Below, one piece after another: positions 1 to 64,000 of a DNA stretch of 64,000 bases; position 1 is the first letter of the stretch; the number at the start of each line of letters is the position of its first letter. The stretch is from NCBI GenBank assembly GCA_017626405.1, contig JAGAIS010000002.1, forward strand, positions 62,189 to 126,188. The letters are read 5' to 3'. Source of the DNA: Bacilli bacterium (GTDB lineage: Bacteria; Bacillota_I; Bacilli_A; RF39; UBA660). A model generated the notes under the pieces. That model ran no database searches. It was not told the origin of the DNA and saw only the letters and a list, made by a program, of their open reading frames with translations. The translations under genes were made by a program, and so were the position numbers.

Positions 1-122
1 TTAAATTTGATTTAAATATCTCATCAAAACCATTCGTGTTGTTTAAAAGAGATAATGAAAAAATAGCTATTTATAAAAGAGAAAGTGATAACTATCGCAT
101 GTTTATTAAATTAGAAGATTAA
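1..122 (+). CDS. 3' end of a CDS entering from the left edge (hypothetical protein)
   Basis: Open frame from position 3 translating ...KPFVLFKRDNEKIAIYKRESDNYRMFIKLED, stop TAA at 120-122. No start in window and the product is not recognisable. Confidence 0.4.
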   Translation, partial: KFDLNISSKPFVLFKRDNEKIAIYKRESDNYRMFIKLED

Positions 123-232
123 CTTCTAATTTTTTTTACTTTTAATATAACTAATAGTTATGATATATGATAAAACATATGTATTTTATTTATAATTAAT
201 AAATTTATATAATTTAGTTAGGAAGTGATTAT

Positions 233-784
233 ATGTTAATTGGAATTACAGGTCCTCAAGGTTCAGGTAAAACCAGTGTAACTGATTATATTGGTGCAAG
301 TATCAATTTTAGAGTAATTCATGTCGATTTCCTTGTTCATCAAGTTTTAGACTTAAATCTATATAATGAAGTACTTAGTTGGTTTAATTTGCCAAAAGAA
401 GAGAGTATTGATAGAAAAAAACTCGGAAGTAAATTGTTTTCATCTCAAGAGTTGATGGAAAGATATAATGCGCAGGTTTATGAAGCTATACTCATTAGAT
501 TAAATGAGTTAATTGCAAACGAAGAGAATCTAATAATTGATTGGAATTTTTTGCCAATAACAGAAATATTTGACTTATGTGACTTAAAAATATTAATTAC
601 TGCACCACTAGATGAGAGGATAAGAAGAGTAGTTAAAAGAGATAAAATCGATGAATCTTACGCTTATGAAAGAGAAAAAAATGGAATAAAATACGATTCT
701 AAAATGTTTGATTTAGTATTGAATAACTACAATATCAAACTAGAACAATTGACAATGGAGGTTAAAAAATTAATATGCAAGTAA
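233..784 (+). CDS. coaE: dephospho-CoA kinase-like P-loop kinase
   Basis: N-terminal MLIGITGPQGSGKTSV Walker A right at the start. Layout is typical of CoaE (IHVDFLVHQV; later LITAPLDERIRRVVKRD). RBS AGGAAG upstream; clustered with coaD. Confidence 0.6.
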   Translation: MLIGITGPQGSGKTSVTDYIGASINFRVIHVDFLVHQVLDLNLYNEVLSWFNLPKEESIDRKKLGSKLFSSQELMERYNAQVYEAILIRLNELIANEENLIIDWNFLPITEIFDLCDLKILITAPLDERIRRVVKRDKIDESYAYEREKNGIKYDSKMFDLVLNNYNIKLEQLTMEVKKLICK

Positions 785-1590
785 AAGTTTTAGGAAGTGT
801 TGCTCCTTATCCAAAAGGAAGCATGAATTGTTCATCATTTTTAGTAAGTGAAAATGGAACTAATATAATGCTCGATACTGGATTCTCTTGTTCGAGAGAA
901 CTAGATATATTAAGAGACTTAAAAAACTTATCGATAATAATTAGCCATTATCACCCAGACCACTATGGAGATCTAACAGCAATAGCTAATATGTCGTATA
1001 TTGCTAACAAACTAGGCTATCTCGATTCCAAAATAGATGTATATTTGCCGGAGCCAATTAGGGAAAGAAATCATAATTATGGTGAGTGGAAAACTCCTAA
1101 ATTTATGCCTAGTAATCCAATTGATTATGACTATTTAGTAAATTCAAAAAATGTCAATTACTTTAATTTTCATAAATATAAGAGTAGTACAAAACTACAT
1201 ATTGGAACACTTAGCATATATTTTAGTAAGAATATCCATCCAATTGATGCCTATGCAATAAAAATTGAGTCAAGTGATGCAAGTCTTGTCTATTCAAGTG
1301 ATACGGATTATCGCGATTCACTATCGGACTTTAGTCAAAATACTGATTTGTTAATCTGCGAAGCATCATTTTTAAAGGGACAGTGTAAAGGTTCATCAGG
1401 ACATCTATACGCCTATGAAGCAGGTAGAATAGCAAAAAATTCCAATGCAAAATCTCTATATCTTTTTCATACATTCCCCGAAATTGAAAAAGAAAAATAT
1501 GTCGAGGAAGCAAGGAAAGAATTTGCGATGACTTCAAGTTTAAGTGAAGGTCAAATAATTAAATTAGAAAGGAAGAAGAAAAATGACTAA
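775..1590 (+). CDS. MBL-fold metallo-hydrolase
   Basis: HYHPDHYGD (HxHxDH) metallo-beta-lactamase motif and a later SSDTDY. Start overlaps the coaE stop and the stop overlaps the coaD start. Confidence 0.75.
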   Translation: MQVKVLGSVAPYPKGSMNCSSFLVSENGTNIMLDTGFSCSRELDILRDLKNLSIIISHYHPDHYGDLTAIANMSYIANKLGYLDSKIDVYLPEPIRERNHNYGEWKTPKFMPSNPIDYDYLVNSKNVNYFNFHKYKSSTKLHIGTLSIYFSKNIHPIDAYAIKIESSDASLVYSSDTDYRDSLSDFSQNTDLLICEASFLKGQCKGSSGHLYAYEAGRIAKNSNAKSLYLFHTFPEIEKEKYVEEARKEFAMTSSLSEGQIIKLERKKKND

Positions 1591-2068
1591 TAGAAAAATT
1601 GCTTTATATCCCGGAAGTTTTGATCCTTTTACAAATGGGCATCTACATGTTGTAAAAACTTCTCATAATCTTTTTGATGAAGTAATCGTCAATATAGGAG
1701 TTAATAAAAAAAAGACGAGAAATTATCCTGCCGAGTTAATGGCCAAAGCAATGGAAAGTGTATTTCAAGAACTTGGACTAGATAATGTGAGAGTTACAGT
1801 CTATGAAGGAGCAACTGTCGATTTAGCCATTCAAGAGGGTGTAAGTATAATCGTAAAGGGACTACGAGACTCGATAGATTTGGCAGAAGAGGAAAATCAA
1901 GCATATGCGAACTTCGAAGCATCGGGTATAGATACGATGTATGTAAGAGCAGGAATAGCAGGTAGAGTATCATCAAGCATGGTAAGAGACTTTATCTACT
2001 ATGATAAACCAATAGATAAATATGTTCCTGGACCTGTTTTAAAATTAATAAACGAATATCATAAATAA
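1583..2068 (+). CDS. coaD: phosphopantetheine adenylyltransferase
   Basis: ALYPGSFDPFTNGHLHVV nucleotidyltransferase motif, about 160 aa, C-terminal SSSMVRD, as in CoaD. Confidence 0.9.
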   Translation: MTNRKIALYPGSFDPFTNGHLHVVKTSHNLFDEVIVNIGVNKKKTRNYPAELMAKAMESVFQELGLDNVRVTVYEGATVDLAIQEGVSIIVKGLRDSIDLAEEENQAYANFEASGIDTMYVRAGIAGRVSSSMVRDFIYYDKPIDKYVPGPVLKLINEYHK

Positions 2069-2105
2069 AAAATAGTTTATTGACCAAAATATTATGGGTG
2101 ATGAT

Positions 2106-3542
2106 ATGAAGAATAAAAGTATTTGGTCTTATTATTTAAATAGTAATGATATTAAAGTAATAGATGAAGATGAATGTGTCGATATTGTAATAATTGGTGG
2201 TGGAATAACGGGTTTATCTATTGCTTATTCTTATTTAAATGATAATTATAAAGTATGTTTACTCGAAAAAAATACTATTGGATCGGGAATAACTTCAAAA
2301 AGTACTGCTAAAATAACATATCTACAAGATGGAATATATAGTAAGATTAGCAAGTTAAGAAGTGATAATGATGCAAAACTATATTATGAATCGCAAAAAG
2401 AAGCAATAGATAGAATACTTAAAATAATAGATATGCATCATATTGATTGTGATCTAAAGAAATCTGACAGTTATCTATTTACTATTGAAGGGAACACTAA
2501 AACAATAATTAAAGAGGAAAAGTTATTAACTAGTTTTGGGTGTAAAATAGATAATATTGATGTCTTACCCGATGGATTAAAAGTAAAAAGAGGAATAAAG
2601 TGTGAAGATACTTATACTTTTAATCCAATAAAATATTTAAATGGATTAAAGGAAATAATTAAAGATAAAATACCTATCTATGAAAATAGTTGTGTTAAAA
2701 AAATTATTAAGAAAAAAGAGTACTATCTAGTAAGAACAAATAATCATACTATTAAAGCAAAATATGTTATACTATGCACGCATTATCCTTACTTTTTATT
2801 TCCATATCTTATGCCATTAAAGTGTTCTTTAGAAAAATCTTATATTGCACTTTTTAAAGATAATAGTAATATTAATTTTCAAGGAATAACTTGTGATAAG
2901 CAAACTTTATCTATTCGTTATGTTGAAGATAAATATAAATTATTGTTAATAAATTCTACTAATCTAGCTTATTCTCAAAATGATGTAGCTAATTTTAAAA
3001 ATTTTATAAACAATAAACCAGAATTTGTTTGGTCAAATATCGATATAATAACTAAAGATTATTTGCCTTATATTGGGTTAATTGAAAATAATTTTTATAT
3101 AGCTACGGGATATAATACTTGGGGAATGACTAATAGTATGTTAGCATCTTTAATAATTCACGATTTAATTGATGATAAAAATAATAAATATAGTAAACTT
3201 GTCGATCCTAAAAGAAAAGATAATTTAATTATCAGTATTAAATATCCACTTTATTTAATTAATAATATATATTCATTCTTAAATTCAAAAATAATAAAAA
3301 ATAAAAATTGGTATTCTAATAAAGTAAGATTTGAAAAAATTAATGGAATTGGTATTGCTATATATACTGATGATTTTGGCGAAGAACATAAAGTTATAAA
3401 TAAATGTCCTCATTTGGGATGCAGTTTAATATTCAATGAAATTGAATTAACTTGGGATTGTCCTTGTCATGGTTCACGATTTGATTTATCGGGCAATTCA
3501 ATTGAAGGACCAAGTAACTATAATATTACTTATAAAGGCTAA
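2106..3542 (+). CDS. FAD-dependent oxidoreductase with C-terminal Rieske [2Fe-2S] domain
   Basis: DIVIIGGGITGLSIA dinucleotide-binding motif. C-terminal CPHLGC...CPCHGSRF Rieske ligand motif. ATG at 2106 has a GGGTGA RBS; the track start 2094 has none. Confidence 0.8.
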   Translation: MKNKSIWSYYLNSNDIKVIDEDECVDIVIIGGGITGLSIAYSYLNDNYKVCLLEKNTIGSGITSKSTAKITYLQDGIYSKISKLRSDNDAKLYYESQKEAIDRILKIIDMHHIDCDLKKSDSYLFTIEGNTKTIIKEEKLLTSFGCKIDNIDVLPDGLKVKRGIKCEDTYTFNPIKYLNGLKEIIKDKIPIYENSCVKKIIKKKEYYLVRTNNHTIKAKYVILCTHYPYFLFPYLMPLKCSLEKSYIALFKDNSNINFQGITCDKQTLSIRYVEDKYKLLLINSTNLAYSQNDVANFKNFINNKPEFVWSNIDIITKDYLPYIGLIENNFYIATGYNTWGMTNSMLASLIIHDLIDDKNNKYSKLVDPKRKDNLIISIKYPLYLINNIYSFLNSKIIKNKNWYSNKVRFEKINGIGIAIYTDDFGEEHKVINKCPHLGCSLIFNEIELTWDCPCHGSRFDLSGNSIEGPSNYNITYKG

Positions 3543-3582
3543 AAAACATCAAAAATTATCTGTAAAAAAAAGATAATAATTA

Positions 3583-3611
3583 TTGTCTTAAATATGGAGT
3601 ATTGATATAAT
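3583..3611 (+). promoter_or_regulatory. candidate sigmaA promoter of ppdK (TTGTCT-17-TATAAT)
   Basis: TTGTCT at 3583-3588, 17-nt spacer, TATAAT at 3606-3611, 25 nt upstream of the ppdK ATG region. Confidence 0.4.
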
Positions 3612-3635
3612 ATTAGAGTATGAAAGGATGATTAT

Positions 3636-6260
3636 ATGAAATATGTATATTTATTTACCGAAGGTAATGCAGATATGCGAAATCTTCTAGGTGGTAAAGG
3701 TGCAAATCTTGCTGAAATGACAAATATTGGACTTCCAGTTCCACAAGGTTTTACTATCACTACTGAAGCATGTACAAAGTACTATGAAGATGGAAGAGAA
3801 ATTAATGAAGAAATACAATCTCAAATCAATGAATATATTGTAAAAATGGAAGAGATTACTGGAAAGAAATTTGGAGATAAAGAAAATCCATTATTAGTTT
3901 CAGTAAGAAGTGGTGCAAGAGCATCAATGCCAGGAATGATGGATACAATTCTTAATTTAGGTTTAAATGAAGAAGTTGTTGAAGTACTAGCAGAAAAATC
4001 ACAAAATACAAGATGGGCTTGGGATTGCTATAGAAGATTTATTCAAATGTATTCTGATGTTGTTATGGAAGTTGGAAAGAAATACTTTGAAGAATTAATC
4101 GATAAAATGAAAGAAGCTAAGGGAGTTAAACAAGATGTTGAATTAACTGCTGAAGATTTAAAGGAATTAGCTCGTGAGTTTAAAGAAGAATATAAAAATA
4201 AAATAGGTGCTGATTTCCCTGATGATCCAAAAGAACAATTAATGGGGGCTATTAAAGCTGTATTCCGTTCTTGGGATAATCCTCGTGCCAATGTTTATAG
4301 AAGAGATAATGACATTCCTTATTCATGGGGAACTGCTGTTAATGTTCAATCTATGGCTTTTGGTAATATGGGTGATGATTGTGGTACTGGTGTTGCATTT
4401 ACTCGTGACCCAGCTACAGGAGAAAAAGGTTTATTTGGTGAATTCTTAACTAACGCACAAGGTGAAGACGTTGTTGCTGGAGTTCGTACACCAATGAAGA
4501 TTGCCGAAATGGAAACTAAATTCCCTGAAGCATTTGCTCAATTTAAAAGTGTTTGTGAAACTCTAGAAAAACATTATCGCGATATGCAAGATATGGAATT
4601 TACTGTTGAACATGGTAAACTATATATGTTACAAACTAGAAATGGTAAACGTACTGCACAAGCAGCTTTAAAAATTGCATGTGATTTAGTAGATGAAGGA
4701 ATGCGTACTGAAGAAGAGGCAGTATTAATGATTGATCCAAGAAACTTAGATACATTATTACATCCTCAATTTGATGCGAGTGCTATTAAGAATGCGACTC
4801 CTATTGGAGCAGGTTTAGGTGCATCTCCAGGTGCTGCATGTGGTTCAGTTGTATTTACTGCTGAAGATGCAGTTAAATGGGCTGAAGATAAGAAGAAAGT
4901 TATCTTAGTAAGACTTGAAACAAGTCCTGAAGATATTACAGGTATGAAAGCTGCTCAAGGTATTTTAACTGTTCGTGGAGGAATGACTAGTCATGCTGCT
5001 GTTGTTGCTCGTGGAATGGGCGAGTGCTGTGTATCTGGATGTGGCGAAATTATCATGGACGAAGCAAATAAAGAGTTTACTTTAGGCGGAAAAACTTATC
5101 ATGAAGGAGATATAATCTCAATTGATGGTACTACAGGTAAAATATATGACGGTGAGATTCCTACAGTTGATGCAACAATTGCTGGTGAATTTGGTCGCGT
5201 TATGGAATGGGCTGATAAATATCGTCGTTTAGGTGTTAGAACAAATGCTGATACTCCAAGAGATACTGCTAAGGCTATTGAACTTGGTGCTGAAGGTATT
5301 GGACTATGCCGTACTGAACACATGTTCTTCGATGATGAAAGAATATTTAACTTAAGAAAGATGATTCTATCAGAAACTGTAGAAGATAGAGAAAAATATT
5401 TAAATAATTTAATTCCTTATCAAAAAGGTGATTTCATTGCTATGTATAAAGAATTAAAAGGATTACCAATGACAGTTCGTTATCTAGATCCACCTCTACA
5501 TGAATTTATACCTAAAACTGAGGCTGAAATGAAAGAATTAGCTGATGCTATGGGAGTAACTGTAGAGCATGTTAAAAATATATGTAATGAATTACATGAA
5601 TTTAATCCAATGATGGGACATCGTGGTTGTAGACTAGCTGTTACATATCCAGAAATTGCTCGTATGCAAACTCGCGCTTTAATGGAAGCTGCAATTGAAG
5701 TTAAAGAATCTGAAGGATACGATATTGTTCCTGAAATAATGATTCCTCTAGTAGGTGAAGTTAAAGAGTTAAAATATGTTAAAGATATAGTTGTTGAAAC
5801 AGCTGAAAAAGTAAAAGCAGAAAAGAATTCTGATATTGAATATCATATTGGAACAATGATTGAAATTCCAAGAGCAGCCTTAACTGCTGATGCTATTGCA
5901 AAAGAAGCTGAATTCTTCTCATTCGGAACAAACGACTTAACTCAATATACATTTGGTTTCTCAAGAGATGATGCTGGTAAGTTCTTAGGTTCTTACTATG
6001 ATGCAAAAATCTTTGAAAATGATCCATTTGCTAAACTTGATCAAGTTGGTGTTGGTTCATTAATTAAAATGGCAGTAGAAAAAGGAAAATCAGTTCGTCC
6101 AAATATTAAATTAGGTATTTGTGGAGAACATGGTGGAGATCCATCAAGTGTTGAGTTCTGTCATAATGCAGGTCTTACTTATGTATCTTGTTCACCATTT
6201 AGAGTTCCAATTGCTAGATTAGCTGCTGCACAAGCCGCAATCAAAGCAAAAAATAACTAA
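3636..6260 (+). CDS. ppdK: pyruvate, phosphate dikinase
   Basis: 874 aa. ATP-grasp N-terminus (LLGGKGANLAEM), phosphohistidine swivel motif GGMTSHAAVVARG, and a PEP-utiliser C-terminal TIM barrel (GLCRTEHMF, FFSFGTNDLTQ). Confidence 0.95.
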   Translation: MKYVYLFTEGNADMRNLLGGKGANLAEMTNIGLPVPQGFTITTEACTKYYEDGREINEEIQSQINEYIVKMEEITGKKFGDKENPLLVSVRSGARASMPGMMDTILNLGLNEEVVEVLAEKSQNTRWAWDCYRRFIQMYSDVVMEVGKKYFEELIDKMKEAKGVKQDVELTAEDLKELAREFKEEYKNKIGADFPDDPKEQLMGAIKAVFRSWDNPRANVYRRDNDIPYSWGTAVNVQSMAFGNMGDDCGTGVAFTRDPATGEKGLFGEFLTNAQGEDVVAGVRTPMKIAEMETKFPEAFAQFKSVCETLEKHYRDMQDMEFTVEHGKLYMLQTRNGKRTAQAALKIACDLVDEGMRTEEEAVLMIDPRNLDTLLHPQFDASAIKNATPIGAGLGASPGAACGSVVFTAEDAVKWAEDKKKVILVRLETSPEDITGMKAAQGILTVRGGMTSHAAVVARGMGECCVSGCGEIIMDEANKEFTLGGKTYHEGDIISIDGTTGKIYDGEIPTVDATIAGEFGRVMEWADKYRRLGVRTNADTPRDTAKAIELGAEGIGLCRTEHMFFDDERIFNLRKMILSETVEDREKYLNNLIPYQKGDFIAMYKELKGLPMTVRYLDPPLHEFIPKTEAEMKELADAMGVTVEHVKNICNELHEFNPMMGHRGCRLAVTYPEIARMQTRALMEAAIEVKESEGYDIVPEIMIPLVGEVKELKYVKDIVVETAEKVKAEKNSDIEYHIGTMIEIPRAALTADAIAKEAEFFSFGTNDLTQYTFGFSRDDAGKFLGSYYDAKIFENDPFAKLDQVGVGSLIKMAVEKGKSVRPNIKLGICGEHGGDPSSVEFCHNAGLTYVSCSPFRVPIARLAAAQAAIKAKNN

Positions 6261-6269
6261 TAGACATTT

Positions 6270-6298
6270 AAACTAAGATTTTATATCTTAGTTTTTTT
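6270..6298 (+). terminator. rho-independent terminator after ppdK
   Basis: AAACTAAGAT / ATCTTAGTTT 10-bp stem, 5-nt loop, followed by a T-run. Confidence 0.7.
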
Positions 6299-6388
6299 AT
6301 GATAAAATTATCTAAAGAAAGAAAAAAATATATGCTATATAATATAAGAATATTGGTATGAAAAGTGCTTTGTTCTGAAGGAGAAAAT

Positions 6389-6931
6389 ATGAAAAGATGT
6401 AAATGGTGTAATCTTAATAATGAATTATATATAGAATATCATGATAATGAATGGTGCAAACCAAATTTTGATGACAAATATTTATTTGAAATGTTAATAC
6501 TTGAATCTTTTCAAGCTGGCCTATCTTGGGAGTGTGTATTAAACAAAAGAGAATATTTTAGAGAAGCTTTTGATAATTTTGATATTGATAAAATATCTAA
6601 TTATGATTATAAAAAAATACAAGAACTATTAAAAAATGAAAAAATAATAAGAAATAGACTTAAAATAAATGCTACTATCAATAATAGTAAAGTATTTAAG
6701 GAAATACAAAATGAATATGGCACATTTCATAATTATTTGAGTACTTTCACAAAAGATGAAATGTTTTTTGAAATAGATAAAACAACGAATCAATTATCTG
6801 ATAAGCTATCTTCAGATTTAAAAAAAAGGGGAATGAAATTTGTAGGAAGTACAATTATTTATTCATATCTACAAGCAATAGGTGTCATTTATTCACACGA
6901 TAAAGAGTGTTTTATGTATAAAGATAATTAG
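6389..6931 (+). CDS. tag: DNA-3-methyladenine glycosylase I
   Basis: CKWCNLNNELYIEYHDNEWCKP zinc-snap motif and FEMLILESFQAGLSW, typical of Tag. ATG 6389 follows an AGGAG RBS. Confidence 0.85.
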   Translation: MKRCKWCNLNNELYIEYHDNEWCKPNFDDKYLFEMLILESFQAGLSWECVLNKREYFREAFDNFDIDKISNYDYKKIQELLKNEKIIRNRLKINATINNSKVFKEIQNEYGTFHNYLSTFTKDEMFFEIDKTTNQLSDKLSSDLKKRGMKFVGSTIIYSYLQAIGVIYSHDKECFMYKDN

Positions 6932-6969
6932 AAGGAAGCATTAATTATAATAGTCTTCATTGCTTAATA

Positions 6970-7250
6970 ATGGAAAATGATAGAATAATTGCTTATCTAC
7001 GCGCTTTCTATTTAGATAATGAAAAAGAAGTAGTAAAGATAGTGGAGTTCTAACTATTAAACATGGTAATTATATAGGAAGAAAACTAATGGAAGAAAGT
7101 TTAGATGCAATTAAAGATAAAATAAACTGCAAAAGAATAGTTATGAATGCTCAAAAACATGCAATAAGTTTTTAAGAAAAATTTGGATTTAAAAATACTC
7201 ACGATGATTTTCTAGAAGAAGGAGTAATTCATGTAAAAATGGAAATGTAA
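6970..7250 (+). pseudogene. decayed GNAT (ElaA-like) acetyltransferase remnant
   Basis: MENDRIIAYLRAFYLDNEKEVVKI runs into a stop. A shifted frame continues GVLTIKHGNYIGRKLMEE...RIVMNAQKHAISF*EKFGFKNTHDDFLEEGVIHVKMEM. An in-frame TAA sits where GNATs carry the Y of FYEKxGF. Confidence 0.55.
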
Positions 7251-7313
7251 AGTATTAAATATTGTATATTTAGATAACTTTAATTATAATAGATTTATAA
7301 GGAATGGTAATAT

Positions 7314-8225
7314 ATGAAAGCATTTGAAGAGTGGAAACTAAAAAGAAAATGCCAAAAATCGGGAAGAAAAAAAGAATACCAAGATTATTTACAATCAAAG
7401 GCTTCACTCGAAAGAGATAAAGATATGTATTATGGATTTTTAATGAAAGCTGAAAAAAATCTTAATGACAAAAATCCTTCCGATTCTACTTACAAGGAAG
7501 TAAAAGATGAAGTTAATCGATGGAAATATAATTTACAGGAAATCTCATTAAGACAAGAGTTCATTCGACCAAATTCGCCTGAAGATATTGAATATCGCGA
7601 AAAACTAACTGATGTTTTTGGACCAAAACTTGCTTCAATTTTAGGGTGTGATGATTCAATTAGATTTCATGGAACTACTATTTATTATACGAGGGAAATA
7701 TTGAAAAGTGGAGCAATACTATCTTCAAGTGCAAGATTTGATGGTTTTAATAAGAGTACGGATTTAAAGGATGAAATATCGGTATCTACTGCTAATACAA
7801 TAGATAGAACACTTTCTTTTTTTACTGATTTATATTCATATCAAAGTTCACTACCTGCAGGATGTTTATTTGTTTTGAGGGCAAGCGAAAGTGATGCTAA
7901 TCTAACACAGTATGCAGCAATGAAAACTTTTAACTTTAAAGAACATCCTGAAAGACTTTTGGGAATATGTACAACGATAGAAAACATTGAGTCCGTTAAA
8001 GAATGGTTAAGGTTATATGGATATGATGAGAATTTAGCATATACATTTGAAGATTTTTTAAAAATAGCTCCGAGTTTAAAAGGAGAAGATAGAGAAAAAA
8101 TAATAGAAAAATGCGAAGACTCAAGTAATTTGGATATGAAAGAGTTAATCGAATCACTAGAAGATGAATCAATTAATGAAAGTGATGTATATAGCGATGA
8201 AAATAATTGCGTTAAAACTAGATAA
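7314..8225 (+). CDS. hypothetical protein (basic coiled N-terminus, acidic C-terminus)
   Basis: 303-aa ORF with an AAGGAA RBS; first gene of a co-directional cluster with the ABC exporter. Contains IRFHGTTIYYTREILKSGAILSS (see findings). Confidence 0.6.
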   Translation: MKAFEEWKLKRKCQKSGRKKEYQDYLQSKASLERDKDMYYGFLMKAEKNLNDKNPSDSTYKEVKDEVNRWKYNLQEISLRQEFIRPNSPEDIEYREKLTDVFGPKLASILGCDDSIRFHGTTIYYTREILKSGAILSSSARFDGFNKSTDLKDEISVSTANTIDRTLSFFTDLYSYQSSLPAGCLFVLRASESDANLTQYAAMKTFNFKEHPERLLGICTTIENIESVKEWLRLYGYDENLAYTFEDFLKIAPSLKGEDREKIIEKCEDSSNLDMKELIESLEDESINESDVYSDENNCVKTR

Positions 8226-8244
8226 TAATGGAAGGTGAGTTTAA

Positions 8245-8955
8245 ATGATTGAAATTAAGGAAGTAACTAAAAAATATGGAGATAAGGTAGCTCTTGATAA
8301 CGTGTCTTTCTCAGTTAACGATGGAGATGTATTTGCTTTTATTGGTCACAATGGAGCTGGTAAGACGACCCTTATTAAATCGATTGTCGGAATTCATGAC
8401 TTTGATTGTGGAGATATACTAATAGATGGAATGTCAATTAAGAAAAATCCGGTTGAATGTAAGAAACTAATGGCATTTGTTCCTGATAATCCCGAAACAT
8501 ACGAGCATATGAAAGCTATCGATTATATTAATTTCATATGTGATATGTATGAAGTGGATGAAGAAGTGAGAAAGAATAATATAAAGAAGTATTCTAAATT
8601 ATTTGGAATGGAAGATAAATTAAACGATACAATAGATAGTTTCTCTCATGGTATGAAACAAAAGTTAGTACTGATTTCAGCTCTATCTCACGATCCTAAG
8701 ATTTTAATTATGGATGAACCTTTTGTTGGACTAGATCCTAAAGCAGTATTCGACATTAAAGAGATTTTAAATGAAATGGTTAAAGAGGGAAAAATAGTAT
8801 TTTATTCAACTCATATATTAGATGTAGCAGAGAAGTTATGCTCAAGAGTAGCAATAATTAAAGATGGAAAATTAGTAAAATGGGGATCTATGAAAGAAAT
8901 TAAAGGTGATAAATCTTTAGAAAAAGTATTTATGGAATTAGAGGAAAATAAATAA
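8245..8955 (+). CDS. ABC transporter ATP-binding protein
   Basis: Walker A GHNGAGKTT, signature FSHGMKQKL, Walker B LIMDEPFVGLD. Confidence 0.9.
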   Translation: MIEIKEVTKKYGDKVALDNVSFSVNDGDVFAFIGHNGAGKTTLIKSIVGIHDFDCGDILIDGMSIKKNPVECKKLMAFVPDNPETYEHMKAIDYINFICDMYEVDEEVRKNNIKKYSKLFGMEDKLNDTIDSFSHGMKQKLVLISALSHDPKILIMDEPFVGLDPKAVFDIKEILNEMVKEGKIVFYSTHILDVAEKLCSRVAIIKDGKLVKWGSMKEIKGDKSLEKVFMELEENK

Positions 8956-10580
8956 TGAAAAAGTTATATTCTTTAATTAGAGCTTGTATGACTAATGATA
9001 TGTCTATTTTTAGATTTAAAACTAAAAAGAATAGTAGACTATCTATATTATTGCCGTTATTTATCGCTGGATATTTAATGCTTATGATAGGCGGATTAGC
9101 AAATTCATTATTTGAGAAGTTATCACCGCTAAACTTATCATATTTGTTATTATCTCTTTTTGCTTTTTCTATTTCTATTATGACTTTTATAGAGGGAATA
9201 TATAAATCAGGTTCTCTAATATTTAATTGTAAAGATGATCAGTTATTGTTATCGTTACCAATAAAAAAGAGCACTGTATTGTTTGTAAGAATATTTAAAT
9301 TCTATTTATTTGAATTAATATTCAATTCATTATTTTTACTACCTATAATGATTTCTTATATAAGATGGGATAATAATTTAAGTTGGACATATTATCTAAC
9401 TAGTTTCATTATGCTTTTATTGCTACCTATAATACCAATTGTATTATCTTGTATACTCGGGTTTTTTACTTCGAGTCTATCGAGTAAATTTAAATATAAG
9501 AATGCAGCTCAAATAATAATATCTATGGCTGTTTTAGTGGGTATATTTGCTCTTTCATTTAATTCGGAGGGAATACTTGAATACATTATAAATAATTCTT
9601 CTAATATAAATGAATTAATTACTAGGATTTATTATCCTGCAGGTACATATGCTAAATTAGTTAGTGATTTCAATATAGTTGATTTTTTAATATTCATAAT
9701 AGTTAATATAGGCATATTTGCTCTTTCAGTTAGTATTTTAGCTAAGTTCTACTTTAAAATTAATACAAGATTAAAGAGTGTTTCAACGACAAGAAAAAAA
9801 GTAAGTATTGATAATATTACTATTAAGTCAAAATCACAAATTAGTTCTCTTGTAAATAAGGAAATAATCACATTTTTTAAAACCCCAGTATTTATTGTTA
9901 ATGCCGGATTTGCTTTAGTTTTATTCTTAATAGCAGCTATTCTAATTGCATTAAAACACGATACTATTATGCCATTTCTAATAAATCAATTATCATTACT
10001 AGATTTAAAAGAAGATGTAATTATGAATAATATTTCTATTATTATTTTATATCTAATATCTTTTACAGCTTATATGACGTCAATTACTAATTCGATAATT
10101 AGTTTAGAGGGAAGAAATATTACTATTTTGAAATCATTGCCAATCCATCCAAAAAGAGTTTTAATGAGCAAAATATTTGCTTGTTTGAAGATTACAACTA
10201 CTGTACTAGTTATAGGCGATATTATATTATTTATCGTACTTAAGACAAGTATTATTGATTCTATACTTTTATTAGTATTATCGGTACTCATACCATTAGT
10301 ATCTCATTTTATTGGGCTTATTATAAATTTAAAATATCCGAATTTAAACTGGGAGAATAGTGCAGAAGTAGTTAAACAGAGTACTAGTTCTTTTGTATCT
10401 GTAATGATAGGTATGGTTCTATTAATGCTATCATCAATAGCTATATTTAGTATAATTGGTAAGATAAGTTCAACATTAATATTGATTATTTCAACAATTA
10501 TTTATATTTTAATAAATTCTATATTATATGTATATCTATTAAGAATAGGAATTAAAGATTATAATAAATTAACTATATAA
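8955..10580 (+). CDS. multi-pass membrane protein, putative ABC exporter permease
   Basis: 541 aa with many hydrophobic segments. Its start overlaps the stop of the ATPase gene (ATAATG). Confidence 0.7.
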   Translation: MKKLYSLIRACMTNDMSIFRFKTKKNSRLSILLPLFIAGYLMLMIGGLANSLFEKLSPLNLSYLLLSLFAFSISIMTFIEGIYKSGSLIFNCKDDQLLLSLPIKKSTVLFVRIFKFYLFELIFNSLFLLPIMISYIRWDNNLSWTYYLTSFIMLLLLPIIPIVLSCILGFFTSSLSSKFKYKNAAQIIISMAVLVGIFALSFNSEGILEYIINNSSNINELITRIYYPAGTYAKLVSDFNIVDFLIFIIVNIGIFALSVSILAKFYFKINTRLKSVSTTRKKVSIDNITIKSKSQISSLVNKEIITFFKTPVFIVNAGFALVLFLIAAILIALKHDTIMPFLINQLSLLDLKEDVIMNNISIIILYLISFTAYMTSITNSIISLEGRNITILKSLPIHPKRVLMSKIFACLKITTTVLVIGDIILFIVLKTSIIDSILLLVLSVLIPLVSHFIGLIINLKYPNLNWENSAEVVKQSTSSFVSVMIGMVLLMLSSIAIFSIIGKISSTLILIISTIIYILINSILYVYLLRIGIKDYNKLTI

Positions 10581-10595
10581 TTATAAAAGGTGTAG

Positions 10596-11357
10596 GTGAA
10601 TAAAATGGAAGGATTAATAATATTCTTAGCAATATTTTTAGGCGTTATTGTTTTTTTATTAATTATTGCTGTTATTATTTATTTTAAATTAAAAATGAGT
10701 TTAAGTGAATTAGGATTTGGCGATAGTAAAAAGATAATTAGTATGATTAAGGAAAGTGAAGAAGAAGCTAAATATCGACACAAATCCGTATCGGGACTAA
10801 CGAATATTTTAGTTCCAAAGATTATAAGAGATTTTCCGAATTTTAATGAGATTGAATTTTATAATAAAGTTGAAACTAGTATTACGGGAATATTAAATAG
10901 TCTATCAAACAATAAGGTTAGTTCAATTAAAGAACTAGGTGAAATTAGGACTAATCTAGAAACTCTAATTCAATCGCGTGTAGCATCAGATATTAAGGAA
11001 AAATATGAAGATATTAAGTTTCATAGTCATGCTATAAAAGATTATAAGAATGAATCAGGAGCTCTTTTGATTACTGTTAATTCATCGCTTGAATACTATT
11101 ACGAAAAAAAAGTAAAGGGAAAAGTAAAAGTAGCTCGCAAGGACTATAAAAAGCAGACTTCTTTTACTAGTTCCTTTGTCTATATCTATGACCCTGAAAA
11201 ATATAATATAAGTAAGTCATCTTTGAGTGTTCATTGTCCAAACTGTAGTGCTCCACTTAAAGATATCAAATTGAGAATATGTGAGTATTGTGGTGCAAAA
11301 GTAGAAGATATAAACTTGAGAAGTTGGTATATTACTAAATATAAGGAAAACTTCTAA
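10596..11357 (+). CDS. membrane-anchored protein with C-terminal zinc ribbon
   Basis: N-terminal TM helix (LIIFLAIFLGVIVFLLIIAVIIY) and C-terminal CPNCSAPL...CEYCGAKV. The start could also be ATG 10605. Confidence 0.65.
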   Translation: MNKMEGLIIFLAIFLGVIVFLLIIAVIIYFKLKMSLSELGFGDSKKIISMIKESEEEAKYRHKSVSGLTNILVPKIIRDFPNFNEIEFYNKVETSITGILNSLSNNKVSSIKELGEIRTNLETLIQSRVASDIKEKYEDIKFHSHAIKDYKNESGALLITVNSSLEYYYEKKVKGKVKVARKDYKKQTSFTSSFVYIYDPEKYNISKSSLSVHCPNCSAPLKDIKLRICEYCGAKVEDINLRSWYITKYKENF

Positions 11358-11473
11358 GTTTTTTTTTGCAAGTTTTTAAAGTAAATAATGTATTTACTGT
11401 TAAAATATATATAAGACATAATTTTATTAAGCAAATGTTTTGAAAAATTAAATAATATGATAAAATTAAGAAG

Positions 11474-13675
11474 GTGAATAAAGTGGAATACATAAAGGGA
11501 AAATATAAATCATCGATATTCAAAAATGATTCGAATGGTTATCAAGTTGGACTATTTAAAGTTAAAGAATCAAGTTCTGAATTGGAAAGTATTAATGGTA
11601 AAACTTTGACTTTTACTGGTTATTTTCGTGAGTTAAATACTGAAGATACATATATCATGTACGGCAAATATGTATTTCATGATCGTTATGGATATCAATT
11701 TCAAGTAAGTGAATATGAAAGATGCGAACCGGATTCAAAAGAGGCAGTAATGGAATTCTTATCATCATCGTTTGTTAAAGGGTGTGGAGAAAAAACAGCA
11801 AAGAAGATTGTTGAAAGATTAGGTAGTAATGCTATCAATCTGATTAAAGAAGATAAAAATAATCTTTTGAATTGTGGAATAAGTAAAAAGAGCGCAGATA
11901 AAATATATGATTCAATAATTTCATATTATGACCAAGATGAAATTATAATATATTTAAAAGAACTAGATTTTTCAGTTAAAGAAATAACTTTGTTATTAAA
12001 TATGTTTGGAAATAAAATTAAAGATATTTTAAATAATGACCTCTACAGTTTAATTGATTATATTGATTTTAAGAAATTGGATAGAGTATATTTTCACTTA
12101 TTTGAAACTACTAATGATATGAGAATTATGGCATGCGTAATCGAAAGTATTAAGAATATTACATTTGAAACGGGAGATACATATTCGTATAAGGATGAAA
12201 TAATATCCTATATGAGAGAATATTTCCAAATAGATCTAGATGAAATATTTGATGAAGTAATGGAATCTTTAGTAAAAAAGAGAAAAATTGTTATATACCA
12301 TAATAAGTATTATTTATATAAGACATATCAAGATGAATTATATATAAGTTATGCTCTGTATGATATAAGTTTTTATAATACGAGTTGTCTACATAACTTC
12401 GATAATTTGTTAGAATCTGTAGAACAAGAATATAATATTACTTATAATGAAGAACAGAAGAATGCAATTAAAACCGTTATGGATAATTCGATAACTATAA
12501 TAACTGGAGGACCAGGAACCGGTAAGACGACAATTGTCAATGGAATTATTAGGATGTATCAGCTTATCAATATGATTCCTGATTCTAAAATGAATCAAGC
12601 AATCGCACTTCTAGCACCAACTGGACGTGCAAGTAAAAGACTTGCCGAGACTACTAACTTTGGATCAATGACAATACATAGATATTTGAAGTGGAATCAT
12701 GAAACTAAAGAATTCGGTATTAATGAGTACAATAAGAATGAACATCGTCTAATTATTGTCGATGAAGTAAGTATGATTGATAATGAACTCATGGCATCTC
12801 TTCTTCATGGAATTGAACATGATTGTAAAGTAGTTTTTGTTGGTGATGAATTTCAACTTCCATCAGTTGCTCAAGGAAATGTTTTAAAGGATATTATTGC
12901 AAGTGATATGTTTGCTCATGTTAGACTTAAAAACATCTATCGTCAAAGTGATAATTCATTTATTCCAATTCTTGCTCGCGAGATTAAAAATGTCAGTATC
13001 GAATCTGATTTGAGAACAAAAAAGGATGATTATAATTTTCTTGAATGTAAAAAAAGCGATATTAAATCAATGTTGAGTGAAATAATTTTGATGTCGATAG
13101 ATAAGGGATTAAGTGAAAAGAATGTACAAATTTTAGCACCAATGTATAAAGGAGAAAATGGTATAGATAATCTAAATATTATCCTACAGGAACTATTTAA
13201 TCCAAAAACAAATGATAAAGTATCAGTTAAGATAGGACCTGTAGAATATCGTGAAAATGATAAAGTATTAAATCTTATAAATAATATTGAACAAAATATA
13301 TTTAATGGTGATATTGGATATATAAAAAAAATTGATGAAAAAAATAGTCAAGCATTTATGGTTGTCGATTATTATGGAAATCAAGTAGCATATAAAAGAG
13401 AAGAAGTAGGTACAATTAGACATGCATATGCAATGTCAATTCATAAAAGTCAGGGTAGTGAGTTTAATCATGTCATTATACCAATAACTAAAGAATTCAA
13501 TCGTATGTTATATAATAAACTTCTCTATACGGGAATATCGAGAGCGAAAAAGTCTCTAGTGCTTATTGGTGATATTGAAGCTTTTCTATATGCAGTAAAT
13601 AATTCTTATAGTGTCGAAAGAAAAACTTCTTTGACAGAATTTATCATGAATAAATTTAATAATATAAACTCATAA
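11474..13675 (+). CDS. recD2: RecD2-like SF1 ATP-dependent DNA helicase
   Basis: Walker A ITGGPGTGKTT, Walker B IIVDEVSMID, VGDEFQLPSV, C-terminal AMSIHKSQGSEF and YTGISRAKK. The start may be GTG 11483. Confidence 0.85.
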   Translation: MNKVEYIKGKYKSSIFKNDSNGYQVGLFKVKESSSELESINGKTLTFTGYFRELNTEDTYIMYGKYVFHDRYGYQFQVSEYERCEPDSKEAVMEFLSSSFVKGCGEKTAKKIVERLGSNAINLIKEDKNNLLNCGISKKSADKIYDSIISYYDQDEIIIYLKELDFSVKEITLLLNMFGNKIKDILNNDLYSLIDYIDFKKLDRVYFHLFETTNDMRIMACVIESIKNITFETGDTYSYKDEIISYMREYFQIDLDEIFDEVMESLVKKRKIVIYHNKYYLYKTYQDELYISYALYDISFYNTSCLHNFDNLLESVEQEYNITYNEEQKNAIKTVMDNSITIITGGPGTGKTTIVNGIIRMYQLINMIPDSKMNQAIALLAPTGRASKRLAETTNFGSMTIHRYLKWNHETKEFGINEYNKNEHRLIIVDEVSMIDNELMASLLHGIEHDCKVVFVGDEFQLPSVAQGNVLKDIIASDMFAHVRLKNIYRQSDNSFIPILAREIKNVSIESDLRTKKDDYNFLECKKSDIKSMLSEIILMSIDKGLSEKNVQILAPMYKGENGIDNLNIILQELFNPKTNDKVSVKIGPVEYRENDKVLNLINNIEQNIFNGDIGYIKKIDEKNSQAFMVVDYYGNQVAYKREEVGTIRHAYAMSIHKSQGSEFNHVIIPITKEFNRMLYNKLLYTGISRAKKSLVLIGDIEAFLYAVNNSYSVERKTSLTEFIMNKFNNINS

Positions 13676-13694
13676 TAATAATGGAGGTTGTTTT

Positions 13695-13826
13695 ATGGGT
13701 AAAATCATGAATACAGTGATGTCTATAACGTCAATTGGTTGTTTGGCAGCAACGACATACATGGTACTAAAGAGTAAAAAAAATATGTTAGATGTCATAA
13801 TTGAAGAAATCGAAACAATGAAATAA
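13695..13826 (+). CDS. small hydrophobic protein (43 aa), hypothetical
   Basis: GGAGG RBS 6 nt upstream of the ATG. Translates MGKIMNTVMSITSIGCLAATTYMVLKSKK..., followed directly by a terminator. Not in the ORF track because it is short. Confidence 0.35.
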   Translation: MGKIMNTVMSITSIGCLAATTYMVLKSKKNMLDVIIEEIETMK

Positions 13827-13857
13827 AAAATAGAAAGATTAACAATCTTTCTATTTT
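13827..13857. terminator. bidirectional rho-independent terminator
   Basis: ATAGAAAGATT-AAC-AATCTTTCTAT perfect 11-bp stem flanked by an A-run and a T-run, between convergent genes. Confidence 0.6.
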
Positions 13858-14885
13858 AATTCTGTATAAATTGATTTATTGAAAGTATGATCTTTAATAT
13901 CATATTTTTCTAACATACTAGTATCAATCATAAAAAATTTATGCTCTAGGTAATTCTTTGATTTATCTTCAACACTCAATGGATCATCCCAAGTTAAGTC
14001 GATATGTTTCCAAGTATCATCTATATTTACTACATTCCAAACATGAGTATTGCTAGCTACTTTAAAATTTCTTATACTCAACTTATCTAATAATATTGCC
14101 ATGGCATCAGTATAACCAGAACATATTGCATATCCCTCAAAGAGAGGACCATTTGCTTTAGATGCTTGATGAGTAGTTGCTTGAGATGCTTTTAAATTGT
14201 CATATTCATTCTTTAGCTCTTTATATTTATTTGAATCTTTATCTAAACTTTTTAATTGCTTTTCATATTCGCTTAGTTTTAAATTATATGCAGCTAATTC
14301 ATTTTCATAGTTTTCATCATATCTTGTATTATTTATTATATAGTCATGGAAAGCATAGATAATATCTTGATTTTTCATATCTGTAGTTACTATTTCTTTC
14401 CAAATAGAATCAATTTTATTGGTAATATCTAATATATCCTGCTCACTATAGAGTCTAGTAATATTTATTGTTACCTCGCCAGCCGTATCATATAATACAT
14501 CAATTGATTTAAAATTGTTATATGGCGAAACATAATTGCCAATAGTAGTTAATATTTCAACATTTTCAGGGCTGCTAATTTTTTCAACATCGCTTATACA
14601 GTCTTGATATTCACTAGGACAGTAGAATGTGAAAGTCTCATATCCAGCATCCATAGTAGTATAAAATATATTTAATAAATCTTGATAGTTATATGGTACA
14701 AAATCTTTAGATATTTGTACAAAATCATAATCAATTTCTTTTGCAAATCTATTTTTTTCTGGTATCGATATTGTAGGAGTAGAATAGAAATACTTTGCTA
14801 AGTGTTCAGAAATAGCATCTAGTTTATAAAATACGATCCCCGATATAATAATGCATAATATAAAAGTTAAAATACGCTTTTTCAT
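13851..14885 (-). CDS. membrane-anchored transglutaminase-like cysteine protease-fold protein
   Basis: N-terminal TM helix. Cys-His-Asp core: YAICSGYTDAMAILL ... NTHVWNVVNIDDTWKHIDLTWDD. Confidence 0.75.
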   Translation of the reverse strand: MKKRILTFILCIIISGIVFYKLDAISEHLAKYFYSTPTISIPEKNRFAKEIDYDFVQISKDFVPYNYQDLLNIFYTTMDAGYETFTFYCPSEYQDCISDVEKISSPENVEILTTIGNYVSPYNNFKSIDVLYDTAGEVTINITRLYSEQDILDITNKIDSIWKEIVTTDMKNQDIIYAFHDYIINNTRYDENYENELAAYNLKLSEYEKQLKSLDKDSNKYKELKNEYDNLKASQATTHQASKANGPLFEGYAICSGYTDAMAILLDKLSIRNFKVASNTHVWNVVNIDDTWKHIDLTWDDPLSVEDKSKNYLEHKFFMIDTSMLEKYDIKDHTFNKSIYTELK

Positions 14886-14931
14886 TCTATCACCAATAAC
14901 ATCATATCAAAAAGGCAAAAAAAAAGAAATG

Positions 14932-15198
14932 TTATTTTTCCATTTCTTTAACTTTTTTATTTAATCTTGACTTTTGTCTAGCACAAGTATTCTTTTTTAC
15001 TAATCCTTTAGAACAAGCTTTGTCAATATTAGCTATAACAGTCTTAAGTTCTTTATTTGCAAGTTCAGAATCTTTGTCTTTAATAGCTTTTTCACATCTC
15101 TTAATAGAATTTTTAACTTTTGCTGTATATTCATTATTAGCTATAGTTTGAACTGCATCAGTTTTTACAGATTTTTTAGAACTTTTAATATTAGGCAT
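14932..15198 (-). CDS. rpsT: 30S ribosomal protein S20
   Basis: MPNIKSSKKSVKT... basic protein of about 88 aa. The ATG at 15198 follows a GGAAGGAG RBS; the longer track ORF start is unlikely. Confidence 0.9.
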   Translation of the reverse strand: MPNIKSSKKSVKTDAVQTIANNEYTAKVKNSIKRCEKAIKDKDSELANKELKTVIANIDKACSKGLVKKNTCARQKSRLNKKVKEMEK

Positions 15199-15416
15199 TA
15201 TTTTTCGCTCCTTCCTTAAATACATATTAGATTTTATCAAATAATTACCTAAAAATCAAATATTTTTAGTAAAAATATGCAAAATATTAAGATTTATAGT
15301 TATTATTATATATAAAACAATAATTATAACCAAAATACATAGTATATAATATTAATTATTTATAATTAAATATAATTAACTAAAATTAATAAATATCAGT
15401 TTTAGTTAATTAAAAC

Positions 15417-15445
15417 TTGCAAATTATGCAAATTTGTTATATTAT
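15417..15445 (+). promoter_or_regulatory. candidate sigmaA promoter of the CYTH/radical-SAM operon (TTGCAA-17-TATTAT)
   Basis: TTGCAA at 15417-15422, 17-nt spacer, TATTAT at 15440-15445. A direct repeat TGCAAAT x2 (15418-15424, 15427-15433) overlaps the -35 and spacer. Confidence 0.4.
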
Positions 15446-15466
15446 ATACGACCAAGAGGTGGAGTT

Positions 15467-16039
15467 ATGGGAATTATTGAGTATGAGTGCACAATATTAG
15501 ATATTGATTCACAAGACTTTATATCCAAATTAATATCTCTAGGGGCAAAGAATAAAGGGGAATTCTTTCAACGTAGATATGTCTATGATTTCAATCCAGT
15601 TAATAAGAATAAGTGGATAAGACTTAGAACAAATGGTACAAAGACAACTATTTGTATCAAGGAAATTAAAAATCGTGAATTAATTGGTGGAACTAGTGAA
15701 ATTGAAGTAGAAGTTGGAGACTTTGATAAGGCTAATGAAGTATTAGAAGGACTTGGATACAACCATCGAAATTATCAAGAAAATGTCAGAAGGAGCTTTG
15801 AACTTAATGGAGTTTCAATTGACATCGATTCATGGCCAATGATTCCCGACTATGTTGAAATAGAAGGTTCGTCTGAAAGTGAAGTATTAGATACTTTAAA
15901 ATTATTAGGAATTGAAAAAGACAGGATTACAACTTTGGATGTAGAATCTATATATAATGATATATATGGCATTGATTTACTTGCAATAAAGGAGTTAAAG
16001 TTCGATGAAGCTTTGTTGGAATCTAACAGCACTTTGTAA
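15467..16039 (+). CDS. CYTH-domain (triphosphate tunnel metalloenzyme / class IV adenylyl cyclase-like) protein
   Basis: N-terminal IEYECTIL (ExE motif of CYTH), IRLRT, ICIKE, SEIEVEV, C-terminal VSIDIDSWPMIPDYVEIEG pattern. ATG 15467 follows a GAGGTGGAG RBS. Confidence 0.8.
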   Translation: MGIIEYECTILDIDSQDFISKLISLGAKNKGEFFQRRYVYDFNPVNKNKWIRLRTNGTKTTICIKEIKNRELIGGTSEIEVEVGDFDKANEVLEGLGYNHRNYQENVRRSFELNGVSIDIDSWPMIPDYVEIEGSSESEVLDTLKLLGIEKDRITTLDVESIYNDIYGIDLLAIKELKFDEALLESNSTL

Positions 16040-16814
16040 TGAAAATTGTGTATATTGCTTTCGTGAATTATTGGAAAGACCTTTAGATTTGGAAGATAAT
16101 TTAACGATTTTAAAAAAGTTAAAAGCAATAGGAACAACATCAATTACTTTTGCTGGAGGTGAACCTTTATTATATCCGGGTGTAGATATATTAATGAGAG
16201 AATGCCATAATTTGGGAATTACGGCAAATCTTATTACAAATGGAAGTTTACTTACTAAGGATAATTTGGATATGTACTTATCTAATGTAACAAAGTTAAC
16301 TTTCTCGATTGATTCGCCAAACAGTTTTATTAATGAGACAATTGGAAGAGGCGCTCACCATTATGAACATATCAAAAAGTTATTGCCATATATTAAAGAA
16401 AAATATCCTAATATAATATTAGAAGTTAATACTGTTGTTACTTACGATAACAGTGAAGAAATGGATTTTATGTTTGAAGCTTTAGGTAGTGAAATATCAT
16501 TTTATGGATTAAAAAAGTGGAAGATAAGTAGATTTTGTCCTTTAAGAGGTTATGCCAAAGAAAGAAAAAATCTATTATCAGTTCCCGATCAAGTATTTGA
16601 AAGTATAAAAGATAATTATTCAAATAAAAGGGCTTTTTTTCAAATTCAAGTGAGGGATTTAGATGCTGTTGAAGAGAATGTTATTATTTCTCCTTCCGGC
16701 AATATGAAAAAAGCATTTAATCAAGAAGAGTATACGATTGTATCTGACTTAGGTACTAAAGATACGGAAGAAATAAAAAGATTAATAAGAAAAGATGGGG
16801 GTCTATATGTATAA
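16005..16814 (+). CDS. radical SAM enzyme, viperin-like (candidate prokaryotic viperin)
   Basis: CNENCVYCF cluster motif, ITFAGGEPLL, ITNGSLL, FSIDS..ETIGRG, EVNTVV..NSEEM and KKWKISRFCPL parallel the viperin motifs in the same order. AAGGAG RBS lies inside the CYTH 3' end, with a 35-nt overlap. Radical SAM call about 0.9; viperin subfamily about 0.6. Confidence 0.65.
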   Translation: MKLCWNLTALCNENCVYCFRELLERPLDLEDNLTILKKLKAIGTTSITFAGGEPLLYPGVDILMRECHNLGITANLITNGSLLTKDNLDMYLSNVTKLTFSIDSPNSFINETIGRGAHHYEHIKKLLPYIKEKYPNIILEVNTVVTYDNSEEMDFMFEALGSEISFYGLKKWKISRFCPLRGYAKERKNLLSVPDQVFESIKDNYSNKRAFFQIQVRDLDAVEENVIISPSGNMKKAFNQEEYTIVSDLGTKDTEEIKRLIRKDGGLYV

Positions 16815-17700
16815 TTCAAATTTAAATTTAAATCTTTATAAAACATTTTATGATGTTGCTCAATATGGATCAGTTTCTACTGCTTCCAAAAACTTAAATA
16901 TATCTCAACCGGCAATATCTCGTTCGATAAAAAAACTTGAGGAAGATTTAAATGTAACGCTTTTCTATCGTACATTAAATGGTATGATTTTAACAGAAAA
17001 GGGAAAAGAACTACTCAGTTATGTTGAAGAGGCATGCAATAGTTTGCGAGTTGGCGAAAGAAGTATGATGGAAACTAATAATTTGATAAAAGGTAAATTA
17101 TCTATTGGTGTGCCATCTCATATAGCATCATTTTATCTATTCGATAAAATAAGAAAATTTCACGATGAATATCCAAATATTGAAATTTCTGTATTCTCAC
17201 GTTGTACTGCAGAATTAATTAAGTTACTAGAAAACCATGAAATTGATATTGTAATTGATACTTCTCCAATATGTGGTAACGAGAAAGAACTACATATTGA
17301 AGAACTAATTCATGTAAATCATATCTTCGTTAAAAGAAAAGAAGATAATGTAAATGCAACTTGTCTAAAAGATCTAGAAGATTATCAAGTAATTCTGCCA
17401 GTATCTCGTAGTTCTCATAGAAAAAGACTCAATGAAGTTGCAAATGAAAATCATGTAAGATTTAATAAAGTTATCTCAATTGAAAATTCAGAAACTATTA
17501 GGGAAGCTGTACTTCAAGGAAATGGCGTTGGTTATATTCTTGAAGGATTAGTACAAAAAGATATCGATGCAGGAATCTTAGAAAAAGTTGATATTAAAGA
17601 AGAATTGCCTTATGTTACTGTTAATTTAGTTTATATCGATAAATACTTGATGAATGCTCCAAAAGTATTCATCGATAAGTACTTAAAAAGTGCTATATAA
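16807..17700 (+). CDS. LysR-family transcriptional regulator
   Basis: N-terminal wHTH SVSTASKNLNISQPAISRSIKKLEEDL plus a C-terminal substrate-binding domain of about 200 aa. ATG 16807 overlaps the stop of the preceding gene. Confidence 0.9.
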   Translation: MYNSNLNLNLYKTFYDVAQYGSVSTASKNLNISQPAISRSIKKLEEDLNVTLFYRTLNGMILTEKGKELLSYVEEACNSLRVGERSMMETNNLIKGKLSIGVPSHIASFYLFDKIRKFHDEYPNIEISVFSRCTAELIKLLENHEIDIVIDTSPICGNEKELHIEELIHVNHIFVKRKEDNVNATCLKDLEDYQVILPVSRSSHRKRLNEVANENHVRFNKVISIENSETIREAVLQGNGVGYILEGLVQKDIDAGILEKVDIKEELPYVTVNLVYIDKYLMNAPKVFIDKYLKSAI

Positions 17701-17886
17701 CAAAAAGTTATATGATATATAACATAAATAACATATTATTACAAATTATTATAATCCTTATTTAAAATTGGTATTTTACAAAAGTATAAAAATAATTATA
17801 ATAGTTAAGTACTTGAAGGAATAATAGAGTGAATGTATTCATGGAACTACATATTGGCATAACATCACCTAGAAATCTCAAGTAAT

Positions 17887-17902
17887 AAGGGGAAAAGAAT
17901 AA
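17887..17902 (+). repeat. purine-rich 16-mer AAGGGGAAAAGAATAA, copy 1
   Basis: Exact 16-nt direct repeat of 18105-18120 within a noncoding region of about 530 bp. Confidence 0.6.
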
Positions 17903-18104
17903 AAAGGGAATAATTAAGGTATCAATTGTTGTTGTAGCTTGTTTAAATATAATAATTTCTTAACTACAAAACAAACCATATAAAAAAACATTCAAAGAAT
18001 GCATTTATGCATAATACACTATTCTTTGATTCTTTGTTGTAAATCAATATCTGCTACATAACAATTGATATTTGATATTGATAGAATAAAAAGGATATAA
18101 ATAA

Positions 18105-18120
18105 AAGGGGAAAAGAATAA
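18105..18120 (+). repeat. purine-rich 16-mer AAGGGGAAAAGAATAA, copy 2
   Basis: Exact copy of 17887-17902. Followed by GAGGGGAG and a weak hairpin plus T-run. Confidence 0.6.
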
Positions 18121-18130
18121 GAGGGGAGAA

Positions 18131-18160
18131 ACAGGATTTTGTATTCCTGTTTTTCTTTTA
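18131..18160 (+). terminator. weak candidate terminator in the 17.7-18.2 kb noncoding region
   Basis: ACAGGA...TCCTGT 6-bp stem followed by TTTTTCTTTT. Confidence 0.35.
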
Positions 18161-18230
18161 TATAAAAGTTGTTTTATTTCTTTATATTTACTATTTAATA
18201 TATTATAATTGGAATAAGGAGATAAGAAAA

Positions 18231-18704
18231 ATGAATAATATAAAAAAACTATCAACATATATATTTCTCTTAATATGTTTACTTTTAATCTTATTTGGAA
18301 TTTTTGTTCTTCATTCAAATAAAAATCTTAAAAGCAAAGTTGATTCTGCTGAAAACTTTGAACTTATTTTTTATTATAAAGAAAAAAGAGGAAAAGAATT
18401 GATAATTGATAAAGAAAACGGATTATATAATTACAATATTTATGTGGTAAATGGAACGGTAGATATTGTTATAGATAAGAAGAATTATTCGCTAGAAGAT
18501 GCATTAAATAACAAAAGAGTAACAATGGAGAAAATTATTGAAAAGGCAAAAAAAGATATTGATAATCCTATATTCTATGATGATGGAGGAAGCACTGAAT
18601 ATCATTATCGAGATTATACGATTATAAAGAAGGATACTATTGATGGCGATAGTGATGTATATATAGGAGACAGTAATTTGTCTTTGCATAGTTTAAATAA
18701 TTAA
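18231..18704 (+). CDS. membrane-anchored hypothetical protein
   Basis: AAGGAG RBS, N-terminal TM helix (IFLLICLLLILFGIFVL), no recognisable domain. Confidence 0.6.
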   Translation: MNNIKKLSTYIFLLICLLLILFGIFVLHSNKNLKSKVDSAENFELIFYYKEKRGKELIIDKENGLYNYNIYVVNGTVDIVIDKKNYSLEDALNNKRVTMEKIIEKAKKDIDNPIFYDDGGSTEYHYRDYTIIKKDTIDGDSDVYIGDSNLSLHSLNN

Positions 18705-18781
18705 ATAAGAAAATATAAAAAGAACATCAAAATTTATGTTCTTTTTTATTATATAAACAATATATTTTATTAGGTGAATTT

Positions 18782-19906
18782 ATGAAGAAAATAATATTAT
18801 TTTTGCTTGTTATATTCCCGATAAATGTATTCGCAATTGCCGACCATGCTAAATCGAGCATATTAATTGAAAGTTCTACGGGAACTATTATCTTAGAAAA
18901 TAATAGTAATGAGAAAGCAAGTATTGCCAGTATGACTAAAATGATGACTTTGTTAATTATTATGGAATACTTAGATAATGGTAAAATATCTTTATCTGAT
19001 ATGGTACCAATAAGCGATAATGCTGCTTCTATGGGTGGATCTCAGGTTTATTTAAGTCCAAATAGTAAAATGCCATTAGAGGTTCTCTTGAAATCTGTAT
19101 CTATTGCATCGGCAAATGATTCCGCAGTAGCGTTAGCAGAATATGTTGCTGGTTCGACGGAAAAGTTTGTAGAACTCATGAATAAAAGAAGTGAAGAAAT
19201 AGGACTTACCAACACTCACTTTATGAATGTTCATGGTTTGGATGAAGAAAATCATTATTCAACAGCATATGACATGGCTATGATTGCAAGAGAACTTGTT
19301 AAACATGAAAAAATTCTTGAATATTCAAGTAAATATGAAGACTATGTTACTCATCCCGATGGGACTAATACATGGATTGTAAACACAAATAAATTAATAA
19401 ATTATTATCCAGGACTCGATGGATTAAAGACAGGATTTACTAATACTGCAGGTTATTGTATAACAGCCACAGCAAAGCGCGGTAATATGAGACTTATAAG
19501 TGTCGTAATGGGAGAAGAAAATAACAAGGTTCGAAATCAAGATACAATGGAATTATTAAATTATGGATTCTCCAATTATAAAATGGAAACAATACTAAAG
19601 AAAGACGATGTAGTTGGATCTATTAATATTGAATTTGGTAGTAAAAAGAAAGTAGACTTAGTATTAAAAAGTGATTGTCAGGACCTAGTTAGTATCTTAG
19701 AAGAAAACAATTACTCATATGAGATAATAAAAAATAAAATAAAAGCTCCGGTAAAAAAGGGCGATGTAGTTGGTAAAATAAATTTATATTCAGGCAATAC
19801 TAAAATTAGTGAATTTGATTTAACAGTTAAAGAAAATGTTAGAAAATCCAATTTCTTTGAATTATTTATCAATAATTTAGTTAACTTAACTAAAGGTTAT
19901 TATTAA
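18782..19906 (+). CDS. D-alanyl-D-alanine carboxypeptidase (low-MW PBP, PBP5-like)
   Basis: Signal peptide and the SxxK (SMTK), SxN (SAN) and KTG (KTGFT) motifs in the expected order. Confidence 0.85.
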   Translation: MKKIILFLLVIFPINVFAIADHAKSSILIESSTGTIILENNSNEKASIASMTKMMTLLIIMEYLDNGKISLSDMVPISDNAASMGGSQVYLSPNSKMPLEVLLKSVSIASANDSAVALAEYVAGSTEKFVELMNKRSEEIGLTNTHFMNVHGLDEENHYSTAYDMAMIARELVKHEKILEYSSKYEDYVTHPDGTNTWIVNTNKLINYYPGLDGLKTGFTNTAGYCITATAKRGNMRLISVVMGEENNKVRNQDTMELLNYGFSNYKMETILKKDDVVGSINIEFGSKKKVDLVLKSDCQDLVSILEENNYSYEIIKNKIKAPVKKGDVVGKINLYSGNTKISEFDLTVKENVRKSNFFELFINNLVNLTKGYY

Positions 19907-19933
19907 AAAAACGGAAATCATTTTCCGTTTTAT
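19905..19933. terminator. bidirectional rho-independent terminator
   Basis: AAACGGAAA-TCAT-TTTCCGTTT stem flanked by A- and T-runs, between convergent genes. Confidence 0.7.
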
Positions 19934-20838
19934 TCATTTATGCTATTTATTGCTTCCTTTATTACATTAATTGAATTTGTAAGTTTTTCCTCTTCTTCTT
20001 TATTTAGAGGAATGAATATTTTTTCCATAACGCCATCACGATTTACAACTGCAGGAGTGGATATACATATTTGATGATTAGTATCTAAACTAGAAACTGG
20101 CAATATTACCGATTCATTATTAAATATTGCTTTTGTAATTCTTGCAAGACACATTCCTATACCATAGAATGTAGCTCCCTTTCTCTTTATTATCTCATAA
20201 GCAGAATTTCTAACATCATCTTCGATTTTTATCATATCCTCATTAGATATAAAATCAGCAATAGGGGAGTTAGCTATACATGCATTGCTCCAACATGCAA
20301 ATTCCGAATCTCCATGTTCTCCAATAATATATGCGTCTATATCTTTAGGGTTAATATTTGTCTTCTCGCTTATCATATATCTAAGCCTTGAAGTATCTAG
20401 AGTAGTACCAGAACCAATTACTTTAGATTTATCTAATCCAGAATATTTTAATGTAAGATAAGTCATGACATCTAATGGATTGGTTGCAACTAGGAATATA
20501 CCATTGAATCCAGATTCCATAACACTGCCAATAATACTCTTAAATATTTTACTATTCTTATTTATTAAGTCCATTCTCGTCTCTCCCGGTGCTTGATTAG
20601 CTCCCGCTGCAATGACGATTAAATCAGCATCCTCACAATCTTTATAATCTCCCATGCTAATACTTATTTTACTTGGGCTATAAGAAAGACAATGATTCAA
20701 GTCCATTACTTCTCCCATCGTCTTTTCTGTATTAATATCTATTAATACTAATGTATCAACGGGAGTAGTTTGATTAAGAAGAGCATAAGCATAACTCATA
20801 CCAACATTTCCACATCCAATTAAAACAACTTTATTCAT
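19930..20838 (-). CDS. ldh: L-lactate dehydrogenase
   Basis: VVLIGCGNVGMSYAYAL Rossmann motif, ATNPLDVMT, IGSGTTLDTSRLR, GEHGDS. Confidence 0.9.
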   Translation of the reverse strand: MNKVVLIGCGNVGMSYAYALLNQTTPVDTLVLIDINTEKTMGEVMDLNHCLSYSPSKISISMGDYKDCEDADLIVIAAGANQAPGETRMDLINKNSKIFKSIIGSVMESGFNGIFLVATNPLDVMTYLTLKYSGLDKSKVIGSGTTLDTSRLRYMISEKTNINPKDIDAYIIGEHGDSEFACWSNACIANSPIADFISNEDMIKIEDDVRNSAYEIIKRKGATFYGIGMCLARITKAIFNNESVILPVSSLDTNHQICISTPAVVNRDGVMEKIFIPLNKEEEEKLTNSINVIKEAINSINE

Positions 20839-20888
20839 ATTATCACCAATTTAAATATAACATATTATTATTTTTTTTTAAATTTATA

Positions 20889-20905
20889 TTGTAAAAATTT
20901 TACAA
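20889..20905. promoter_or_regulatory. perfect palindrome TTGTAAAA-A-TTTTACAA upstream of ldh (Rex-like operator candidate)
   Basis: 17-nt perfect inverted repeat in the ldh / thyX-like divergent intergenic region. It has TTGT...ACAA ends like Rex boxes, but the spacing is one nt shorter. Confidence 0.35.
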
Positions 20906-20937
20906 ATGTATTAAATTTGATATAGGAGGCTATGGTT

Positions 20938-22542
20938 ATGATGAAAATAGAATTGCTTGGCGCAATAGATTACGACAAGTTGAAAAATGAATTAAATAAA
21001 AGGAATCAAGAAAATGTCGATGACATCGTCGAATATATGCGAGAATTAAGTGAATTGAGCAGTGCTGATGATAAAGTTTTTAAAAAACTTGAGAGCAAAT
21101 TAAAGAAAGTGAATAGTGCAACAGGAAAAGATTTAATGGACTATGTTCAATATTTAGAAGATAGTGGAAGAGCAGAGAAAGTTGCTACTGCAGGAAGATT
21201 ATCTCGTTTTGCTGGAGACATCTTTGAAGTATTAGATATAACGGAAAACAATACTTTTGAAGAAAATATTAATTTTGCAAAAAGAGTTATTAATATGGGA
21301 CATGATTCAATAACAGATCACGATTATCTAGTTTTTGCAATTAAAGATGTATCACCAGTTATTGAGCAGACTATAATTGCTGAGAGATTCTCTAGTTTTA
21401 CTATAAAATCGCGTAGAGAAGTAGATTTTTCTAAAGTTGGTTTTTATACTCCCGATTTCCATGATGAAAATGGAGTATTGCTACCAAATAATATGAATGC
21501 AAGGTTAGATTATCAAAAATATATGACATCATTATTTGTTAAATATTCAGAACTTGAAAGTCTAGGTCTATCTAAGGAAGATGCGCGTTTTGTCTTGCCG
21601 TACTCATATAATTCTAATATTATTATGGGGATTGATGCTCATACTTTAAAAGATATGATAATTAAGTTTACAAAGACACATTTAGCTAAAATTCAAGAGT
21701 TGAGAGAATTTGGAGAGAGATTATGTGACATTGCAAGTAAGCATTGCCCATATATCTTAGATGAAATTTATGATGCTAGGGTTTTAACTACTGATCCAGT
21801 AAGTGATTACTTGGAAAGCAAAGAATTAAAAAGAGAATATAAAGTGTTAGATTCAGTTAAAATGTTAAATGCTTCTAACAGAGTTGATGATACAATTCTT
21901 GTTGCTGCAATTATGAAAAGATATCAATATGATAGAGAAAAAGCAATGAAAGTATTGAAAAAAATAGCAAAAGAAGATCCAGAATTCAAAAGTATCTTAA
22001 TGCGTAAAATTGTCTTCGAAGGAGATAAATCAGAACTCGCTCAAGTTAATTTTGAATTTCAAATCCCATTATCTTTTGCCGTATTAACTCATTTGACTAG
22101 ACATCGTACTCATCACTTGTTAGTTCCGGAGTTTGCCCCTAATATTGATTTAAAACAATATAAGGTTCCACCAAAAGCAAAAATTATTGCTCCGGGAATG
22201 CTTGAGGAAGTTTATGATAAAAACTATCAAATGTATTTAGAATTTAAAGAAAAATATGGAGTTTGTGATGAAGACTTAATCTATTTCACTTTATCGGGAA
22301 ACATGGTTAATGTTATTTCTAATATGGACGGAAAAACAGTTGAGCATATTTTAGGCCTTCGTGAATGTAGCAAAGCACAATGGGAGACACAAGCTATGGC
22401 TCACGGAATACATAGAGAAATTGATAATCTCCCTCATGCCGAGATATACTCAAGCATTTTGGGCTCTACATGTATGACTCAGGGTTATTGTAAAGAGGGT
22501 AAAGAATCTTGCGGAAGATTATTACAAAAAAAGGATAATTAG
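20938..22542 (+). CDS. tandem ThyX-domain protein (FAD-dependent thymidylate synthase-like, double length)
   Basis: Two ThyX-like halves. First: MGHDSITDHDYLVFAI...AERFSSFTIKSRRE...EDARFVLP. Second: FEFQIPLSFAVLTHLTRHRTHH...LGLRECSKAQWETQ. ATG 20938 is well spaced from an AGGAGG RBS. Confidence 0.7.
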   Translation: MMKIELLGAIDYDKLKNELNKRNQENVDDIVEYMRELSELSSADDKVFKKLESKLKKVNSATGKDLMDYVQYLEDSGRAEKVATAGRLSRFAGDIFEVLDITENNTFEENINFAKRVINMGHDSITDHDYLVFAIKDVSPVIEQTIIAERFSSFTIKSRREVDFSKVGFYTPDFHDENGVLLPNNMNARLDYQKYMTSLFVKYSELESLGLSKEDARFVLPYSYNSNIIMGIDAHTLKDMIIKFTKTHLAKIQELREFGERLCDIASKHCPYILDEIYDARVLTTDPVSDYLESKELKREYKVLDSVKMLNASNRVDDTILVAAIMKRYQYDREKAMKVLKKIAKEDPEFKSILMRKIVFEGDKSELAQVNFEFQIPLSFAVLTHLTRHRTHHLLVPEFAPNIDLKQYKVPPKAKIIAPGMLEEVYDKNYQMYLEFKEKYGVCDEDLIYFTLSGNMVNVISNMDGKTVEHILGLRECSKAQWETQAMAHGIHREIDNLPHAEIYSSILGSTCMTQGYCKEGKESCGRLLQKKDN

Positions 22543-22608
22543 ATTTATTCTTTTTTTTGTGTTTTTTTTATAAATATGCTATTATATACAAGCAAAAGAA
22601 GGGGTATT

Positions 22609-23502
22609 ATGAATAAAATTTTGGAATCTAATAACTTAATAATAGAAGAATTAATCAAATCATCCGGTTTACCAATAGATTATAATAGTTATTATTTTAG
22701 ATATAATGGTTCTATTTTAGATGAAGTTGGCAACAAATATATCTATAAGGATAAAACGGAAGTTATAATAATTAAGATAGATCAAGAAAATGTTTCATTA
22801 TTACATGTAAAAAATGATAAGTTATTATATTTGTATTCAAGAGTTGATGGTTCTGAATTAAAGGTAATGAGAGGTTTTGATAACAGTTTTTCATATGTTT
22901 GCTTGTCTCATGATAATATGAGAGTAATATTATCTAATTCGTATACTTTTGAAGTGAGAGATTTATTGAAAGAATATCAAATTAAGTCTAATATAAAAAT
23001 ACCCAAAACTTTGGAATATACAGAATTTAGTTTTAATCTTCCAATATTGGTCGAAGAGGAAAGCAAAGAATTAGATATATATAAGTATATACCAGAATCT
23101 AAATTGACAGTTATAAAAGGAAATGATGGGGTGGCATATGAAACTTTTGGAAGTCATGGAAGAAAGTATTATCGCGAAGAGACATTCAAGGTTGCACCTT
23201 CTTTAATTAATTCTGACATTTTACCTCGCTTCAAGTCATCATCGAGAATTCAAAAACAATATTTAGTAGTTAATCCATATATTATAGAAGATATTTCGAA
23301 ATCTATTTATCCTTTGCGTTCATCGATCACTAAAGAACTATATAAAGAGACATTTCTCGAAGAAAATAGTGATCTATATAGATTTTATGTTCGTCGATTT
23401 GATGAGATAGTTTATGCTGTTGACTATTTCCAAAATGAAAATTCAGATAATTTTTATGTTTTTGAAGAAGACTTAAAAAAGCTGCAACAGAGAAAAAATT
23501 AA
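22609..23502 (+). CDS. hypothetical protein
   Basis: AAGAAGGGG RBS before ATG 22609. No recognisable motif. Confidence 0.55.
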   Translation: MNKILESNNLIIEELIKSSGLPIDYNSYYFRYNGSILDEVGNKYIYKDKTEVIIIKIDQENVSLLHVKNDKLLYLYSRVDGSELKVMRGFDNSFSYVCLSHDNMRVILSNSYTFEVRDLLKEYQIKSNIKIPKTLEYTEFSFNLPILVEEESKELDIYKYIPESKLTVIKGNDGVAYETFGSHGRKYYREETFKVAPSLINSDILPRFKSSSRIQKQYLVVNPYIIEDISKSIYPLRSSITKELYKETFLEENSDLYRFYVRRFDEIVYAVDYFQNENSDNFYVFEEDLKKLQQRKN

Positions 23503-23581
23503 GATATGTAATTGATTAATAGAAAAGTAATAGATTTAAAACAATTAATATGATATAATTTAACGAGATTGGTGGTTTACT

Positions 23582-23977
23582 ATGGGAACAAAACGAAGTG
23601 AATTAAGAGAAAAAGTAATGACTATTCTTTATCAAATATCTTTATATACACAGAATAAAATTGATTATGATGTCGATGATGTAATTAGAGAAAATGTCGA
23701 AATTGATAATGAATTTGTCAAAGAATTAGTATACGGGATAATAACTCATAAGGACGAAATAGACAAAACAGCCAATGAACATTTAAACAATTGGACTATA
23801 GATCGTTTAGACTCAATGGGAAAAGAGATACTTAGAATGGGAATCTATGAAATTAAATATACTGATACTCCCGATTTAGTATCAATTAATGAGGCATTGG
23901 AACTCGCTAAGAAGTACAGTGATGATGCTGTTCGCAAAATGATTAATGCCGTATTAGATAAATTAATAAATGAATAG
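23582..23977 (+). CDS. nusB: transcription antitermination factor NusB
   Basis: 131 aa. RSELREKVMTILYQ N-terminus and INEALELAKKYSDD...FINAVLDK-type C-terminus, typical of NusB. Confidence 0.9.
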   Translation: MGTKRSELREKVMTILYQISLYTQNKIDYDVDDVIRENVEIDNEFVKELVYGIITHKDEIDKTANEHLNNWTIDRLDSMGKEILRMGIYEIKYTDTPDLVSINEALELAKKYSDDAVRKMINAVLDKLINE

Positions 23978-23995
23978 ATGATTCTATTCATTTTT
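23969..23995 (+). terminator. rho-independent terminator after nusB
   Basis: AATGAATAGA-TGAT-TCTATTCATT stem followed by a T-run; overlaps the stop codon. Confidence 0.65.
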
Positions 23996-24175
23996 GTGCT
24001 ATAATTAAATTGGTAGTTATCTTATTGTAATATTTTATGGTTTTTGGTAGTACAATTTACTAAGTTACTAGTATTTTTTGATTTATTAGTAAATAAAGTG
24101 TAAAATATTAACAATAATTTATATTATTTTAATATTATGATGTTATAATACACAACAAATGAGAGGAAAATTAAT

Positions 24176-24880
24176 ATGAATATAACAGAAGAAATAATTA
24201 AAAAATTAGGAATAATAGGATATCCTTGGAAAGTCAGTGTAGTATTAGAATATTTTTTTAGTGAAAATATTAATGACATATATGGGACATCAAATATGAG
24301 TTCTGAAGATATAGATTTTACTTTAACACATAAATCTATTAATATAGAATCAATATTCTCAGAAGGTCATCATACTATATATGTTGACTTTGATCGTTCA
24401 AGTAATGTATGTACTATAAGATGTGATAAAGTTGTAGGTGATAAAACTACAAGAGTATTTGAAATTATCGACACACCAACTAATATTGAAAATATTGAGA
24501 TTGATGAAGAAGGAATTCAAAAGAAGTATATTTATGGAAAATCTTCAGTTAGCTTTGGATTCGAAGTTAGTCATGTAGAAGGAGAGAAACAAGTTATAGA
24601 TTATAGAGGAACTCTATGTCCAATATATTCGAAAACAAAGAATACTGATTGGTTTGATTACACACAAGATTGTCCACCTAAAGTAAAAGAAAAATCAATA
24701 TTAAAGAGAATAGTAGATGAGTTATCTGGTAGAGGAAACAGTAGACAAGTTCTTACATCAGAAGATGCTACTATCGAATTAGAAGAGTTCTCAGACAGAA
24801 TTTTTGGAACACTTGTAAAGGAAGCTCAAACTGTTCTTCAATCAAATGAAAATAGCAATAAGAAAAGAATTCGTGTTTAA
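24176..24880 (+). CDS. hypothetical protein
   Basis: GAGAGGAAA RBS, 234 aa, no recognisable motif. Confidence 0.55.
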   Translation: MNITEEIIKKLGIIGYPWKVSVVLEYFFSENINDIYGTSNMSSEDIDFTLTHKSINIESIFSEGHHTIYVDFDRSSNVCTIRCDKVVGDKTTRVFEIIDTPTNIENIEIDEEGIQKKYIYGKSSVSFGFEVSHVEGEKQVIDYRGTLCPIYSKTKNTDWFDYTQDCPPKVKEKSILKRIVDELSGRGNSRQVLTSEDATIELEEFSDRIFGTLVKEAQTVLQSNENSNKKRIRV

Positions 24881-24895
24881 CACGAATTTTTTTTG
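24867..24895 (+). terminator. rho-independent terminator
   Basis: AATTCGTG...CACGAATT stem followed by T8. Confidence 0.7.
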
Positions 24896-25003
24896 TTTTA
24901 GAGATATATTTTTAAAAATTTACATATAATGTATTAAAGTTGTTTGAATTATTAATTCGTTTGTGCTATTATATAAAACAAAAAAATTAATGGGGTGGTT
25001 TTG

Positions 25004-25534
25004 ATGAGAAAGAAAGATATAATTCTTAATGCCAAAAAAGCTATAGAGAATTTAGAGTATAAAAAGAATCAATTTATCTATCACCGATATACTAAGTATA
25101 TTGTTGATTATCGAATTGAAGATGATTGTATAAGAGTATTCTCGAATTTGGGGGCCTCAAGAAAAATAAAAAACACCCATAGTAATATGAATAAAATAAA
25201 TAGAGCAATTATCAAAAATAAAATTGAAATTGCCAATAAGATAGATGAGTATGAAAATAATAGTCGAGATAGATCATTAGTACTTTTAGTAAATATGTTT
25301 TTATTGTGCGCATCGGGGACAATGGTAGTATTAACTTTATTTATCGGAAGTTATATGTTATTTCTATTGTCTATTATATTATTTTCTATATCAGTACTAA
25401 CTTCATCTATTATGGGGCTTAATTACTATATTAAAGTTAAAGAAATCCAAAACTTAAAACAAATAACCGGATACAAGATGGAGAACGAATTCAAACTTCC
25501 ACACATTGATTTATCATCAATTAAAACGAGATAG
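25004..25534 (+). CDS. hypothetical membrane protein
   Basis: GGGGTGG RBS before ATG 25004. Two adjacent TM helices near the C-terminus. Confidence 0.55.
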   Translation: MRKKDIILNAKKAIENLEYKKNQFIYHRYTKYIVDYRIEDDCIRVFSNLGASRKIKNTHSNMNKINRAIIKNKIEIANKIDEYENNSRDRSLVLLVNMFLLCASGTMVVLTLFIGSYMLFLLSIILFSISVLTSSIMGLNYYIKVKEIQNLKQITGYKMENEFKLPHIDLSSIKTR

Positions 25535-25539
25535 AACTT

Positions 25540-25563
25540 AATAGCAGAAATGCTATTTTTTTT
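25540..25563 (+). terminator. rho-independent terminator
   Basis: AATAGCA-GAAA-TGCTATT stem followed by T-run. Confidence 0.7.
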
Positions 25564-25621
25564 ACGCGTTTTATTGATATCATTTCTCAAATCTATTATA
25601 ATTAGATAAAGGATTGGTAGT

Positions 25622-26935
25622 ATGAAGAGAATTTACAACAATGAAGTTATATCGAGATTTTTAGTTTTACAGCCAATAATAGATATTATTACTTCACTTA
25701 TGATAAATGAATTATTAATTCCAATTTCTCTAGGAATGATTATTCGTTTTTTATTTCTTGTTTATGCTAGTGGATATCTAATAATTAAAAGAGATAAAAA
25801 AATAATATGTGTTATTTCCATATTGATTCTATATACGGGATTATCCACAATAGGTAATTTTATATTAAAGGATAACTTTAGTTTATTTACCCAAGCTTCT
25901 TTTATATTGAAATTTTTATATTTTCCAATAAGTTTATTATTCTTCTATAAGTATTTTAAGGAACATAAAGAATTGAATATGAATGTATATATACATGCTT
26001 CCCTTTTAATGACACTATCATTAGTTGTCGCAATTCTAACTAATACTAGTTATTGTTCATATATGGGTGGGGATTTTGATTGCCATCTGCGAGGGTATTT
26101 AGGCTGGTTTAATTCGGCAAATGAAACAAGTATAATACTAATTTTCTATTTGGGAATGATGCTGATAAACTATTTAAAACAAAAGAATAGTATGGGATAT
26201 TTCTATTTGTTATTAGTAGCAATATTCATGATATTAATAGGAACAAAGACAGGTTTTATTGGGTTATTTGGTATCCTTGTAATATATATCCTTTATTATG
26301 TAATATCGACAATGATTAATAATAAGAAAGTTGTATTATTCAAGAAAGTATTAATACTTTTAATATCTATAATAGGAGTAATATTATACATTCCAAATAC
26401 TCCTCTATATTTTAATCTCGATTTATCTTATAGATATTCTAAGGAACAACTAGTTACTAATAAAGATGATAATATACCAACACTTAAAACAAATAATACT
26501 GATTCTGAGATTGTTGCAAATCATCTTGTATTTAATGATCGTGACGATTTTTTAACTATTAATAAAGAAATATACTCTAATAGTAATACATTTAATAAAT
26601 TATTTGGCATTACTAATCAAGATAACTATATTAATGGAATAAAGTACGATCATATATGTGAAAGAGATCTTCACGATTTAATTATCTTTTATGGAATAGT
26701 TGGATTCTTAATCATTCTATTAGTTTCATTATATCTATTACTTAAATTAATTAAGAATATTATAAAAAGACCAAAGATATTGTTAGATGATAAATTCATT
26801 ATTACAGGAATTATAACTGCTTTAATGCTTGCTGTAAGCTACTTGGCAGGACATACTTTATTTAATCCTGCTGTATCGATTTATTTGGCACTTGTTATAA
26901 CTAATCTAGTAAGGATGAGTGATACTTATGAATAA
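25622..26935 (+). CDS. polytopic membrane protein, O-antigen polymerase/ligase-like (Wzy/WaaL-type) candidate
   Basis: 437 aa with about 10 or more hydrophobic segments and one large loop. First gene of the glycan locus, overlapping the next GT2 gene. Assigned by architecture and context only. Confidence 0.5.
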   Translation: MKRIYNNEVISRFLVLQPIIDIITSLMINELLIPISLGMIIRFLFLVYASGYLIIKRDKKIICVISILILYTGLSTIGNFILKDNFSLFTQASFILKFLYFPISLLFFYKYFKEHKELNMNVYIHASLLMTLSLVVAILTNTSYCSYMGGDFDCHLRGYLGWFNSANETSIILIFYLGMMLINYLKQKNSMGYFYLLLVAIFMILIGTKTGFIGLFGILVIYILYYVISTMINNKKVVLFKKVLILLISIIGVILYIPNTPLYFNLDLSYRYSKEQLVTNKDDNIPTLKTNNTDSEIVANHLVFNDRDDFLTINKEIYSNSNTFNKLFGITNQDNYINGIKYDHICERDLHDLIIFYGIVGFLIILLVSLYLLLKLIKNIIKRPKILLDDKFIITGIITALMLAVSYLAGHTLFNPAVSIYLALVITNLVRMSDTYE

Positions 26936-27776
26936 TGCCGTTTTAATAATTGTAAATTACAACGATTCAGAAAATACTATAAACCTAATCAATAACGTGA
27001 AGTCATACAAATCAATAAAAAAAATAGTTGTTGTCGATAATAATTCGACTGATGAATCCATAGATAATTTGAGAAAACTCAATGTAAGAAAGCTGCATAT
27101 TATTGAGAGTATTCACAACAATGGATATGCAATGGGACTAAATATGGGAGCTAAGTATGCAATGGAGGAATATAAGAATCCTATTTTGATATTTAGCAAT
27201 TCCGATATAGTGATTGAATCGGAGAATACTATTAAGAATCTTATCAACAATTTTAAAAATGATGATATAAAAGTAGTAATGCCCAAAATAAAGGAAAAAG
27301 ATAACTTTTCCTACGGGTGGAAACTTACTAGTCCTTTTCAAGATTTACTTATGAATATTCCCGGTATCAATAGAAAAATTAGAAAAAAATACCGCTACTA
27401 CGAGGAAGAGTACTTTAATACCGACACTTCGATAGTTGACTGTATCTATGGCTGTTTCTTTCTCATCGAAGGAGAATTTTTAAAGAAAATTGGCTACTTT
27501 GATGAAAATACATTCTTGTATTTTGAAGAGTATATTTTAGGAAGAAAAGTAAAAATGAATAATAAAGTATCGATAGTTGATAATCGAGAATTTGTAATTC
27601 ATAACCACAATGTATCAATAGGGAACAATGTAACGAATATTAATAAATATAAAATATATAAGAAAAGCCAATTCTATTATGAAAGAAAGTATAATAATGC
27701 AAATGCGTTAATAATGTTTTTATTTAAAGTGTTTTATTATATAAATTTAATTCCATACAAAATAACAAAAAAATGA
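26928..27776 (+). CDS. family 2 glycosyltransferase (rhamnosyltransferase-like)
   Basis: AVLIIVNYNDSENT...VVVDNNSTDES N-terminal GT2 signature; FSNSDIV (DxD-like). Confidence 0.85.
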   Translation: MNNAVLIIVNYNDSENTINLINNVKSYKSIKKIVVVDNNSTDESIDNLRKLNVRKLHIIESIHNNGYAMGLNMGAKYAMEEYKNPILIFSNSDIVIESENTIKNLINNFKNDDIKVVMPKIKEKDNFSYGWKLTSPFQDLLMNIPGINRKIRKKYRYYEEEYFNTDTSIVDCIYGCFFLIEGEFLKKIGYFDENTFLYFEEYILGRKVKMNNKVSIVDNREFVIHNHNVSIGNNVTNINKYKIYKKSQFYYERKYNNANALIMFLFKVFYYINLIPYKITKK

Positions 27777-27804
27777 GTTATAATACATTAAGGAGGGTAA
27801 TGGT

Positions 27805-29322
27805 ATGAAAAAAATATTAATAACTGGGGGTTCTGGACAGTTAGGATACGATATATATCGAGAATTAAATAAGAGATATGGTGATGATGTAACTATATTC
27901 ATGCCAAATCATGCAGTATTAGATATTACGGATGAAAAAAGTGTAAAACAATTAATTGATGAGTTTAAACCTGATGTTGTATTTCATTCAGCTGCTTATA
28001 CTAAAGTTGATGACGCTGAAGATAATCCTGAAGTGTGTTTTAGTACTAATGTTTCAGCCACTCAATATATTGCTGAGGCTTGTTCAAGTATTGATGCAAA
28101 GTTAATCTATGTAAGTTCCGATTATGTATTTGATGGTAAAAAGGGAAGTCCATATACTGAGGGAGATATGACTAAACCTATTAATACTTATGGTAAAAGT
28201 AAGGCTATTGGGGAATTAAAAGCACAAATTAATCCTAATACATTTGTTGTAAGAACTTCTTGGGTATTTGGTATAAATGGGCGTAACTTCGTTAAGACAA
28301 TGTTGAATCTAGCTGAAAGTCGCGATAAATTGACAGTTGTATGTGATCAATTTGGAAGTCCAACTTATACGGTTGATTTAGCAAGATTACTAGTTGATAT
28401 GAGTGAGTCAGACAAGTATGGAATATATCATGCAACTAATGAGGGATTTACTTCGTGGTATGAATTTGCAAAAGAAATATTCGAAGTTAATAACAAACAA
28501 GTAATAGTTGAAGCTGTGACGAGTAAGGAATATAAAAGCAAAGCAGCAAGACCGATAGATTCTCGTTTATCAAAACAACATTTAGTTGATTGTGGATTTG
28601 AACCACTTCCAGATTATCATGATGCTTTAAAGAGATTCTCTAGTGAATTAGAAGCATACAAAGAATATATATCTACTTATAATATTGATTCAGATATTGA
28701 ATTTGCTAATGGAACAAAGGCGATTGCGACAAATTTAAAAGATTGTTATATAATCAATCCTCGAACTTTTGGTGATGCTAGAGGTTCATTTGCTCCAACG
28801 TTTATGGCTGAATATATGGAAAAGTTAGGATTTGGCAATAGTGTTCAAGATAATAGAAGTATTTCTCATAAGGGAGTATTTAGAGGATTACATTTTCAAA
28901 AAGAACCATATACTCAATCTAAGATTGTATATGTTGATAGAGGTGCTGCTTTTGTAGTCGTAGTAGATATGCGTGTTGATTCACCAACTTATCTTAAGAG
29001 TACATCACTTTTACTAACGCCATTTGATCCTGAGGATCCAAAAAGTGGTCTAGAATTATTCGTTCCAAGAGGATTTGCTCACGGTTATCTAGCACTAAAA
29101 GATAATACTTGGTATATATATAAGATAGATAATGATTATATGCCATCAAGTGAAGGTGGAGTATTATGGTGTGATCCATCGTTAGATATTGATTGGAAGC
29201 GTCTATTTGCAGAAGGATGTATAGATGAAAGTACTCTTGATTTAAAAGATGCCGATAGAAATAGACCTAAACTAGACGGCAAGGAAGAATACTTCCATTA
29301 TAAAAAATTAGAATTAAAATAA
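27805..29322 (+). CDS. rmlD-rmlC: fused dTDP-4-dehydrorhamnose reductase (RmlD) / dTDP-4-dehydrorhamnose 3,5-epimerase (RmlC)
   Basis: N-terminal half: ILITGGSGQLG, YVSSDYVFDG, YGKSK, RTSWVF (RmlD). C-terminal half: GDARGSF, RGLHFQ, SKIVYV, VVVDMRVDSPTY, PRGFAHGY (RmlC cupin). Confidence 0.85.
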   Translation: MKKILITGGSGQLGYDIYRELNKRYGDDVTIFMPNHAVLDITDEKSVKQLIDEFKPDVVFHSAAYTKVDDAEDNPEVCFSTNVSATQYIAEACSSIDAKLIYVSSDYVFDGKKGSPYTEGDMTKPINTYGKSKAIGELKAQINPNTFVVRTSWVFGINGRNFVKTMLNLAESRDKLTVVCDQFGSPTYTVDLARLLVDMSESDKYGIYHATNEGFTSWYEFAKEIFEVNNKQVIVEAVTSKEYKSKAARPIDSRLSKQHLVDCGFEPLPDYHDALKRFSSELEAYKEYISTYNIDSDIEFANGTKAIATNLKDCYIINPRTFGDARGSFAPTFMAEYMEKLGFGNSVQDNRSISHKGVFRGLHFQKEPYTQSKIVYVDRGAAFVVVVDMRVDSPTYLKSTSLLLTPFDPEDPKSGLELFVPRGFAHGYLALKDNTWYIYKIDNDYMPSSEGGVLWCDPSLDIDWKRLFAEGCIDESTLDLKDADRNRPKLDGKEEYFHYKKLELK

Positions 29323-29465
29323 TAAATATAAAAAGATATCACGAAGAATATTTAAAATAAATATATTTTGTGGTATCTTAATTATTGTGGTAAAATACTA
29401 TTTATTAGTTTTCGAGAAAAAGAACTAAAAAAAATTATAAATAATAGAATAGAGAGTGTGTAGTA

Positions 29466-31532
29466 ATGAAAGAGAAGTTAAATAATTCATATTTGATTAA
29501 TTATTTGATTTTATTACTTGGAATGTTTATTCCCGAAGTGATATTTAAAGTAATAAATAAATCGAGCGTTTTAGATATGTCTACTTTAAGAATATTCTTA
29601 GGACTAAATATAATATGTTCTATTGCATTATTTATTTTAAACTTTGCAAGACCTCTAGTTAGAAAAATCGTTGTCTCTATTATTGTTTTTATTACTTCAG
29701 TATATACATTTCTTCAACTTGGCTTCTTTAACTTTTTGGGAGTATACATATCATTTCAAACTTCTAGTCAATTAGGAGCCGTTAAAGATTATATTAAGGA
29801 TTTTATCTGTAGTTTTAAGCCAATATTCTTTATTGTGCTTATTCCTATAGTAATAATTATATTACTATATGTTGTATTTTCTAAAAAGATGAATAATGAG
29901 CCAATAAAACTTAAAAATAATATTATTGTATCAAGCATTATTCTTGTTCTTAGTATAACTCTTTATACATTGACCATTTTAGTTCCAGGGCTTCAAAACA
30001 AATATCAAACAATCAGCAATAAAAAATTGTTCTTAACGGCTTCAAACCCTAGTTTGACGACTGAACAATATGGTACTTTAGGGTTCTGCTTTCTCGATTT
30101 AAAAGCTATGATGTTTCCGGTTTCTCTAGAAGAAAACTATGTAACCAATAATAACGCAAATGAATCTTCAGTAACAACTGAGTATTCTCGTGAAATCGAT
30201 GATACAAAATGGAAAGAGATAATCGAGAATGAGAAAAATATTAAAATGAATTCTTTAAATAACTATTTTATCAATAGAAGTATTACAGATAAAAATGAGT
30301 ATACGGGATTATTTGAAGATAAAAACTTAATTGTCATTTTAATGGAAAGTGTCAATGATATTTTTATCAATCCTGAGTACTATCCTAACTTTTACAAATT
30401 AGTTAGTGAAGGGTGGTATTGGAAAAATAATTATTCACCCCGCAACTCTTGTGCGACGATGAATAATGAATTCAGTGGAATGACTGGTCTATATTCTATT
30501 TATAATACTTGTACTGCAAGTAAATATAAGAATAATAGTTATTATGAAAGTATATTTAATCTATATAATAATAAAAATTATATAACTTTTTCTGCTCATG
30601 ACTATACAGAAGCTTATTATCCCAGAAAAAAAATTCATACTAATATGGGAAGTGGCGAATACTTTGGCGTTCAAAAGTTAGGAATAGATTATTCGAATGA
30701 ATATATCAATTGGGCAAATGATGATGATTTTATGGCCGAAGTATTAAATATTATTGATGATAAGAGAGAGAAGAATGAACAGTTTATGACTTGGCTTACG
30801 ACTGTTTCTTCGCATCAACCTTATAGTGTTAATTCTATTCAAGGAAATAAGTATTATGATCTAACAGAAAATACTAAATATCCTAAAGATGTAAGAAGAT
30901 ATATGTCAAAACTAAAGATTTTAGATGATGGACTTGGAGTATTACTTGAAGGATTAGAGAGTCGTGGAATATTAGATGATACAGTTATTGTTTTATATGG
31001 TGATCATTATCCTTATGGAATTAGTACTGACAATTTAAATAAAGTATTAGATTATGATACAAGTGAGTATTATAACGCCGAGAGAGTCCCTTTTGTTATA
31101 TATAACAGTGAGCAAGAAGCTAAAGTATTCTCTGAGTATACATCGTACATAAATATATTGCCAACATTAGCAAATTTGTTCAATTTAGACTATGACCCAA
31201 GATTATATTTGGGTACTGATATCTTGAGTGACGATTATAAATCATTGGTAGTCTTTGCTGATGGATCATGGAAGAATGAAAACTATTACTATGATGCCAC
31301 TAAGAATAAAATAACCAATTTTACTGATAAGGAATTATCTCTAGAGGAATTAAAGAACATTAATGATGGCATCAATACGAAAATAAGTGTTAGTAGTGAT
31401 GTTATTAAGAATAATTACTTCAAATATTTAGAAGATAAATTAAAAAGTATTGAAGAAGATGAAGAAATAGTAGAAGAATCAAAAGACAAAGAGAGCGTAA
31501 AGACAACTACTAAAAATAAAACTAATCAATAA
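29466..31532 (+). CDS. LtaS-family (sulfatase-fold) membrane phosphoglycerol/alditol-phosphate transferase, GacH-like by context
   Basis: About 5 N-terminal TM helices plus an extracellular sulfatase-like domain (VILMESV, TVSSHQPY, VLYGDHYPYG). Confidence 0.8.
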   Translation: MKEKLNNSYLINYLILLLGMFIPEVIFKVINKSSVLDMSTLRIFLGLNIICSIALFILNFARPLVRKIVVSIIVFITSVYTFLQLGFFNFLGVYISFQTSSQLGAVKDYIKDFICSFKPIFFIVLIPIVIIILLYVVFSKKMNNEPIKLKNNIIVSSIILVLSITLYTLTILVPGLQNKYQTISNKKLFLTASNPSLTTEQYGTLGFCFLDLKAMMFPVSLEENYVTNNNANESSVTTEYSREIDDTKWKEIIENEKNIKMNSLNNYFINRSITDKNEYTGLFEDKNLIVILMESVNDIFINPEYYPNFYKLVSEGWYWKNNYSPRNSCATMNNEFSGMTGLYSIYNTCTASKYKNNSYYESIFNLYNNKNYITFSAHDYTEAYYPRKKIHTNMGSGEYFGVQKLGIDYSNEYINWANDDDFMAEVLNIIDDKREKNEQFMTWLTTVSSHQPYSVNSIQGNKYYDLTENTKYPKDVRRYMSKLKILDDGLGVLLEGLESRGILDDTVIVLYGDHYPYGISTDNLNKVLDYDTSEYYNAERVPFVIYNSEQEAKVFSEYTSYINILPTLANLFNLDYDPRLYLGTDILSDDYKSLVVFADGSWKNENYYYDATKNKITNFTDKELSLEELKNINDGINTKISVSSDVIKNNYFKYLEDKLKSIEEDEEIVEESKDKESVKTTTKNKTNQ

Positions 31533-31611
31533 TAGAAAAAACATCTCCATTTTTATAACTTGAAGATGTTTTTTTTATTAGAAATTTGATACAATAAAGT
31601 TGGGTGATTAC

Positions 31612-32576
31612 ATGAGTAAAGATTTGATTTCTATTATTGTTCCAACATACAATAGAGCAAGAACTCTTAAAAGTTCAATTAATGTCTCATTAATCAAACA
31701 TATCCTAATATCGAGATTATCATTGTTGATGATGGTTCGATAGATAATACTCAAGAATTAGTTAGTAGTATTGATGATTCAAGAATTAAATATATTAAAT
31801 TAGATAAAAACTATGGAGCTTGCTATGCGCGTAATATAGGTATAAAAGTTTCTCTCGGAAAATATATAATGTTTAATGATTCTGATGATACATTTAATTC
31901 AAGAAAAGTTGAAATACAATATAAGAATATATTAGAAAATAAATCTGATATGGATTTTTGTAAACTAAGAATACATTCTAATGATACGATAATAGAAATA
32001 CCTACTGAAAGTCAGCTAGATGATATAAATAAGAATGGATTAGTAACTGAGTTATGCAAAGCAAACTTTATAAGTACTCAATCATTTATAGTTAAAAAAA
32101 GTATATTAGAAAAATATTTATTTGATGAAAATCTTCCTCGATTACAAGATTATGATTTATTTTTAAGACTGATTCCCCATATAAAAGTATCATTTACAAA
32201 TTTATTCCTAGCTGATTTATATCGCCAAACTGATAGTATTAGTAGATCAAATGTTAGATTAAGTAAAGCTATTGGTATCATGTATGCCAAAGAATATAAT
32301 TTGAGTCGAAGAAACTTAGAATCGCTTCATCAACAAATATTTAGAATAAATGAAGATCTATCTAGTTATATGAATTTATTAGAGACAAATCTTCAAAGTT
32401 CTCAAAGTGATGTTGAAAAACTAAATTCTGAATTAGAAGAAATGACTAAGAATTTACAAAGAATTAAAAGAGAAAAAGAAGAAATAGAACAAAAATATTA
32501 TAAGGTAGTAAATTCTCGTGTTTGGAAGTTTTTAGATAAGGCACGAAGAATAGGAAAGAATGTTATAAGAAAATAA
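31612..32576 (+). pseudogene. frameshifted family 2 glycosyltransferase with C-terminal coiled coil
   Basis: MSKDLISIIVPTYNRARTLKSSIN is in one frame. (C)LINQTYPNIEIIIVDDGSIDNTQ...YARNIGI...FNDSDD continues in another, with a shift near 31675-31690. The track only reports the downstream part, 31869..32576. Confidence 0.7.
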
Positions 32577-32581
32577 TTATT

Positions 32582-32607
32582 AAGTACTTTAAAAAAGTAC
32601 TTTTTTT
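32582..32607 (+). terminator. rho-independent terminator
   Basis: AAGTACTTT-AAA-AAAGTACTT stem followed by T-run. Confidence 0.65.
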
Positions 32608-32681
32608 AAAGTTTTATTGAGAATACTATATATAATATGGTATAATTTTATAGGAAGAATAAAAATCAAAGAAGGAATATT

Positions 32682-33530
32682 ATGATCAGTTATGTTATCT
32701 TACATTATAAAAATATAAATGATACTATTGAGTGCATAGAATCTATAAAAAAACTAGATAGACAGGAAGACCTATCAATAGTAGTTGTAGATAATAATTC
32801 TTTAAATGATTTAGAATTAGAAGAATTAAAGAAGTATACTGATGATGTTATTCTTTCAGAATATAACTTAGGGGTTTCAAAAGCATATAACTTGGGAAGC
32901 AAATATGCAATTGAAAAATATAAACCGGACTTTTTATGCGCCCTTAATAATGATATTTTAATTAATCAGAGTAATTTTATTGAATTAATTGAAGATACTT
33001 ATAAAGAATATGAATTTGATGCAATGGGTCCAAAGATAATATGCCCAGGAGACTCAGTTAATCCTTTTCCGGTCTTTGATTCATTAGAGAGTGTTTCTAG
33101 TCGAATTGAGAGAAATGACAAATTAATTAATATCTATTCTAATCCTTTTAAATCATTTATATTTGAATTTGGATTAAAAGTTAAAGGAATATTAAAAAAA
33201 ACTAAAAGATTAGAAAATGGGAAAAGATTAGTGAGTGGTTGTGCATTACATGGATGTTTTATAGTATTTTCTAAGAAGTACTATAAAAAATATAATGATG
33301 TAATGTTACCTGATACATTTTTATTTCACGAAGAAGAATTCTTATATTTTAGATTTAAGAAAAATAATCTAGTATCAATATATAATCCTAAGTTAGAAAT
33401 AGTTCATAAAGAGGGACAAGCATTGAAAAAGGGAAGTACTAGTATAAGAATAAGAAAATTAAATAAATTAAAGGAAGCAAATAAATCACTTAATATATTA
33501 AAAGACAAACTCATTAAAGATGATTTTTAG
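32682..33530 (+). CDS. family 2 glycosyltransferase (rhamnosyltransferase-like)
   Basis: ISYVILHYKNINDT...VVVDNNSLND. Same architecture as 26928..27776. Confidence 0.8.
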   Translation: MISYVILHYKNINDTIECIESIKKLDRQEDLSIVVVDNNSLNDLELEELKKYTDDVILSEYNLGVSKAYNLGSKYAIEKYKPDFLCALNNDILINQSNFIELIEDTYKEYEFDAMGPKIICPGDSVNPFPVFDSLESVSSRIERNDKLINIYSNPFKSFIFEFGLKVKGILKKTKRLENGKRLVSGCALHGCFIVFSKKYYKKYNDVMLPDTFLFHEEEFLYFRFKKNNLVSIYNPKLEIVHKEGQALKKGSTSIRIRKLNKLKEANKSLNILKDKLIKDDF

Positions 33531-33542
33531 ATAGGAGTAATT

Positions 33543-34277
33543 ATGAAAAAGGAAAATGTTATAGAAGTAAGAAATATGACTAAGACATTCAAGTTATTTT
33601 ATGATAAACCAAGTACTCTAAAGGAACGACTTGTTTTTTGGAATCATAAGAAAGCAGAAACAAGAACAGTTTTAGATAATATAAACTTAGAAATAAAAAA
33701 AGGAGAAACTGTTGCTCTTATTGGTATTAATGGTTCTGGGAAATCTACTTTATTAAAACTTATGACAAAGATTATATATCCAACAGAAGGTACATTAGAA
33801 ACAAATGGTAAATTAACTAGTTTACTTGAATTAGGTGCTGGCTTCCATCCAGACTTTACAGGAAGAGAGAATATTTACTTTAATGCATCTATATTTGGAT
33901 TAACGAGAAAAGAAATAGATAAACGTTTAGATGATATTATTGAATTTTCAGAACTTGAAGAATTTATTGATAATCCCGTAAGAACTTATTCGAGTGGTCA
34001 ATATATGAGACTTGCATTCTCAATTGCTATCAATGTCGATGCTGAAATATTACTAATTGATGAAATACTTGCCGTAGGAGATCAGCACTTTCAAGATAAA
34101 TGTTTTAAAAAACTAGAAGAATTAAGGGATTCTGATAAGACAATAGTTATTGTTTCACATGCTCTAGGAACGCTTAAAAACTTATGTTCAAGAGGTATTT
34201 GGATAAATGAAGGTAAGGTACAAATGGATGGAAAAATTGGTGAAGTAATCGATGAGTACCTTAAGATTTGTGGGTAG
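33543..34277 (+). CDS. polysaccharide/teichoic-acid export ABC transporter ATP-binding protein (Wzt/TagH/RgpD-like)
   Basis: Walker A GINGSGKST, signature YSSGQYMRLAF, Walker B LLIDEILAVGD. Only 244 aa, so there is no C-terminal carbohydrate-binding extension. Confidence 0.85.
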   Translation: MKKENVIEVRNMTKTFKLFYDKPSTLKERLVFWNHKKAETRTVLDNINLEIKKGETVALIGINGSGKSTLLKLMTKIIYPTEGTLETNGKLTSLLELGAGFHPDFTGRENIYFNASIFGLTRKEIDKRLDDIIEFSELEEFIDNPVRTYSSGQYMRLAFSIAINVDAEILLIDEILAVGDQHFQDKCFKKLEELRDSDKTIVIVSHALGTLKNLCSRGIWINEGKVQMDGKIGEVIDEYLKICG

Positions 34278-34285
34278 GTGATAAT

Positions 34286-35071
34286 ATGAAGTTATTCAAA
34301 GATTTATATGCCTATAGAGAACTTTTAAAATCTAATGTCAAAAAAGAGATTAGAGGAAAATATAAGGGATCATTCTTAGGTATTTTATGGTCGTTTGTAA
34401 GTCCACTTTTAATGACTTTAGTATATGCTATAGTATTTCCATTCTTGATGAGGGGAGCAGGCTATGAACATTATACGACATTCCTAATTATTGGTATACT
34501 TCCATGGACATGGTTTACAACTAATATTGCTCAGGGAACTTTCACAATTATTGGTAATGGTCCAATTATTAAAAAAGTATATTTTCCTAGAGAAATATTG
34601 CCAATATCAGTTGTTAGTAGTGGTTTAGTAAACTTTCTTATATCTTGTGCAATAATTGCAATATTCTTAATATGTACAGGAATTGGTTTTAGCATTAATA
34701 TATTATGGTTACCACTTATAATACTTACTCAGTATTTATTAACTTTAGGTATCATATTTATAACGGGAGCAATTAATGTCTATGTAAGAGATTTGGAATA
34801 TATTATAAACTTTATAATTCAAATGTTATTCTATGGAACACCAATTCTATATTCTGTAGATATGTTTGCAAAAGCCCCAGTATTAATTAAGACATTAATT
34901 AATACTAATCCAATGGGTATTATAATAACTTCTTATCGAGATATCCTTTATTGGGGTAATATGCCGCATATTAAATCATTACTAATTGTTCTAGCATTTA
35001 GTATTGTATTGTGCGCAGTAGGTTTAGCAATATTTAGAAAACTATCTAAAGGATTTGCAGAAGAAATATAG
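34286..35071 (+). CDS. ABC-2 type polysaccharide export permease (Wzm/TagG/RgpC-like)
   Basis: N-terminal RELLKSNVKKEIRGKYKGSFLGILWSFVSPLL motif typical of ABC-2 glycan exporters, about 6 TM helices. ATG 34286 follows a GGTAGGTGA RBS. Confidence 0.85.
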   Translation: MKLFKDLYAYRELLKSNVKKEIRGKYKGSFLGILWSFVSPLLMTLVYAIVFPFLMRGAGYEHYTTFLIIGILPWTWFTTNIAQGTFTIIGNGPIIKKVYFPREILPISVVSSGLVNFLISCAIIAIFLICTGIGFSINILWLPLIILTQYLLTLGIIFITGAINVYVRDLEYIINFIIQMLFYGTPILYSVDMFAKAPVLIKTLINTNPMGIIITSYRDILYWGNMPHIKSLLIVLAFSIVLCAVGLAIFRKLSKGFAEEI

Positions 35072-35089
35072 TTTGACAAAGGAGATCTT

Positions 35090-36754
35090 ATGAAAATATT
35101 AGTGTATACTGTATTAGCTAGCCAATATGATAATCTATATGAAATCCAACATGAAAAGGGAATAGACTATTATTGTTTTACAAATAATAAGAATTTAAAA
35201 AGTGATTCTTGGAATATAGAGTATATTAGTAATCCGGATAATTTAGATGATGAGAGATTACAAAAAAAATACAAATTCTTAATAAATGAAAAATTTGAAG
35301 AAAAATATGATTTAGTCTTCTATATAGATTGCAATTGTAGAGTTATAGCATCAATTAGAGAATATATTAAAGATAATTGCGATTTAGATAACTATAATTT
35401 GTTTATTATTGGAAACAATAAAAATGATTGTATATATGAAGAAGCGAAAACATGTGTTCAGTTAAAACAAGATAATGCGAAATTAATAGAAAAAGAAATG
35501 AAATTTATAAAAGAAAAAGGATTTCCAGAACATTACGGTTTATTAACCAGCGAATTAATTTTAAGAAAAACAAGCGATAAAAAGATTAGAAAAATGTTTA
35601 AAGACATAGTTGACATGATAATGAATTATTCTAAAATTGATCAATTAGCCACTATGTATGTTTTATGGAAATACACTTATAATAAACTACAAATAATAGA
35701 ACTTGATCAATACAATAATAAATATTTTTATATCAATTCTGATAATAAAGAACACGTTGAATATTTTATGGGGAATGCCAATAATTCAAAATTAGGTGAA
35801 AAAGAAGAACAAAACAAATATGATATATCCAATTATGAATGTAAAATTACAGATGAAAATGATTCTCATGCTATGCTAGCAAGAGAAGTATCAGATAATT
35901 CAAAGGTGTTAGATGTTGGTTGTTCAACAGGAGTAATCGGGAAATTACTTAAAAATGCCAAAAAGTGTATTGTTGATGGAATAGAAGTGGATAAAGAAGC
36001 ATATAATGTGGCCAAAGATGCTAATATCTACAGAAGATTATATAGCTTTTATATAGGTGATTTTAGTAAAGAATTTAATAAATTTATGAATGACAACGAA
36101 AAATATGATTATATTATTTTTGCAGATGTTTTGGAACATATTGATGAACCATATGAAATAATTAATATAATATCAAAAAAACTTAAAATTAACGGAAAAA
36201 TTTTAGTAAGCATTCCAAATATTGCAAATATAGATATTATAAAAGGCCTAATAAATCAAAGATTTAATTATAATACTAAGGGTATATTAGATACTACACA
36301 TATTAGATTTTTTACAAAAAACTCATTTGTTGAAATGATAGATAATTATAATGCTAGGTATGATAATTATTTTAATGTAGAATATATAGGAAGCACATAT
36401 GTTGTTCCAAAATATAAGGAAGAATATAAAATTTTAGACTTTTTTAATAAAGAATATTTTGCTGTTCAAAATTTATTTACTTTAACCTTAGTAGAAGAAA
36501 AAGATTATAAAAGTAACATCTTGCCTTCTACAAATCAATTTGAAGATTTAAATTACACAATAACAGATATTATTTATGAAAATAAAAAAATGAGTGCAAC
36601 TATTGAAGAACAAGACAGGATTATAAATGGTTATTCAATCGAAATTAATAAGTTAAATAAAAAATTAGATAGTATTATCAACTCAAAAGGTTGGAAAATG
36701 CTTGAAAAGATGAGAAAAATTAAAAATAAAATATCAGGAGGAAGTAATGAATAA
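35090..36754 (+). CDS. three-part protein: N-terminal DUF616-like glycosyltransferase-like region, class I SAM methyltransferase, C-terminal coiled coil
   Basis: VLDVGCSTGVIG (motif I), IIFADVLEHI (motif II/III), then heptad-like EEQDRIINGYSIEINKLNKKLDSIINSKGWKMLEKMRKIK. The N-terminal YTVLASQYDNL...YYCFTNN resembles DUF616. Confidence 0.7.
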   Translation: MKILVYTVLASQYDNLYEIQHEKGIDYYCFTNNKNLKSDSWNIEYISNPDNLDDERLQKKYKFLINEKFEEKYDLVFYIDCNCRVIASIREYIKDNCDLDNYNLFIIGNNKNDCIYEEAKTCVQLKQDNAKLIEKEMKFIKEKGFPEHYGLLTSELILRKTSDKKIRKMFKDIVDMIMNYSKIDQLATMYVLWKYTYNKLQIIELDQYNNKYFYINSDNKEHVEYFMGNANNSKLGEKEEQNKYDISNYECKITDENDSHAMLAREVSDNSKVLDVGCSTGVIGKLLKNAKKCIVDGIEVDKEAYNVAKDANIYRRLYSFYIGDFSKEFNKFMNDNEKYDYIIFADVLEHIDEPYEIINIISKKLKINGKILVSIPNIANIDIIKGLINQRFNYNTKGILDTTHIRFFTKNSFVEMIDNYNARYDNYFNVEYIGSTYVVPKYKEEYKILDFFNKEYFAVQNLFTLTLVEEKDYKSNILPSTNQFEDLNYTITDIIYENKKMSATIEEQDRIINGYSIEINKLNKKLDSIINSKGWKMLEKMRKIKNKISGGSNE

Positions 36755-38741
36755 ATGTGATGTAATAATTCCAGTGTATAAGTCACCGGAATGGGTAAGT
36801 TTATGTGTATATTCAATATTTAAAAACACAAAAGATGAATATTTAAATAAAGTATATTTAGTTAACGATTGTAAAGATGAACTAACTACAAATTGTTTAA
36901 AGAATATTGAAAAAAAATATGGTAAAAAAATTGTTTTAATTCAAAATGAAAAAAACTTAGGATTTGTTGGAACAACAAATAAAGGAATGCAAGAATCTAA
37001 AGCAGACTATGTTTTATTATTAAATACAGATTGTATCCTTTCCAATGGTGCAATTGAAAAGATGATAAATAATATAAAAGAAGATGAAAGTATAGGTATG
37101 GTATGTCCTATATCCTCAAATGCAGCTAACTTAACTCTAGAAATGTTCCCAGGTTTTAGTTTTAATGCTATGAATGACTTGTTAGAAAGAAAATTTAAAG
37201 GTAAGTTATTTGATGCTTGCACAGTCGTTGGTAACTGTTTACTAATTACAAAAAAATGTATTAAAGATACAGGATATTTAGATACAGCTTATGGATTAGG
37301 ATATGGTGAAGAAACTGATTATCAATTCAAAGCTATGTCTAAAGGATATAAAGCTAAAGTTTGTATAGATACTTATGTATATCATAAATCAGAAGCATCT
37401 TTTGGTACATCAAAAGAAAAAAGTGAAAGATTAGAAAAAAATAGAAATTTATTCTTTTCTCGATGGGGAGAAGAATATAAAAGAGAAATGGATAAATACG
37501 AAAAGAATGATCCAATTAGATACATCAAAGATAATTTAACAGAAGAAGATAAAGTAGCAAAAATAGATACAGCTATATATTTAAATGGAATAGTCCAAAA
37601 CGCTGGTGGTGTTCATGTAGTAGTTGATATGGTAAATTTTTTAGCTATTAATGGATTCAATGCAAATATTATTTATGATAGTATGGAAGAATACAAGGAA
37701 ATTATGTTATTTAATCCAATATCATCAAATAAATTAGATGATATAACAATCAAAAATGTTGTTGCTACTATTTGGTATTCAGTTTTTAAAGCAAAAAAAA
37801 TAGCAGACAAGAAAAAAGCAAAATTGCTATATTTTGTTCAAGGCTATGAGTGCTTATTTGATAATGGTGGAGCGTATGGTATAGTTGAAACTAGTTTCAA
37901 ATTAACTGATTCAATTTTCACAATTTCTAACTATTTACACAATGAAATTAAAGAAAATTTAGGTTTTGATTCTATGATTATTACTAACGGAATAAATCAA
38001 GACTTAATTCACTTTGAAAAACGTAATAAATCCATAAAAAACATTATGATAGTTTTAAGAAACAATCCTATGAAAGGAGATTGGTTGCTAACCGATCTTA
38101 TAAGAAAAATCGATTTAAAATATAAAGATTTGAAAATAAATGTTGTATACATGAATGAGTATATTGAATTACCTCAATTATATAATAATGAACTAGTAAA
38201 ACATCAGGGACCTCTTAGTAGAAATGAAATAGTTAATCTTCTTCATGAATCTGATTTATATATTGATGCATCATTAAATGAGGGATTCGGATTAACTCCA
38301 CTAGAAGCAATGGCATCAGGAAATGCTGTTATAGTGTCTAATTCTTTTGGTGTAAAAGAGTACTTAGAAGATGGAATAAATGGTATAATAATAAATGAAG
38401 TTAATGATACCAAAAAGTATATGGATAAGATTGATGAATTGATTAAGAATCCTAAAGAATTTCAAAGATTAAGAGATAATGCATTAAATTCAAGTAATAG
38501 ATTTGACAATCAAAGTACAATTAATAAATACATTGAATACTTTAACAATCCTCCTTTGATAAAAGAAAAAGTAGAATTGACAGAATACGACAATTATATA
38601 GTTAAAGAAATGACTAAATCAAATTCTCCTCGTCCAAAAAAGAGAAGAAAGATGTATTACATAGCAAAATTAATTCCAAAACCTATTAAGAGAAAATTGA
38701 AAAGAATTATAACATACTTATATAATTATTATAGTAAGTAG
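36747..38741 (+). CDS. bifunctional glycosyltransferase (N-terminal GT2, C-terminal GT4/GT1-fold)
   Basis: CDVIIPVYKSPEW...LVNDCKDE...LLNTD (GT2). C-terminal ASLNEGFGLTPLEAMASGNAVI (E-x7-E GT4 motif). Confidence 0.8.
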   Translation: MNKCDVIIPVYKSPEWVSLCVYSIFKNTKDEYLNKVYLVNDCKDELTTNCLKNIEKKYGKKIVLIQNEKNLGFVGTTNKGMQESKADYVLLLNTDCILSNGAIEKMINNIKEDESIGMVCPISSNAANLTLEMFPGFSFNAMNDLLERKFKGKLFDACTVVGNCLLITKKCIKDTGYLDTAYGLGYGEETDYQFKAMSKGYKAKVCIDTYVYHKSEASFGTSKEKSERLEKNRNLFFSRWGEEYKREMDKYEKNDPIRYIKDNLTEEDKVAKIDTAIYLNGIVQNAGGVHVVVDMVNFLAINGFNANIIYDSMEEYKEIMLFNPISSNKLDDITIKNVVATIWYSVFKAKKIADKKKAKLLYFVQGYECLFDNGGAYGIVETSFKLTDSIFTISNYLHNEIKENLGFDSMIITNGINQDLIHFEKRNKSIKNIMIVLRNNPMKGDWLLTDLIRKIDLKYKDLKINVVYMNEYIELPQLYNNELVKHQGPLSRNEIVNLLHESDLYIDASLNEGFGLTPLEAMASGNAVIVSNSFGVKEYLEDGINGIIINEVNDTKKYMDKIDELIKNPKEFQRLRDNALNSSNRFDNQSTINKYIEYFNNPPLIKEKVELTEYDNYIVKEMTKSNSPRPKKRRKMYYIAKLIPKPIKRKLKRIITYLYNYYSK

Positions 38742-38756
38742 AAGGTGATAAATAAT

Positions 38757-40538
38757 ATGAAAAATATACTTGATTCAATAAAAAGCATATTATTTATCCT
38801 TCTTCCAAGCATTTTAGTTTTAAATTTTTATGGTACATATTCTTTTATAGATAAATCTTTTTTCATCATTTGCTTTTTCTTATTCTTTTTTGTACTAAAT
38901 AAGAAGCAAAACAAAAAAGAAAAAAGACAAATAATATGGTTATTAATCACATCATTTATTTATTCTTTTTTATATGTTTTTGGTACATACATAAACATAT
39001 CAAAAAATACAATCTCAAATGGACTATTTACTGATAATATTTTATCTAAGATATTCTATGTATATGGATTTAGTTGTTTAATATATTTATTATTATCTAA
39101 CTTAGTAGATCAATTAAAAAGAATAAAAGTGGAAAAATCAAAATTACAAATAAAAGATTTTTTCATTATATGGATATGCATATTTGTTTCTTTTATTCCA
39201 TATTTTATTAGTTATTTTCCAGGATTGATGTCTCCTGATTCGTTATTTCAATATTGTCAATCAATAGATATGTGTGCTTTAACAAATCATCACCCGGTTA
39301 TGCATACATATTTAATTAAAATATTCTCATCAATTGGAATTGCGGTTCATAATTCTAACTTAGGAGTTGCATTATACTCATTATTTCAAATGTTAGTTTT
39401 ATCGTCAGGATTATCTTATGTTATATACTCAATATTTAATAATTTTAAATATAAAAGAGTAGTAATTCTACTTGTTGCATACTATTGCTTAGTTCCTATA
39501 TTTGGCTATTATAGTATTACAATGTGGAAAGATATAATTTTCGGTATTCTTATTTCTATTATAATGCTTCAAACATATTTTTTCTTTCAAAAAGAAAACT
39601 TTACTCATATAGATAAAACTATTACATTTATTGTAATTATTTTAGCTTCATTATTCAGAAGCAATGGAAAAATTGTTGTTTTACTAATTTCTATTTTGTT
39701 GATTTTTTCAAATAGAAATAGATTTAAAGAAGTATTATTATGTTTTGTAACACCACTTATTATATCAATAATAATTTCTGGACCAATAATGTCAATAACT
39801 AATATTCCTGGTGGAAATTTAATAGAAACATTAGGAATGCCATTTAGACAATTATCAGGTATTGTGGCAATTGATTCTAAAATGGATAAAAAAGATCTAG
39901 AATTCATAAATAATATTGTTCCTATATCTACCATTAAAGAAGAATATGATTCAAATTCTATAGATAACGTTAAATTTTCTGATGATTTTGATAACGAATT
40001 CTTCGAAGAAAATAAAATTCAATTTTTGTCAATTTATATTAAATATTTTTTTAGATATCCTATCAAATATTGTGAAATTTATTTAAGAAACACATACGGT
40101 TTTTGGTATTTAGATTCAGAAGGATATATAACGCATAGATGGGCTATAGCAGAAAATGAATATGGCTTGGAAAGTAGAGAATCTTTTGACAAGTTAAATA
40201 TAGAAAAATATTTTAATTATTTTTATGGCACACCAGTTTTCAAGTGGTTAATAAATGATTCATTATGTTTTTATATATTAATTTTTGCTTTAGGGTTAAG
40301 CATATATAAAAAGCAAAAGAATAGTTTCATTGTTCTATGTATTCCATTCATAGTTTGGTTAACTATAATGTTGGCATCTCCAGTTTCGTATCAACCTAGA
40401 TATACTTTTTCACTATACTGTTGTATGCCTATAATAATAAAAATAATCTTAGAAATGTTTGTTATAACACCTAAAACAAGAAAAAGTAAAAAAGATCTAG
40501 TAAAAGAAAAGAGGAAGTACTATGAAAAAAAACGATGA
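38757..40538 (+). CDS. polytopic membrane protein, GT-C-like candidate (extracytoplasmic glycan-modifying transferase)
   Basis: More than 10 hydrophobic segments and a YFPGLMSPDSLFQYCQ loop after an early TM helix. Immediately upstream of, and overlapping, a GtrB-like gene. Assigned by architecture and context only. Confidence 0.55.
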   Translation: MKNILDSIKSILFILLPSILVLNFYGTYSFIDKSFFIICFFLFFFVLNKKQNKKEKRQIIWLLITSFIYSFLYVFGTYINISKNTISNGLFTDNILSKIFYVYGFSCLIYLLLSNLVDQLKRIKVEKSKLQIKDFFIIWICIFVSFIPYFISYFPGLMSPDSLFQYCQSIDMCALTNHHPVMHTYLIKIFSSIGIAVHNSNLGVALYSLFQMLVLSSGLSYVIYSIFNNFKYKRVVILLVAYYCLVPIFGYYSITMWKDIIFGILISIIMLQTYFFFQKENFTHIDKTITFIVIILASLFRSNGKIVVLLISILLIFSNRNRFKEVLLCFVTPLIISIIISGPIMSITNIPGGNLIETLGMPFRQLSGIVAIDSKMDKKDLEFINNIVPISTIKEEYDSNSIDNVKFSDDFDNEFFEENKIQFLSIYIKYFFRYPIKYCEIYLRNTYGFWYLDSEGYITHRWAIAENEYGLESRESFDKLNIEKYFNYFYGTPVFKWLINDSLCFYILIFALGLSIYKKQKNSFIVLCIPFIVWLTIMLASPVSYQPRYTFSLYCCMPIIIKIILEMFVITPKTRKSKKDLVKEKRKYYEKKR

Positions 40539-41463
40539 TATAGCTGTCTTAATACCTTGCTATAATGAGTCGATAACAATAGAAAAGGTAGTAAAGGATT
40601 ACAAGAAAGCCTTGCCAAACGCGAAAATCTACGTGTATGACAATAACTCTACAGATCACACTGATGATGTAGCTAGAAAAGCAGGAGCTATTGTATGTTA
40701 CGAATACCGACAAGGAAAAGGTAATGTTATTAGATCAATGTTTAGAGATATTGATGCTGATTGTTATTTGATGATTGATGGAGATGATACATACCCAGCT
40801 GAAAATGCTTCAGAAATGTGTGAACTGGTATTAAATGGTAGAGCAGATATGGTTATAGGAGATAGACTGTCATCGACATATTTTCAAGAAAACAAAAGAT
40901 TATTCCATAATTTTGGTAATGTATTAGTTCGCAAATTAATTAATGTTATATTTAAAAACAATGTTAAGGACATATTGACAGGATATAGAGCATTTTCCTA
41001 TGACTTTGTTAAAAGTTTCCCTGTATTATCAAAAGGTTTTGAGATTGAAACAGAAATGACAATTCATGCTGTTGATAAAAATTTTAAAGTCATTGAAGTT
41101 CCTGTAAACTATAGAGATAGACCAGAAGGTTCGAAATCTAAATTGAATACATATTTAGATGGATTTAAAGTTCTAAAAACTATAGGCACATTGTTTAAAG
41201 AATATAGACCTGAATTATTCTTTAATTTATTTGCCGTTTTATTTCTAGTTATAGGACTTATTTTGGGAGTATCGCCAGTAGTAGGTTATTTTAAAACAGG
41301 ATTAGTAAGAAGATTTCCTAGTTTAATAGTAAGTTGTTTTTCGCTTACAATTTCGATTTTGTTATGGATAACTGGTATTATACTTGGTGTAATTGCTAAG
41401 AAGAAAAAACAAGATTATGAATTATATTTAAATGAAATAAAAATTATAAAAAACAATAAATAG
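40522..41463 (+). CDS. membrane-anchored GT2, polyprenyl-phosphate glycosyltransferase-like
   Basis: IAVLIPCYNESITI...YDNNSTDHT...MIDGDDTYP plus two C-terminal TM helices. Confidence 0.75.
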   Translation: MKKNDDIAVLIPCYNESITIEKVVKDYKKALPNAKIYVYDNNSTDHTDDVARKAGAIVCYEYRQGKGNVIRSMFRDIDADCYLMIDGDDTYPAENASEMCELVLNGRADMVIGDRLSSTYFQENKRLFHNFGNVLVRKLINVIFKNNVKDILTGYRAFSYDFVKSFPVLSKGFEIETEMTIHAVDKNFKVIEVPVNYRDRPEGSKSKLNTYLDGFKVLKTIGTLFKEYRPELFFNLFAVLFLVIGLILGVSPVVGYFKTGLVRRFPSLIVSCFSLTISILLWITGIILGVIAKKKKQDYELYLNEIKIIKNNK

Positions 41464-41488
41464 TTATATTAATAAAAGAGGTAACATT

Positions 41489-43438
41489 ATGAAAGATTAT
41501 AAGAAAGAAGTAAGTATAATTATTCCTTGCTATAATGTTGAAAAGTATATAAATCGCTGCTTGGATTCTTTAAAAAATCAATTAACTAATACTACTTATG
41601 AAATTATTGTTGTTAATGATGCTTCAACCGATAATACAAAAAAAACAATAGAAAATAGACTTAGAGAGAAAGACTTAAATCTAGTATTTATTAATAATGA
41701 AGAAAATATTGGAGCAGGAGCAAGTCGAAATAAAGCAGTAAACATAGCAAAGTATAATTATATTTCTCTTGTCGATGCTGACGATTATTTGGATAATGAT
41801 TTTTATGATGTCATGTTAAATAAAATCTATGAAGAAAACTTAGATTTAGTTGTTTGTGATATTAATATGATTTTTGAAGAAGAAAATACGTCTCAAATAA
41901 AGTATGGTTGTGATGGTAAAATAACTAAATTAAATCTCGTAAATACAGGATTTGCTTCTTCACCTTGTAATAAAATAATAAAAAGAGAATTGTTACTAAA
42001 GTATCCTTTTGCAGAATCTATTATGAACGAAGATATACCATCTATTATTGCTATAATATTAGAGGCTAAAAAAATCTCATACACGCAGAATACTAAATAT
42101 AATTATATTCAAAGATCTAGTTCAATTCAAAATACGAGACTATCTTATAAAAGATTTGATATTTTTAAATCAATAGAAATATTAGAAAATAGAATTAAAC
42201 ATATAGAGGAATTCAATGATATTATGGAAGCTGTCATTTTTCAGCAACTATTTTTATTCTATATATATGTTTTCCCAAAAGAAAAAAATTTTTTTAGAAG
42301 AACGAAATTTCTAAGAATATTTAGAAAAGAATCAAAAAAATATAATTTAAAAGATAATCTTTACATAAAAAAATTTATTGCAAGTAAAGGAAAGAAGGCT
42401 TCTTTATTCTACAAATTAATATTCAATCTGAATAATAATGGTTTTTCTATGTTAACTAGCTTAATAATGAGTTTATATAATATATGTCGTTCAATCAAAC
42501 ATAATAATTTTTTTATCAAAAGATTTAGTGTAATAAATAAAAAAGTAACTATGGCAGATTTAGTAACTATGGCAAGAAAGCAACAATGCATGAACACTCG
42601 AAAGAATAAAATTTCTGTTATAGTTCCAAATTATAATTATGAAAAATATTTATTGGAAAGAATCTATAGTATTCTTTATCAAGATTATAGAATATATGAA
42701 CTTATTATTTTAGATGATAATTCAAAAGATAATTCGCGAAAGCTAATAGATGATATAATTGAAAATTTAAAAGAGTATGTAAATATACGCAAAGTGTATA
42801 ATAAAGAAAATAGTGGTTCAACATTTAAACAATGGGAAAAAGGATTTGAACTTGCAAAAGGCAATTATGTTTGGATAGCAGAAGCAGATGATTACTGCAA
42901 GAATAATATAATCTCATCTTTAATGAAAAAAATAGATAATGATCAAGATATAGTTTTAGGTTATGTGGATACATCATTTATTAATAGTGATGGAATAAAA
43001 ATAAATAAGTCAATAAAACCAGAAATAGATATTCAAAAATCTGGTCATTGGAACAAGGATTTTGTAAATGATGGATTAGATGAAATTAAAAACTATGCTT
43101 ATTTGAATTGTACTATAGCAAATGTATCTAGTTGTATTATAAAAAAAGGAAATTATAGTGATTATCTAAAAGAATCTGGAGATTTTAAACAAGCTGGCGA
43201 TTGGTTGTTTTACATAAATGTAATTAAAAATGGTAAAATATTATATATAAATAAACCATTAAACTATTATCGTGTGCATAATACAAATGTTAGTAGTGTA
43301 ACAAAAAAAGCAAAACATCTTGAAGAAATTAAAAAAATACATAGTATAATAAAAAAAGAATTTAATTTGAATTCATCAAATCAACAAAAAATGAATGAAA
43401 GAATTGAATTTCTTAAAAGAGTTTGGAATATAGAATAA
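41489..43438 (+). CDS. dual-domain family 2 glycosyltransferase
   Basis: Two GT2 N-terminal signatures: VSIIIPCYNVEKYI...VVNDASTDNT...LVDADD and ISVIVPNYNYEKYL...ILDDNSKDNS...IAEADD. Confidence 0.8.
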   Translation: MKDYKKEVSIIIPCYNVEKYINRCLDSLKNQLTNTTYEIIVVNDASTDNTKKTIENRLREKDLNLVFINNEENIGAGASRNKAVNIAKYNYISLVDADDYLDNDFYDVMLNKIYEENLDLVVCDINMIFEEENTSQIKYGCDGKITKLNLVNTGFASSPCNKIIKRELLLKYPFAESIMNEDIPSIIAIILEAKKISYTQNTKYNYIQRSSSIQNTRLSYKRFDIFKSIEILENRIKHIEEFNDIMEAVIFQQLFLFYIYVFPKEKNFFRRTKFLRIFRKESKKYNLKDNLYIKKFIASKGKKASLFYKLIFNLNNNGFSMLTSLIMSLYNICRSIKHNNFFIKRFSVINKKVTMADLVTMARKQQCMNTRKNKISVIVPNYNYEKYLLERIYSILYQDYRIYELIILDDNSKDNSRKLIDDIIENLKEYVNIRKVYNKENSGSTFKQWEKGFELAKGNYVWIAEADDYCKNNIISSLMKKIDNDQDIVLGYVDTSFINSDGIKINKSIKPEIDIQKSGHWNKDFVNDGLDEIKNYAYLNCTIANVSSCIIKKGNYSDYLKESGDFKQAGDWLFYINVIKNGKILYINKPLNYYRVHNTNVSSVTKKAKHLEEIKKIHSIIKKEFNLNSSNQQKMNERIEFLKRVWNIE

Positions 43439-43504
43439 TATATTTATAAGTAATCTTTATATTTAACTTTATACATGTTATAATTTATATAGTGGAGTGA
43501 AAAT

Positions 43505-44473
43505 ATGAAAAAAAATAATACATTATTTATTGTTATACCTTGTTATAATGAAGAAGAGGTAATACATGAGACAACTAAAAGATTGAAAGAAAAATTAAAT
43601 AAATTAATAAAGGATGAAGTGATTTCTAATAATTCACGCGTTATGTATGTAAATGACGGATCAAAAGATAAGACATGGGAACTTATCAAAGAAATAAGTG
43701 ATGCTGAAGAACATTTTACAGGAATTACTCTATCTCGAAATAGAGGCCATCAAAATGCGCTTGTTGCAGGGTTGTTAACAGCCAAGAATTATGCCGATGT
43801 TGTAATTAGTATGGATGCTGATTTACAGGATGATATTAATGCAATTGATGAAATGTTAGAGAAATATAATGACGGATGCGATATTGTCTATGGTGTTCGT
43901 TCAAGTAGAAAGAAAGATACTTTCTTTAAAAAATTTACTGCTGAGGGATTTTACAAATTTATGTCACTTATGGGCGTAGATATTGTATTTAATCATGCTG
44001 ATTATCGATTAACTAGTAGAAGAGTTTTAGATAACTTTGCCGATTTTAAAGAAGTTAATCTATTCTTAAGAGGAATGTTCCCTCTAATTGGATATAAATC
44101 TGATAAAGTATATTATGAAAGAGCAGAGAGATTTGCTGGGGAATCTAAATATCCATTAAAGAAAATGTTAAATTTTGCTTGGGATGGCATTACGTCATTT
44201 TCCGTTAAACCACTTAGATTTATTTGTATTTTAGGATTCATCATACTATTTATAAGTGTTTTAATAATGATATATTCGCTAGTTCAAAAAATAATTGGAA
44301 ATACAGTCGATGGATGGACATTCTTAAATATTTCAATTTGGTTTATTGGTGGACTTCAAATGTTAAGTTTAGGTGTAGTTGGCGAATATGTTGGCAAGAT
44401 GTATAATGAAACTAAAGCACGTCCAAGATATATAGTATCTGAAAATTTACTTGAAAATAAAAAAGGAAAATAA
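43505..44473 (+). CDS. GtrB/CsbB-like undecaprenyl-phosphate glycosyltransferase
   Basis: LFIVIPCYNEEEVI, VNDGSKDKT, LSRNRGHQNAL, MDADLQD, two C-terminal TM helices. Confidence 0.85.
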   Translation: MKKNNTLFIVIPCYNEEEVIHETTKRLKEKLNKLIKDEVISNNSRVMYVNDGSKDKTWELIKEISDAEEHFTGITLSRNRGHQNALVAGLLTAKNYADVVISMDADLQDDINAIDEMLEKYNDGCDIVYGVRSSRKKDTFFKKFTAEGFYKFMSLMGVDIVFNHADYRLTSRRVLDNFADFKEVNLFLRGMFPLIGYKSDKVYYERAERFAGESKYPLKKMLNFAWDGITSFSVKPLRFICILGFIILFISVLIMIYSLVQKIIGNTVDGWTFLNISIWFIGGLQMLSLGVVGEYVGKMYNETKARPRYIVSENLLENKKGK

Positions 44474-44474
44474 A

Positions 44475-44960
44475 ATGAAAAATAAAAAAGGCAAAAAGAA
44501 AAAAGTAATATTTGTATCATCTATTGGTGGACATTTAACGCAAATGTTACAATTAAAATCAATATTTAATGATTACAATTATTTGCTTATTACCGAGAAA
44601 TCTGAAGTTTCAATAGGTCTTAAAGATAAGTATAATACTAGATATTATATGTATTGTAATAAAAAGAATTTCTTAAAATATTTCTTTGTCAATGTTGTAA
44701 ATGGTTTTCACAGCGTTTATACATTCTTTAGTTTTTGGCCTGATGTTATTGTAACTACGGGAGCCAATACGGCAATACCTCTTTGTTATTTAGGTCGTAT
44801 ATTTGGTAAAAAGGTAATATTTATCGAATCTTTTGCCAAGCGAAATGGAAAGAATTTTTCTGGGAAACTCGCATATCCGGTTGCTACAACATTTATTGTT
44901 CAATGGGAATCAATGTTAAAGTATTACCCTAAAGCCAAATATTTTGGAGGTATATATTAA
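44475..44960 (+). CDS. Alg14-like membrane subunit of a split glycosyltransferase
   Basis: VIFVSSIGGHLTQMLQL motif, about 160 aa. Followed by an overlapping Alg13-like partner. Confidence 0.7.
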   Translation: MKNKKGKKKKVIFVSSIGGHLTQMLQLKSIFNDYNYLLITEKSEVSIGLKDKYNTRYYMYCNKKNFLKYFFVNVVNGFHSVYTFFSFWPDVIVTTGANTAIPLCYLGRIFGKKVIFIESFAKRNGKNFSGKLAYPVATTFIVQWESMLKYYPKAKYFGGIY

Positions 44961-45427
44961 TGATACTAGTAACACTTGGAACACAAGATCAGAAATTCTA
45001 TAGACTTCTCGATGCTTTGGAAAATTCTAATATTAAGGATAAGATAATTGTTCAAGCTGGAGGATCTTCAGATTATCAAAGTAAGAAAATGGAAATATTC
45101 AGATTTATCGACTATAAAGAGATGGAAAAGTATATTGATGATGCCGACTTAATCATAACGCATGGAGGTACGGGAAGTATTATTATGCCACTTCAAAAGG
45201 GCAAGAAAGTAATTGCTTGTGCAAGATTAGAAAAATATGGAGAACATATCAATGATCATCAAAAAGAACTAGTAAGTGTATTTGCTGAAGAAGGATATAT
45301 ATTAGAATTTAATGATGGCGATGATATAGATGAACTTATAAAAAAGAGTAAGTCATTTAAACCTAAGAAGTATGTAAGTAATACAGAAAACTTTATTAAA
45401 AATTTAAAGAGTATAATCGATGAGTAG
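44960..45427 (+). CDS. Alg13-like / GT28 C-terminal-domain catalytic subunit of a split glycosyltransferase
   Basis: MILVTLGTQ...ITHGGTGSI...HQKEL. TAATG overlap with the Alg14-like gene. Confidence 0.75.
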   Translation: MILVTLGTQDQKFYRLLDALENSNIKDKIIVQAGGSSDYQSKKMEIFRFIDYKEMEKYIDDADLIITHGGTGSIIMPLQKGKKVIACARLEKYGEHINDHQKELVSVFAEEGYILEFNDGDDIDELIKKSKSFKPKKYVSNTENFIKNLKSIIDE

Positions 45428-45452
45428 GTTATACTTTTTTTATAATATATAA

Positions 45453-45479
45453 TTAGCACTTACTACTTGACAGTGCTAA
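45453..45479. promoter_or_regulatory. CIRCE (HrcA operator) upstream of htpG
   Basis: TTAGCACTT-N9-CAGTGCTAA versus consensus TTAGCACTC-N9-GAGTGCTAA. Starts 7 nt after a TATAAT (45441-45446) and ends 37 nt before the htpG ATG. Confidence 0.75.
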
Positions 45480-45515
45480 TTATAAGTGGTATAACTACTA
45501 TTAGGAGATGGTAAA

Positions 45516-47393
45516 ATGGCTAAAAAACAATTTAAAGCCGAGTCAAAAAAATTAATGGATTTAATGATTAATTCCATTTATACGAATAAAGAAATATTCT
45601 TAAGAGAATTAATATCTAATGCTAGTGATGCAATAGATAAATTGCATTATAAATCGCTTACTGATGAAAATGTAAAAGTAAATAAGAAAGATTTTCAAAT
45701 TAATGTATCAGTAGATGAAGAAGCTCGTACTATTACAATTAGTGATAATGGTATTGGTATGACTGCCGAAGAACTTGAAAATAATTTAGGAACAATAGCT
45801 AAAAGTGGATCAAGTGTATTCAAGGAAGAAAATGAACATAAAAAGAATATTGATATAATTGGTCAATTTGGTGTTGGATTCTATTCAGCATTTATGGTAG
45901 CATCAAAAATCAAAGTTGTATCTTTAGCTTATGGAGAGAGTGATGCTAATGTATGGGAATCAAGCGGAATAGATGGTTATACAATAAAAAGATGTGAAAA
46001 AGATACATACGGAACAGAAATAACTTTATTTATTAAAGAAGATGATGAAGATAATAACTATAGTGAATTTCTTCATGAACATACAATTTCTTCACTTATT
46101 AAAAAATACTCTAATTATATAACCTATCCAATTAAGATGAAGATGCATAAATCTGAATATAATGAAGAAACTAAAGAGTCTGAAGAGAAAGAGGTTATAG
46201 AAACTCTAAATGATATGGTGCCTCTATGGAAGAGAAATAAATCAAAGATAACTGATGATGAATACAATACTTTCTATTCTGATAAATTCTTTGATTATGA
46301 AGCTCCAATAGCAAAAATTCATACATCAGCTGAAGGACTAGTAAGTTATAATTCACTTTTATTTATTCCATCACATGCTCCATATGATTTCTATACTAAG
46401 AGTTATGAAAAAGGGTTACAACTTTATTCTAATGGCGTACTAATAATGGAGAAGTGTGCTGAACTTTTACCAGACTATTTCAGTTTTGTAAAAGGAGTTG
46501 TTGATTCACCTGATCTATCACTTAACATAAGCCGTGAAATGTTACAACAAGATAAAACTCTTACTACTATTGCGAAGTCACTTGAGACAAAAATAATAAA
46601 AGAATTAACTGACTTACAAAATGAAAAGAGAGAAGACTATAATAAGTTCTTTGAATCATTTGGAGCAAATATTAAATTTGGTATCTATGATCAATTTGGT
46701 ATGAATAAAGATAAATTAAAAGATTTATTAGTATTCAAGACTTCATTAAAGGATAAATCTATTACTCTAAAAGAATATGTCGATGGAATGAAAAAAGGAC
46801 AAGAAGCAATCTACTATTGTTGTGGCGAATCAATAGATAAAATAGATATGTTGCCTGTAGTTGAAAGCATCAAAGAAAAAAATTATGAAATTCTATATTG
46901 TACAGATTATATGGATGAATTCGTTCTTCAAACAATTGGGGAATATGATTCAAAGAAATTAGTTAATATAGCTAAAGAAAATGTTGATTTATCTGACGAA
47001 GAAGAAAAGAAACAAATTGAAGAAAAGAATAAAGACAGTAAAGATATGTTAGATTTTATTGCTTCATCAATCGATGGAATTGAATCAGTTAAATTTACTA
47101 ATAGACTTAAAAATCATCCAGTATGTTTAGTAAGTACGGGTGATGTAACAATTGAAATGGAAAAAGTAATTAATGCTATGCCAACTGATGAACATATAAG
47201 TGCTAAGAAAGTACTTGAAATAAATGCCAATCACAAGATAGCAGAAAAACTAGATAACCTTTATAAAAATGATAAAGAAGAATTGAAACGAGTTTCTAAG
47301 ATTCTATATGAATCATCAAGATTAATTGAAGGGTTATCAGTTGAAAATCCAACAGAACTTACTAATTTAATTTGTGAAGAGTTAACTAAATAA
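45516..47393 (+). CDS. htpG: molecular chaperone HtpG (Hsp90)
   Basis: FLRELISNASDAIDK, ISDNGIGM, IGQFGVGFYSAFMV GHKL-ATPase motifs; 625 aa. Confidence 0.95.
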   Translation: MAKKQFKAESKKLMDLMINSIYTNKEIFLRELISNASDAIDKLHYKSLTDENVKVNKKDFQINVSVDEEARTITISDNGIGMTAEELENNLGTIAKSGSSVFKEENEHKKNIDIIGQFGVGFYSAFMVASKIKVVSLAYGESDANVWESSGIDGYTIKRCEKDTYGTEITLFIKEDDEDNNYSEFLHEHTISSLIKKYSNYITYPIKMKMHKSEYNEETKESEEKEVIETLNDMVPLWKRNKSKITDDEYNTFYSDKFFDYEAPIAKIHTSAEGLVSYNSLLFIPSHAPYDFYTKSYEKGLQLYSNGVLIMEKCAELLPDYFSFVKGVVDSPDLSLNISREMLQQDKTLTTIAKSLETKIIKELTDLQNEKREDYNKFFESFGANIKFGIYDQFGMNKDKLKDLLVFKTSLKDKSITLKEYVDGMKKGQEAIYYCCGESIDKIDMLPVVESIKEKNYEILYCTDYMDEFVLQTIGEYDSKKLVNIAKENVDLSDEEEKKQIEEKNKDSKDMLDFIASSIDGIESVKFTNRLKNHPVCLVSTGDVTIEMEKVINAMPTDEHISAKKVLEINANHKIAEKLDNLYKNDKEELKRVSKILYESSRLIEGLSVENPTELTNLICEELTK

Positions 47394-47416
47394 GAGAGCA
47401 ATCTCTTATTTTTTTA
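47389..47416 (+). terminator. rho-independent terminator after htpG
   Basis: AATAAGAGA-GCAA-TCTCTTATT stem followed by T-run; overlaps the stop codon. Confidence 0.65.
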
Positions 47417-47441
47417 TGTTATAATTTAGTTGGTGAATAAT

Positions 47442-47957
47442 ATGGATAATAAAATAATCGAAGTTCTTGATAAAATGAAAAATATAAAATATGGATGGGT
47501 TGATAAATATAAAGTAATTCATACTCATTCTAAACTACAATATTTTCTAGATAACTATTTATATATGAGCATAGAAGATACCTTAAAATATAAAGTTGGA
47601 ACTTGTTTTGAAAAAGCTAACCTTTGCAAGTACTATTTAGGAAACAATGGAATTGATTCTAAAGTTTATATGATAGATTATGATACACCAGATAAATTTG
47701 CCAAACACACTATATGTGTAGTAGAAGATAATGGCACATTTTATTGGGTAGAATCTAGTTGGATAATAAATGGAACAAACAAGTTTTCTTCACTTGATAA
47801 ATTATTTGATGAGGCAATAAAAAAATATCCTAAGATGTATAAGATAGAAGGATTGGATAGATCATTAATTCATATATATGAAGTTAAAGATATTCCTTAC
47901 AACATAACATTCTCAGAATATTATAATTTAGTTAAGCAAATAAATACCAATAGTTAA
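47442..47957 (+). CDS. hypothetical protein (possible papain/transglutaminase-like fold)
   Basis: VGTCFEKANL...KHTICVV...WVESSW hints at a Cys/His arrangement, weakly. ATG 47442 follows a GGTGA RBS. Confidence 0.5.
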   Translation: MDNKIIEVLDKMKNIKYGWVDKYKVIHTHSKLQYFLDNYLYMSIEDTLKYKVGTCFEKANLCKYYLGNNGIDSKVYMIDYDTPDKFAKHTICVVEDNGTFYWVESSWIINGTNKFSSLDKLFDEAIKKYPKMYKIEGLDRSLIHIYEVKDIPYNITFSEYYNLVKQINTNS

Positions 47958-48392
47958 ATATGTAGCAAAGAGGATCCATATTAAATAAGGAATATTTAAA
48001 TATGCGGAAACTCTTTTTTCATGTCTCATTTCTTTAATCATTAGAAAAACTAAAATATCAAGTATTATTATCCATGCGGAAGCTAATAATCGGAATTTAA
48101 AGATAAAGAATATTATTGACCATAAGTAGTTAACTATTAATTGAGTATAATATAGTACTTTTAGTCTATTATTTGTGCGTATTTCATCTTTTTTAATTAA
48201 ATAGTATGAAATACCTAAAAGTAGATATATTGAACTCCATGCTATTGGAAATATAATAGATGGAGGGGAAAGAGAAGGTTTAATTAAAATATTATAATCT
48301 ATATGATTTTTTATTATAAATCCAACTAATGAACCTCCAATTAGTGGAGTAAATAATAAACCAATATTCTTTAAAACTTTCATAAACATCAC
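47928..48392 (-). CDS. tspO: TspO/MBR family tryptophan-rich sensory protein
   Basis: Five TM helices; PSLSPPSIIFPIAWSSIYLLLGISYY and NYLWSIIFF motifs. Start codon ambiguous (48392/48389/48383). Confidence 0.8.
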   Translation of the reverse strand: MMFMKVLKNIGLLFTPLIGGSLVGFIIKNHIDYNILIKPSLSPPSIIFPIAWSSIYLLLGISYYLIKKDEIRTNNRLKVLYYTQLIVNYLWSIIFFIFKFRLLASAWIIILDILVFLMIKEMRHEKRVSAYLNIPYLIWILFATYLTIGIYLLN

Positions 48393-48444
48393 TTATTATA
48401 TTTTATGTATATTATTTCTTTTTATACATGGTATACTATAATCA

Positions 48445-49281
48445 GTGATTTTTATGAATGAGACTATTTTAAAGTGTTTTAGTATTTTATTAAATGATTA
48501 TCCTGACTATATAGATGAATCTTTAATTAGAGAAGTTAATTCTGAGGGTATTCTTTCAAATGAAGAGACAGTAAGAATTATTATTTCTGCACTATTTAAA
48601 TTAGATGATAATCGAGAGGTTATGGATAAATATTTTAAGTATATATTTAAAGAGTTAAATATTGAAGATTATAATAGCAATTTATTTCTTAGGAATATTA
48701 AGTTAGATAATATTAAATATAAAAATTGGAAAATTGAGAATATGAGTTATAAACCTTATGAATTATTTGTCTATAATGATCTAGAAGTAAGGGATAAATG
48801 TGTCATTCCTCAAATTGGTTTTTTTGCATCTAATTATAATTATCCAGCTATTTACGAGAATAATCGCATTTGGATGTTAATAACACCTAATGAGATAAAT
48901 ACAATGGATACCCCTATTAAAGAATCTTTTGGGAATGTCTTAACATATGGACTTGGAATAGGGTATTATGCATACATGGTATCTTTAAAAGAAAATGTTA
49001 AAAGTATAACTATTATTGAAAAAGATAAATCGGTCATTGAATTATTTGAAAATAATATTTTACCTCAATTTGCATGTCGAGATAAGATCAATATAATCTG
49101 TATTGATGCGATAGAATATGCAAAAAAGAAAATAAAGTATGATTATGTATTTGTCGATATTTGGCATGATCCGAGTGATGCTATTGATTTGTATAAGGAG
49201 TTTAAATTACTTGAGAGAGAAGACACTAAATATAGTTATTGGATTGAAAAAACTATTCAATACTACTTAGATAAGTTATAA
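48445..49281 (+). CDS. hypothetical protein with spermidine-synthase-like class I methyltransferase-fold features
   Basis: VLTYGLGIGYYAYM (G-rich loop), TIIEKD (acidic loop), DYVFVDIW. Weak motif-level call. Confidence 0.5.
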   Translation: MIFMNETILKCFSILLNDYPDYIDESLIREVNSEGILSNEETVRIIISALFKLDDNREVMDKYFKYIFKELNIEDYNSNLFLRNIKLDNIKYKNWKIENMSYKPYELFVYNDLEVRDKCVIPQIGFFASNYNYPAIYENNRIWMLITPNEINTMDTPIKESFGNVLTYGLGIGYYAYMVSLKENVKSITIIEKDKSVIELFENNILPQFACRDKINIICIDAIEYAKKKIKYDYVFVDIWHDPSDAIDLYKEFKLLEREDTKYSYWIEKTIQYYLDKL

Positions 49282-49301
49282 TAACTGTAAGGGGGATCAC
49301 T

Positions 49302-49805
49302 ATGGAAAAATATAATTTAAGTAATTTAGAGAGAAAAAATTTTAGTCGAGCAGCAAATCAAATATATGAGATTACTGATTATAATCATTCTCAATATCCA
49401 GAATACTATAAATGGTTTTATGGTAAGAGTTTGCCTAGAGTATTAAATGGTACTGGTGAGATAATGTTTTACCTTGATGCGTTCACAATTGTTGGGCTAA
49501 CAATACTAAAAAGTACTGATGAAGAAAAGAAAATGTGTACTTTTATGATCAATGAAGAATATCGAAAAAGGGGATTTGCTCATGCTTTGTTAGAAGATGC
49601 CTTTACTTATTTAGATACTGAAAAACCATTAGTAACGATACCTGAATTTAGGTTAGAAGAATTCAGTAAGATAATAGATTCTTATGGTTGGGTTTCATCA
49701 AGAGAAATTGATGATTATAATACAAAAGAAATAATATTTAATGATCCGTCCATTAATGTTGAAAAAGATTTAAAAAAATTACAATATCCGAATAAATCAA
49801 TATAA
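49302..49805 (+). CDS. GNAT-family N-acetyltransferase
   Basis: INEEYRKRGFAHALLEDA matches the GNAT motif A (R/Q-x-x-G-x-A/G). GGGGGA RBS. Confidence 0.7.
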   Translation: MEKYNLSNLERKNFSRAANQIYEITDYNHSQYPEYYKWFYGKSLPRVLNGTGEIMFYLDAFTIVGLTILKSTDEEKKMCTFMINEEYRKRGFAHALLEDAFTYLDTEKPLVTIPEFRLEEFSKIIDSYGWVSSREIDDYNTKEIIFNDPSINVEKDLKKLQYPNKSI

Positions 49806-49906
49806 ATAATTATTGATTTTTTTATTGTAGAAAAATAGATAAAATAATAATTGTATTAAAGAATAATTGCTTGATATAATAAGATTAGAGAATAGGAGTG
49901 TATTAT

Positions 49907-50785
49907 ATGGAAAAACCTAAAGTTTATTTTAGTAGTAGAATTACCGAAGATAATGTTATTGAACTTTATAAAAAATTAAATATAAGTTTGAATGGTAGAG
50001 TAGCAGTTAAGGTTCATTCTGGAGAAGAAGGTAATCAAAACTATTTGCGCCCACTTTTCCTAAAGCCAATAATTGATTATGTAGGTGGTACAGTAGTCGA
50101 ATGTAATACTGCGTATGATGGAGCAAGAGATACAACTGAAAAGCACTTAAATTTGATGTCTAATCACGATTGGAACAAATACTTCAATGTTGATATTTTA
50201 GATAGTGATTCTGATATGGAAATATCTGTCCCAAATGGGAAAGTAATTACGAAAAACTATGTAGGTTCAAAATTAAAAGACTATGATTCTATTTTAGTTT
50301 TGTCACATTTTAAAGGACATCCGATGGGCGGTTTTGGCGGGGCTTTAAAACAATTATCTATCGGATTTGCATCATCTAAAGGAAAACGTTATATTCATTG
50401 TGCAGGAAAAGAAAATGGATCTTATGAAGATATGTTCGAGACTGATCAATTGAAATTTATAAGTGCTATGGCCGATGCTGCATCAAGTGTTCATAAATAT
50501 TTTGAAAATAGAATAGCCTATATAAATATTATGTGTAATTTAAGTGTCGATTGTGATTGTTGTAAAGTTGCAGAAGACCCATGTATGAAAGATATTGGAA
50601 TTCTTGCATCATTAGATCCAATTGCCCTTGATCAAGCCTGCATCGATTTAGTATATAATTCGTGCGATCCTGGAAGAGATCACTTAGTTGAAAGAATTGA
50701 GTCAAGACATGGGACGAAAGTAATTGACGATGCGAACTCTCTTAGATTTGGTACTAGAGAATACGAACTTATCAATATAGATTAA
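49907..50785 (+). CDS. DUF362-domain protein (putative Fe-S binding)
   Basis: VKVHSGEEGN...LSHFKGHPMGGFGGALK...CNLSVDCDCC pattern seen in DUF362 proteins. AGGAG RBS before ATG 49907. Confidence 0.65.
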   Translation: MEKPKVYFSSRITEDNVIELYKKLNISLNGRVAVKVHSGEEGNQNYLRPLFLKPIIDYVGGTVVECNTAYDGARDTTEKHLNLMSNHDWNKYFNVDILDSDSDMEISVPNGKVITKNYVGSKLKDYDSILVLSHFKGHPMGGFGGALKQLSIGFASSKGKRYIHCAGKENGSYEDMFETDQLKFISAMADAASSVHKYFENRIAYINIMCNLSVDCDCCKVAEDPCMKDIGILASLDPIALDQACIDLVYNSCDPGRDHLVERIESRHGTKVIDDANSLRFGTREYELINID

Positions 50786-50807
50786 AGATACTATAGTATC
50801 TTTTTTT
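50784..50807 (+). terminator. rho-independent terminator
   Basis: AAAGATAC-TATA-GTATCTTT stem followed by T-run. Confidence 0.65.
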
Positions 50808-50839
50808 ATTGTATACATATTATTAAATAAGGAGAAAAT

Positions 50840-51385
50840 ATGAATATATTAAAAATAATACTTATAGGTTATGGACTTTCAGCTGATGCCTTTGCTGCAA
50901 GTATTGTAGCTAGTTTGGAAAGTAATAGATCAGTAAAAATAGCATTTATGTGTAGTGCTATATTTGGCGTTTTTCAAGGAATTATGCCATTTTTAGGTTA
51001 TCTTTTATCAATGAATTTCAGTAAATATGTAAGTGCAGTAGATCATTTTATTGCATTTTTTTTACTAACTATAATTGGTATAAATATGATAAAAGAACGC
51101 GATAAAAAGGAGGATAATACAAAATACGATTTTAAAACAATTTTTATTTTGGGAATAGCAACATCAATAGATGCTTTTGCTGTTGGAACAACTATTGGTG
51201 TAATGGGATTGCCAGTATTATTATCTTGTATAATGATTGCAATTATAACTTTTTTACTTTGTCTAATTGCATCTTTTATTGGCAATTTCATTGGCATTCA
51301 TCATGCATCTTCTTCAAAATTAATTGGTGGTATTATTTTAATAATTATTGGTATTCATACTCTAATTGAGCATCTTATGTTATAA
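50840..51385 (+). CDS. mntP: manganese efflux pump MntP
   Basis: GLSADAFA and ATSIDAFAVG duplicated motifs, six TM helices, about 180 aa. Confidence 0.85.
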   Translation: MNILKIILIGYGLSADAFAASIVASLESNRSVKIAFMCSAIFGVFQGIMPFLGYLLSMNFSKYVSAVDHFIAFFLLTIIGINMIKERDKKEDNTKYDFKTIFILGIATSIDAFAVGTTIGVMGLPVLLSCIMIAIITFLLCLIASFIGNFIGIHHASSSKLIGGIILIIIGIHTLIEHLML

Positions 51386-51402
51386 TTTAGATAGGTGATA
51401 AT

Positions 51403-52203
51403 ATGAAGACAGTAGTTATAACTGGTTCGGCTCGAGGTTTTGGATACGCTATGATAGAGTTATTTTATAAGAATAACTTTAATGTTGTTGTAACTGATAT
51501 CAATGAAAATGAACTGGATAAAGCAGTAAATAAACTTGCTATGATTGAAAGTGGTGGTGAAATACTTTCTTTTAATGTCGATGTTACAAAATCAAGTGAC
51601 ATCGATGTTGTAATTCAAGAGACAGTTTTAGAATTTGGCGGTATCGATATTTGGATAAATAATGCGGGAGTTAACCAACCAAATAAGCCTATTTGGGAAC
51701 TTGATGAAGAGGTAATTAATAGACTTATCGACATCGATATAAAAGCTGTAGTTAATTCAACGAGACTAGTTATTAATCAAATGAATAAACAAGGATACGG
51801 AGCAATATATAATGTCGAAGGTCATGGCTCAAATGATGCAACAATTACTGGTTTATCAATTTATGGTATGTCTAAAAGAGCTGTAACATATTTTACTGAT
51901 GCTCTAATTCATGAAACAAAAGAAAAAAATATCAATATAACAATAGGAAAGATTACGCCTGGAATAATGATAACTAACTTTATAAGTACATCTCTAGGTG
52001 ATGGGAAAAAGATAATCTTAGATGATAAGACAAAGAAAATATACAATATTTTAGGCGATTATCCCGAAACAATTGCAAAATTTATGGTTAGTAAGATCAT
52101 AAAAAATAAAAAGAAATATCCAAAATTTGTATTTCTTTCAAATAGAAGAGCTGCTTGGCGATTTATGACTTCAGGATTTAATAAAAAGAACTATTTTGAA
52201 TAG
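51403..52203 (+). CDS. SDR-family oxidoreductase
   Basis: VVITGSARGFG (TGxxxGxG), NNAG, YGMSK (YxxxK). Confidence 0.85.
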   Translation: MKTVVITGSARGFGYAMIELFYKNNFNVVVTDINENELDKAVNKLAMIESGGEILSFNVDVTKSSDIDVVIQETVLEFGGIDIWINNAGVNQPNKPIWELDEEVINRLIDIDIKAVVNSTRLVINQMNKQGYGAIYNVEGHGSNDATITGLSIYGMSKRAVTYFTDALIHETKEKNINITIGKITPGIMITNFISTSLGDGKKIILDDKTKKIYNILGDYPETIAKFMVSKIIKNKKKYPKFVFLSNRRAAWRFMTSGFNKKNYFE

Positions 52204-52222
52204 TATTATACTATTCTTTTTT
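52198..52222 (+). terminator. rho-independent terminator
   Basis: GAATAGTA-TTA-TACTATTC stem followed by T-run. Confidence 0.6.
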
Positions 52223-52272
52223 CTTGTTTAAATTATTATTTAATGGTATTATTTTTATGTCGAGGTAATACT

Positions 52273-53100
52273 ATGGAAAGATATAAAGAGATTGAGAGAA
52301 GTATAATTACTAAATATCGTAAGACTATATGGGCACCATTTTGTCGTGCCGTATCCGATTATGAACTAATAAATGAGGGAGATTCTCTAATGGTTTGTAT
52401 AAGTGGAGGAAAGGACTCTTTCCTTTTAGCAAAGTGTATCGAAGAACTAAGAGTTCATGGTAAAGTTAAATTTGATGCTAAATATGTAGTTATGGATCCA
52501 GGATATTTGAAGAGTAATAGAAATATGATTATTGAAAATGCAAAGATACTTAATATCGATATCGAAATATTTGAAAGTAATATATTTGAGGTAGTTAATA
52601 ATACAGATTTTAAAAGCCCATGTTATTTATGTGCTAGAATGCGTAGGGGATACCTTTATAACCATGCTAAAGAGATTGGATGTAATAAAATTGTATTAGG
52701 ACATCATTTTGATGATGTCATTGAAACAACACTTTTATCAATGTTCTATGGAGCTGAAGTGAAGACAATGCTTCCAAAAGTAAAAAGCGATAATTATGAG
52801 GGATTAGAATTAATTAGACCAATGTATTTAGTAAAGGAAGAAGATATACTAAAGTGGGTTAAATATAATGATTTAAGATTTCTAAACTGTGCTTGTAGAT
52901 TTACTGAAATGAATGATAAACATGAAATAGAAAGTAAGAGAAAAGAAATTAAAGAGTTAATCAAAGAGTTAAGGAAAACTTATGAAGAAATTGATAATAA
53001 TATATTTAAATCGATGGGAAATATTAATCTGAACTGTGTACTTGGATATCATAAAGATTCCGAATCATATACATTCTTAGATAGTTTTAAAGAAAAATAA
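52273..53100 (+). CDS. PP-loop ATPase, tRNA 2-thiocytidine biosynthesis TtcA-like
   Basis: VCISGGKDS (SGGxDS PP-loop), CYLCARMRRG, LGHHFDD. ATG 52273 follows a GAGGT RBS. Confidence 0.8.
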   Translation: MERYKEIERSIITKYRKTIWAPFCRAVSDYELINEGDSLMVCISGGKDSFLLAKCIEELRVHGKVKFDAKYVVMDPGYLKSNRNMIIENAKILNIDIEIFESNIFEVVNNTDFKSPCYLCARMRRGYLYNHAKEIGCNKIVLGHHFDDVIETTLLSMFYGAEVKTMLPKVKSDNYEGLELIRPMYLVKEEDILKWVKYNDLRFLNCACRFTEMNDKHEIESKRKEIKELIKELRKTYEEIDNNIFKSMGNINLNCVLGYHKDSESYTFLDSFKEK

Positions 53101-53250
53101 TGTTTTTTCTTTTTTTTGAAGTAAAATAAAAAATTTTTGTTAATATATATATTGAAAAGAAAATTACTATATAAGTTTTATAAAATGCGTTATAATTAAT
53201 TTAGATAAATTAAACTTTTATAAGTTAATATGGTGTTAGTAGGTGATAGA

Positions 53251-54453
53251 ATGAAGGTTATTGTTGTTGGATCAGGTCCTAGTGGAATGATAGCAGCTAT
53301 AAGACTTGCTTTAAACAATGAAGTGGTATTAGTTGATAGTAATAACTCATTGGGCAAAAAATTGTTATTGAGTGGAAACGGAAAGTGTAATTATTGGAAT
53401 AGAAATATTGTTCCTTCTAAATATATAACTGATGATGGTTTTATTTTATCTTCTATTCTTACAAGAGATAATATAGATAATACTTTTAAGTTTTTAGATA
53501 GTTTGGGTTTATATCCAACAATCAAAGGAGATTTATATTATCCATATTCTGAAAATTCCCATAGTGTATTATCGATTTTAAAAAGGAAATTAGAGTCTAG
53601 CAATGTTGAGATAAAATATAATTTTAAAGTAATCGATATAAAAAAGGAAAATGGAGTATTTACTATCGTTAGCAGTGATAATGAGACAATTACTTCTGAT
53701 GCTGTTATTATTGCATCGGGGGGGTCTTCCATGAAAAAAACAGGAAGTGATGGAAGCATTATGAATATACTTAAAAGTATGGGGCACGAAGTTATACCCT
53801 TTATTCCTTCGCTAAATCGCATTACTTTAGGTTGTAATTTTAAAAGTATTGAGAACATTAGAAGTAGAGCTAGTATAAAAGTATTAGTAAATAATGAAGA
53901 ACTGTTTGAAGATAGTGGAGAAGTATTATTTAAAAGTGATGGCATAAGTGGAATTGTATCTTTTAATGCTAGTGCTTATGTGTCCTATTATTTGAATAAA
54001 GGGAATAATATTGATATAGCAATTAATTATTTAAATAACATTGACAATGTAGATGAATTCTTAAAAAATCGCTCAGAACAACTAAATAATCCAAGTATTG
54101 AAAGTTTATTGGAAAGTTTAATTGACTATCGTTTAATGTTTTATTTGTTGGATTATATAAGTTTAAATAAAGATAAATTGTACAATAGTTTAACTGAAGA
54201 AGAAAAAAATAATTTAATCTCAGTACTTACAAATAATAAATATAGAGCATTGGAAGTAGGTGACTTAGATTCTAGTCAGGTAAGCATTGGAGGATTAAAA
54301 CTTACAAATATTAATCCGAATAATTTTGAATCAAATATAGTATCTAACTTATATATTATTGGAGAAGCATTAGATGTTGCTGGTATATGTGGAGGTTATA
54401 ATATTGCCTTTGCATTTATTAGTGGATTTATTGTGGGGTGTCATTTATGTTGA
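53251..54453 (+). CDS. HI0933/BaiN-like FAD-dependent flavoprotein
   Basis: VIVVGSGPSGMIAA and LLSGNGKCNYWN (GxGxCNxxN) motifs; C-terminal GEALDVAGICGGYN. Confidence 0.75.
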   Translation: MKVIVVGSGPSGMIAAIRLALNNEVVLVDSNNSLGKKLLLSGNGKCNYWNRNIVPSKYITDDGFILSSILTRDNIDNTFKFLDSLGLYPTIKGDLYYPYSENSHSVLSILKRKLESSNVEIKYNFKVIDIKKENGVFTIVSSDNETITSDAVIIASGGSSMKKTGSDGSIMNILKSMGHEVIPFIPSLNRITLGCNFKSIENIRSRASIKVLVNNEELFEDSGEVLFKSDGISGIVSFNASAYVSYYLNKGNNIDIAINYLNNIDNVDEFLKNRSEQLNNPSIESLLESLIDYRLMFYLLDYISLNKDKLYNSLTEEEKNNLISVLTNNKYRALEVGDLDSSQVSIGGLKLTNINPNNFESNIVSNLYIIGEALDVAGICGGYNIAFAFISGFIVGCHLC

Positions 54454-56051
54454 GAGTAAGACAAGTTAAAGTTCCTGTAATGAATGATACAAGCGAAGCG
54501 CTAAAGAAATCTCTAGCATTAAAACTTCATATTGATGAACAAAGAATAAAAAAAATAGATGTTGTTAAACAATCAATTGATGCTAGAAAAAAAGATGAAA
54601 TTTATTATGTATATGAAGTAGATGTAAATATTGATAATGAAAAGCAAATATTAAATAGTTTTAAGAATAATAATGATATTTTGACTTCTCCTAGCAAAGA
54701 ATATACAATCGAGTGTACAGGAACAAAAGTTTTAGAGTATCCACCAATTATTGTTGGTTCAGGCCCTTCGGGGTTATTTGCAGCTTTAAACTTACTAGAG
54801 CATGGCATAAAGCCAATCATTATTGAACGCGGTAAAAAAGTAGATGAAAGAGTAAAAGATATTGAGAAATTAATTGATGAAAATAAACTTGATGAAGAAT
54901 CGAATGTTCAATTTGGTGAAGGTGGGGCAGGAACCTTCTCTGACGGCAAATTAAACACACTTATTAAAGATACGGAGAATAGATGTCGAAAGGTATTTGA
55001 AACATTCGTTGAATGCGGAGCGGATGCTGATATTTTATATAGTTATAAACCACATATTGGAACCGATGTATTGAGGGTTGTAATTAAAAACTTGAGGAAA
55101 AAAATTGAATACTTAGGTGGTAAATTCTTATTTAATACTAAAATGACTGATGTAATAATTCGCGATGGTAAAGTATTGGGAATAGAAGTCAATAATAGCG
55201 AAGTAATAAAAACCAATATTTTAATTTTAGCTATAGGTAATTCAGCGCGTGATACTTTTGAAATGCTATGTAAAAGAGAAATTCCAATGGAATCAAAAAG
55301 ATTTGCTGTGGGAGTTAGAATTATGCATCCTCAAGGATTAATAGATGTTTCTCAAAATGGAGAAAAATACTGTGATGTTCTATCACCAGCTACTTACAAA
55401 TTGACTCAACCAATTGGCAATCGCGGAGTTTATACTTTCTGCATGTGTCCGGGAGGATATATTATTAATGCATCAAGTGAAAAAGAACGCATATGTGTAA
55501 ATGGTATGAGTTATCATAAAAGAGATAGTGGATATGCTAACTCGGCAATTGTTGTTACAGTGTCGGAAAGTGATTATGGTAATGATGTCTTAAGTGGACT
55601 TAATTATCAGAGAAAACTAGAAGATAAAGCGTATAAATTAGGTAATGGTTTAATACCAGTTCAAACTTTAAAGGATTTTTTTAATAATGAATTAACTATC
55701 ACAGAAAAAGATGATTTAAAGATTCAAGGTAAGTATCAATTTGCCAATTTGAATAATTTATTTGATCCGGTCATAACCGATTCGATAAAAAAGGGAATTG
55801 AAACTTTTGATAAACGCATTAAGAATTTTAAATATGAAGATGCGATTTTAGCGGCTGTCGAAACTCGTACATCATCGCCAATTCGCATTGATAGGAATGC
55901 AAATTTAGAATCATCAATAGGTGGATTATATCCGGCTGGTGAAGGAGCGGGATATGCTGGTGGAATAACGTCGAGTGCCATTGATGGATTAAAAGTAGCT
56001 GAATCAATTTTAAAAGAATATAGAGGAGATACAAATGAGCAAAATGACTAA
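54447..56051 (+). CDS. NAD(P)/FAD-dependent oxidoreductase (COG2509-like)
   Basis: PIIVGSGPSGLFAAL dinucleotide motif, FGEGGAGTFSDGKL, C-terminal YPAGEGAGYAGGI. Confidence 0.75.
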   Translation: MLRVRQVKVPVMNDTSEALKKSLALKLHIDEQRIKKIDVVKQSIDARKKDEIYYVYEVDVNIDNEKQILNSFKNNNDILTSPSKEYTIECTGTKVLEYPPIIVGSGPSGLFAALNLLEHGIKPIIIERGKKVDERVKDIEKLIDENKLDEESNVQFGEGGAGTFSDGKLNTLIKDTENRCRKVFETFVECGADADILYSYKPHIGTDVLRVVIKNLRKKIEYLGGKFLFNTKMTDVIIRDGKVLGIEVNNSEVIKTNILILAIGNSARDTFEMLCKREIPMESKRFAVGVRIMHPQGLIDVSQNGEKYCDVLSPATYKLTQPIGNRGVYTFCMCPGGYIINASSEKERICVNGMSYHKRDSGYANSAIVVTVSESDYGNDVLSGLNYQRKLEDKAYKLGNGLIPVQTLKDFFNNELTITEKDDLKIQGKYQFANLNNLFDPVITDSIKKGIETFDKRIKNFKYEDAILAAVETRTSSPIRIDRNANLESSIGGLYPAGEGAGYAGGITSSAIDGLKVAESILKEYRGDTNEQND

Positions 56052-57531
56052 AGAAGAAAAAAAATTGAAGCGTGAACAGCAAAAAGCAGAGATGAAAAAG
56101 GTAAAAAAACTAAATAAGAGTACTAAGGTAGTTTTAATTTTTTCAATTGTCATGCTATTACTTATGTTAATAAATAATGTATTTATGTATTTTAACGAAG
56201 ATTATGCACTTTTTCATATTAATCATATAACAAATAGTGTAAATGGAATTATCTTTTATCTATCGAGTTTTGTTGATTATGGTTCCTATATATTTTTAAT
56301 TCTAATTTTACTTGTATTCTTTATCTTAGCAATTATTGAATCAGTTATCGTTAGTTTAAGATTGAGTATTGAATATAGAAATAAAATATATAATCGAATA
56401 GAAAAAATAAATATTATTTATATTTTAGTAATATTTTCCTACTTAATAATCAACTGTTATTATTTGCATTTGCCAAATATAGATAATATTCTTTTTGAAA
56501 GCACTAAAAATAAGACATATACTAAAGAAGATTTAATTGAATTAAATGAATATTTAAAAAATAAAGTGCTTGAGTATGGGAAATTACAGAAAAGAGAAAA
56601 CGGAAGTGTCAATTTCGATGGAGACATCAATAAGCAAGTAATAAAAGATTTACATAATATCGATAATGAAATCACATTACTAAAGGGATTATATCCTAAC
56701 AAAAGTGCAGATTTAAATGATACATTAAAAGGTATAGTTGGCTCATCTACTTATGGTTTGACTCATTTTTATAGTACTTATTTTGACTATAGTAAAGAAC
56801 CTGTAATAATTATGAATACAATAGCTCATGAGTATACTCATACTAAGGGTATAATAAGAGAAAATGAAACAGTATTTGTCTCGAGTTTAGCCGGAATTAA
56901 AAGTGATAATATCGTATCAAATTATGCAGGATATCTAGAGGCTTTCTCGAGAGTAAATTATGCACTCTATGAAATAGAAAAAGAAATATCTAATGATACG
57001 GAAGATGAGATAGTTTCTAAGTGTCTAACATCTAATTATAATGAATTATGCAATTTATATACGAAGAATAATGGAGAATATATAAATGGCTCAAAGAATC
57101 TATATGTATCATCATATTATTTGAAAAACTATATTGGCTATGAAAAAGAATTAGAAAGTTCTCTAAACATACTTACAAGTGATGGAGGTAAACTAACGAT
57201 AGATGATAAAGAAGTTACAGTTCAAGATATAATTAATTCTATCGATGAGAATAACGATAAGCATTTCCTTTTCCTAAAGGAAATAAATAAGAAAAGTTAT
57301 AATAAAATAAAAGAGTCATTAAAGAATGATAAATTATATAAATCTATATATCAGCAAAATGATATAACAGAAGATAGTAAATATAAGAAAGATATTGAAA
57401 AATACTATCTTGCTCCATTTGAAAATTATGATTCACTTTTCTTAAATTCTAAAGTTTCAAGTATTGATTATACATATGAAAGATCAGCAAGATTATTCTT
57501 AGAGTATTATGATATAAATGGTTATAAATAA
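56035..57531 (+). CDS. membrane protein with HExxH zinc-metalloprotease-like motif
   Basis: Basic N-terminus, three TM helices, IAHEYTHTKG (HExxH). Confidence 0.6.
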   Translation: MSKMTKEEKKLKREQQKAEMKKVKKLNKSTKVVLIFSIVMLLLMLINNVFMYFNEDYALFHINHITNSVNGIIFYLSSFVDYGSYIFLILILLVFFILAIIESVIVSLRLSIEYRNKIYNRIEKINIIYILVIFSYLIINCYYLHLPNIDNILFESTKNKTYTKEDLIELNEYLKNKVLEYGKLQKRENGSVNFDGDINKQVIKDLHNIDNEITLLKGLYPNKSADLNDTLKGIVGSSTYGLTHFYSTYFDYSKEPVIIMNTIAHEYTHTKGIIRENETVFVSSLAGIKSDNIVSNYAGYLEAFSRVNYALYEIEKEISNDTEDEIVSKCLTSNYNELCNLYTKNNGEYINGSKNLYVSSYYLKNYIGYEKELESSLNILTSDGGKLTIDDKEVTVQDIINSIDENNDKHFLFLKEINKKSYNKIKESLKNDKLYKSIYQQNDITEDSKYKKDIEKYYLAPFENYDSLFLNSKVSSIDYTYERSARLFLEYYDINGYK

Positions 57532-57565
57532 TAAATGGGAAAAAACATTTGAGAGGATTGATTAG

Positions 57566-58321
57566 ATGTATATTGATGAAAATACTATTAAAGAATTGAT
57601 TTTGGAAAGAGATAAACTTATTAATGAAATAAAGGAATATGAAAGTGCAAATCCTGATTATAATAAAGTAAATTATCGATATAAGATGATGAATGAAGAA
57701 CTTATTTCATTAACTAAAGGAATAAATTCTCTTCTCTTAAATTTGCAATTTTCGTATTCTAGATACAATATTCACACTTCGAATTATCCTAAAGATTATA
57801 TTGTTTTCGACACAGAGACAACAGGATTAGATCCTAATAGTAACGAAATAATAGAATATTCGTTTTTAAAGTATGTTGATAATAAACTAGTAGATAAATT
57901 ATCGTCATTAGTAAAACCTAGTGTACCAATTCCTGAGTTTATTACGAACATCACTCATATTAGCAATGATTCTGTCGAAGATGCTTTGCCAATCGATGAA
58001 CATTTAGCTAAAATTATTGAATTTATAAATGGACAAGTAATAATAGGCCATAATATATTATTTGATATAAAATTTCTCGAAAGTACGATAAAACGCTCTT
58101 CTTTGGAATTGAATAGAGTAAAAATAGAATATATTGATACAGTATCGTTAGCTAGGAAATATATTCCTGACGCACCAAATCACAAACTTGAAACGTTAAA
58201 GAATTATTTGAATATCGATAGTATATCACATCGTTCAGAAAGTGATTGCGAAGTTACACAAATTGTCTATATGAAATGTGTTGAAAAAGCAAATGAAGAA
58301 ATAGCAAATGCTCTTCAATAA
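57566..58321 (+). CDS. DEDDh 3'-5' exonuclease (DnaQ/epsilon-like domain)
   Basis: IVFDTETTGLD (Exo I), GHNILFDIKFL (Exo II), HRSESDC (Exo III, H-x4-D). Confidence 0.8.
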   Translation: MYIDENTIKELILERDKLINEIKEYESANPDYNKVNYRYKMMNEELISLTKGINSLLLNLQFSYSRYNIHTSNYPKDYIVFDTETTGLDPNSNEIIEYSFLKYVDNKLVDKLSSLVKPSVPIPEFITNITHISNDSVEDALPIDEHLAKIIEFINGQVIIGHNILFDIKFLESTIKRSSLELNRVKIEYIDTVSLARKYIPDAPNHKLETLKNYLNIDSISHRSESDCEVTQIVYMKCVEKANEEIANALQ

Positions 58322-58332
58322 TGGAGATTTTT

Positions 58333-59022
58333 ATGGAAAAAATTGAAAAAAAAGACATATTTGTACTTTCATTGTGTGCTTTAGTATCTATTGCATCGGG
58401 AATAATATCTAATGACATCCTAGTTGGTGGAATAATTCTATTTACAGCTTTAGCTAATTCTTATTATGGAGGTAAGGGTAATAGAATTACTTATATCTTT
58501 GGAACAGTAAATTGTTTGCTATATAGTTATGTTGGTTTTAAAAATGGTTTATTTGGAGCATTTTCATTTTATTTATTAATTTTCTTGCCTATGCAATTTA
58601 TTGGCTTTATTAATTGGGGGAAGAATAAAAACAATAATAACGATGTGATTGTTCGTGATTTTACTTTGAAAAATTCAATTATTGTTGTATCTTCATGTGT
58701 AGTTGGAAGTTTTCTACTAGCTTTTCTACTAGATTTGATTCCTAATCAACAATTGGCTATTTTAGATTCCGCATCCAATATTTTAAATATATGTGCGAAT
58801 ATCTTGATGATACTAAGATTTAAAGAATGTTGGTGGATATGGATATTTAATAATATAATAGATTTAAGTATATGGACAGTTTTATTAATTAATGGTGGAG
58901 TCAGTAGTATGATGATGTTCCTTGTATCTTTAGGATATCTTTTATTAAATATTTATGGAATCGTAAAATGGGAGATTGAAGCGAGAAAGAATAGGAAGAC
59001 TATAGAATTAAATAAAAGATGA
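58333..59022 (+). CDS. pnuC: nicotinamide riboside transporter PnuC
   Basis: About 7 TM helices; CWWIWIFNNIIDLSIW motif characteristic of PnuC. ATG 58333 has a GGAG RBS; 58321 has none. Confidence 0.8.
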   Translation: MEKIEKKDIFVLSLCALVSIASGIISNDILVGGIILFTALANSYYGGKGNRITYIFGTVNCLLYSYVGFKNGLFGAFSFYLLIFLPMQFIGFINWGKNKNNNNDVIVRDFTLKNSIIVVSSCVVGSFLLAFLLDLIPNQQLAILDSASNILNICANILMILRFKECWWIWIFNNIIDLSIWTVLLINGGVSSMMMFLVSLGYLLLNIYGIVKWEIEARKNRKTIELNKR

Positions 59023-59042
59023 CAATTATATATTTTAACAAC

Positions 59043-59076
59043 AAAAAAATAATCTATTTCTAGATTATTTTTTTTA
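59043..59076. terminator. bidirectional rho-independent terminator
   Basis: AATAATCTA-TTTC-TAGATTATT stem flanked by an A-run and T-run, between convergent pnuC and the ATPase gene. Confidence 0.7.
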
Positions 59077-59201
59077 TCAATACTCGAAAAGTTCGAGTAG
59101 ATTTCAAAATGGGGCGATAACAAAGGTTATCTGAAACCCTAAAGTAAAAGTTGATAAACAACTAATTTCTATACACATTATAGCATACTTTTTTTATTAA
59201 T

Positions 59202-61325
59202 TCACATTTTTTTAATCATTTCATATAAATTTATTAATTCGTCATCACTCATATCAATTATCGGCTCATACATAAACGCATTAACATGAATATTTTCTGA
59301 TACCATAATTCTTACTTTTTCAGATATACTTTTTTCTTCATATGTAAGTAAATTATTATTAACACAGTAATCAATTAATTCATATGTCTGATTGCTTGTG
59401 AAACCATTAACTACATTCCAATCATTAAATTTATTAAATAATTTCTTTTCAAATAACAATCTTATAGCTATCGATAGAATTAATTTATTATGTAATTCTA
59501 TTTCAGTAGTTCCTTGTCGTATATTATCTGTAACGTCAAATAGTAAATCTATAAATTTAGAGTCTTTAAGATTAGAACTTGTATTAATATGAGTTTTAAA
59601 TATATCATTTATTTGTAAAGTTGTTATTGTTTCTGTATTTTTCTTATAATGCAAACAACTTGTAAGAAGTAAATAATCATTATCCTGATTTCCATTAGTC
59701 ATTTCTATTATATTTCTCGTAAATGGAATAGATGCTATGAAGTATTTAGAATCATTAATTCTATCTTTGAATGATGTAAATACATTTCTAGTGAAATGAA
59801 AATCAATTAAATTAATTTCATTCTCTTTTATAACTGATAATTTTTTTACATGTAATCTATTAGCACATGCTCTGTAGAAGTCAAAATTATGTGTCAAAAT
59901 TACTAAATGGAATGTACTATTATTATTCAACTCCTTCAATAATTCTATTATTGCATATTTGTTTTTATAATCAAACGAATCTGCTATATCATCTAAAACA
60001 AATATTGTTTCTATGTTATTTTCTTTTCTATATTGTATTTCAAATATAAGATTAAGTATATTAAATGCTTTTCTTTCACCTTTACTTAAATTATCTTTTA
60101 ATAAATTTTTATCTACATTTTCATTAACATCATATTTGTCTTTAAACTTATAGTTCAAGGAGCATGCACTATTTTTTAATATAATATCACTTATATTATT
60201 AACTTCTAATTCAAATGGCATATTTATAAATTTGTCGTTAAATTCAGTTATGGCATTATTCCATTTTTTGTAATTGTCTAAATCAGTAGTTTTATCAATA
60301 ATTTCTTTTAATACTTTACTATTTAAATTATAGTTATTTATGTAGTTTTCAATTGCATTTTTAATATCACTTGTACTTAATACATAATGCCAGTATTCTT
60401 TTTTTAATGTATTTAAGTCTTTAATCATAGGAATAATCCATTGATTTTTTGATAAAAAAGTATTTAACTCTTGAGATTTAATTTTTCCAGTCAAAACTTC
60501 ATTTGCCTTTTTAACATTTTTATCTATACTTAATTGATTATCTAAATCTTCAATTAAATCCGTGATTGTTTTTTCATTATAATCATAGAATTTTTCTTTT
60601 TGTTTAATACTCTTAAACTTTAATAAATGTCCTGGTTCAAAATAATTATTTGAAGATAAACTTTTTATGATAGTCTTTAAATTATATAATTCGAAAACAT
60701 CTTTTATAAAAATATCATTGTTTTCAATTATTTCATTACATATTTTAATATAATTATCAACAGTCTCAATAATATCTTTTTGCCCAAATATTTTTAAATT
60801 ATCATCAGTAAATAATTTATTATATTTAATATCTTTAAAACTTTCATTGGCGTCATCTGAATTTAATAAATCAGTTTGTATGTCATTTAAATTAGAAATT
60901 TTTAAATCAAATAAGACAGTTTGTAGTTCAACACCTGAAAGTGATTTTATTTTTTTATTTATATCCTTATAATTTTTTTCCAATGAAGAATATACTTGAT
61001 CATATTCTTTTTTTAAAGATGGATTGACTAACAATGACGTCATTTCTTCATTAGCTATTTCATAGTCATCACTATCGATCACAACCAAACCATTAGTATC
61101 TAATGGGCTATCATCTTCAATAATAATATTTCTAATCGTTGTTCTTTTAGGAAAATATACATCAGAACTATCAATTCCTTCTTTATACTCTTTCATAGTT
61201 TTTGAAAAACTTGTCTTCATTGAACCATTTGGTGCATAAATTAAATAATCATTATTTAAATCAAAATTATATTTTAATTTATTTATACCATGACAATATT
61301 CTAAATCTAGTTTTAGTTCTTTCAT
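59202..61325 (-). CDS. AAA_13-type (PrrC/RloC-like) ABC ATPase with long helical insertion and uncharacterised C-terminal domain
   Basis: LIYAPNGSMKTSFSK (Walker A-like), LSKGERKAFNILNLIF (ABC signature-like LSxGE), IFVLDDIADSFD (Walker B/D-loop), VILTHNFDFY (H-loop). About 300 aa lie between Walker A and the signature. Strong GGGAGGAG RBS. Confidence 0.75.
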   Translation of the reverse strand: MKELKLDLEYCHGINKLKYNFDLNNDYLIYAPNGSMKTSFSKTMKEYKEGIDSSDVYFPKRTTIRNIIIEDDSPLDTNGLVVIDSDDYEIANEEMTSLLVNPSLKKEYDQVYSSLEKNYKDINKKIKSLSGVELQTVLFDLKISNLNDIQTDLLNSDDANESFKDIKYNKLFTDDNLKIFGQKDIIETVDNYIKICNEIIENNDIFIKDVFELYNLKTIIKSLSSNNYFEPGHLLKFKSIKQKEKFYDYNEKTITDLIEDLDNQLSIDKNVKKANEVLTGKIKSQELNTFLSKNQWIIPMIKDLNTLKKEYWHYVLSTSDIKNAIENYINNYNLNSKVLKEIIDKTTDLDNYKKWNNAITEFNDKFINMPFELEVNNISDIILKNSACSLNYKFKDKYDVNENVDKNLLKDNLSKGERKAFNILNLIFEIQYRKENNIETIFVLDDIADSFDYKNKYAIIELLKELNNNSTFHLVILTHNFDFYRACANRLHVKKLSVIKENEINLIDFHFTRNVFTSFKDRINDSKYFIASIPFTRNIIEMTNGNQDNDYLLLTSCLHYKKNTETITTLQINDIFKTHINTSSNLKDSKFIDLLFDVTDNIRQGTTEIELHNKLILSIAIRLLFEKKLFNKFNDWNVVNGFTSNQTYELIDYCVNNNLLTYEEKSISEKVRIMVSENIHVNAFMYEPIIDMSDDELINLYEMIKKM

Positions 61326-61367
61326 TTTATCACTCCTCCCACATCTAGAAAGTTCCTAACTACTGCC

Positions 61368-61396
61368 ATTTTATAAGTTTAAAACTATAAAGTCAA
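61368..61396 (-). promoter_or_regulatory. candidate sigmaA promoter of the ATPase gene (TTGACT-17-TAAAAT on minus strand)
   Basis: Reverse complement of 61391-61396 is TTGACT and of 61368-61373 is TAAAAT, with a 17-nt spacer. Confidence 0.45.
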
Positions 61397-61402
61397 TAGT
61401 TT

Positions 61403-61429
61403 TTAGCACTTATTTTTTAAGAGTGCTAA
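61403..61429. promoter_or_regulatory. CIRCE (HrcA operator) in the leader/promoter region of the PrrC/RloC-like ATPase gene
   Basis: The minus strand reads TTAGCACTC-N9-AAGTGCTAA (17/18 to consensus TTAGCACTC-N9-GAGTGCTAA). Lies 78-104 nt upstream of the ATG at 61325. Confidence 0.7.
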
Positions 61430-61488
61430 ATTATATTTATATATATTATGTATAATATATATAATTATAAAATTTTTAAATTTTTTTC

Positions 61489-61524
61489 AAAAAAAAAATA
61501 TGCTATTAAAAATAATTAGCATAT
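61489..61524 (-). terminator. rho-independent terminator after the XRE gene (minus strand)
   Basis: ATATGCTA...TAGCATAT 8-bp stem, followed on the minus strand by a T-run (A-run 61491-61498 on plus). Confidence 0.6.
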
Positions 61525-61527
61525 TTT

Positions 61528-61767
61528 TTAGTTAGAATCATCAAATAATTGTCTTATGTCTATTTCTAAAGCATCAGCAAATTTTCCTATTGTTTCTAAT
61601 AATGGTGTTTTATCTATTGATAAGCATTCTAAATCTCTAACATAACCATGAGTAAGTCCAGTTAAATCTGCAAGTTCTTGAAGTGTGTACTTTCTCATTA
61701 AGCGATATTTCTTTATATTTTTTCTAACAATTAATGATAATTGTTCTTTAGAATATCTACTAGTCAA
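61528..61767 (-). CDS. XRE-family helix-turn-helix transcriptional regulator
   Basis: IKKYRLMRKYTLQELADLTGLTHGYVRDLE HTH_3-type motif, 79 aa, TTG start after GAGGAAGTGAGG. Confidence 0.85.
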   Translation of the reverse strand: MTSRYSKEQLSLIVRKNIKKYRLMRKYTLQELADLTGLTHGYVRDLECLSIDKTPLLETIGKFADALEIDIRQLFDDSN

Positions 61768-61876
61768 AGTACCTCACTTCCTCTCTTGTAAAATTATTTC
61801 ATAAAGATTTTGAAAAATATGTCGTCTGTGTGAAGTTTTTATGATATAATTAAAATTGAAAGGAGATAAGGTTTAT

Positions 61877-62494
61877 ATGAAGACTAAAAAATGTAAACAT
61901 TGCCAAGAAGAAATTGCAAAAAGTGCAAAGAGATGTCCTAAATGTGGTGGAAAATTAGGAATGCCAGGTTGGGCTAAAGCTTTAATTATAGTTGTAATTA
62001 TATTTGGTTGTATCGTTGGATGTGTTAATGGTTGTTCAAATGCAGTAAATGATGCTGTTGAAGATACTAAAAATTCTTATAAAGATATAAATGGAAAAAC
62101 TTCATTTAAAGTAAATGAAACTTTCCAAAACAAATATGAAAAAATAACTATGACTGAAGTAAATACTAATGTCACTGATTATAGCGAATATCTAGGACCA
62201 AAAGATGGCAATAAAATCATTGCATTAAAATTTGAAGTTGAAAATATTAATGAAGAGAATGATGAATTATATGTTAGTAGTATGAGTTTTAATGCCTATG
62301 CTGATGGTGAAGCTGTTGATTCATATATGTATGGAAGTGATAAATATAAAGACTTATCAGCAACACTTGGAAAAGGAAAGAAAGCTGTAGGTTATGTATT
62401 ATATGAAGTTCCTAAAAATGCTCAAAAGATAACTGTTGAGTATAATGCAGATTTCTGGACTGATGGTAATGCTATCGAATTTGTAGTTCAATAG
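61877..62494 (+). CDS. zinc-ribbon / single-TM / DUF4352-like extracellular domain protein
   Basis: CKHCQEEI...CPKCGG zinc ribbon, TM helix ALIIVVIIFGCIVGCV. The C-terminal beta-rich domain (KFEVENINEEN...GYVLYEVPKNAQKITVEY) resembles DUF4352. AAGGAG RBS before ATG 61877. Confidence 0.7.
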   Translation: MKTKKCKHCQEEIAKSAKRCPKCGGKLGMPGWAKALIIVVIIFGCIVGCVNGCSNAVNDAVEDTKNSYKDINGKTSFKVNETFQNKYEKITMTEVNTNVTDYSEYLGPKDGNKIIALKFEVENINEENDELYVSSMSFNAYADGEAVDSYMYGSDKYKDLSATLGKGKKAVGYVLYEVPKNAQKITVEYNADFWTDGNAIEFVVQ

Positions 62495-62551
62495 AAGTAA
62501 AAAACTGGCTAATTTATAGTCAGTTTTATATTGAATAAATATATATAAAGC

Positions 62552-62578
62552 AAAAGGAAGAGATAAACTCTTCCTTTT
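62552..62578. terminator. bidirectional rho-independent terminator
   Basis: AAAAGGAAGAG-ATAAA-CTCTTCCTTTT perfect 11-bp stem, between convergent genes. Confidence 0.7.
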
Positions 62579-62650
62579 GAAAAACTTCTACCAAGTGTAT
62601 AAATACACCTGCAACAATCTAAAGTACCTTAATTATACCATTTTAAATGG

Positions 62651-63466
62651 TTAAGTCAACACTTTTTCACGATTTTCTTTAGATTTATTATAAATAGTAT
62701 TTTGCTTTCTGATAGTTCTATTTGTTTCTTTTATTTCTTCAAAAGCATAATACTTCTTTATTATTTTTAATATAGCATCATTATCTTTTTTAGTAATAGT
62801 TGCTATTTTATTATTTATATAATATGGTTCTCTAATTCTATTAGAACTTATGTTAATTAAGTTTTCTAATCTCGCAGTTCCTAGTTTTTCATCTAATAAA
62901 TCATAATGAAAATAATAATTATCATCTTTATGTTTTGAAGTAAGTGGTATAGCAGTCCACATTTTTTTATTTGATGCACTTCTCCATAATATTGCTGGTC
63001 TTAACTTTCTTAATTCACTACCAATATTATAACCTAAATCTACCCAATATATTGCTCCAACTTTTAAATTAGTAGTATCATCAGTATTTTTATTTATTAA
63101 TTCTAATTTATCTTTACACCATTTATTATATGATATGCCATCCGGATCATTATTTGTATTATCTTTGACATAGTTTAAAAAACTAATTTTAGATTTTAAT
63201 AAAATATCATCAAATTCTTTATTAGTTATTTTAATAGGTTTACCTTTAATATAAACACATCTTTTAATATTGGAACGATTATAATCAGTTATTTCATCAA
63301 ATACCACATATTTATTAATAGATTTTAAATGAATACTATTTTCTTTTTCTTCATTATAAACAGGTACTCCAACATAATGATTTTGTGATATATCATAAAG
63401 AATCAAAATCCATTGTTTATTATCATTTAAATTAAATTCATATATTTGTTTCCAATTTATAGTAAG
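62651..63466 (-). CDS. oversized PemK/MazF-like protein (intact C-terminal toxin-like domain, degenerate N-terminal copy)
   Basis: VGAIYWVDLGYNIGSELRKLRPAILWRS...WTAIPLTSK matches the PemK/MazF core pattern (GdIywvdf...GsE..k.RPaliv...v.piTs). ATG 63466 follows a GGTGA RBS. Confidence 0.65.
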   Translation of the reverse strand, partial: LTINWKQIYEFNLNDNKQWILILYDISQNHYVGVPVYNEEKENSIHLKSINKYVVFDEITDYNRSNIKRCVYIKGKPIKITNKEFDDILLKSKISFLNYVKDNTNNDPDGISYNKWCKDKLELINKNTDDTTNLKVGAIYWVDLGYNIGSELRKLRPAILWRSASNKKMWTAIPLTSKHKDDNYYFHYDLLDEKLGTARLENLINISSNRIREPYYINNKIATITKKDNDAILKIIKKYYAFEEIKETNRTIRKQNTIYNKSKENREKVLT

Positions 63467-63496
63467 CATATTTATCACCAACTTTCTTTATTTTAA

Positions 63497-64000
63497 TTAT
63501 CTTTCTAGTTCATCATCTTTTGATTTTTTGGTTTCATAAAATTCTTCAGCATACTCATTCATTTCATCATTAATGTGCTTTGTTGCTTTATCAATTTCCT
63601 TTTTATTAAATAAATTAAAACCTTTAAATGATTTTTCTCTCTTTCTTATAACTTCAGGATCATATTGTTGTTTAAAAAAATTAAGATTAATATTATTGTA
63701 ATTAAATAATCTATCAATTAATTCTTGGATAAATTCAGGTAATTTTTTGATTATTTTATTTAAGTGATAAATAAGATAATCAGTTTTTTCTTTTAAATCG
63801 TTGTATCTAGTTTCAGTTTGATAGTTAATATTCTTTAAATATTCATTTTCTTCTTTTAACTTTTTATTTTCGTCTAATAACTGATTTTTAGATTTAATAA
63901 CAATTTTATTATTAAGTTTTTTCTTTTTATCAATTTCATCTTTGATATCATCTTTATCTTTATTAAGTTTTGTTATTTGCTTATTAATAGATTCTTTATT
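63497..64000 (-). CDS. 3' part of a coiled-coil protein (start beyond the right edge)
   Basis: Minus-strand frame open from 64000 to the stop at 63497-63499. Translates ...NKESINKQITKLNKDKDDIKDEIDKKKKLNNKIVIKSKNQLLDENKKLKEENEYLKN...EEFYETKKSKDDELER. Not in the ORF track because it has no start in the window. Confidence 0.55.
   Translation of the reverse strand, partial: NKESINKQITKLNKDKDDIKDEIDKKKKLNNKIVIKSKNQLLDENKKLKEENEYLKNINYQTETRYNDLKEKTDYLIYHLNKIIKKLPEFIQELIDRLFNYNNINLNFFKQQYDPEVIRKREKSFKGFNLFNKKEIDKATKHINDEMNEYAEEFYETKKSKDDELER

Follow-up and report, generated by a model that had tools for sequence, protein, structure and literature searches.

Whether a viperin-like radical SAM enzyme encoded between a CYTH (triphosphate tunnel metalloenzyme [TTM]) gene and a LysR-type regulator gene makes antiviral nucleotides was the question raised by a locus in a 64,000-nucleotide stretch of a Bacilli genome (contig JAGAIS010000002.1), referred to here as the window. 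Few immune enzymes are common to bacteria and humans; viperin is one of them, and it is known to make a single class of chain-terminating nucleotides. We place the module described here in a family that is sister to the antiviral viperins, and we read the operon, with a probability of roughly 0.45, as one self-regulated, LysR-controlled module that transforms a nucleotide.

The three overlapping genes (CYTH, rSAM, and LysR) were verified in the window sequence (Table 1), as were all features listed in an earlier description made from the DNA letters (the sequence-only reading). The rSAM ATG lies 35 nt inside CYTH, with the embedded AAGGAG 10 nt 5' of it, and the LysR ATG overlaps the rSAM stop in the sequence ATGTATAA; both overlaps and the embedded ribosome-binding site were thus as first described. 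Through the ATGTATAA overlap LysR is translationally coupled to rSAM, and the three genes are coupled throughout. The 35-nt CYTH/rSAM overlap was also found in a distant locus (L086).

Table 1. Features of the CYTH-rSAM-LysR operon (positions in the window)
Feature	Positions	Strand	Remarks
Upstream dyad TAATTAACTAAAATTAATA / TATCAGTTTTAGTTAATTA (TTAAC...GTTAA)	15373..15412	+	inverted repeat I3, 89% complementary
Sigma-70-type promoter TTGCAA-17-TATTAT	15417..15445	+	9/12 consensus matches, phylogenetic footprint
TGCA-N5-TGCA dyad (T-N11-A, LysR-box-like)	15418..15430	+	overlaps -35 and spacer
CYTH ribosome-binding site GAGGTGGAG	15456..15464	+	GAGGTG invariant in 11-locus alignment
CYTH / triphosphate tunnel metalloenzyme gene	15467..16039	+	190 aa, ATG 15467, stop 16039
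AAGGAG ribosome-binding site of rSAM gene, within CYTH coding sequence	15988..15993	+	read from sequence
Viperin-like 'C-W-N type' radical SAM gene	16005..16814	+	269 aa
Dedicated LysR-type transcription regulator gene	16807..17700	+	297 aa, ATG 16807

The sequence-only reading had cautioned that the locus sits among housekeeping genes, and this was correct, with no defence genes near the window locus. The GC3 of the module (0.15 to 0.24, versus a window mean of 0.17) showed native composition, and recent horizontal transfer was therefore rejected. A phage-borne origin was rejected as well, since the viral contigs searched yielded only distant rSAMs (27 to 36% identity) and no close relatives. 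Inheritance of the module in the window's lineage is vertical, at a housekeeping site. This inheritance, the native composition, and the lack of close relatives on viral contigs weigh against the reading of the operon as a nucleotide-transforming module under its own control. No Rfam family matched in the window, and no intrinsic terminator was found after LysR.

The rSAM product matched Pfam Radical_SAM with 76 bits. Residues C11, C15, and C18 form the CxxxCxxC cluster and, together with G51-G52-E53-P54, were invariant in 25 clade members; the SAM/[4Fe-4S] site is intact. C4, W5, N6, R115, N142, K173, P179, and R181 were likewise invariant in the clade, and E140 and C178 nearly so (90% or more). 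In a profile search, NCBIfam viperin_w_prok scored 131.7 bits versus 55.9 bits for the next family, and the PADLOC pVip model scored 131 bits. With the AF2 model of the enzyme (pLDDT 90.5), the top 18 Foldseek matches in the PDB were all viperins (E 7e-16 to 1e-12; TM 0.73 to 0.80, also to 5VSL, 6Q2P, and 9DFW), followed by the peptide-modifying SkfB and SuiB. Viperin, as first proposed, is thus the best-matching family by profile and by fold (a partial TIM barrel extended at its C-terminus), and profile alignment to solved viperins confirmed the motif resemblances (CxxxCxxC and GGEP, with TNGSL, S-x-DS...GRG, N-[ST]-V, and WK in the same order). Like viperin, rSAM is a single-cluster enzyme; the second MoaA-type Cys cluster is absent from its sequence, as had been noted. 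A MoaA-type GTP 3',8-cyclase was rejected (no C-terminal Cys cluster; TIGR02666 52.4 bits versus a cutoff of 284).

Were rSAM a genuine prokaryotic viperin, it would make ddhNTP terminators against phage, with CYTH as an accessory that processes or detoxifies them and LysR as an expression switch only. The viperin fold and the ranking of the pVip models, which at 131 to 132 bits stand far above other rSAM families, argue for this. However, the enzyme scored below the curated viperin cutoffs (131.7 versus 180 bits for NF038283; 45.6 versus 450 bits for TIGR04278), whereas the control pVips P0113 and P0119 reached 301 and 251 bits. Among 18 sampled viperin-cluster sequences covering the region, 16 carried N-x-H in beta1; rSAM has C4-W5-N6 instead, which sets it apart from the viperins (SAND; NF038283, TIGR04278) and is invariant in its clade, and of the 150 nearest representative clusters some 100 have C-W-x at the N-x-H position. 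The phosphate ligands of viperin are Lys119, Lys219, and Arg244 in human numbering, and human and fungal viperin make no ddhNTP at all once the RxxxY clamp is mutated (10.64898/2026.09.10.750538). When residue roles, drawn from this and a 2023 preprint, were mapped onto rSAM, by sequence alignment only, Lys119 corresponded to Ser46 (variable), Lys219 to Glu140 (nearly invariant), and Arg244 to Lys171. The Tyr301 position was Asn or a gap; the tail (..KDGGLYV) retained GG and Tyr, with D, L, or M at the clamp Arg position across the clade, and was wholly missing in rSAM::LysR fusions. Of the viperin pocket, the GRG Arg115, Asn142, Lys171, and Lys173 were retained. The Glu at the Lys219 position was specific to the clade of rSAM, and other LysR-linked members had K, D, R, or Q, so that the argument of a lost gamma-phosphate contact does not generalise; a table of 150 representatives led us to reject this Glu as a mark of all LysR-linked forms. 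In a rough NJ tree without outgroup, viperins clustered at 78% bootstrap with the C-W-type group outside. Because the score lies under the cutoff and residues of nearly all sampled viperins are missing, ddhNTP synthesis cannot be assumed. A bona fide viperin was thus not borne out, and with the housekeeping locus and vertical inheritance also against it, we consider it quite unlikely, even with the support from some relatives described below.

The CYTH protein matched Pfam CYTH with 29.5 bits (cutoff, 23.2), and its AF2 model (pLDDT 91.3) had archaeal TTMs as top Foldseek matches (PH1012, Pfu-838710, and SaTTM [Saci_0718]), with which it shares the eight-stranded tunnel, the N-terminal ExE, the RxR, and the beta8 ExE. 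Residues E5, E7, E131, and E133 were conserved. Unlike these TTMs, CYTH has a conserved C-terminal extension of about 50 aa (TTLDVxSIYxxIYGID..IKELKF), and where ExExK ends in Lys, the window lineage has Thr and relatives have Arg or Lys. Class IV cyclases are distinguished by HFxxxxExExK, a small residue for the first Arg of xRxR, and Ala for the second beta8 Glu (Vogt 2021). In CYTH there was no HF (only 'MGII' before E5), and W50-x-R52-x-R54 and E131-x-E133 were present; a class IV adenylyl cyclase (CyaB) was rejected on all three motifs, with TIGR00318 at 35.6 bits versus a cutoff of 57.95. Thiamine triphosphatases (ThTPases) have a W/YxRxR motif whose aromatic residue stacks on the organic moiety of their substrate. 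The corresponding W50-I-R52-L-R54 stretch of CYTH was at least 90% conserved, with Trp at the aromatic position; W50 aligns to Ala54 of SaTTM, and overall similarity was closer to archaeal TTMs than to ThTPases. By the Vogt motifs and the fold, these features indicate a triphosphate hydrolase with an intact two-metal site and not a cyclase; its predicted substrate is an organic triphosphate. The sequence-only reading had offered cyclisation, trimming, or detoxification of the nucleotide as roles of CYTH; the first is disfavoured by these motifs and the latter two are favoured, the hydrolase motifs being present.

The third protein is a LysR-type regulator (HTH_1, 69.7 bits; LysR_substrate, 108.7 bits), for which the PDB held generic LysR relatives only. 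It had been described as a regulator whose gene overlaps that of rSAM, but it is not incidental: LysR was adjacent or fused to rSAM in every sampled clade member, making it the most constant partner, and rSAM::LysR fusions were found in about 45 protein clusters. LysR is a tighter partner of rSAM than CYTH is. Transcription regulators fused to enzymes ('trigger enzymes') include BirA, NadR, and PutA, and the likeness to these is that an enzyme is joined to a DNA-binding regulator, such that the state of substrate or product can control transcription. The difference is that a complete LysR (HTH and effector domain) is joined here to a radical SAM enzyme, of which we found no description. Defence systems do not typically employ LysR regulators, an observation that speaks against our preferred reading.

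The promoter proposed upstream of the three genes was present, and ACTTGCAAtTTATGCAAAAaaGTTATATTATAT was kept in 11 orthologous loci despite diverged flanking intergenic DNA, which supports that part of the earlier claim; by itself the consensus match did not reach significance (4 kb contained 40 promoter-like sites, versus 31 +/- 5 expected). The 16-nt core occurred solely at that position, in 10 of 149 fetched loci. The TGCA-N5-TGCA dyad covers one whole TGCAAAT repeat, the first, and the beginning of the next. It had 3 matches in 64 kb versus 0.49 expected, and of the 11 orthologous loci with CYTH, 10 carried it in the same place; we regard it as a candidate operator. The upstream dyad has its centre some 40 nt 5' of the -35 box, its TTAAC ... 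ATAnATAT ... GTTAA blocks were kept in 11 orthologous loci, and it is a candidate LysR recognition site.

Such conserved operator-like dyads also agree with a signal synthase and its receptor, in which the rSAM product is a nucleotide-derived small molecule that serves mainly as the LysR ligand, a REC domain gates the synthase in relatives, CYTH degrades the signal or its precursor, and LysR controls its own operon and possibly other genes. Enzyme-LysR fusions, which occur in both orders, rSAM::REC fusions beside LysR and a stand-alone REC protein, and long-term retention at a fixed site in small genomes are consistent with this. But one LysR-to-rSAM fusion (L147) carries a MoaA-like and not a viperin-like rSAM, the module is absent from sister lineages, and at one hot spot HD, viperin-like, and MoaA-like enzymes are swapped between closely related genomes with flanking genes 80 to 91% identical, which fits diversifying effectors better than a single conserved signal. 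A signalling pair is, in our estimate, unlikely. Covalent fusion to LysR, and the placing of SkfB and SuiB directly after the viperins among structures, might instead suggest that rSAM acts on no small molecule: its target would be the LysR protein, or LysR would be gated by it through an iron-sulfur, SAM, or redox-sensing function. We hold this to be extremely improbable, given that the viperin-type substrate residues (GRG Arg, Asn142, and Lys173) are invariant across the clade, a SPASM or twitch domain is lacking, nucleotide enzymes are associated family-wide, and many relatives have no LysR at all.

The adjacency of CYTH to a viperin-like rSAM proved to be conserved across deep branches, with CYTH-rSAM-LysR or CYTH plus rSAM::LysR in at least eight contexts (the rpsT site, L017, L018, L086/88, L139/140, L144, L145/146, and L149). 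At the rpsT site in sister lineages, the module was present, CYTH-less, or absent. CYTH is dispensable, one sub-branch keeping rSAM-LysR alone, and it occurred alone in related genomes (L089/90) and is widespread on its own; from this loss and this separate occurrence it may have a general role and only a loose tie to rSAM. In the literature searched, nothing relevant was found on viperin with CYTH, on radical SAM with CYTH, LysR, and cytidylate kinase, or on CYTH and anti-phage activity, and no paper in it described a CYTH partner of a viperin-like enzyme, in keeping with the novelty first claimed for this pairing.

In line with the nucleotide-kinase pairing to which the sequence-only reading had pointed, some relatives have a CMP-kinase-like gene in the same extended cluster (L018 and L086); in L086 this comprises CMP-kinase::rSAM2, MBL, and a second CYTH. 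The extended seven-gene cluster (CMP kinase, rSAM2, MBL, and CYTH2) is absent from the window, as are the downstream genes of L139 and L147 (a 192-aa protein and CitMHS). As in the viperin-CMPK2 and pVip-kinase pairs, a nucleotide-handling gene is tightly linked to rSAM, and relatives of rSAM associate with nucleotide kinases; in contrast, the window enzyme partners LysR and a CYTH hydrolase rather than kinases only, CYTH removes phosphate and does not add it, and in L086 the kinase forms one protein with another rSAM, which is not viperin-like. Phosphatase partners do occur with true viperins, as a bona fide N-W-H viperin in P0435 is fused to a Ppx/GppA terminal-phosphate hydrolase. The kinase-like gene and the P0435 fusion count in favour of a genuine viperin, as do the mobile or defence-like contexts of some relatives (L081-85, L143 with SIR2, and L145 with KwaA nearby).

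Other C-W-type relatives adjoin or are fused to further nucleotide enzymes, which supports our preferred reading: NUDIX, GrpB, and nucleotide pyrophosphatase; PfkB kinase and nucleoside deoxyribosyltransferase; and a thymidylate-kinase-like protein, SIR2, dCMP deaminase, and MazG. Salvage and house-cleaning partners, namely Vut_1 transporter, PRTase, guanylate kinase, and Ham1 in L017 and NUDIX, MazG, PfkB, and nucleoside deoxyribosyltransferase elsewhere, favour a housekeeping role, be it metabolic or sanitising. An unusual nucleotide would be salvaged, repaired, or cleared, or the output would be a cofactor or a modified nucleoside, with LysR as an ordinary pathway regulator. The neighbourhood, the native composition, and the separate spread of CYTH agree with this, but the module is absent at the same site in sister lineages of the same order, the enzyme varies at the hot spot, some relatives lie in mobile-element contexts, and in the distant orthologues L011-L016 rSAM (38 to 46% identity) has evolved faster than LysR (63 to 69%) and RecD2 (57%). 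We judge a housekeeping role decidedly unlikely. That rSAM evolves much faster than all its neighbours was only partly true: it was fastest only in distant CYTH-less loci, and in close relatives it evolved slower than a 344-aa neighbour.

Anti-phage effectors that deplete or modify nucleotides include dCTP deaminase, dGTPase/HD, and SIR2. The exchange of NTP enzymes at the hot spot, where HD, viperin-like, and MoaA-like types replace one another, resembles these, as does the flanking of the L143 relative by SIR2, dCMP deaminase, and MazG; the window copy differs in lying outside any defence island. The purpose of the module would most likely lie in conflict, with a nucleotide made on induction as an antimetabolite or against viruses.

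On our preferred reading of a self-regulated nucleotide-transforming operon, the module probably makes and controls a modified nucleotide. A 5'-deoxyadenosyl radical generated by rSAM would act on the ribose of a nucleotide, as in viperin. The remodelled pocket, with C-W-N for N-x-H, Glu for Lys219, and the clamp Arg missing, would read the phosphate tail differently, and the product may be other than a ddhNTP. CYTH would take the terminal phosphate off an organic triphosphate, in the simplest case one that rSAM uses or makes, and would thereby fix the phosphorylation state that builds up or render the product harmless. LysR would bind this nucleotide and control the operon through the dyads. 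More tentatively, and with considerable doubt on our part, the viperin scaffold may have a second branch in the C-W-type rSAMs, with a function of its own and a different ribose radical chemistry. The product would be read directly by the attached LysR, and with a dedicated triphosphatase this would constitute a new kind of one-component nucleotide sensor-effector module for inducible immunity or signalling in gut Firmicutes. In such chemistry the invariant active-site Cys4, or Cys178, might return a hydrogen atom to give a 4'-epimer or a 3'-deoxy nucleotide and not a ddh-nucleotide.

The module occurs commonly among gut Bacilli and Clostridia that are uncultured and have small genomes, groups in which the function of very few genes is known. 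Taken as a family, these loci indicate a sizeable sister branch of viperin. In part of this branch the phosphate pocket is remodelled, and that part has LysR and a triphosphate hydrolase as close genomic partners, in some cases to the point of gene fusion. Should the product of the enzyme be a new nucleotide analogue, the gain would be a natural antimetabolite together with a new radical SAM reaction. Should LysR sense that nucleotide, the two would form a new regulator-ligand pair and would show how a dangerous nucleotide-modifying enzyme is controlled in bacteria.

The sequence-only reading had described a CYTH gene, a viperin-like radical SAM (rSAM) gene and a LysR gene with overlapping ends, and every detail of this layout was borne out by the sequence and by Pfam, in which all three proteins scored above the cutoffs. 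The genes lie head to tail in low-GC (26.7%), chromosomal DNA; the rSAM start codon, preceded by AAGGAG, is located 35 nt within the CYTH gene, and the rSAM stop is overlapped by the LysR start at ATGTATAA. The neighbors of the trio were housekeeping genes, as that reading had held, with no obvious defense island, and the base composition of the trio was native to the window. The closest public loci were metagenome-assembled genomes (MAGs) from uncultured gut Bacilli or Erysipelotrichales-like bacteria.

Features of the window and of related loci (L numbers, fetched genome loci)
Feature	Location	Strand	Remarks
CYTH protein, 190 aa	15467-16039	+	Pfam domain above cutoff
Radical SAM protein, 269 aa	16005-16814	+	Pfam domain above cutoff
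LysR regulator, 297 aa	16807-17700	+	Pfam domains above cutoff
344-aa protein	13851-14885	-	N-terminal anchor; MapZ_EC1 match below threshold
157-aa ORF	18231-18704		N-terminal hydrophobic segment
ThyX (flavin-dependent thymidylate synthase), 536 aa	20932-22542		Two Thy1 stretches; about 2x usual length
RmlD (dTDP-4-dehydrorhamnose reductase) and RmlC (3,5-epimerase) domains in one ORF	27805-29322		
Extended cluster	L018 997-3729; L086 7359-10139		Accompanies trio in two lineages
Module of L091			CYTH-HD-LysR-CYTH (HD phosphohydrolase)
Module of L139			CYTH-viperin-like-LysR
Module of L147			LysR::MoaA-like-CYTH (MoaA-like rSAM fused to LysR)

Nearly all long ORFs of the window (1-64000) were on the + strand. 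The double-length ThyX was conserved in related loci (42 to 48% identity), the 344-aa gene always adjoined rpsT in the window lineage and in distant relatives, and the 157-aa ORF had no Pfam match and lacked homologues in all 149 fetched loci.

Members of the rSAM's own clade (the window clade; 35 to 86% identity) were held by 19 genome loci (L001 to L019), of which 17 were syntenic in the order recD2, 344-aa gene, rpsT, [CYTH], rSAM, LysR. LysR was present in all 19 and was joined to the rSAM C terminus in two of them (L017 and L018). A search with this type of fusion returned about 45 clusters of 556 to 564 aa that were 35 to 100% identical to L017, one of them from Christensenellales, and a second group measured 603 to 614 aa. 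Relatives fused to a receiver (REC) domain, located in a mobile element, had LysR directly upstream. The constant presence of LysR, the fusions and the LysR beside the REC-fused relatives therefore identify the rSAM-LysR link as the core of the system, with CYTH as a frequent, dispensable third part. The proposed pairing of CYTH with a viperin-like enzyme held in part: the trio, or CYTH with an rSAM::LysR fusion, recurred in unrelated contexts (L086/88, L139/140, L144, L145/146 and L149), but CYTH was absent from L011 to L016 and L019. In L086/88 the CYTH/rSAM overlap was 35 nt, as in the window, and in L144 the rSAM and LysR were 32% and 44% identical to those of the window, respectively. The whole module was missing from the rpsT site in sister lineages of equal divergence, and no close rSAM relative was found in the viral contigs searched. 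Three contigs (L001, L002 and L004) labeled "uncultured Muribaculaceae" were probably mis-binned, because they were syntenic with Bacilli MAGs and their proteins were 51 to 96% identical to those of the window. L087 was the L086 locus split by frameshifts into many short ORFs, either a pseudogenized copy or the result of long-read assembly errors.

The nearest known family of the rSAM was clearly viperin. In profile searches NCBIfam viperin_w_prok scored 131.7 bits, ahead of all other families (runner-up, 55.9 bits), and PADLOC models of prokaryotic viperins (pVips) scored about 131 bits; the top PDB sequence matches were also viperins. With the AlphaFold model (pLDDT 90.5), viperins filled the top 18 Foldseek places (TM 0.73 to 0.80), followed by SkfB, SuiB and MoaA. 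Family and fold thus agree with the viperin-like assignment, but membership failed on the curated cutoff, the pocket residues and the tree. The 131.7 bits fall below the curated cutoff of 180 bits, control pVips in the same search reached 251 and 301 bits, and the window clade with a penumbra of relatives scored 110 to 176 bits. In human viperin, Lys119, Lys219 and Arg244 are phosphate ligands, and a C-terminal RxxxY clamp (Arg346 and Tyr350) is required for all synthesis of 3'-deoxy-3',4'-didehydro-NTPs (ddhNTPs) (2026 preprint, 10.64898/2026.09.10.750538). In alignments with true pVips and one fungal viperin, these ligand positions were occupied by Ser46, Glu140 (almost invariant within the clade) and Lys171, and the tail read ..DGGLYV, with the clamp Arg position not conserved. 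The beta1 N-x-H of nearly all sampled viperins was an invariant C4-W5-N6 in the window clade, and the Tyr of the viperin DSY was replaced by Asn or a gap. In a rough neighbor-joining tree, bona fide viperins grouped (78% bootstrap) apart from the group with C-W-x at this position (C-W type), which included the window rSAM. The enzyme is not a member of the bona fide viperins, and that it is a classical ddhNTP-producing pVip, as its best-scoring family and fold might suggest, appears unlikely. An exhaustive search for relatives gave 150 representative clusters (E <= 1e-30), about 100 of which carried C-W-x; most of these kept the Lys/Arg/Tyr ligands, and in the 150-cluster table the eroded phosphate pocket characterized the window clade together with part of the LysR-linked forms.

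The CYTH model (pLDDT 91.3) was nearest to the archaeal triphosphate tunnel metalloenzymes PH1012, Pfu-838710 and SaTTM, with class IV cyclases next; SaTTM is a triphosphatase that takes off the gamma-phosphate. Three motifs tell class IV cyclases from CYTH hydrolases (Vogt et al.). In the window protein HF before ExExK was absent, both Arg of W50-x-R52-x-R54 were kept and both Glu of the beta8 ExE were kept, which predicts hydrolase rather than cyclase activity for CYTH; all three motifs speak against the cyclizing role once suggested for it. Its Trp may correspond to the thiamine triphosphatase-type aromatic that stacks on the organic moiety of the substrate. The CYTH family (778 matches) was bigger than the rSAM family, and CYTH was also found alone.

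As for the proposed promoter, the match of TTGCAA-17-TATTAT to consensus was not significant by itself, but the 33-nt block from -35 to -10 was conserved in 11 loci, as was an upstream TTAAC...GTTAA dyad; DNA farther upstream was not conserved. The spacer contains a TGCA-N5-TGCA (T-N11-A) dyad, which occurred 3 times in 64 kb (0.49 expected) and in 10 of the 11 orthologous loci, and CYTH-less loci had a TATAAC-N5-GTTATA dyad at the equivalent place. On these sequence patterns, the dyads are plausible candidate LysR sites. Downstream of the -10 and ahead of the rSAM start codon, the seven CYTH-less clade loci also shared a conserved leader of about 50 to 60 nt (GGGG.ATT..GTCTGT.AGGAGG), which may be a CYTH remnant or a regulatory RNA. 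An Rfam scan of the whole 64 kb found no family at the gathering threshold.

The trio is a conserved, cotranscribed, fusion-linked three-part module around a viperin-like enzyme, amid nucleotide enzymes. L018 and L086/88 carried, in differing gene order, a CMP-kinase-like protein (joined in L086 to a second, non-viperin rSAM), that second rSAM, an MBL/Apyc1-like hydrolase and a second, CyaB-like CYTH; none of these was found in the window. Some C-W-type relatives adjoined, or were joined to, NUDIX, GrpB and nucleotide pyrophosphatase, others PfkB kinase and nucleoside deoxyribosyltransferase, and another had a thymidylate-kinase-like protein, SIR2, dCMP deaminase and MazG as neighbors. A Ppx/GppA::viperin fusion (protein P0435) was of the true N-W-H type and kept all phosphate ligands. 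Further viperin-family fusions were rSAM::PfkB kinase, rSAM::BpsA_C and rSAM::REC (proteins P0313, P0382 and P0356). In L091, L139 and L147, which are from closely related genomes, the downstream genes (192-aa, CitMHS) were 80 to 91% identical, yet three different modules lay upstream, and this site is a hot spot for modules of LysR, CYTH and an NTP enzyme.

In the literature that we searched, neither a module combining CYTH, a viperin-like enzyme and LysR nor an rSAM::LysR fusion was described, and the databases gave these proteins no names beyond "radical SAM protein," "CYTH domain-containing protein" and "LysR substrate-binding domain-containing protein." We propose that the rSAM would act on a nucleotide by radical chemistry of the viperin type, with the phosphate tail recognized differently and the reaction perhaps altered, that CYTH would remove the terminal phosphate from the rSAM's substrate or product, and that LysR would sense that nucleotide and autoregulate the operon. 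We give this core (rSAM modifies, CYTH trims, LysR senses) slightly less than an even chance, about 0.45. As to purpose, the exchange of modules at the hot spot, their patchy distribution and the mobile setting of some relatives lean toward conflict or defense, and the vertical, housekeeping setting together with the LysR and REC coupling leans toward signaling or metabolism.

Follow-up and report, generated by a model that had tools for sequence, protein, structure and literature searches.

What is the 707-residue ATPase encoded within the 64,000-nucleotide stretch of DNA analyzed here (the window), and does it belong with the anticodon nucleases PrrC and RloC? A preliminary description had read the gene as a stand-alone ABC ATPase of the AAA_13/PrrC/RloC type, with a non-canonical Walker A motif and a C-terminal region to which no name could be given, and had proposed it as a candidate single-gene defense effector. 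The open reading frame given there is genuine, and its end-to-end match to a profile HMM (E = 1.8e-182), together with more than 6000 full-length relatives, shows that it is no chance open reading frame. Coordinates of the gene and its features are collected in the table.

Features of the PDC-S46 gene and its flanks (window positions)
Feature	Position	Strand	Basis or remark
Whole PDC-S46 gene	59202..61325	(-)	ATG start, 707 aa + stop
N-terminal lobe of ABC head, residues 1-91	61053..61325	(-)	beta strands + P-loop helix in model
Deviant Walker A, A31-P-N-G-S-M36-K37-T-S39	61209..61235	(-)	alignment of 167 family sequences
Helical insert, residues 92-365	60231..61052	(-)	model secondary structure
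C-terminal lobe of ABC head, residues 366-510	59796..60230	(-)	C-loop, Walker B, D-loop, H-loop
C-terminal all-helical domain, residues 511-707	59205..59795	(-)	domain model + conservation
3' flank up to element end	59109..59201	(-)	alignment of three contigs with identical gene
Likely expression signals of PDC-S46 gene	61333..61396	(-)	consensus scan + sequence reading

The profile in question, found by the search against defense HMMs that the preliminary description had proposed, is PDC-S46 of PADLOC, which aligns residues 1-706 of the protein with model positions 1-717 of 719 (606.7 bits). By this match the gene is a member of a family already catalogued as a single-gene phage defense candidate, which upholds the candidacy claimed for it. 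It belongs to a set of 145 untested candidates obtained by "guilt-by-embedding", having been found embedded in known defense systems (Payne et al., preprint 2024, 10.1101/2024.01.29.577857). Across the literature searched, it is mentioned in neither text nor supplement; as the family is undescribed, its name carries no mechanistic information. Clustering of its relatives yields about 600 groups at 50% identity and over 6000 at 90%; they range over many bacterial phyla and archaea, are present on 27 plasmids, and also occur in mobile elements. The 150 best representatives, evident fragments left out, match over their full length and measure about 690-760 aa. Other collections returned little: NCBIfam gave only weak Walker B/H-loop matches to transporter ATPases, far below cut-offs, and PDB sequence searches with the single sequence and with whole-protein and C-domain profiles yielded nothing beyond marginal matches to SMC4 and transporters.

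In the full-length AF2 model (mean pLDDT 84.4) the protein is an ABC ATPase whose head is split by a large helical insert and which carries an additional domain at its C-terminus. The Rad50/SMC-style split layout described earlier agrees with this model and with Foldseek, in which the N-terminal lobe matches SMC, Rad50, and cohesin heads with E values down to 2.8e-6; matches of the ABC head also include the retron Ec83 ATPase and JetC. All motif positions reported earlier are correct in the translation: the P-loop YAPNGSMKTSFSK at residue 30, the signature LSKGERKAF at residue 413 (C-loop L413-S-K-G-E417), Walker B IFVLDDIADSFD at residue 441 (including D445-D446), and the H-loop VILTHNFDFY at residue 475 (T478-H479-N480), as well as IRLLFEKK at residue 621 and SENIHVN at residue 676, which place E626 and H680 54 residues apart. 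The D-loop is S450-F-D452.

The canonical Walker A motif of P-loop NTPases is [AG]xxxxGK[ST]; it is absent from PDC-S46, which has A-P-N-G-x-M-K-[TS] instead. Among 167 aligned family sequences, residue 36 is Met in 162, Leu in two, Ile in one, Ala in one, and a gap in one, and is never Gly. The Met noted in the preliminary description is therefore present, but it is no local oddity, being near-invariant throughout the family (162/166). K37 and S39 are kept in 166 of the 167 sequences, the remaining one having a gap, and they stand with S414, G416, E417, D445, D446, and H479 as the invariant residues of the nucleotide site; the C-loop, Walker B, D-loop, and H-loop residues of the C-terminal lobe are all invariant in the same alignment. 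A bulky Met at the glycine site could make nucleotide binding atypical in PDC-S46. Most ABC ATPases carry a catalytic Glu at the second acidic position of Walker B, whereas Walker B of PDC-S46 has Asp-Asp, with Asp at this site. Taken together, the invariant P-loop Met and the Asp-Asp pair suggest, at the level of sequence, a slow-hydrolyzing nucleotide switch rather than a motor.

The insert consists in the AF2 model of many short helices and one beta hairpin, with no long coiled coil, and is rich in K, N, L, I, and D, in keeping with the mostly helical, K/N-rich insertion described before. No Pfam family was found for it. Its invariant residues in the family alignment are Y192, F211, F229, H233, W355, and F362, and we propose it to be a sensor or regulatory module. 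The earlier statement that a CxxC zinc hook is lacking also holds, since the only cysteines of the protein (residues 11, 196, 388, 487, 557, and 654) form no CxxC anywhere.

The assignment to AAA_13, PrrC, or RloC did not survive HMM tests run with positive controls. Pfam AAA_13 (PF13166) matched neither the 707-aa protein at E <= 0.1 nor any of 36 family members at E <= 0.01, whereas PrrC-like and RloC-like controls scored 47-425 bits against it. The PADLOC PrrC model, matched by positive controls at about 1e-140, was absent among the protein's matches at E <= 0.1, and the RloC-like PADLOC PDC-S06 models gave no match from the protein. Because these HMMs miss the protein, and AAA_13 the 36 family members as well, while genuine controls match strongly, membership was rejected.

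A more distant resemblance to PrrC is nevertheless detectable when profiles are compared. With hhalign, the family and PrrC give a collinear match (Prob 90, E = 1.5e-6), with blocks at the P-loop region (P = 4.5e-7) and from the C-loop to the H-loop (P = 0.0023). The ABC motifs of the PrrC type are A-x-x-G-x-G-K-T, LSKGE, hhhhDD, SSLD, and a linchpin His, and PDC-S46 has the same flavor, the two having IYAxNGxxKT, LSKGE, hhhhDD, SxD, and THNxxF in common. EcoPrrC itself carries LSKGE, YVFIDD, and SSLD (PMC3025547). Both proteins combine, within a single polypeptide, an ABC head with a helical domain C-terminal to it, and both are found in defense islands or linked to restriction-modification (RM) genes in many genomes. 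The two also differ. The residue before the P-loop Lys is Gly in PrrC and Met in PDC-S46; the protein is 707 aa long against about 390 aa for PrrC because of an insert of about 275 residues; the C-domain is longer, with about 195 aa where PrrC has about 130 aa; H295, H315, and R349-x6-H356 of PrrC are without counterpart in PDC-S46; and linkage to a type I RM locus, a feature of PrrC, is not seen for the window copy.

With RloC, PDC-S46 shares the 700-800 aa size class, a head that a large helical insert interrupts, and a C-terminal domain that acts, or in PDC-S46 would act, as the effector. The hallmark of RloC is a CxxC zinc hook within a coiled-coil insert; PDC-S46 has neither the hook nor a long coiled coil, its insert being built of short helices and a hairpin. 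RloC is usually stand-alone and RM-linked only sometimes (PMC2610378), and in this PDC-S46 is alike.

The C-terminal domain was modeled with confidence (pLDDT 87.2, pTM 0.86) as an all-helical unit of 12 helices, in which confidence is low only at the ENIHxN loop. Foldseek, the fold search that the preliminary description had called for together with a structure prediction, returned nothing significant from the PDB or the BFVD viral models; the best weak matches, which recurred, were to HepT chains (prob 0.63 and 0.51, best E 0.62, target-normalized TM 0.42-0.49). Against Pfam, this domain had no match at E <= 10 in the window protein, and 39 members searched at E <= 5 pointed to no common family. 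The region had been described as one that could not be named, and it remains without a Pfam, PDB-sequence, or significant fold match.

Conservation nevertheless singles out a set of invariant or near-invariant polar residues in this domain: R537, N538, E541, T555, H559, K561, K614, R622, E626, Q646, E677, N678, H680, N682, E687, and D691. Two candidate Arg/Glu/His sets can be drawn from them, R537/E541/H559 and R622/E626/H680, the latter lying in the motifs pointed out in the preliminary description. The catalytic set of PrrC and RloC follows the rule R-x3-E-x31..52-H (PMC2610378), to which R622-x3-E626-x53-H680 is, by eye, a near fit; the earlier remark that PrrC uses its Arg/Glu/His set with different spacing was thus imprecise. 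The profile alignment instead places, weakly, R320-N-x-x-E324-K-T of PrrC on R537-N-x-x-E541-x-T (P = 0.021 over 24 columns), after which the next invariant His is H559, 17 residues on. Alignment of the C-domain with that of RloC gave no detectable similarity (P = 0.42). Both C-domain comparisons have little power, since the PrrC-versus-RloC positive control itself reached only P = 8.5e-4.

We also compared the domain with the HEPN superfamily, which is marked by an Rx4-6H motif at helix 3's end and a four-helix up-and-down core. The motif is absent: no R-x4-6-H is conserved in the C-domain of the family alignment, H680 is preceded by E677-N678-I679, and the positions 4-6 residues upstream of it are hydrophobic or Thr/Pro, with no conserved Arg. 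With its 12 helices, the domain is also larger than the four-helix core. The His of HEPN sites lies in a flexible loop that follows a helix (PMC3710099). The C-domain resembles the HEPN RNase toxins, such as HepT of HepT/MntA, in having an invariant His so placed, in being all-helical, and in conserving an acidic residue on the long helix that comes before. We infer that the C-domain is an effector, probably a nuclease.

The genomic surroundings were compared at 80 loci in as many genomes from many phyla. No adjacent gene is conserved, no neighbor family occurs at more than 6 of the 80 loci, and no conserved small ORF was found beside the gene, all of which supports its description as stand-alone. 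Most neighbors are RM genes or other genes of defense. Within two genes of relatives lie DNA methyltransferases, ResIII, restriction endonuclease domains, Mrr, and BrxC, and further AIPR, nSTAND3, AAA_15/21/23/27 ATPases, and RhuM. Close relatives of the 707-aa protein directly adjoin RM genes, some of them type II-like, and one relative lies within a row of HTH, REase, MTase, ATPase, and RhuM/Fic genes; such an RM-type row is a context described for PrrC/RloC-like ABC-HEPN proteins (PMC3710099). No RM gene stands beside the PDC-S46 gene within the window. The claimed absence of an RM partner accordingly holds for this copy but not for the family, in which close and distant relatives often adjoin such genes. 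As evidence for a role in defense, these neighborhoods amount to guilt by association.

In the best explanation that our analysis offers, to which we would give about an even chance, PDC-S46 serves in abortive infection as an effector gated by nucleotide, probably with nuclease activity; it would be directed against phages or mobile elements and would work on the same principle as PrrC and RloC. Nucleotide would be held between a pair of heads, one subunit contributing the deviant P-loop (A-x-N-G-x-M-K-T-S) and its partner the LSKGE loop, and the insert would sense either a sign of infection or the condition of a restriction system present in the cell. A nucleotide-dependent change would then free the C-terminal domain to act, most probably as a nuclease and likeliest as a metal-independent RNase using the conserved His, Arg, and Glu, and its action would stop the growth of the infected cell.

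The failure to find a nuclease fold or motif in the C-domain, including Rx4-6H, also accords with a protein that senses infection while its C-domain serves as a non-enzymatic recognition or adaptor module for a phage protein, a nucleic acid, or a co-resident RM enzyme; its output might then be, for instance, to sequester, to activate some factor in trans, or to consume nucleotide. Some HEPN-like domains are indeed non-catalytic binders (PMC3710099), and the RM genes near PDC-S46 are frequent yet variable neighbors. However, invariance across phyla and archaea extends in this domain to a pair each of His, Arg, and Lys along with several Asn, Gln, and acidic residues, a pattern more typically seen in active sites than at surfaces contacting fast-evolving phage proteins, and in the absence of a conserved partner gene beside PDC-S46 an effector acting in trans would have to be universal. 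We consider such an adaptor rather unlikely. Unlikely, too, is that PDC-S46 is a distinct class of single-protein immune ATPase rather than a diverged PrrC/RloC, combining a head turned by the P-loop Met and the Asp-Asp Walker B into a non- or very slowly hydrolyzing switch with a new, non-HEPN His/Arg/Glu effector fold.

The setting of the gene in the window raises another possibility. An identical protein is encoded in three contigs with different chromosomal flanks, each time within a recombinase/Mob_Pre element, and by these comparisons the gene is the last, cargo gene of an integrative mobilizable element with a serine recombinase and a Mob_Pre relaxase. Its position as cargo accounts for its low GC content of 21.4%; the eight housekeeping genes on its left side have 27.6% and the whole window 26.7%, in agreement with the AT-richness noted before. 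Its window neighbors are the HTH, DUF4352, PemK-domain, and relaxase genes. Identity among the independent insertions stops after ...GCCCCAT, at about 59109, which marks the element end, and the 3' flank contains a hairpin, AGTTG-TTTAT-CAACT, and an inverted repeat, GATAAC-CTTT-GTTATC. A tRNA gene as the integration site was rejected, there being none within 56000-64000.

In two variants of this element the gene is retained at the end while the middle cargo differs, and on a Providencia plasmid a family member is found in the leading region, close to an antirestriction gene. PDC-S46 might accordingly be a DNA-transaction ATPase of the SMC/Rad50/RecN type that serves a mobile element rather than immunity, through maintenance, establishment after transfer, repair, or anti-restriction. 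The only Pfam match of the protein, SMC_N (sub-threshold, and found in 32 of 36 family members), and the best fold matches, to SMC, cohesin, and Rad50 heads, point the same way. The head fold is indeed alike in SMC/Rad50/SbcC, JetC, LmuB, and PtuA (Septu, retrons), but this similarity is not specific, being common to all ABC ATPases. PDC-S46 is without the long antiparallel coiled coil, hinge, and zinc hook of SMC, Rad50, and SbcC; no Mre11/SbcD-like nuclease or kleisin gene partners it, and it has a conserved C-terminal domain of its own. Moreover, most of the 80 genomic copies sit in chromosomal defense-type neighborhoods without element genes. Service to an element thus appears distinctly improbable.

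On the same strand, 202 nt upstream, lies a gene for a 79-aa HTH_3 protein with weak resemblance to CapH, control-protein, and HTH antitoxin models. An AT-rich hairpin and T-run after it (about 61485-61527) suggest that the PDC-S46 gene is transcribed separately. A strong ribosome-binding site of the latter, GGGAGGAG, occupies 61340..61333 and leaves 7 nt to the ATG; the consensus scan placed a promoter-like TTGACT-17-TAAAAT at 61396..61368, a weak call, since such sites are no more numerous in this AT-rich region than in shuffles. That PDC-S46 is the toxin of an addiction pair stabilizing the element, with the HTH protein as antitoxin or repressor, is very improbable, as the HTH gene is missing in relatives (an 84%-identical copy has an RM-like pair at its site), no neighbor is conserved across the 80 loci, the two genes probably have separate signals, and the HTH gene, divergent from a zinc-ribbon/DUF4352 gene, may regulate that gene instead. 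As a cognate partner of PDC-S46 it was rejected, being absent in relatives and separately terminated.

For annotation, these results replace "hypothetical protein / AAA family ATPase" by a PDC-S46-family protein with a PrrC/RloC-like layout that lies outside AAA_13. The gene is small and self-contained and comes with a promoter-like site and a ribosome-binding site of its own, which makes it easily testable; the two competing catalytic sets lend themselves to a direct mutational design. If PDC-S46 is a defense protein, a widespread single-gene system would be added to those known, and two of its features would merit mechanistic study: a P-loop that never has the canonical Gly although the other residues of the nucleotide site are invariant, and a strongly conserved effector domain without a recognizable fold.

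The ATPase gene is a real, intact and mobile-element-borne member of PDC-S46, a candidate single-gene phage-defence family already catalogued in PADLOC. The PADLOC scan matched residues 1-706 of the window protein to model positions 1-717 of 719 with an E value of 1.8e-182. The PDC models derive from Payne et al. (bioRxiv 10.1101/2024.01.29.577857); PDC-S46 was not found by name in the paper texts and supplements searched. In the Pfam scan, the protein matched SMC_N only, below threshold at 16.6 bits versus a cut-off of 40, and did not match AAA_13; in the NCBIfam scan, the sole matches were to transporter ATPases, weak and confined to the Walker B/H-loop stretch. A word-indexed search returned more than 6383 family clusters at 90% identity, nearly all unnamed and each of about 700-730 aa. 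At E ≤ 1e-30, ≤ 1e-10 and ≤ 1e-3, exhaustive phmmer over 1.84 billion representatives of 50% identity clusters gave 601, 1033 and 1510 of them, respectively; nearly all of the best 150 matched end to end, and a few were evident fragments. Relatives occur in at least 452 of 600 candidate genome stretches. Bacterial hosts among the matches listed include Bacilli, Saccharibacteria, Alpha-, Beta- and Gammaproteobacteria, Actinobacteria, Bacteroidota, Cyanobacteria, Planctomycetes and Chloroflexi; archaeal hosts among them are Micrarchaeota (genome scan) and Methanoperedenaceae (word-indexed search). The family is tight, with a single fixed architecture, and is taxonomically scattered, which is the pattern shown by horizontally moving accessory genes. 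Relatives are also carried by 27 plasmids and appear in one phage-like record, labelled "hypothetical protein", "AAA family ATPase" or "phage infection protein". The last label appears in three Rhizobium plasmid records, two from R. beringeri (e.g. plasmid pRlX4, L215:6001-8163) and one from R. anhuiense; no experimental basis for the name was found.

Features of the ATPase and of the element that carries it (element genes 1-6 in their order on L081, the longest contig with the row)
Feature	Position	Strand	Details
ATPase ORF (element gene 6, last in row)	59202..61325	-	707 residues, ATG start
P-loop	residue 30		YAPNGSMKTSFSK; direct reading
ABC signature	residue 413		LSKGERKAF; direct reading
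Walker B	residue 441		IFVLDDIADSFD; direct reading
H-loop	residue 475		VILTHNFDFY; direct reading
R-x3-E string	residue 621		IRLLFEKK; direct reading
His-bearing string	residue 676		SENIHVN; direct reading
ABC head	residues 1-91 + 366-510		AlphaFold model
Insert	residues 92-365		a dozen short helices, one beta hairpin; AlphaFold model
F-x-x-x-H of insert	residues 229-233; 60627-60641	-	
C-terminal domain	residues 511-707		all-helical; AlphaFold model
Set A	C-terminal domain		R537-N538-x-x-E541-x-T, then H559-x-K561
Set B	C-terminal domain		R622-x3-E626 on long helix, H680 53 residues on
Element gene 1	outside window		serine recombinase, 617 aa
Element gene 2	63497-64000	-	Mob_Pre relaxase, 439 aa; last 167 codons in window
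Element gene 3	62651-63481	-	PemK/MazF-domain protein, 276 aa (272 aa as called on L081)
Element gene 4	61856-62494	+	zinc-ribbon/DUF4352 (DUF4352/DUF5067) protein, 212 aa; opposite strand to ATPase
Element gene 5	61528-61767	-	HTH_3 (Xre-type) protein, 79 aa

The ORF and every motif string quoted in the preliminary description were found in place, and CxxC is absent from the whole 707-aa protein, bearing out its remark that no zinc hook is present. It had also called the Walker A non-canonical; the Met is indeed there, but it is no local oddity. In 167 aligned family sequences the motif reads A-P-N-G-x-M-K-[TS]-S, and the residue before the Lys is Met in 162, Leu in 2, Ile in 1 and Ala in 1, with one gap, the canonical Gly appearing in none of the 166 residues at that column. 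Invariance, broken at some columns by one gapped row only, extends to K37 and S39, to L413, S414, G416 and E417 of the signature, to D445-D446, to the D-loop S450-F-D452 and to H479-N480, so the odd Met defines a site that is otherwise strongly selected and is a family trait, not a lesion of the window copy. In Walker B, Asp stands second where Glu is usual; PrrC likewise has Asp-Asp (YVFIDD216), with both Asp essential (PMC3025547). From these motifs we infer that the ABC head would bind nucleotide, dimerise and act as a switch with unusual kinetics.

For comparison with PrrC, metagenome contigs were scanned with a back-translation of the EcoPrrC D-loop peptide DDPVSSLDDNH (PMC3025547), which yielded 75 distinct ORFs of 350-430 aa. 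Five ORFs served as positive controls. Four PrrC-like ones reached about 1e-140 with PADLOC PrrC and 47-66 bits with Pfam AAA_13; the fifth, L135 (791 aa, from the same peptide scan), matched AAA_13 at 425 bits and seeded a search in which several of the 120 returned proteins bear the name "wobble nucleotide-excising tRNase", and we take it to be an RloC-type protein. The controls cross-match the RloC-like PDC-S06 models, never PDC-S46. Membership in AAA_13/PrrC/RloC, the proteins to which the preliminary description likened this one, is rejected at HMM level, since the window protein misses every one of the PrrC, PDC-S06 and AAA_13 models that these controls match. Profile-profile comparison of PDC-S46 with PrrC nevertheless gave a collinear alignment (Prob 90, E 1.5e-6), in which two blocks carry the signal: the P-loop, IYAPNGxMKTSFAKTF versus PrrC IYAFNGTGKTRLSREF (P 4.5e-7), and the stretch from C-loop to H-loop (P 0.0023). 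The two share Ala at the first Walker A position, LSKGE, DD, SxD and THNxxF. The PDC-S46 ATPase thus looks PrrC-like in style, although PrrC was the sole ABC clade aligned and nearest kinship is not implied.

Modelled alone, the C-terminal domain (pLDDT 87.2, pTM 0.86) has one low-confidence stretch, the invariant ENIHxN loop. The preliminary description could name no motif here; likewise, the domain is recognised by neither Pfam nor PDB sequence profiles, and the fold search found no significant match in PDB (best E 0.62) or BFVD. HepT HEPN RNase toxins head the weak PDB matches and recur several times among them (6m6u_H, 6m6w_H/G/B, 5yep_C, 7bxo_G and 8xdj_C), which we grade as a hint, not evidence, of HEPN likeness. 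PrrC and RloC have in common R-x3-E-x31..52-H, e.g. R320/E324/H356 (PMC2610378); PrrC additionally requires H295, H315 and R349 (PMC3025547), and its R349-x6-H356 is the HEPN Rx4-6H motif (PMC3710099). PDC-S46 offers two candidate catalytic residue sets. PrrC L-R320-N-x-x-E324-K-T falls on set A in both hhalign runs, the match of the C-terminal domains alone covering only 24 columns (P 0.021). Set B comprises the Arg, Glu and His picked out in the preliminary description, which are present, but their spacing, described there as different, is a near-exact fit to the RloC rule. In the domain model a helix is followed by a flexible loop that holds H680, the place of the catalytic His in HEPN domains (PMC3710099); the canonical HEPN motif is absent, no Arg being conserved 4-6 residues before H680 in the 167 aligned sequences. 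Profile comparison with the RloC domain gave P 0.42 in a weak test, whose PrrC-RloC positive control reached only P 8.5e-4. Homology to the PrrC/RloC nuclease domain is possible on this basis. The preliminary description had named a simple helical bundle lacking conserved polar residues as an outcome that would refute its idea; the idea withstands this check, as about 16 invariant or near-invariant ones were found in the 167 sequences (R537, N538, E541, T555, H559, K561, K614, R622, E626, Q646, E677, N678, H680, N682, E687 and D691), which argue for a putative active or ligand-binding site over a plain dimerisation bundle. A non-catalytic sensor tail is an unlikely role for this domain.

The full-length AlphaFold model (mean pLDDT 84.4, pTM 0.62) matches the heads of SMC, cohesin, Smc5/6 and Rad50 at E 2.8e-6 and weaker, with weaker matches to the retron Ec83 ATPase, JetC and MukB. 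Its helices are too short for a long coiled coil, and the insert is modelled as globular and helical. The insert is more than a spacer: next to its only beta hairpin lies the motif NNFFxAGH, whose His, H233, is invariant, as are Y192, F211, W355 and F362, and the H233 region is a putative ligand- or partner-binding site. Despite the SMC-type head, we regard an SMC-like ATPase serving element maintenance as decidedly improbable.

A protein identical to the window protein occurs on 17 contigs, and the shorter contigs show the same gene row as L081 as far as each reaches. The downstream flanks differ: one contig has the PnuC gene also present in the window, another a sulfatase gene and a third a YjbR gene. 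The contigs share identical sequence as far as ...GTTATCGCCCCAT, at 93 nt beyond the stop codon (around window position 59109), and are unrelated from there on; the right end is marked by the inverted repeat GATAAC-CTTT-GTTATC with GCCCCAT after it. Since an identical row stands in different flanks with a shared endpoint, the ATPase gene is the terminal cargo of an integrative mobilizable element inserted at several sites. The element measures roughly 8 kb (L081:~3900-12216), has at least 3 different chromosomal flanks and spans the window from about 59109 to the right edge at 64000, continuing beyond. Its cargo status accounts for the low G+C of the gene, 21.4% compared with 26.7% in the window and 27.6% in housekeeping genes spanning 51403-59022, in agreement with the earlier remark that it is more AT-rich than its surroundings. 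A variant of the element with an 84%-identical relative, P0007 (L085:2664-10124), retains recombinase, relaxase and terminal ATPase and has an 837-aa DNA_methylase/Eco57I protein and a 411-aa protein instead of the PemK, DUF4352 and HTH genes, so the slot preceding the ATPase is an exchangeable cargo position. In the PemK-domain gene, the toxin domain (E 7e-11) occupies the C-terminal 105 residues after an N-terminal extension of about 135; it has no obvious adjoining antitoxin gene and no PADLOC match. The HTH_3 protein, whose gene forms a divergent pair with the zinc-ribbon/DUF4352 gene, weakly resembles CapH and RM control-protein models. The 3' end of the HTH gene has an AT-rich hairpin and T-run, missed by the terminator scan for lack of G-C pairs. 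Upstream of the ATPase gene are a promoter-like TTGACT-17-TAAAAT, not above background for a promoter scan in AT-rich DNA, and the ribosome-binding site GGGAGGAG; the gene is probably transcribed alone. That the adjoining HTH protein controls the ATPase as an addiction toxin is very unlikely.

Across the relatives, each neighbouring gene family is common to at most 6 of 80 genome loci and no conserved small ORF adjoins the PDC-S46 gene, which upholds the view of a stand-alone gene. Within two genes, DNA methyltransferases (N6_Mtase, DNA_methylase, N6_N4_Mtase, MethyltransfD12 and Eco57I), ResIII, RE_endonuc, Mrr_cat, HpaII, BrxC, AIPR, nSTAND3, AAA_15/21/23/27 ATPases, DUF2130 and RhuM are abundant. 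The preliminary description had noted no restriction-modification partner; this holds for the window copy and for a 67%-identical relative, but others adjoin RM-type genes. P0007 is preceded by its methylase and 411-aa genes as a divergent pair, an 81%-identical relative by NgoFVII-type REase and C5-MTase genes, and the 52%-identical P0041 (L214:3279-11469) stands in a same-strand row of HTH, AlwI-type REase, double D12 MTase, ATPase and RhuM-Fic fusion. PrrC/RloC-like ABC-HEPN proteins have RM plus RhuM or Fic/Doc neighbourhoods (Anantharaman et al., PMC3710099), and the likeness in context supports, by association only, a similar role for PDC-S46. On the Providencia plasmid pPROV188-1 (L216:3812-9621), a member lies in the apparent leading region of an F-like plasmid, upstream of traM/traY/traA, with a truncated type I RM M-subunit gene on one side and an antirestriction gene on the other.

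The earlier interpretation stands in part, as a stand-alone ABC ATPase with an unassigned helical C-terminal domain; the protein falls outside AAA_13/PrrC/RloC by HMM. It has a family-wide deviant P-loop, PrrC-style ABC motifs and a conserved helical C-terminal domain. We see about an even chance that it follows the PrrC/RloC plan and acts as a nucleotide-gated abortive-infection effector, in which case the C-terminal domain would most likely be a nuclease. It is a new member of a kind already known and catalogued.

Follow-up and report, generated by a model that had tools for sequence, protein, structure and literature searches.

Predicted coupling of a mobile-element ATPase gene to the protein-folding stress sensor of its bacterial host

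A palindrome that closely matches the CIRCE heat-shock operator stands immediately upstream of the conserved promoter of an ABC-type ATPase gene, within a 64-kb stretch of DNA from a Bacilli bacterium (hereafter the window). Its conservation among relatives of the ATPase supports a genuine, selectively maintained CIRCE-type site that is linked to the ATPase gene, and we consider it reasonably probable that the palindrome acts as a functional HrcA operator controlling the ATPase, recruited in one clade of the family. From the sequence we infer HrcA binding, repression, induction by stress and a role in phage defence, with the presence of HrcA in the host being assumed from its taxonomy and from the footprint that the repressor seems to have left at htpG. 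A known operator and its repressor are thus predicted to act on a target of a new class, carried by a mobile element that appears to have coupled its cargo ATPase to the host sensor of protein-folding stress. The genes and inverted repeats concerned are as follows:

59202..61325, minus strand: 707-aa PDC-S46 family protein, with a predicted ABC ATPase head of SMC/Rad50 type and its coiled-coil insert in residues 1 to about 510 and a helical domain in residues 511–707
61403..61429, minus strand: CIRCE-type inverted repeat, predicted HrcA operator, TTAGCACTC-TTAAAAAAT-AAGTGCTAA, 1 mismatch to the consensus
61528..61767, minus strand: 79-aa Xre-family HTH protein, a mobile-element gene
45453..45479, plus strand: second CIRCE, TTAGCACTT-ACTACTTGA-CAGTGCTAA, 2 mismatches, covering the htpG −35 (TTGACA)
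45516..47393, plus strand: htpG, Hsp90-family chaperone of 625 aa (NCBIfam equivalog, E = 3e-201)

The consensus applied was TTAGCACTC-N9-GAGTGCTAA, the 9-N9-9 repeat quoted in earlier work (PMC3806222; PMC545781), with few (≤2) mismatches as the criterion. By a rule of thumb, functional CIRCE sites carry at most 2 mismatches, and copies in Spiroplasma with >2 mismatches are apparently non-functional (PMC5138195). Read along the coding strand from 61429 to 61403, the element upstream of the ATPase gene matches CIRCE at 17/18 arm positions with the exact 9-nt spacer, and it lies 78–104 nt 5′ of the ATG at 61325. The window holds two CIRCE sites, this one and the copy before htpG, whether up to 3 or up to 4 mismatches are allowed. 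No match was obtained in 100 dinucleotide-preserving shuffles (chance expectation 0), and a 17/18 match by coincidence is not expected. An initial sequence-only reading had reported the 17/18 match, its distance from the ATPase start codon and a sole further copy before htpG; the first two were confirmed on re-reading the sequence, and the third by the scan at ≤4 mismatches together with the NCBIfam assignment of the downstream reading frame.

Loci of ATPase relatives were fetched at graded protein identity and yielded eight CIRCE-bearing lineages, including that of the window. These are given below with ATPase identity, left arm, spacer and right arm, ungapped mismatches (range 1–3) and, for six lineages, the upstream neighbour:

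Window lineage, 100%: TTAGCACTC-TTAAAAAAT-AAGTGCTAA, 1 mismatch; Xre HTH gene upstream
L090–L095, 84%: TTGGCACTC-TAAAAAAAT-ATGTGCTAA, 3 mismatches; Eco57I-like restriction-modification (RM) gene upstream
L110, 82%: TTAGCACTC-AGAAAAAAT-ATGTGCTAA, 2 mismatches; Eco57I-like RM upstream
L106, 81%: TTAGCACTC-ATAAAAAAT-AAGTGCTAA, 1 mismatch; NgoFVII/Dcm RM upstream
L010, 81%: TTAGCGCTC-TATTCGAAA-AGGTGCTAA, 3 mismatches
L011, 80%: TTAGCACTC-GCAAAAAAT-AAGTGCTAA, 1 mismatch
L359–L361, 79%: TTGGCACTC-ACAAAAATT-AAGTGCTAA, 2 mismatches; DNA methylase / NgoFVII RM upstream
L109, 73%: TTAGCACTC-ATAAAAAAA-TAGTGCTAG, 2 mismatches; HD-domain gene upstream

A search for the element at orthologous ATPase loci had been suggested at the outset, and the palindrome proved to be retained in 8/8 sampled lineages at ≥73% ATPase identity (73–100%). 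It is missing from the clades at 67% (L096–L099), 54% (L358) and 52% (L100–L105) and from ATPase homologues of ≤37% identity, so that CIRCE in the PDC-S46 family is limited to the ≥73% clade. The 67% clade has the same promoter (TTGACT-17-TAAAAT) and leader, placed directly after a tRNA-Gly.

The way in which the sequence varies across these lineages is informative. Among the eight CIRCE-bearing sequences the mean pairwise difference is 0.075 in the left arm and 0.042 in each of the −35 and −10 hexamers, compared with 0.35 in the CIRCE spacer, 0.30 in the promoter spacer and 0.24 in the upstream flank. The GCAC...GTGC core is kept in 7/8 lineages (the left half reads GCGC in L010), the spacer turns over from one lineage to another, for example to TATTCGAAA in L010, and the distance from the element to the −35 is 6–7 nt in every CIRCE-bearing lineage. 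Constrained arms around a free spacer are the pattern expected of a selected protein-binding palindrome, and one that is tied to the ATPase rather than to the HTH gene or the mobile-element machinery. Because the CIRCE-bearing lineages are all fairly close relatives, this conservation partly reflects shared ancestry. The palindrome might be viewed as a passenger or decaying relic in a promoter region that derives from a heat-shock promoter or has recombined with one, in which case CIRCE would persist only through the youth of the lineages, with little or no effect while it slowly degrades. Several observations are in accord with this view: the consensus G at the first position of the right arm is present in none of the lineages, which have A or T instead, there are 3 mismatches in L090–L095 and L010 and 2 in L110, L359 and L109, the Spiroplasma copies with >2 mismatches seem to be non-functional (PMC5138195), and the 67% clade uses the same promoter without CIRCE. 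The 3-mismatch copies of L090 and L010 fall beyond the ≤2 rule and could signify relaxed selection. A relic does not, however, sit easily with arms whose conservation exceeds that of the spacer and flanks 3–4-fold and equals that of the −35 and −10 hexamers, with a core that is held in 7/8 lineages despite spacer turnover, or with a spacing to the −35 that is as fixed as at the 95 htpG promoters described below, and we regard it as unlikely.

The nature of the upstream neighbours bears on a further explanation. Directly upstream of the ATPase in the window, and on the same strand, is the 79-aa HTH_3 gene, the product of which matches the PADLOC HTH_VI, capH and RM ‘control protein’ models, and the palindrome could be taken for the operator of this adjacent Xre protein (C-protein/CapH-like), its likeness to CIRCE being coincidence or mimicry. 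However, the palindrome is present in seven other lineages and the HTH gene adjoins it only in the window-type element, the palindrome-bearing lineages having unrelated upstream neighbours (Xre HTH, Eco57I-like RM, NgoFVII/Dcm RM, a methylase context and an HD-domain gene). Moreover, the HTH protein occurs on 795 contigs as against 17 for the ATPase and is therefore not ATPase-specific, the promoter of the HTH gene itself contains no CIRCE half-sites, chance is not expected to produce agreement with CIRCE at 17/18 positions, and known C-protein operators of Mollicutes are unrelated sequences (PMC5282649). Since the palindrome persists in lineages that have no HTH gene, operator function for the HTH protein was rejected and is considered highly improbable. 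An oriT or att site was likewise discarded as an identity for the palindrome, which travels with the ATPase at L106, L109 and L359 with no recombinase or Mob nearby, and which is 2.2 kb from the element end.

If the palindrome is an HrcA operator, its position relative to the promoter becomes critical. The signals around it are:

61368..61396, minus strand: sigma-70-type promoter TTGACT-17-TAAAAT, conserved, score 10/12, its −35 starting 6 nt after CIRCE
61464..61490, minus strand: upstream promoter candidate TTGAAA-15-TATAAT, weak, with a non-canonical 15-nt spacer, conserved in part
61333..61340, minus strand: ribosome-binding site GGGAGGAG, separated from the ATG by 7 nt
61493..61529, minus strand: intrinsic terminator of the upstream HTH gene, a perfect 13-bp hairpin followed by a T-run

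The TTGACT-17-TAAAAT promoter is the top-scoring promoter-like site of the region, and its −35 and −10 are near-invariant across relatives. The sequence-only reading had placed CIRCE between two promoters. Both sequences are present, but the upstream one is weak and only partly conserved: a promoter scan near 61464–61490 returned weaker 9/12 alternatives only, and the candidate is not conserved in L090, L010 and L109. Promoter-like matches are frequent in this AT-rich stretch, 10 being found where 5.9 are expected. As the HTH gene has its own strong terminator, read-through is unlikely and the ATPase needs a promoter of its own, and as the sole well-conserved promoter is downstream of CIRCE, the palindrome would lie at about −42 to −68 and not in the 5′ UTR, the predicted transcription start being near 61361. 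The classical 5′ UTR arrangement that had been envisaged must therefore give way to one in which CIRCE adjoins the −35 from the upstream side.

At the groESL and hrcA-grpE-dnaK-dnaJ operons of B. subtilis and Clostridium, CIRCE is found between the promoter and the start codon. These operators share the same 9-N9-9 repeat with the ATPase site, and presumably the same repressor with its GroEL-dependent activity. At the classical Bacillus groE and dnaK promoters the operator is over the transcription start, whereas the ATPase CIRCE is upstream of the −35, and unlike the classical chaperone operons the ATPase is an accessory, mobile target.

Promoter position is equally relevant to the possibility that the palindrome works, instead of or besides as a DNA operator, as an RNA hairpin that governs mRNA stability or attenuation in a leader transcribed from the upstream start. 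CIRCE has been reported to affect mRNA stability in B. subtilis. A 9-bp hairpin is present in the predicted leader (z = −2.9 for the whole 138 nt), and the arm changes in L010 and L090 are A to G, which preserves G-U pairs. However, the hairpin is outside the transcript of the only well-conserved promoter, which is downstream of the element, and the upstream promoter has a 15-nt spacing and is unconserved in L090, L010 and L109. The innermost stem pairs are also broken in most lineages and no T-run follows the hairpin, making a role in RNA very unlikely. A terminator or attenuator was rejected given the missing T-run and the conserved promoter downstream.

The ATPase gene forms part of a mobile element, of which the following is contained in the window:

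59106..64000, minus strand: in-window part of an integrative mobilizable element (ATPase, HTH, DUF4352 protein and PemK-domain protein)
59106..59118 (about), minus strand: element right end, ...ATCGCCCCA, resembling the 3′ end of tRNA-His, directly beyond which copies diverge

The gene order of the element is serine recombinase, Mob_Pre relaxase, 272-aa PemK-domain protein, DUF4352 protein, 79-aa Xre HTH and ATPase, with Mob_Pre, the serine recombinase and the tRNA-His being past the end of the window, as read in L001. All copies of the element have in common about 96 nt beyond the ATPase stop codon, ending in ...ATCGCCCCA, and then continue into different host sequence (L003, L004, L005, L008), and the other end adjoins tRNA-His(GTG). 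Judged by these ends and by gene order, the ATPase is the terminal cargo of a small tRNA-His-targeting integrative mobilizable element, a status that the initial reading had missed. More widely, the CIRCE-bearing clade, from the contexts in which it was met, is carried by tRNA-targeting integrative mobilizable elements and by small RM islets, in gut bacteria of low GC content that resemble Bacilli or Mollicutes. The host DNA is low in GC (26%; range 22–35%), and the nearest named relatives are metagenome-assembled genomes labelled ‘uncultured Bacilli’, ‘Mollicutes bacterium’, ‘Erysipelotrichales bacterium’ and ‘Candidatus Ventrenecus’.

The cargo protein matches the PADLOC PDC-S46 profile over its full length (E = 1.8e-182, residues 1–706 on profile positions 1–717 of 719) and shows no difference from it at the protein level. 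PDC-S46 is a single-gene phage-defence candidate of PADLOC, in which PDC entries are unvalidated, and it is named in no paper found in the literature search; the family is pan-bacterial, occurring in many phyla and also on plasmids. Pfam and NCBIfam gave no significant family for the ATPase, only weak SMC_N and ABC-transporter tails, and a PDB sequence search with the family profile returned only marginal Smc4 and EcfA2 matches. An AlphaFold model built from 27 homologues has a mean pLDDT of 80.7, and Foldseek matched its N-terminal ~510 residues to the ATPase heads of SMC, Rad50 and retron-associated ABC proteins, with E values between 3e-6 and 1e-3. Invariant motifs comprise a variant P-loop, NGxMKTS (N33 G34 x M K37 T38 S39), the signature S414 x G416 E417, Walker B D445 D446 and the H-loop H479. 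By its modelled fold the N-terminal part is an SMC/Rad50-type ABC ATPase head with a coiled-coil insertion. The C-terminal domain (511–707) is helical, with a pLDDT of 87.5 when modelled separately, has no Pfam match on its own and contains the invariant residues R622, E626 and H680 (R622-x3-E626 ... H680). Its best PDB fold matches are HEPN toxins and RNases (HepT/MntA, SO_3166, Las1, Cas13b, Csm6), all of them non-significant (E ≥ 0.56, probability ≤ 0.66), and the domain can be described as weakly HEPN-like.

These features allow two earlier descriptions of the protein to be refined. That it is a ‘defence-type’ ATPase is borne out to the extent that it belongs to a candidate family and that its closer relatives adjoin RM, Fic/SoFic and GmrSD-type genes in several lineages, with the anti-phage role itself standing at candidate level. 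‘PrrC/RloC-like’ is reasonable as a functional analogy, in view of the N-terminal ABC-type ATPase, the C-terminal helical domain with invariant Arg, Glu and His, and the proximity of RM genes in several lineages. It does not hold as a family assignment, since there is no Pfam AAA_13 match even at E ≤ 10 and the HEPN-like fold matches are weak. Furthermore, the ATPase differs from PrrC and RloC in its long coiled-coil insert and SMC/Rad50-like fold matches, and it is not inside a type I hsd locus, the neighbours being type II/IIG RM genes or none, and in the window an HTH gene. Control of PrrC is post-translational and is not known to involve a heat-shock repressor.

The second CIRCE in the window provides an indication that HrcA is at work in this lineage. 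The repeat, within which the −35 of htpG is embedded, is kept in relatives with 93% and 74% HtpG identity although the flanks have diverged, and it is degraded in a relative at 71%. A conserved htpG operator amid diverging flanks reads as a trace, separate from the ATPase site, of an HrcA regulon that functions in this lineage. Searches by tblastn with approximate probes, confined to the 64-kb window and the first 110 fetched loci, gave no match to hrcA, grpE, dnaK, groEL or groES. No transcription factor is more conserved in Mollicutes than HrcA, which is near-universal there, and HrcA promoters in Acholeplasma show a heat induction of about 100-fold (PMC5138195).

Under HrcA control, the host repressor, kept active by free GroEL, would bind the ATPase CIRCE, which is separated by 6 nt from the −35 of the sole well-conserved promoter, and bound HrcA would hinder RNA polymerase. 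The ATPase/effector, which is probably toxic, would in this way be held silent. Titration of GroEL by unfolded proteins, as a result of heat, other proteotoxic stress or possibly a burst of phage proteins, would lead to loss of HrcA activity, and the ATPase would then be transcribed alongside htpG and the chaperone operons. An extension of this model proposes that mass production of phage structural proteins titrates GroEL, inactivates HrcA and switches on a toxic ABC-ATPase/HEPN-like effector, so that infection itself is sensed. We consider this extension speculative and quite doubtful; were it true, protein-folding load would be read transcriptionally by an element that borrows a host operator and carries no regulator of its own.

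The literature search found no paper in which an anti-phage gene or a mobile element was connected with HrcA or CIRCE, and no report of a defence gene, defence candidate or mobile-element cargo under CIRCE. How defence genes are silenced and switched on has been learned for only a few systems, and in most of these a dedicated regulator encoded alongside is responsible. CapH/CapP, BrxR/WYL and the C-proteins of RM systems resemble the arrangement proposed here in that a potentially toxic defence gene is gated transcriptionally. However, those regulators are encoded with the system, whereas the predicted regulator of the ATPase is a global repressor supplied by the host and absent from the element, and the palindrome does not depend on the local HTH gene. 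If HrcA control is correct, a mobile element has turned HrcA, a universal stress repressor of the host, into the gatekeeper of a gene that is toxic or a candidate for defence, and the HrcA regulon would reach past chaperones and proteases to horizontally acquired cargo. This would offer a concrete and testable link in bacteria between proteostasis stress and immunity.

The position of CIRCE next to the −35 is not peculiar to the ATPase gene. A CIRCE-N6/7-TTGAC layout was found in at least 120 metagenome contigs, many of them from the human gut and probably Clostridia-like. A downstream reading frame could be called at 104 of these loci and was htpG in 95/104, the others including two ClpB-like genes, one match to the DnaK probe and one gene resembling a sigma-32-type factor. 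The promoters of this layout read CIRCE-TTTTTTC-TTGACTTTT-(about 17 nt)-TAnnAT. HrcA sites around the −35 therefore form a recurrent, selected design. These htpG and clpB promoters are built like the ATPase site, with CIRCE, 6–7 nt, a TTGAC(T/A) −35 and a −10 about 17 nt further on, but they serve chaperones, whereas the ATPase is neither a chaperone nor a protease and is a mobile, candidate anti-phage gene. They also have G where the right arm of the ATPase site begins with A or T. Capture of the promoter from htpG was considered and set aside: the linker between CIRCE and the −35 is A-rich at the ATPase and T-rich at htpG, and this difference in composition leaves direct copying from htpG without evidence.

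The targets of HrcA are also broader than the groESL and dnaK operons to which CIRCE had been described as normally restricted. This description is too narrow, given that clpB and lon are known or predicted members of the HrcA regulon in Mollicutes (PMC5138195) and rpoH in Geobacter (PMC545781), that a wider regulon is reported for Helicobacter (PMC6843607), and that the present scan recovered genes for HtpG, ClpB-like proteins and a probable sigma factor behind CIRCE. Heat-shock promoters with CIRCE directly against the −35 are widespread, most of them belonging to htpG, and recognizing this design is useful for predicting regulons in uncultured gut Firmicutes. In viral contigs, perfect CIRCE sites are mostly before GroES, small heat-shock proteins, HtpG or ClpB-like genes; a few of the viral-contig sites are beside phage structural or replication genes.

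A CIRCE inverted repeat (the predicted HrcA operator) with a TTGAC -35 element 6-7 nt downstream constitutes a stereotyped htpG promoter. Among metagenome loci L237-L356, the ORF behind this arrangement can be called in 104 and is htpG in 95 of these, on contigs of 35-55% GC, many of which come from the human gut. The same layout is found on an IMG/VR contig (L357), where the CIRCE right arm, AAGTGCTAA, is identical to that in the window. In L206, a second IMG/VR contig, and in L357, the genes immediately downstream of a perfect or one-mismatch CIRCE are phage genes, for a major tail protein (phrog_807) and for a protein resembling Holliday-junction resolvases (phrog_190). Some phages, too, may thus have HrcA control on loan. 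Three perfect copies spaced at 49 nt also occur at positions 5424-5548 of L167, a 41.9-kb viral contig (IMGVR_UViG_3300038675_000167); the ORFs on either side of them have no PHROG match.

When the CIRCE-bearing upstream regions of the ATPase genes are aligned (A3), the arm changes in L010 and L090, from lineages 81% and 84% identical to the window protein, respectively, are A-to-G transitions. Such changes would keep G-U pairs if the palindrome acted as a coding-strand RNA hairpin, although the events are too few for interpretation.

The ATPase itself (window 59202-61325, minus strand) has at residues 31-39 a P-loop of a conserved variant type, YAxNGxMKTS, in which methionine replaces the expected second glycine of Walker A. 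Across 27 homologues, with identities down to 35%, N33, G34, K37, T38 and S39 never vary and M36 hardly does. Its neighbours in the mobile element are as follows.

61528-61767, minus strand: 79-aa Xre HTH protein
61856-62494, plus strand: zinc-ribbon and DUF4352 protein, cargo, on the opposite strand to the PemK/MazF-domain gene
62651-63481, minus strand: protein of 272-276 aa, cargo; its C-terminal part is a PemK/MazF toxin domain, and its N-terminal half matches no assigned domain

No evident antitoxin partner for the PemK/MazF-domain protein was seen. Exact copies of the Xre HTH protein occur on 795 contigs, compared with 17 for the ATPase; the HTH protein belongs to a far commoner element backbone on which the cargo is variable.

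In the 84% lineage, a second element with a recombinase and Mob_Pre follows immediately past the ATPase (L090:10822-16593 and L092), making a tandem pair of mobile elements that represents accretion at the same site. The ATPase family seems to have been placed repeatedly at tRNA-linked integration hotspots. In the 67% clade, which lacks CIRCE, tRNA-Gly(TCC) immediately precedes the gene (L096:7718-8001); in one CIRCE-bearing 81% lineage tRNA-Gly is also nearby, with an RM cassette inserted between it and the ATPase (L106:4704-8001).
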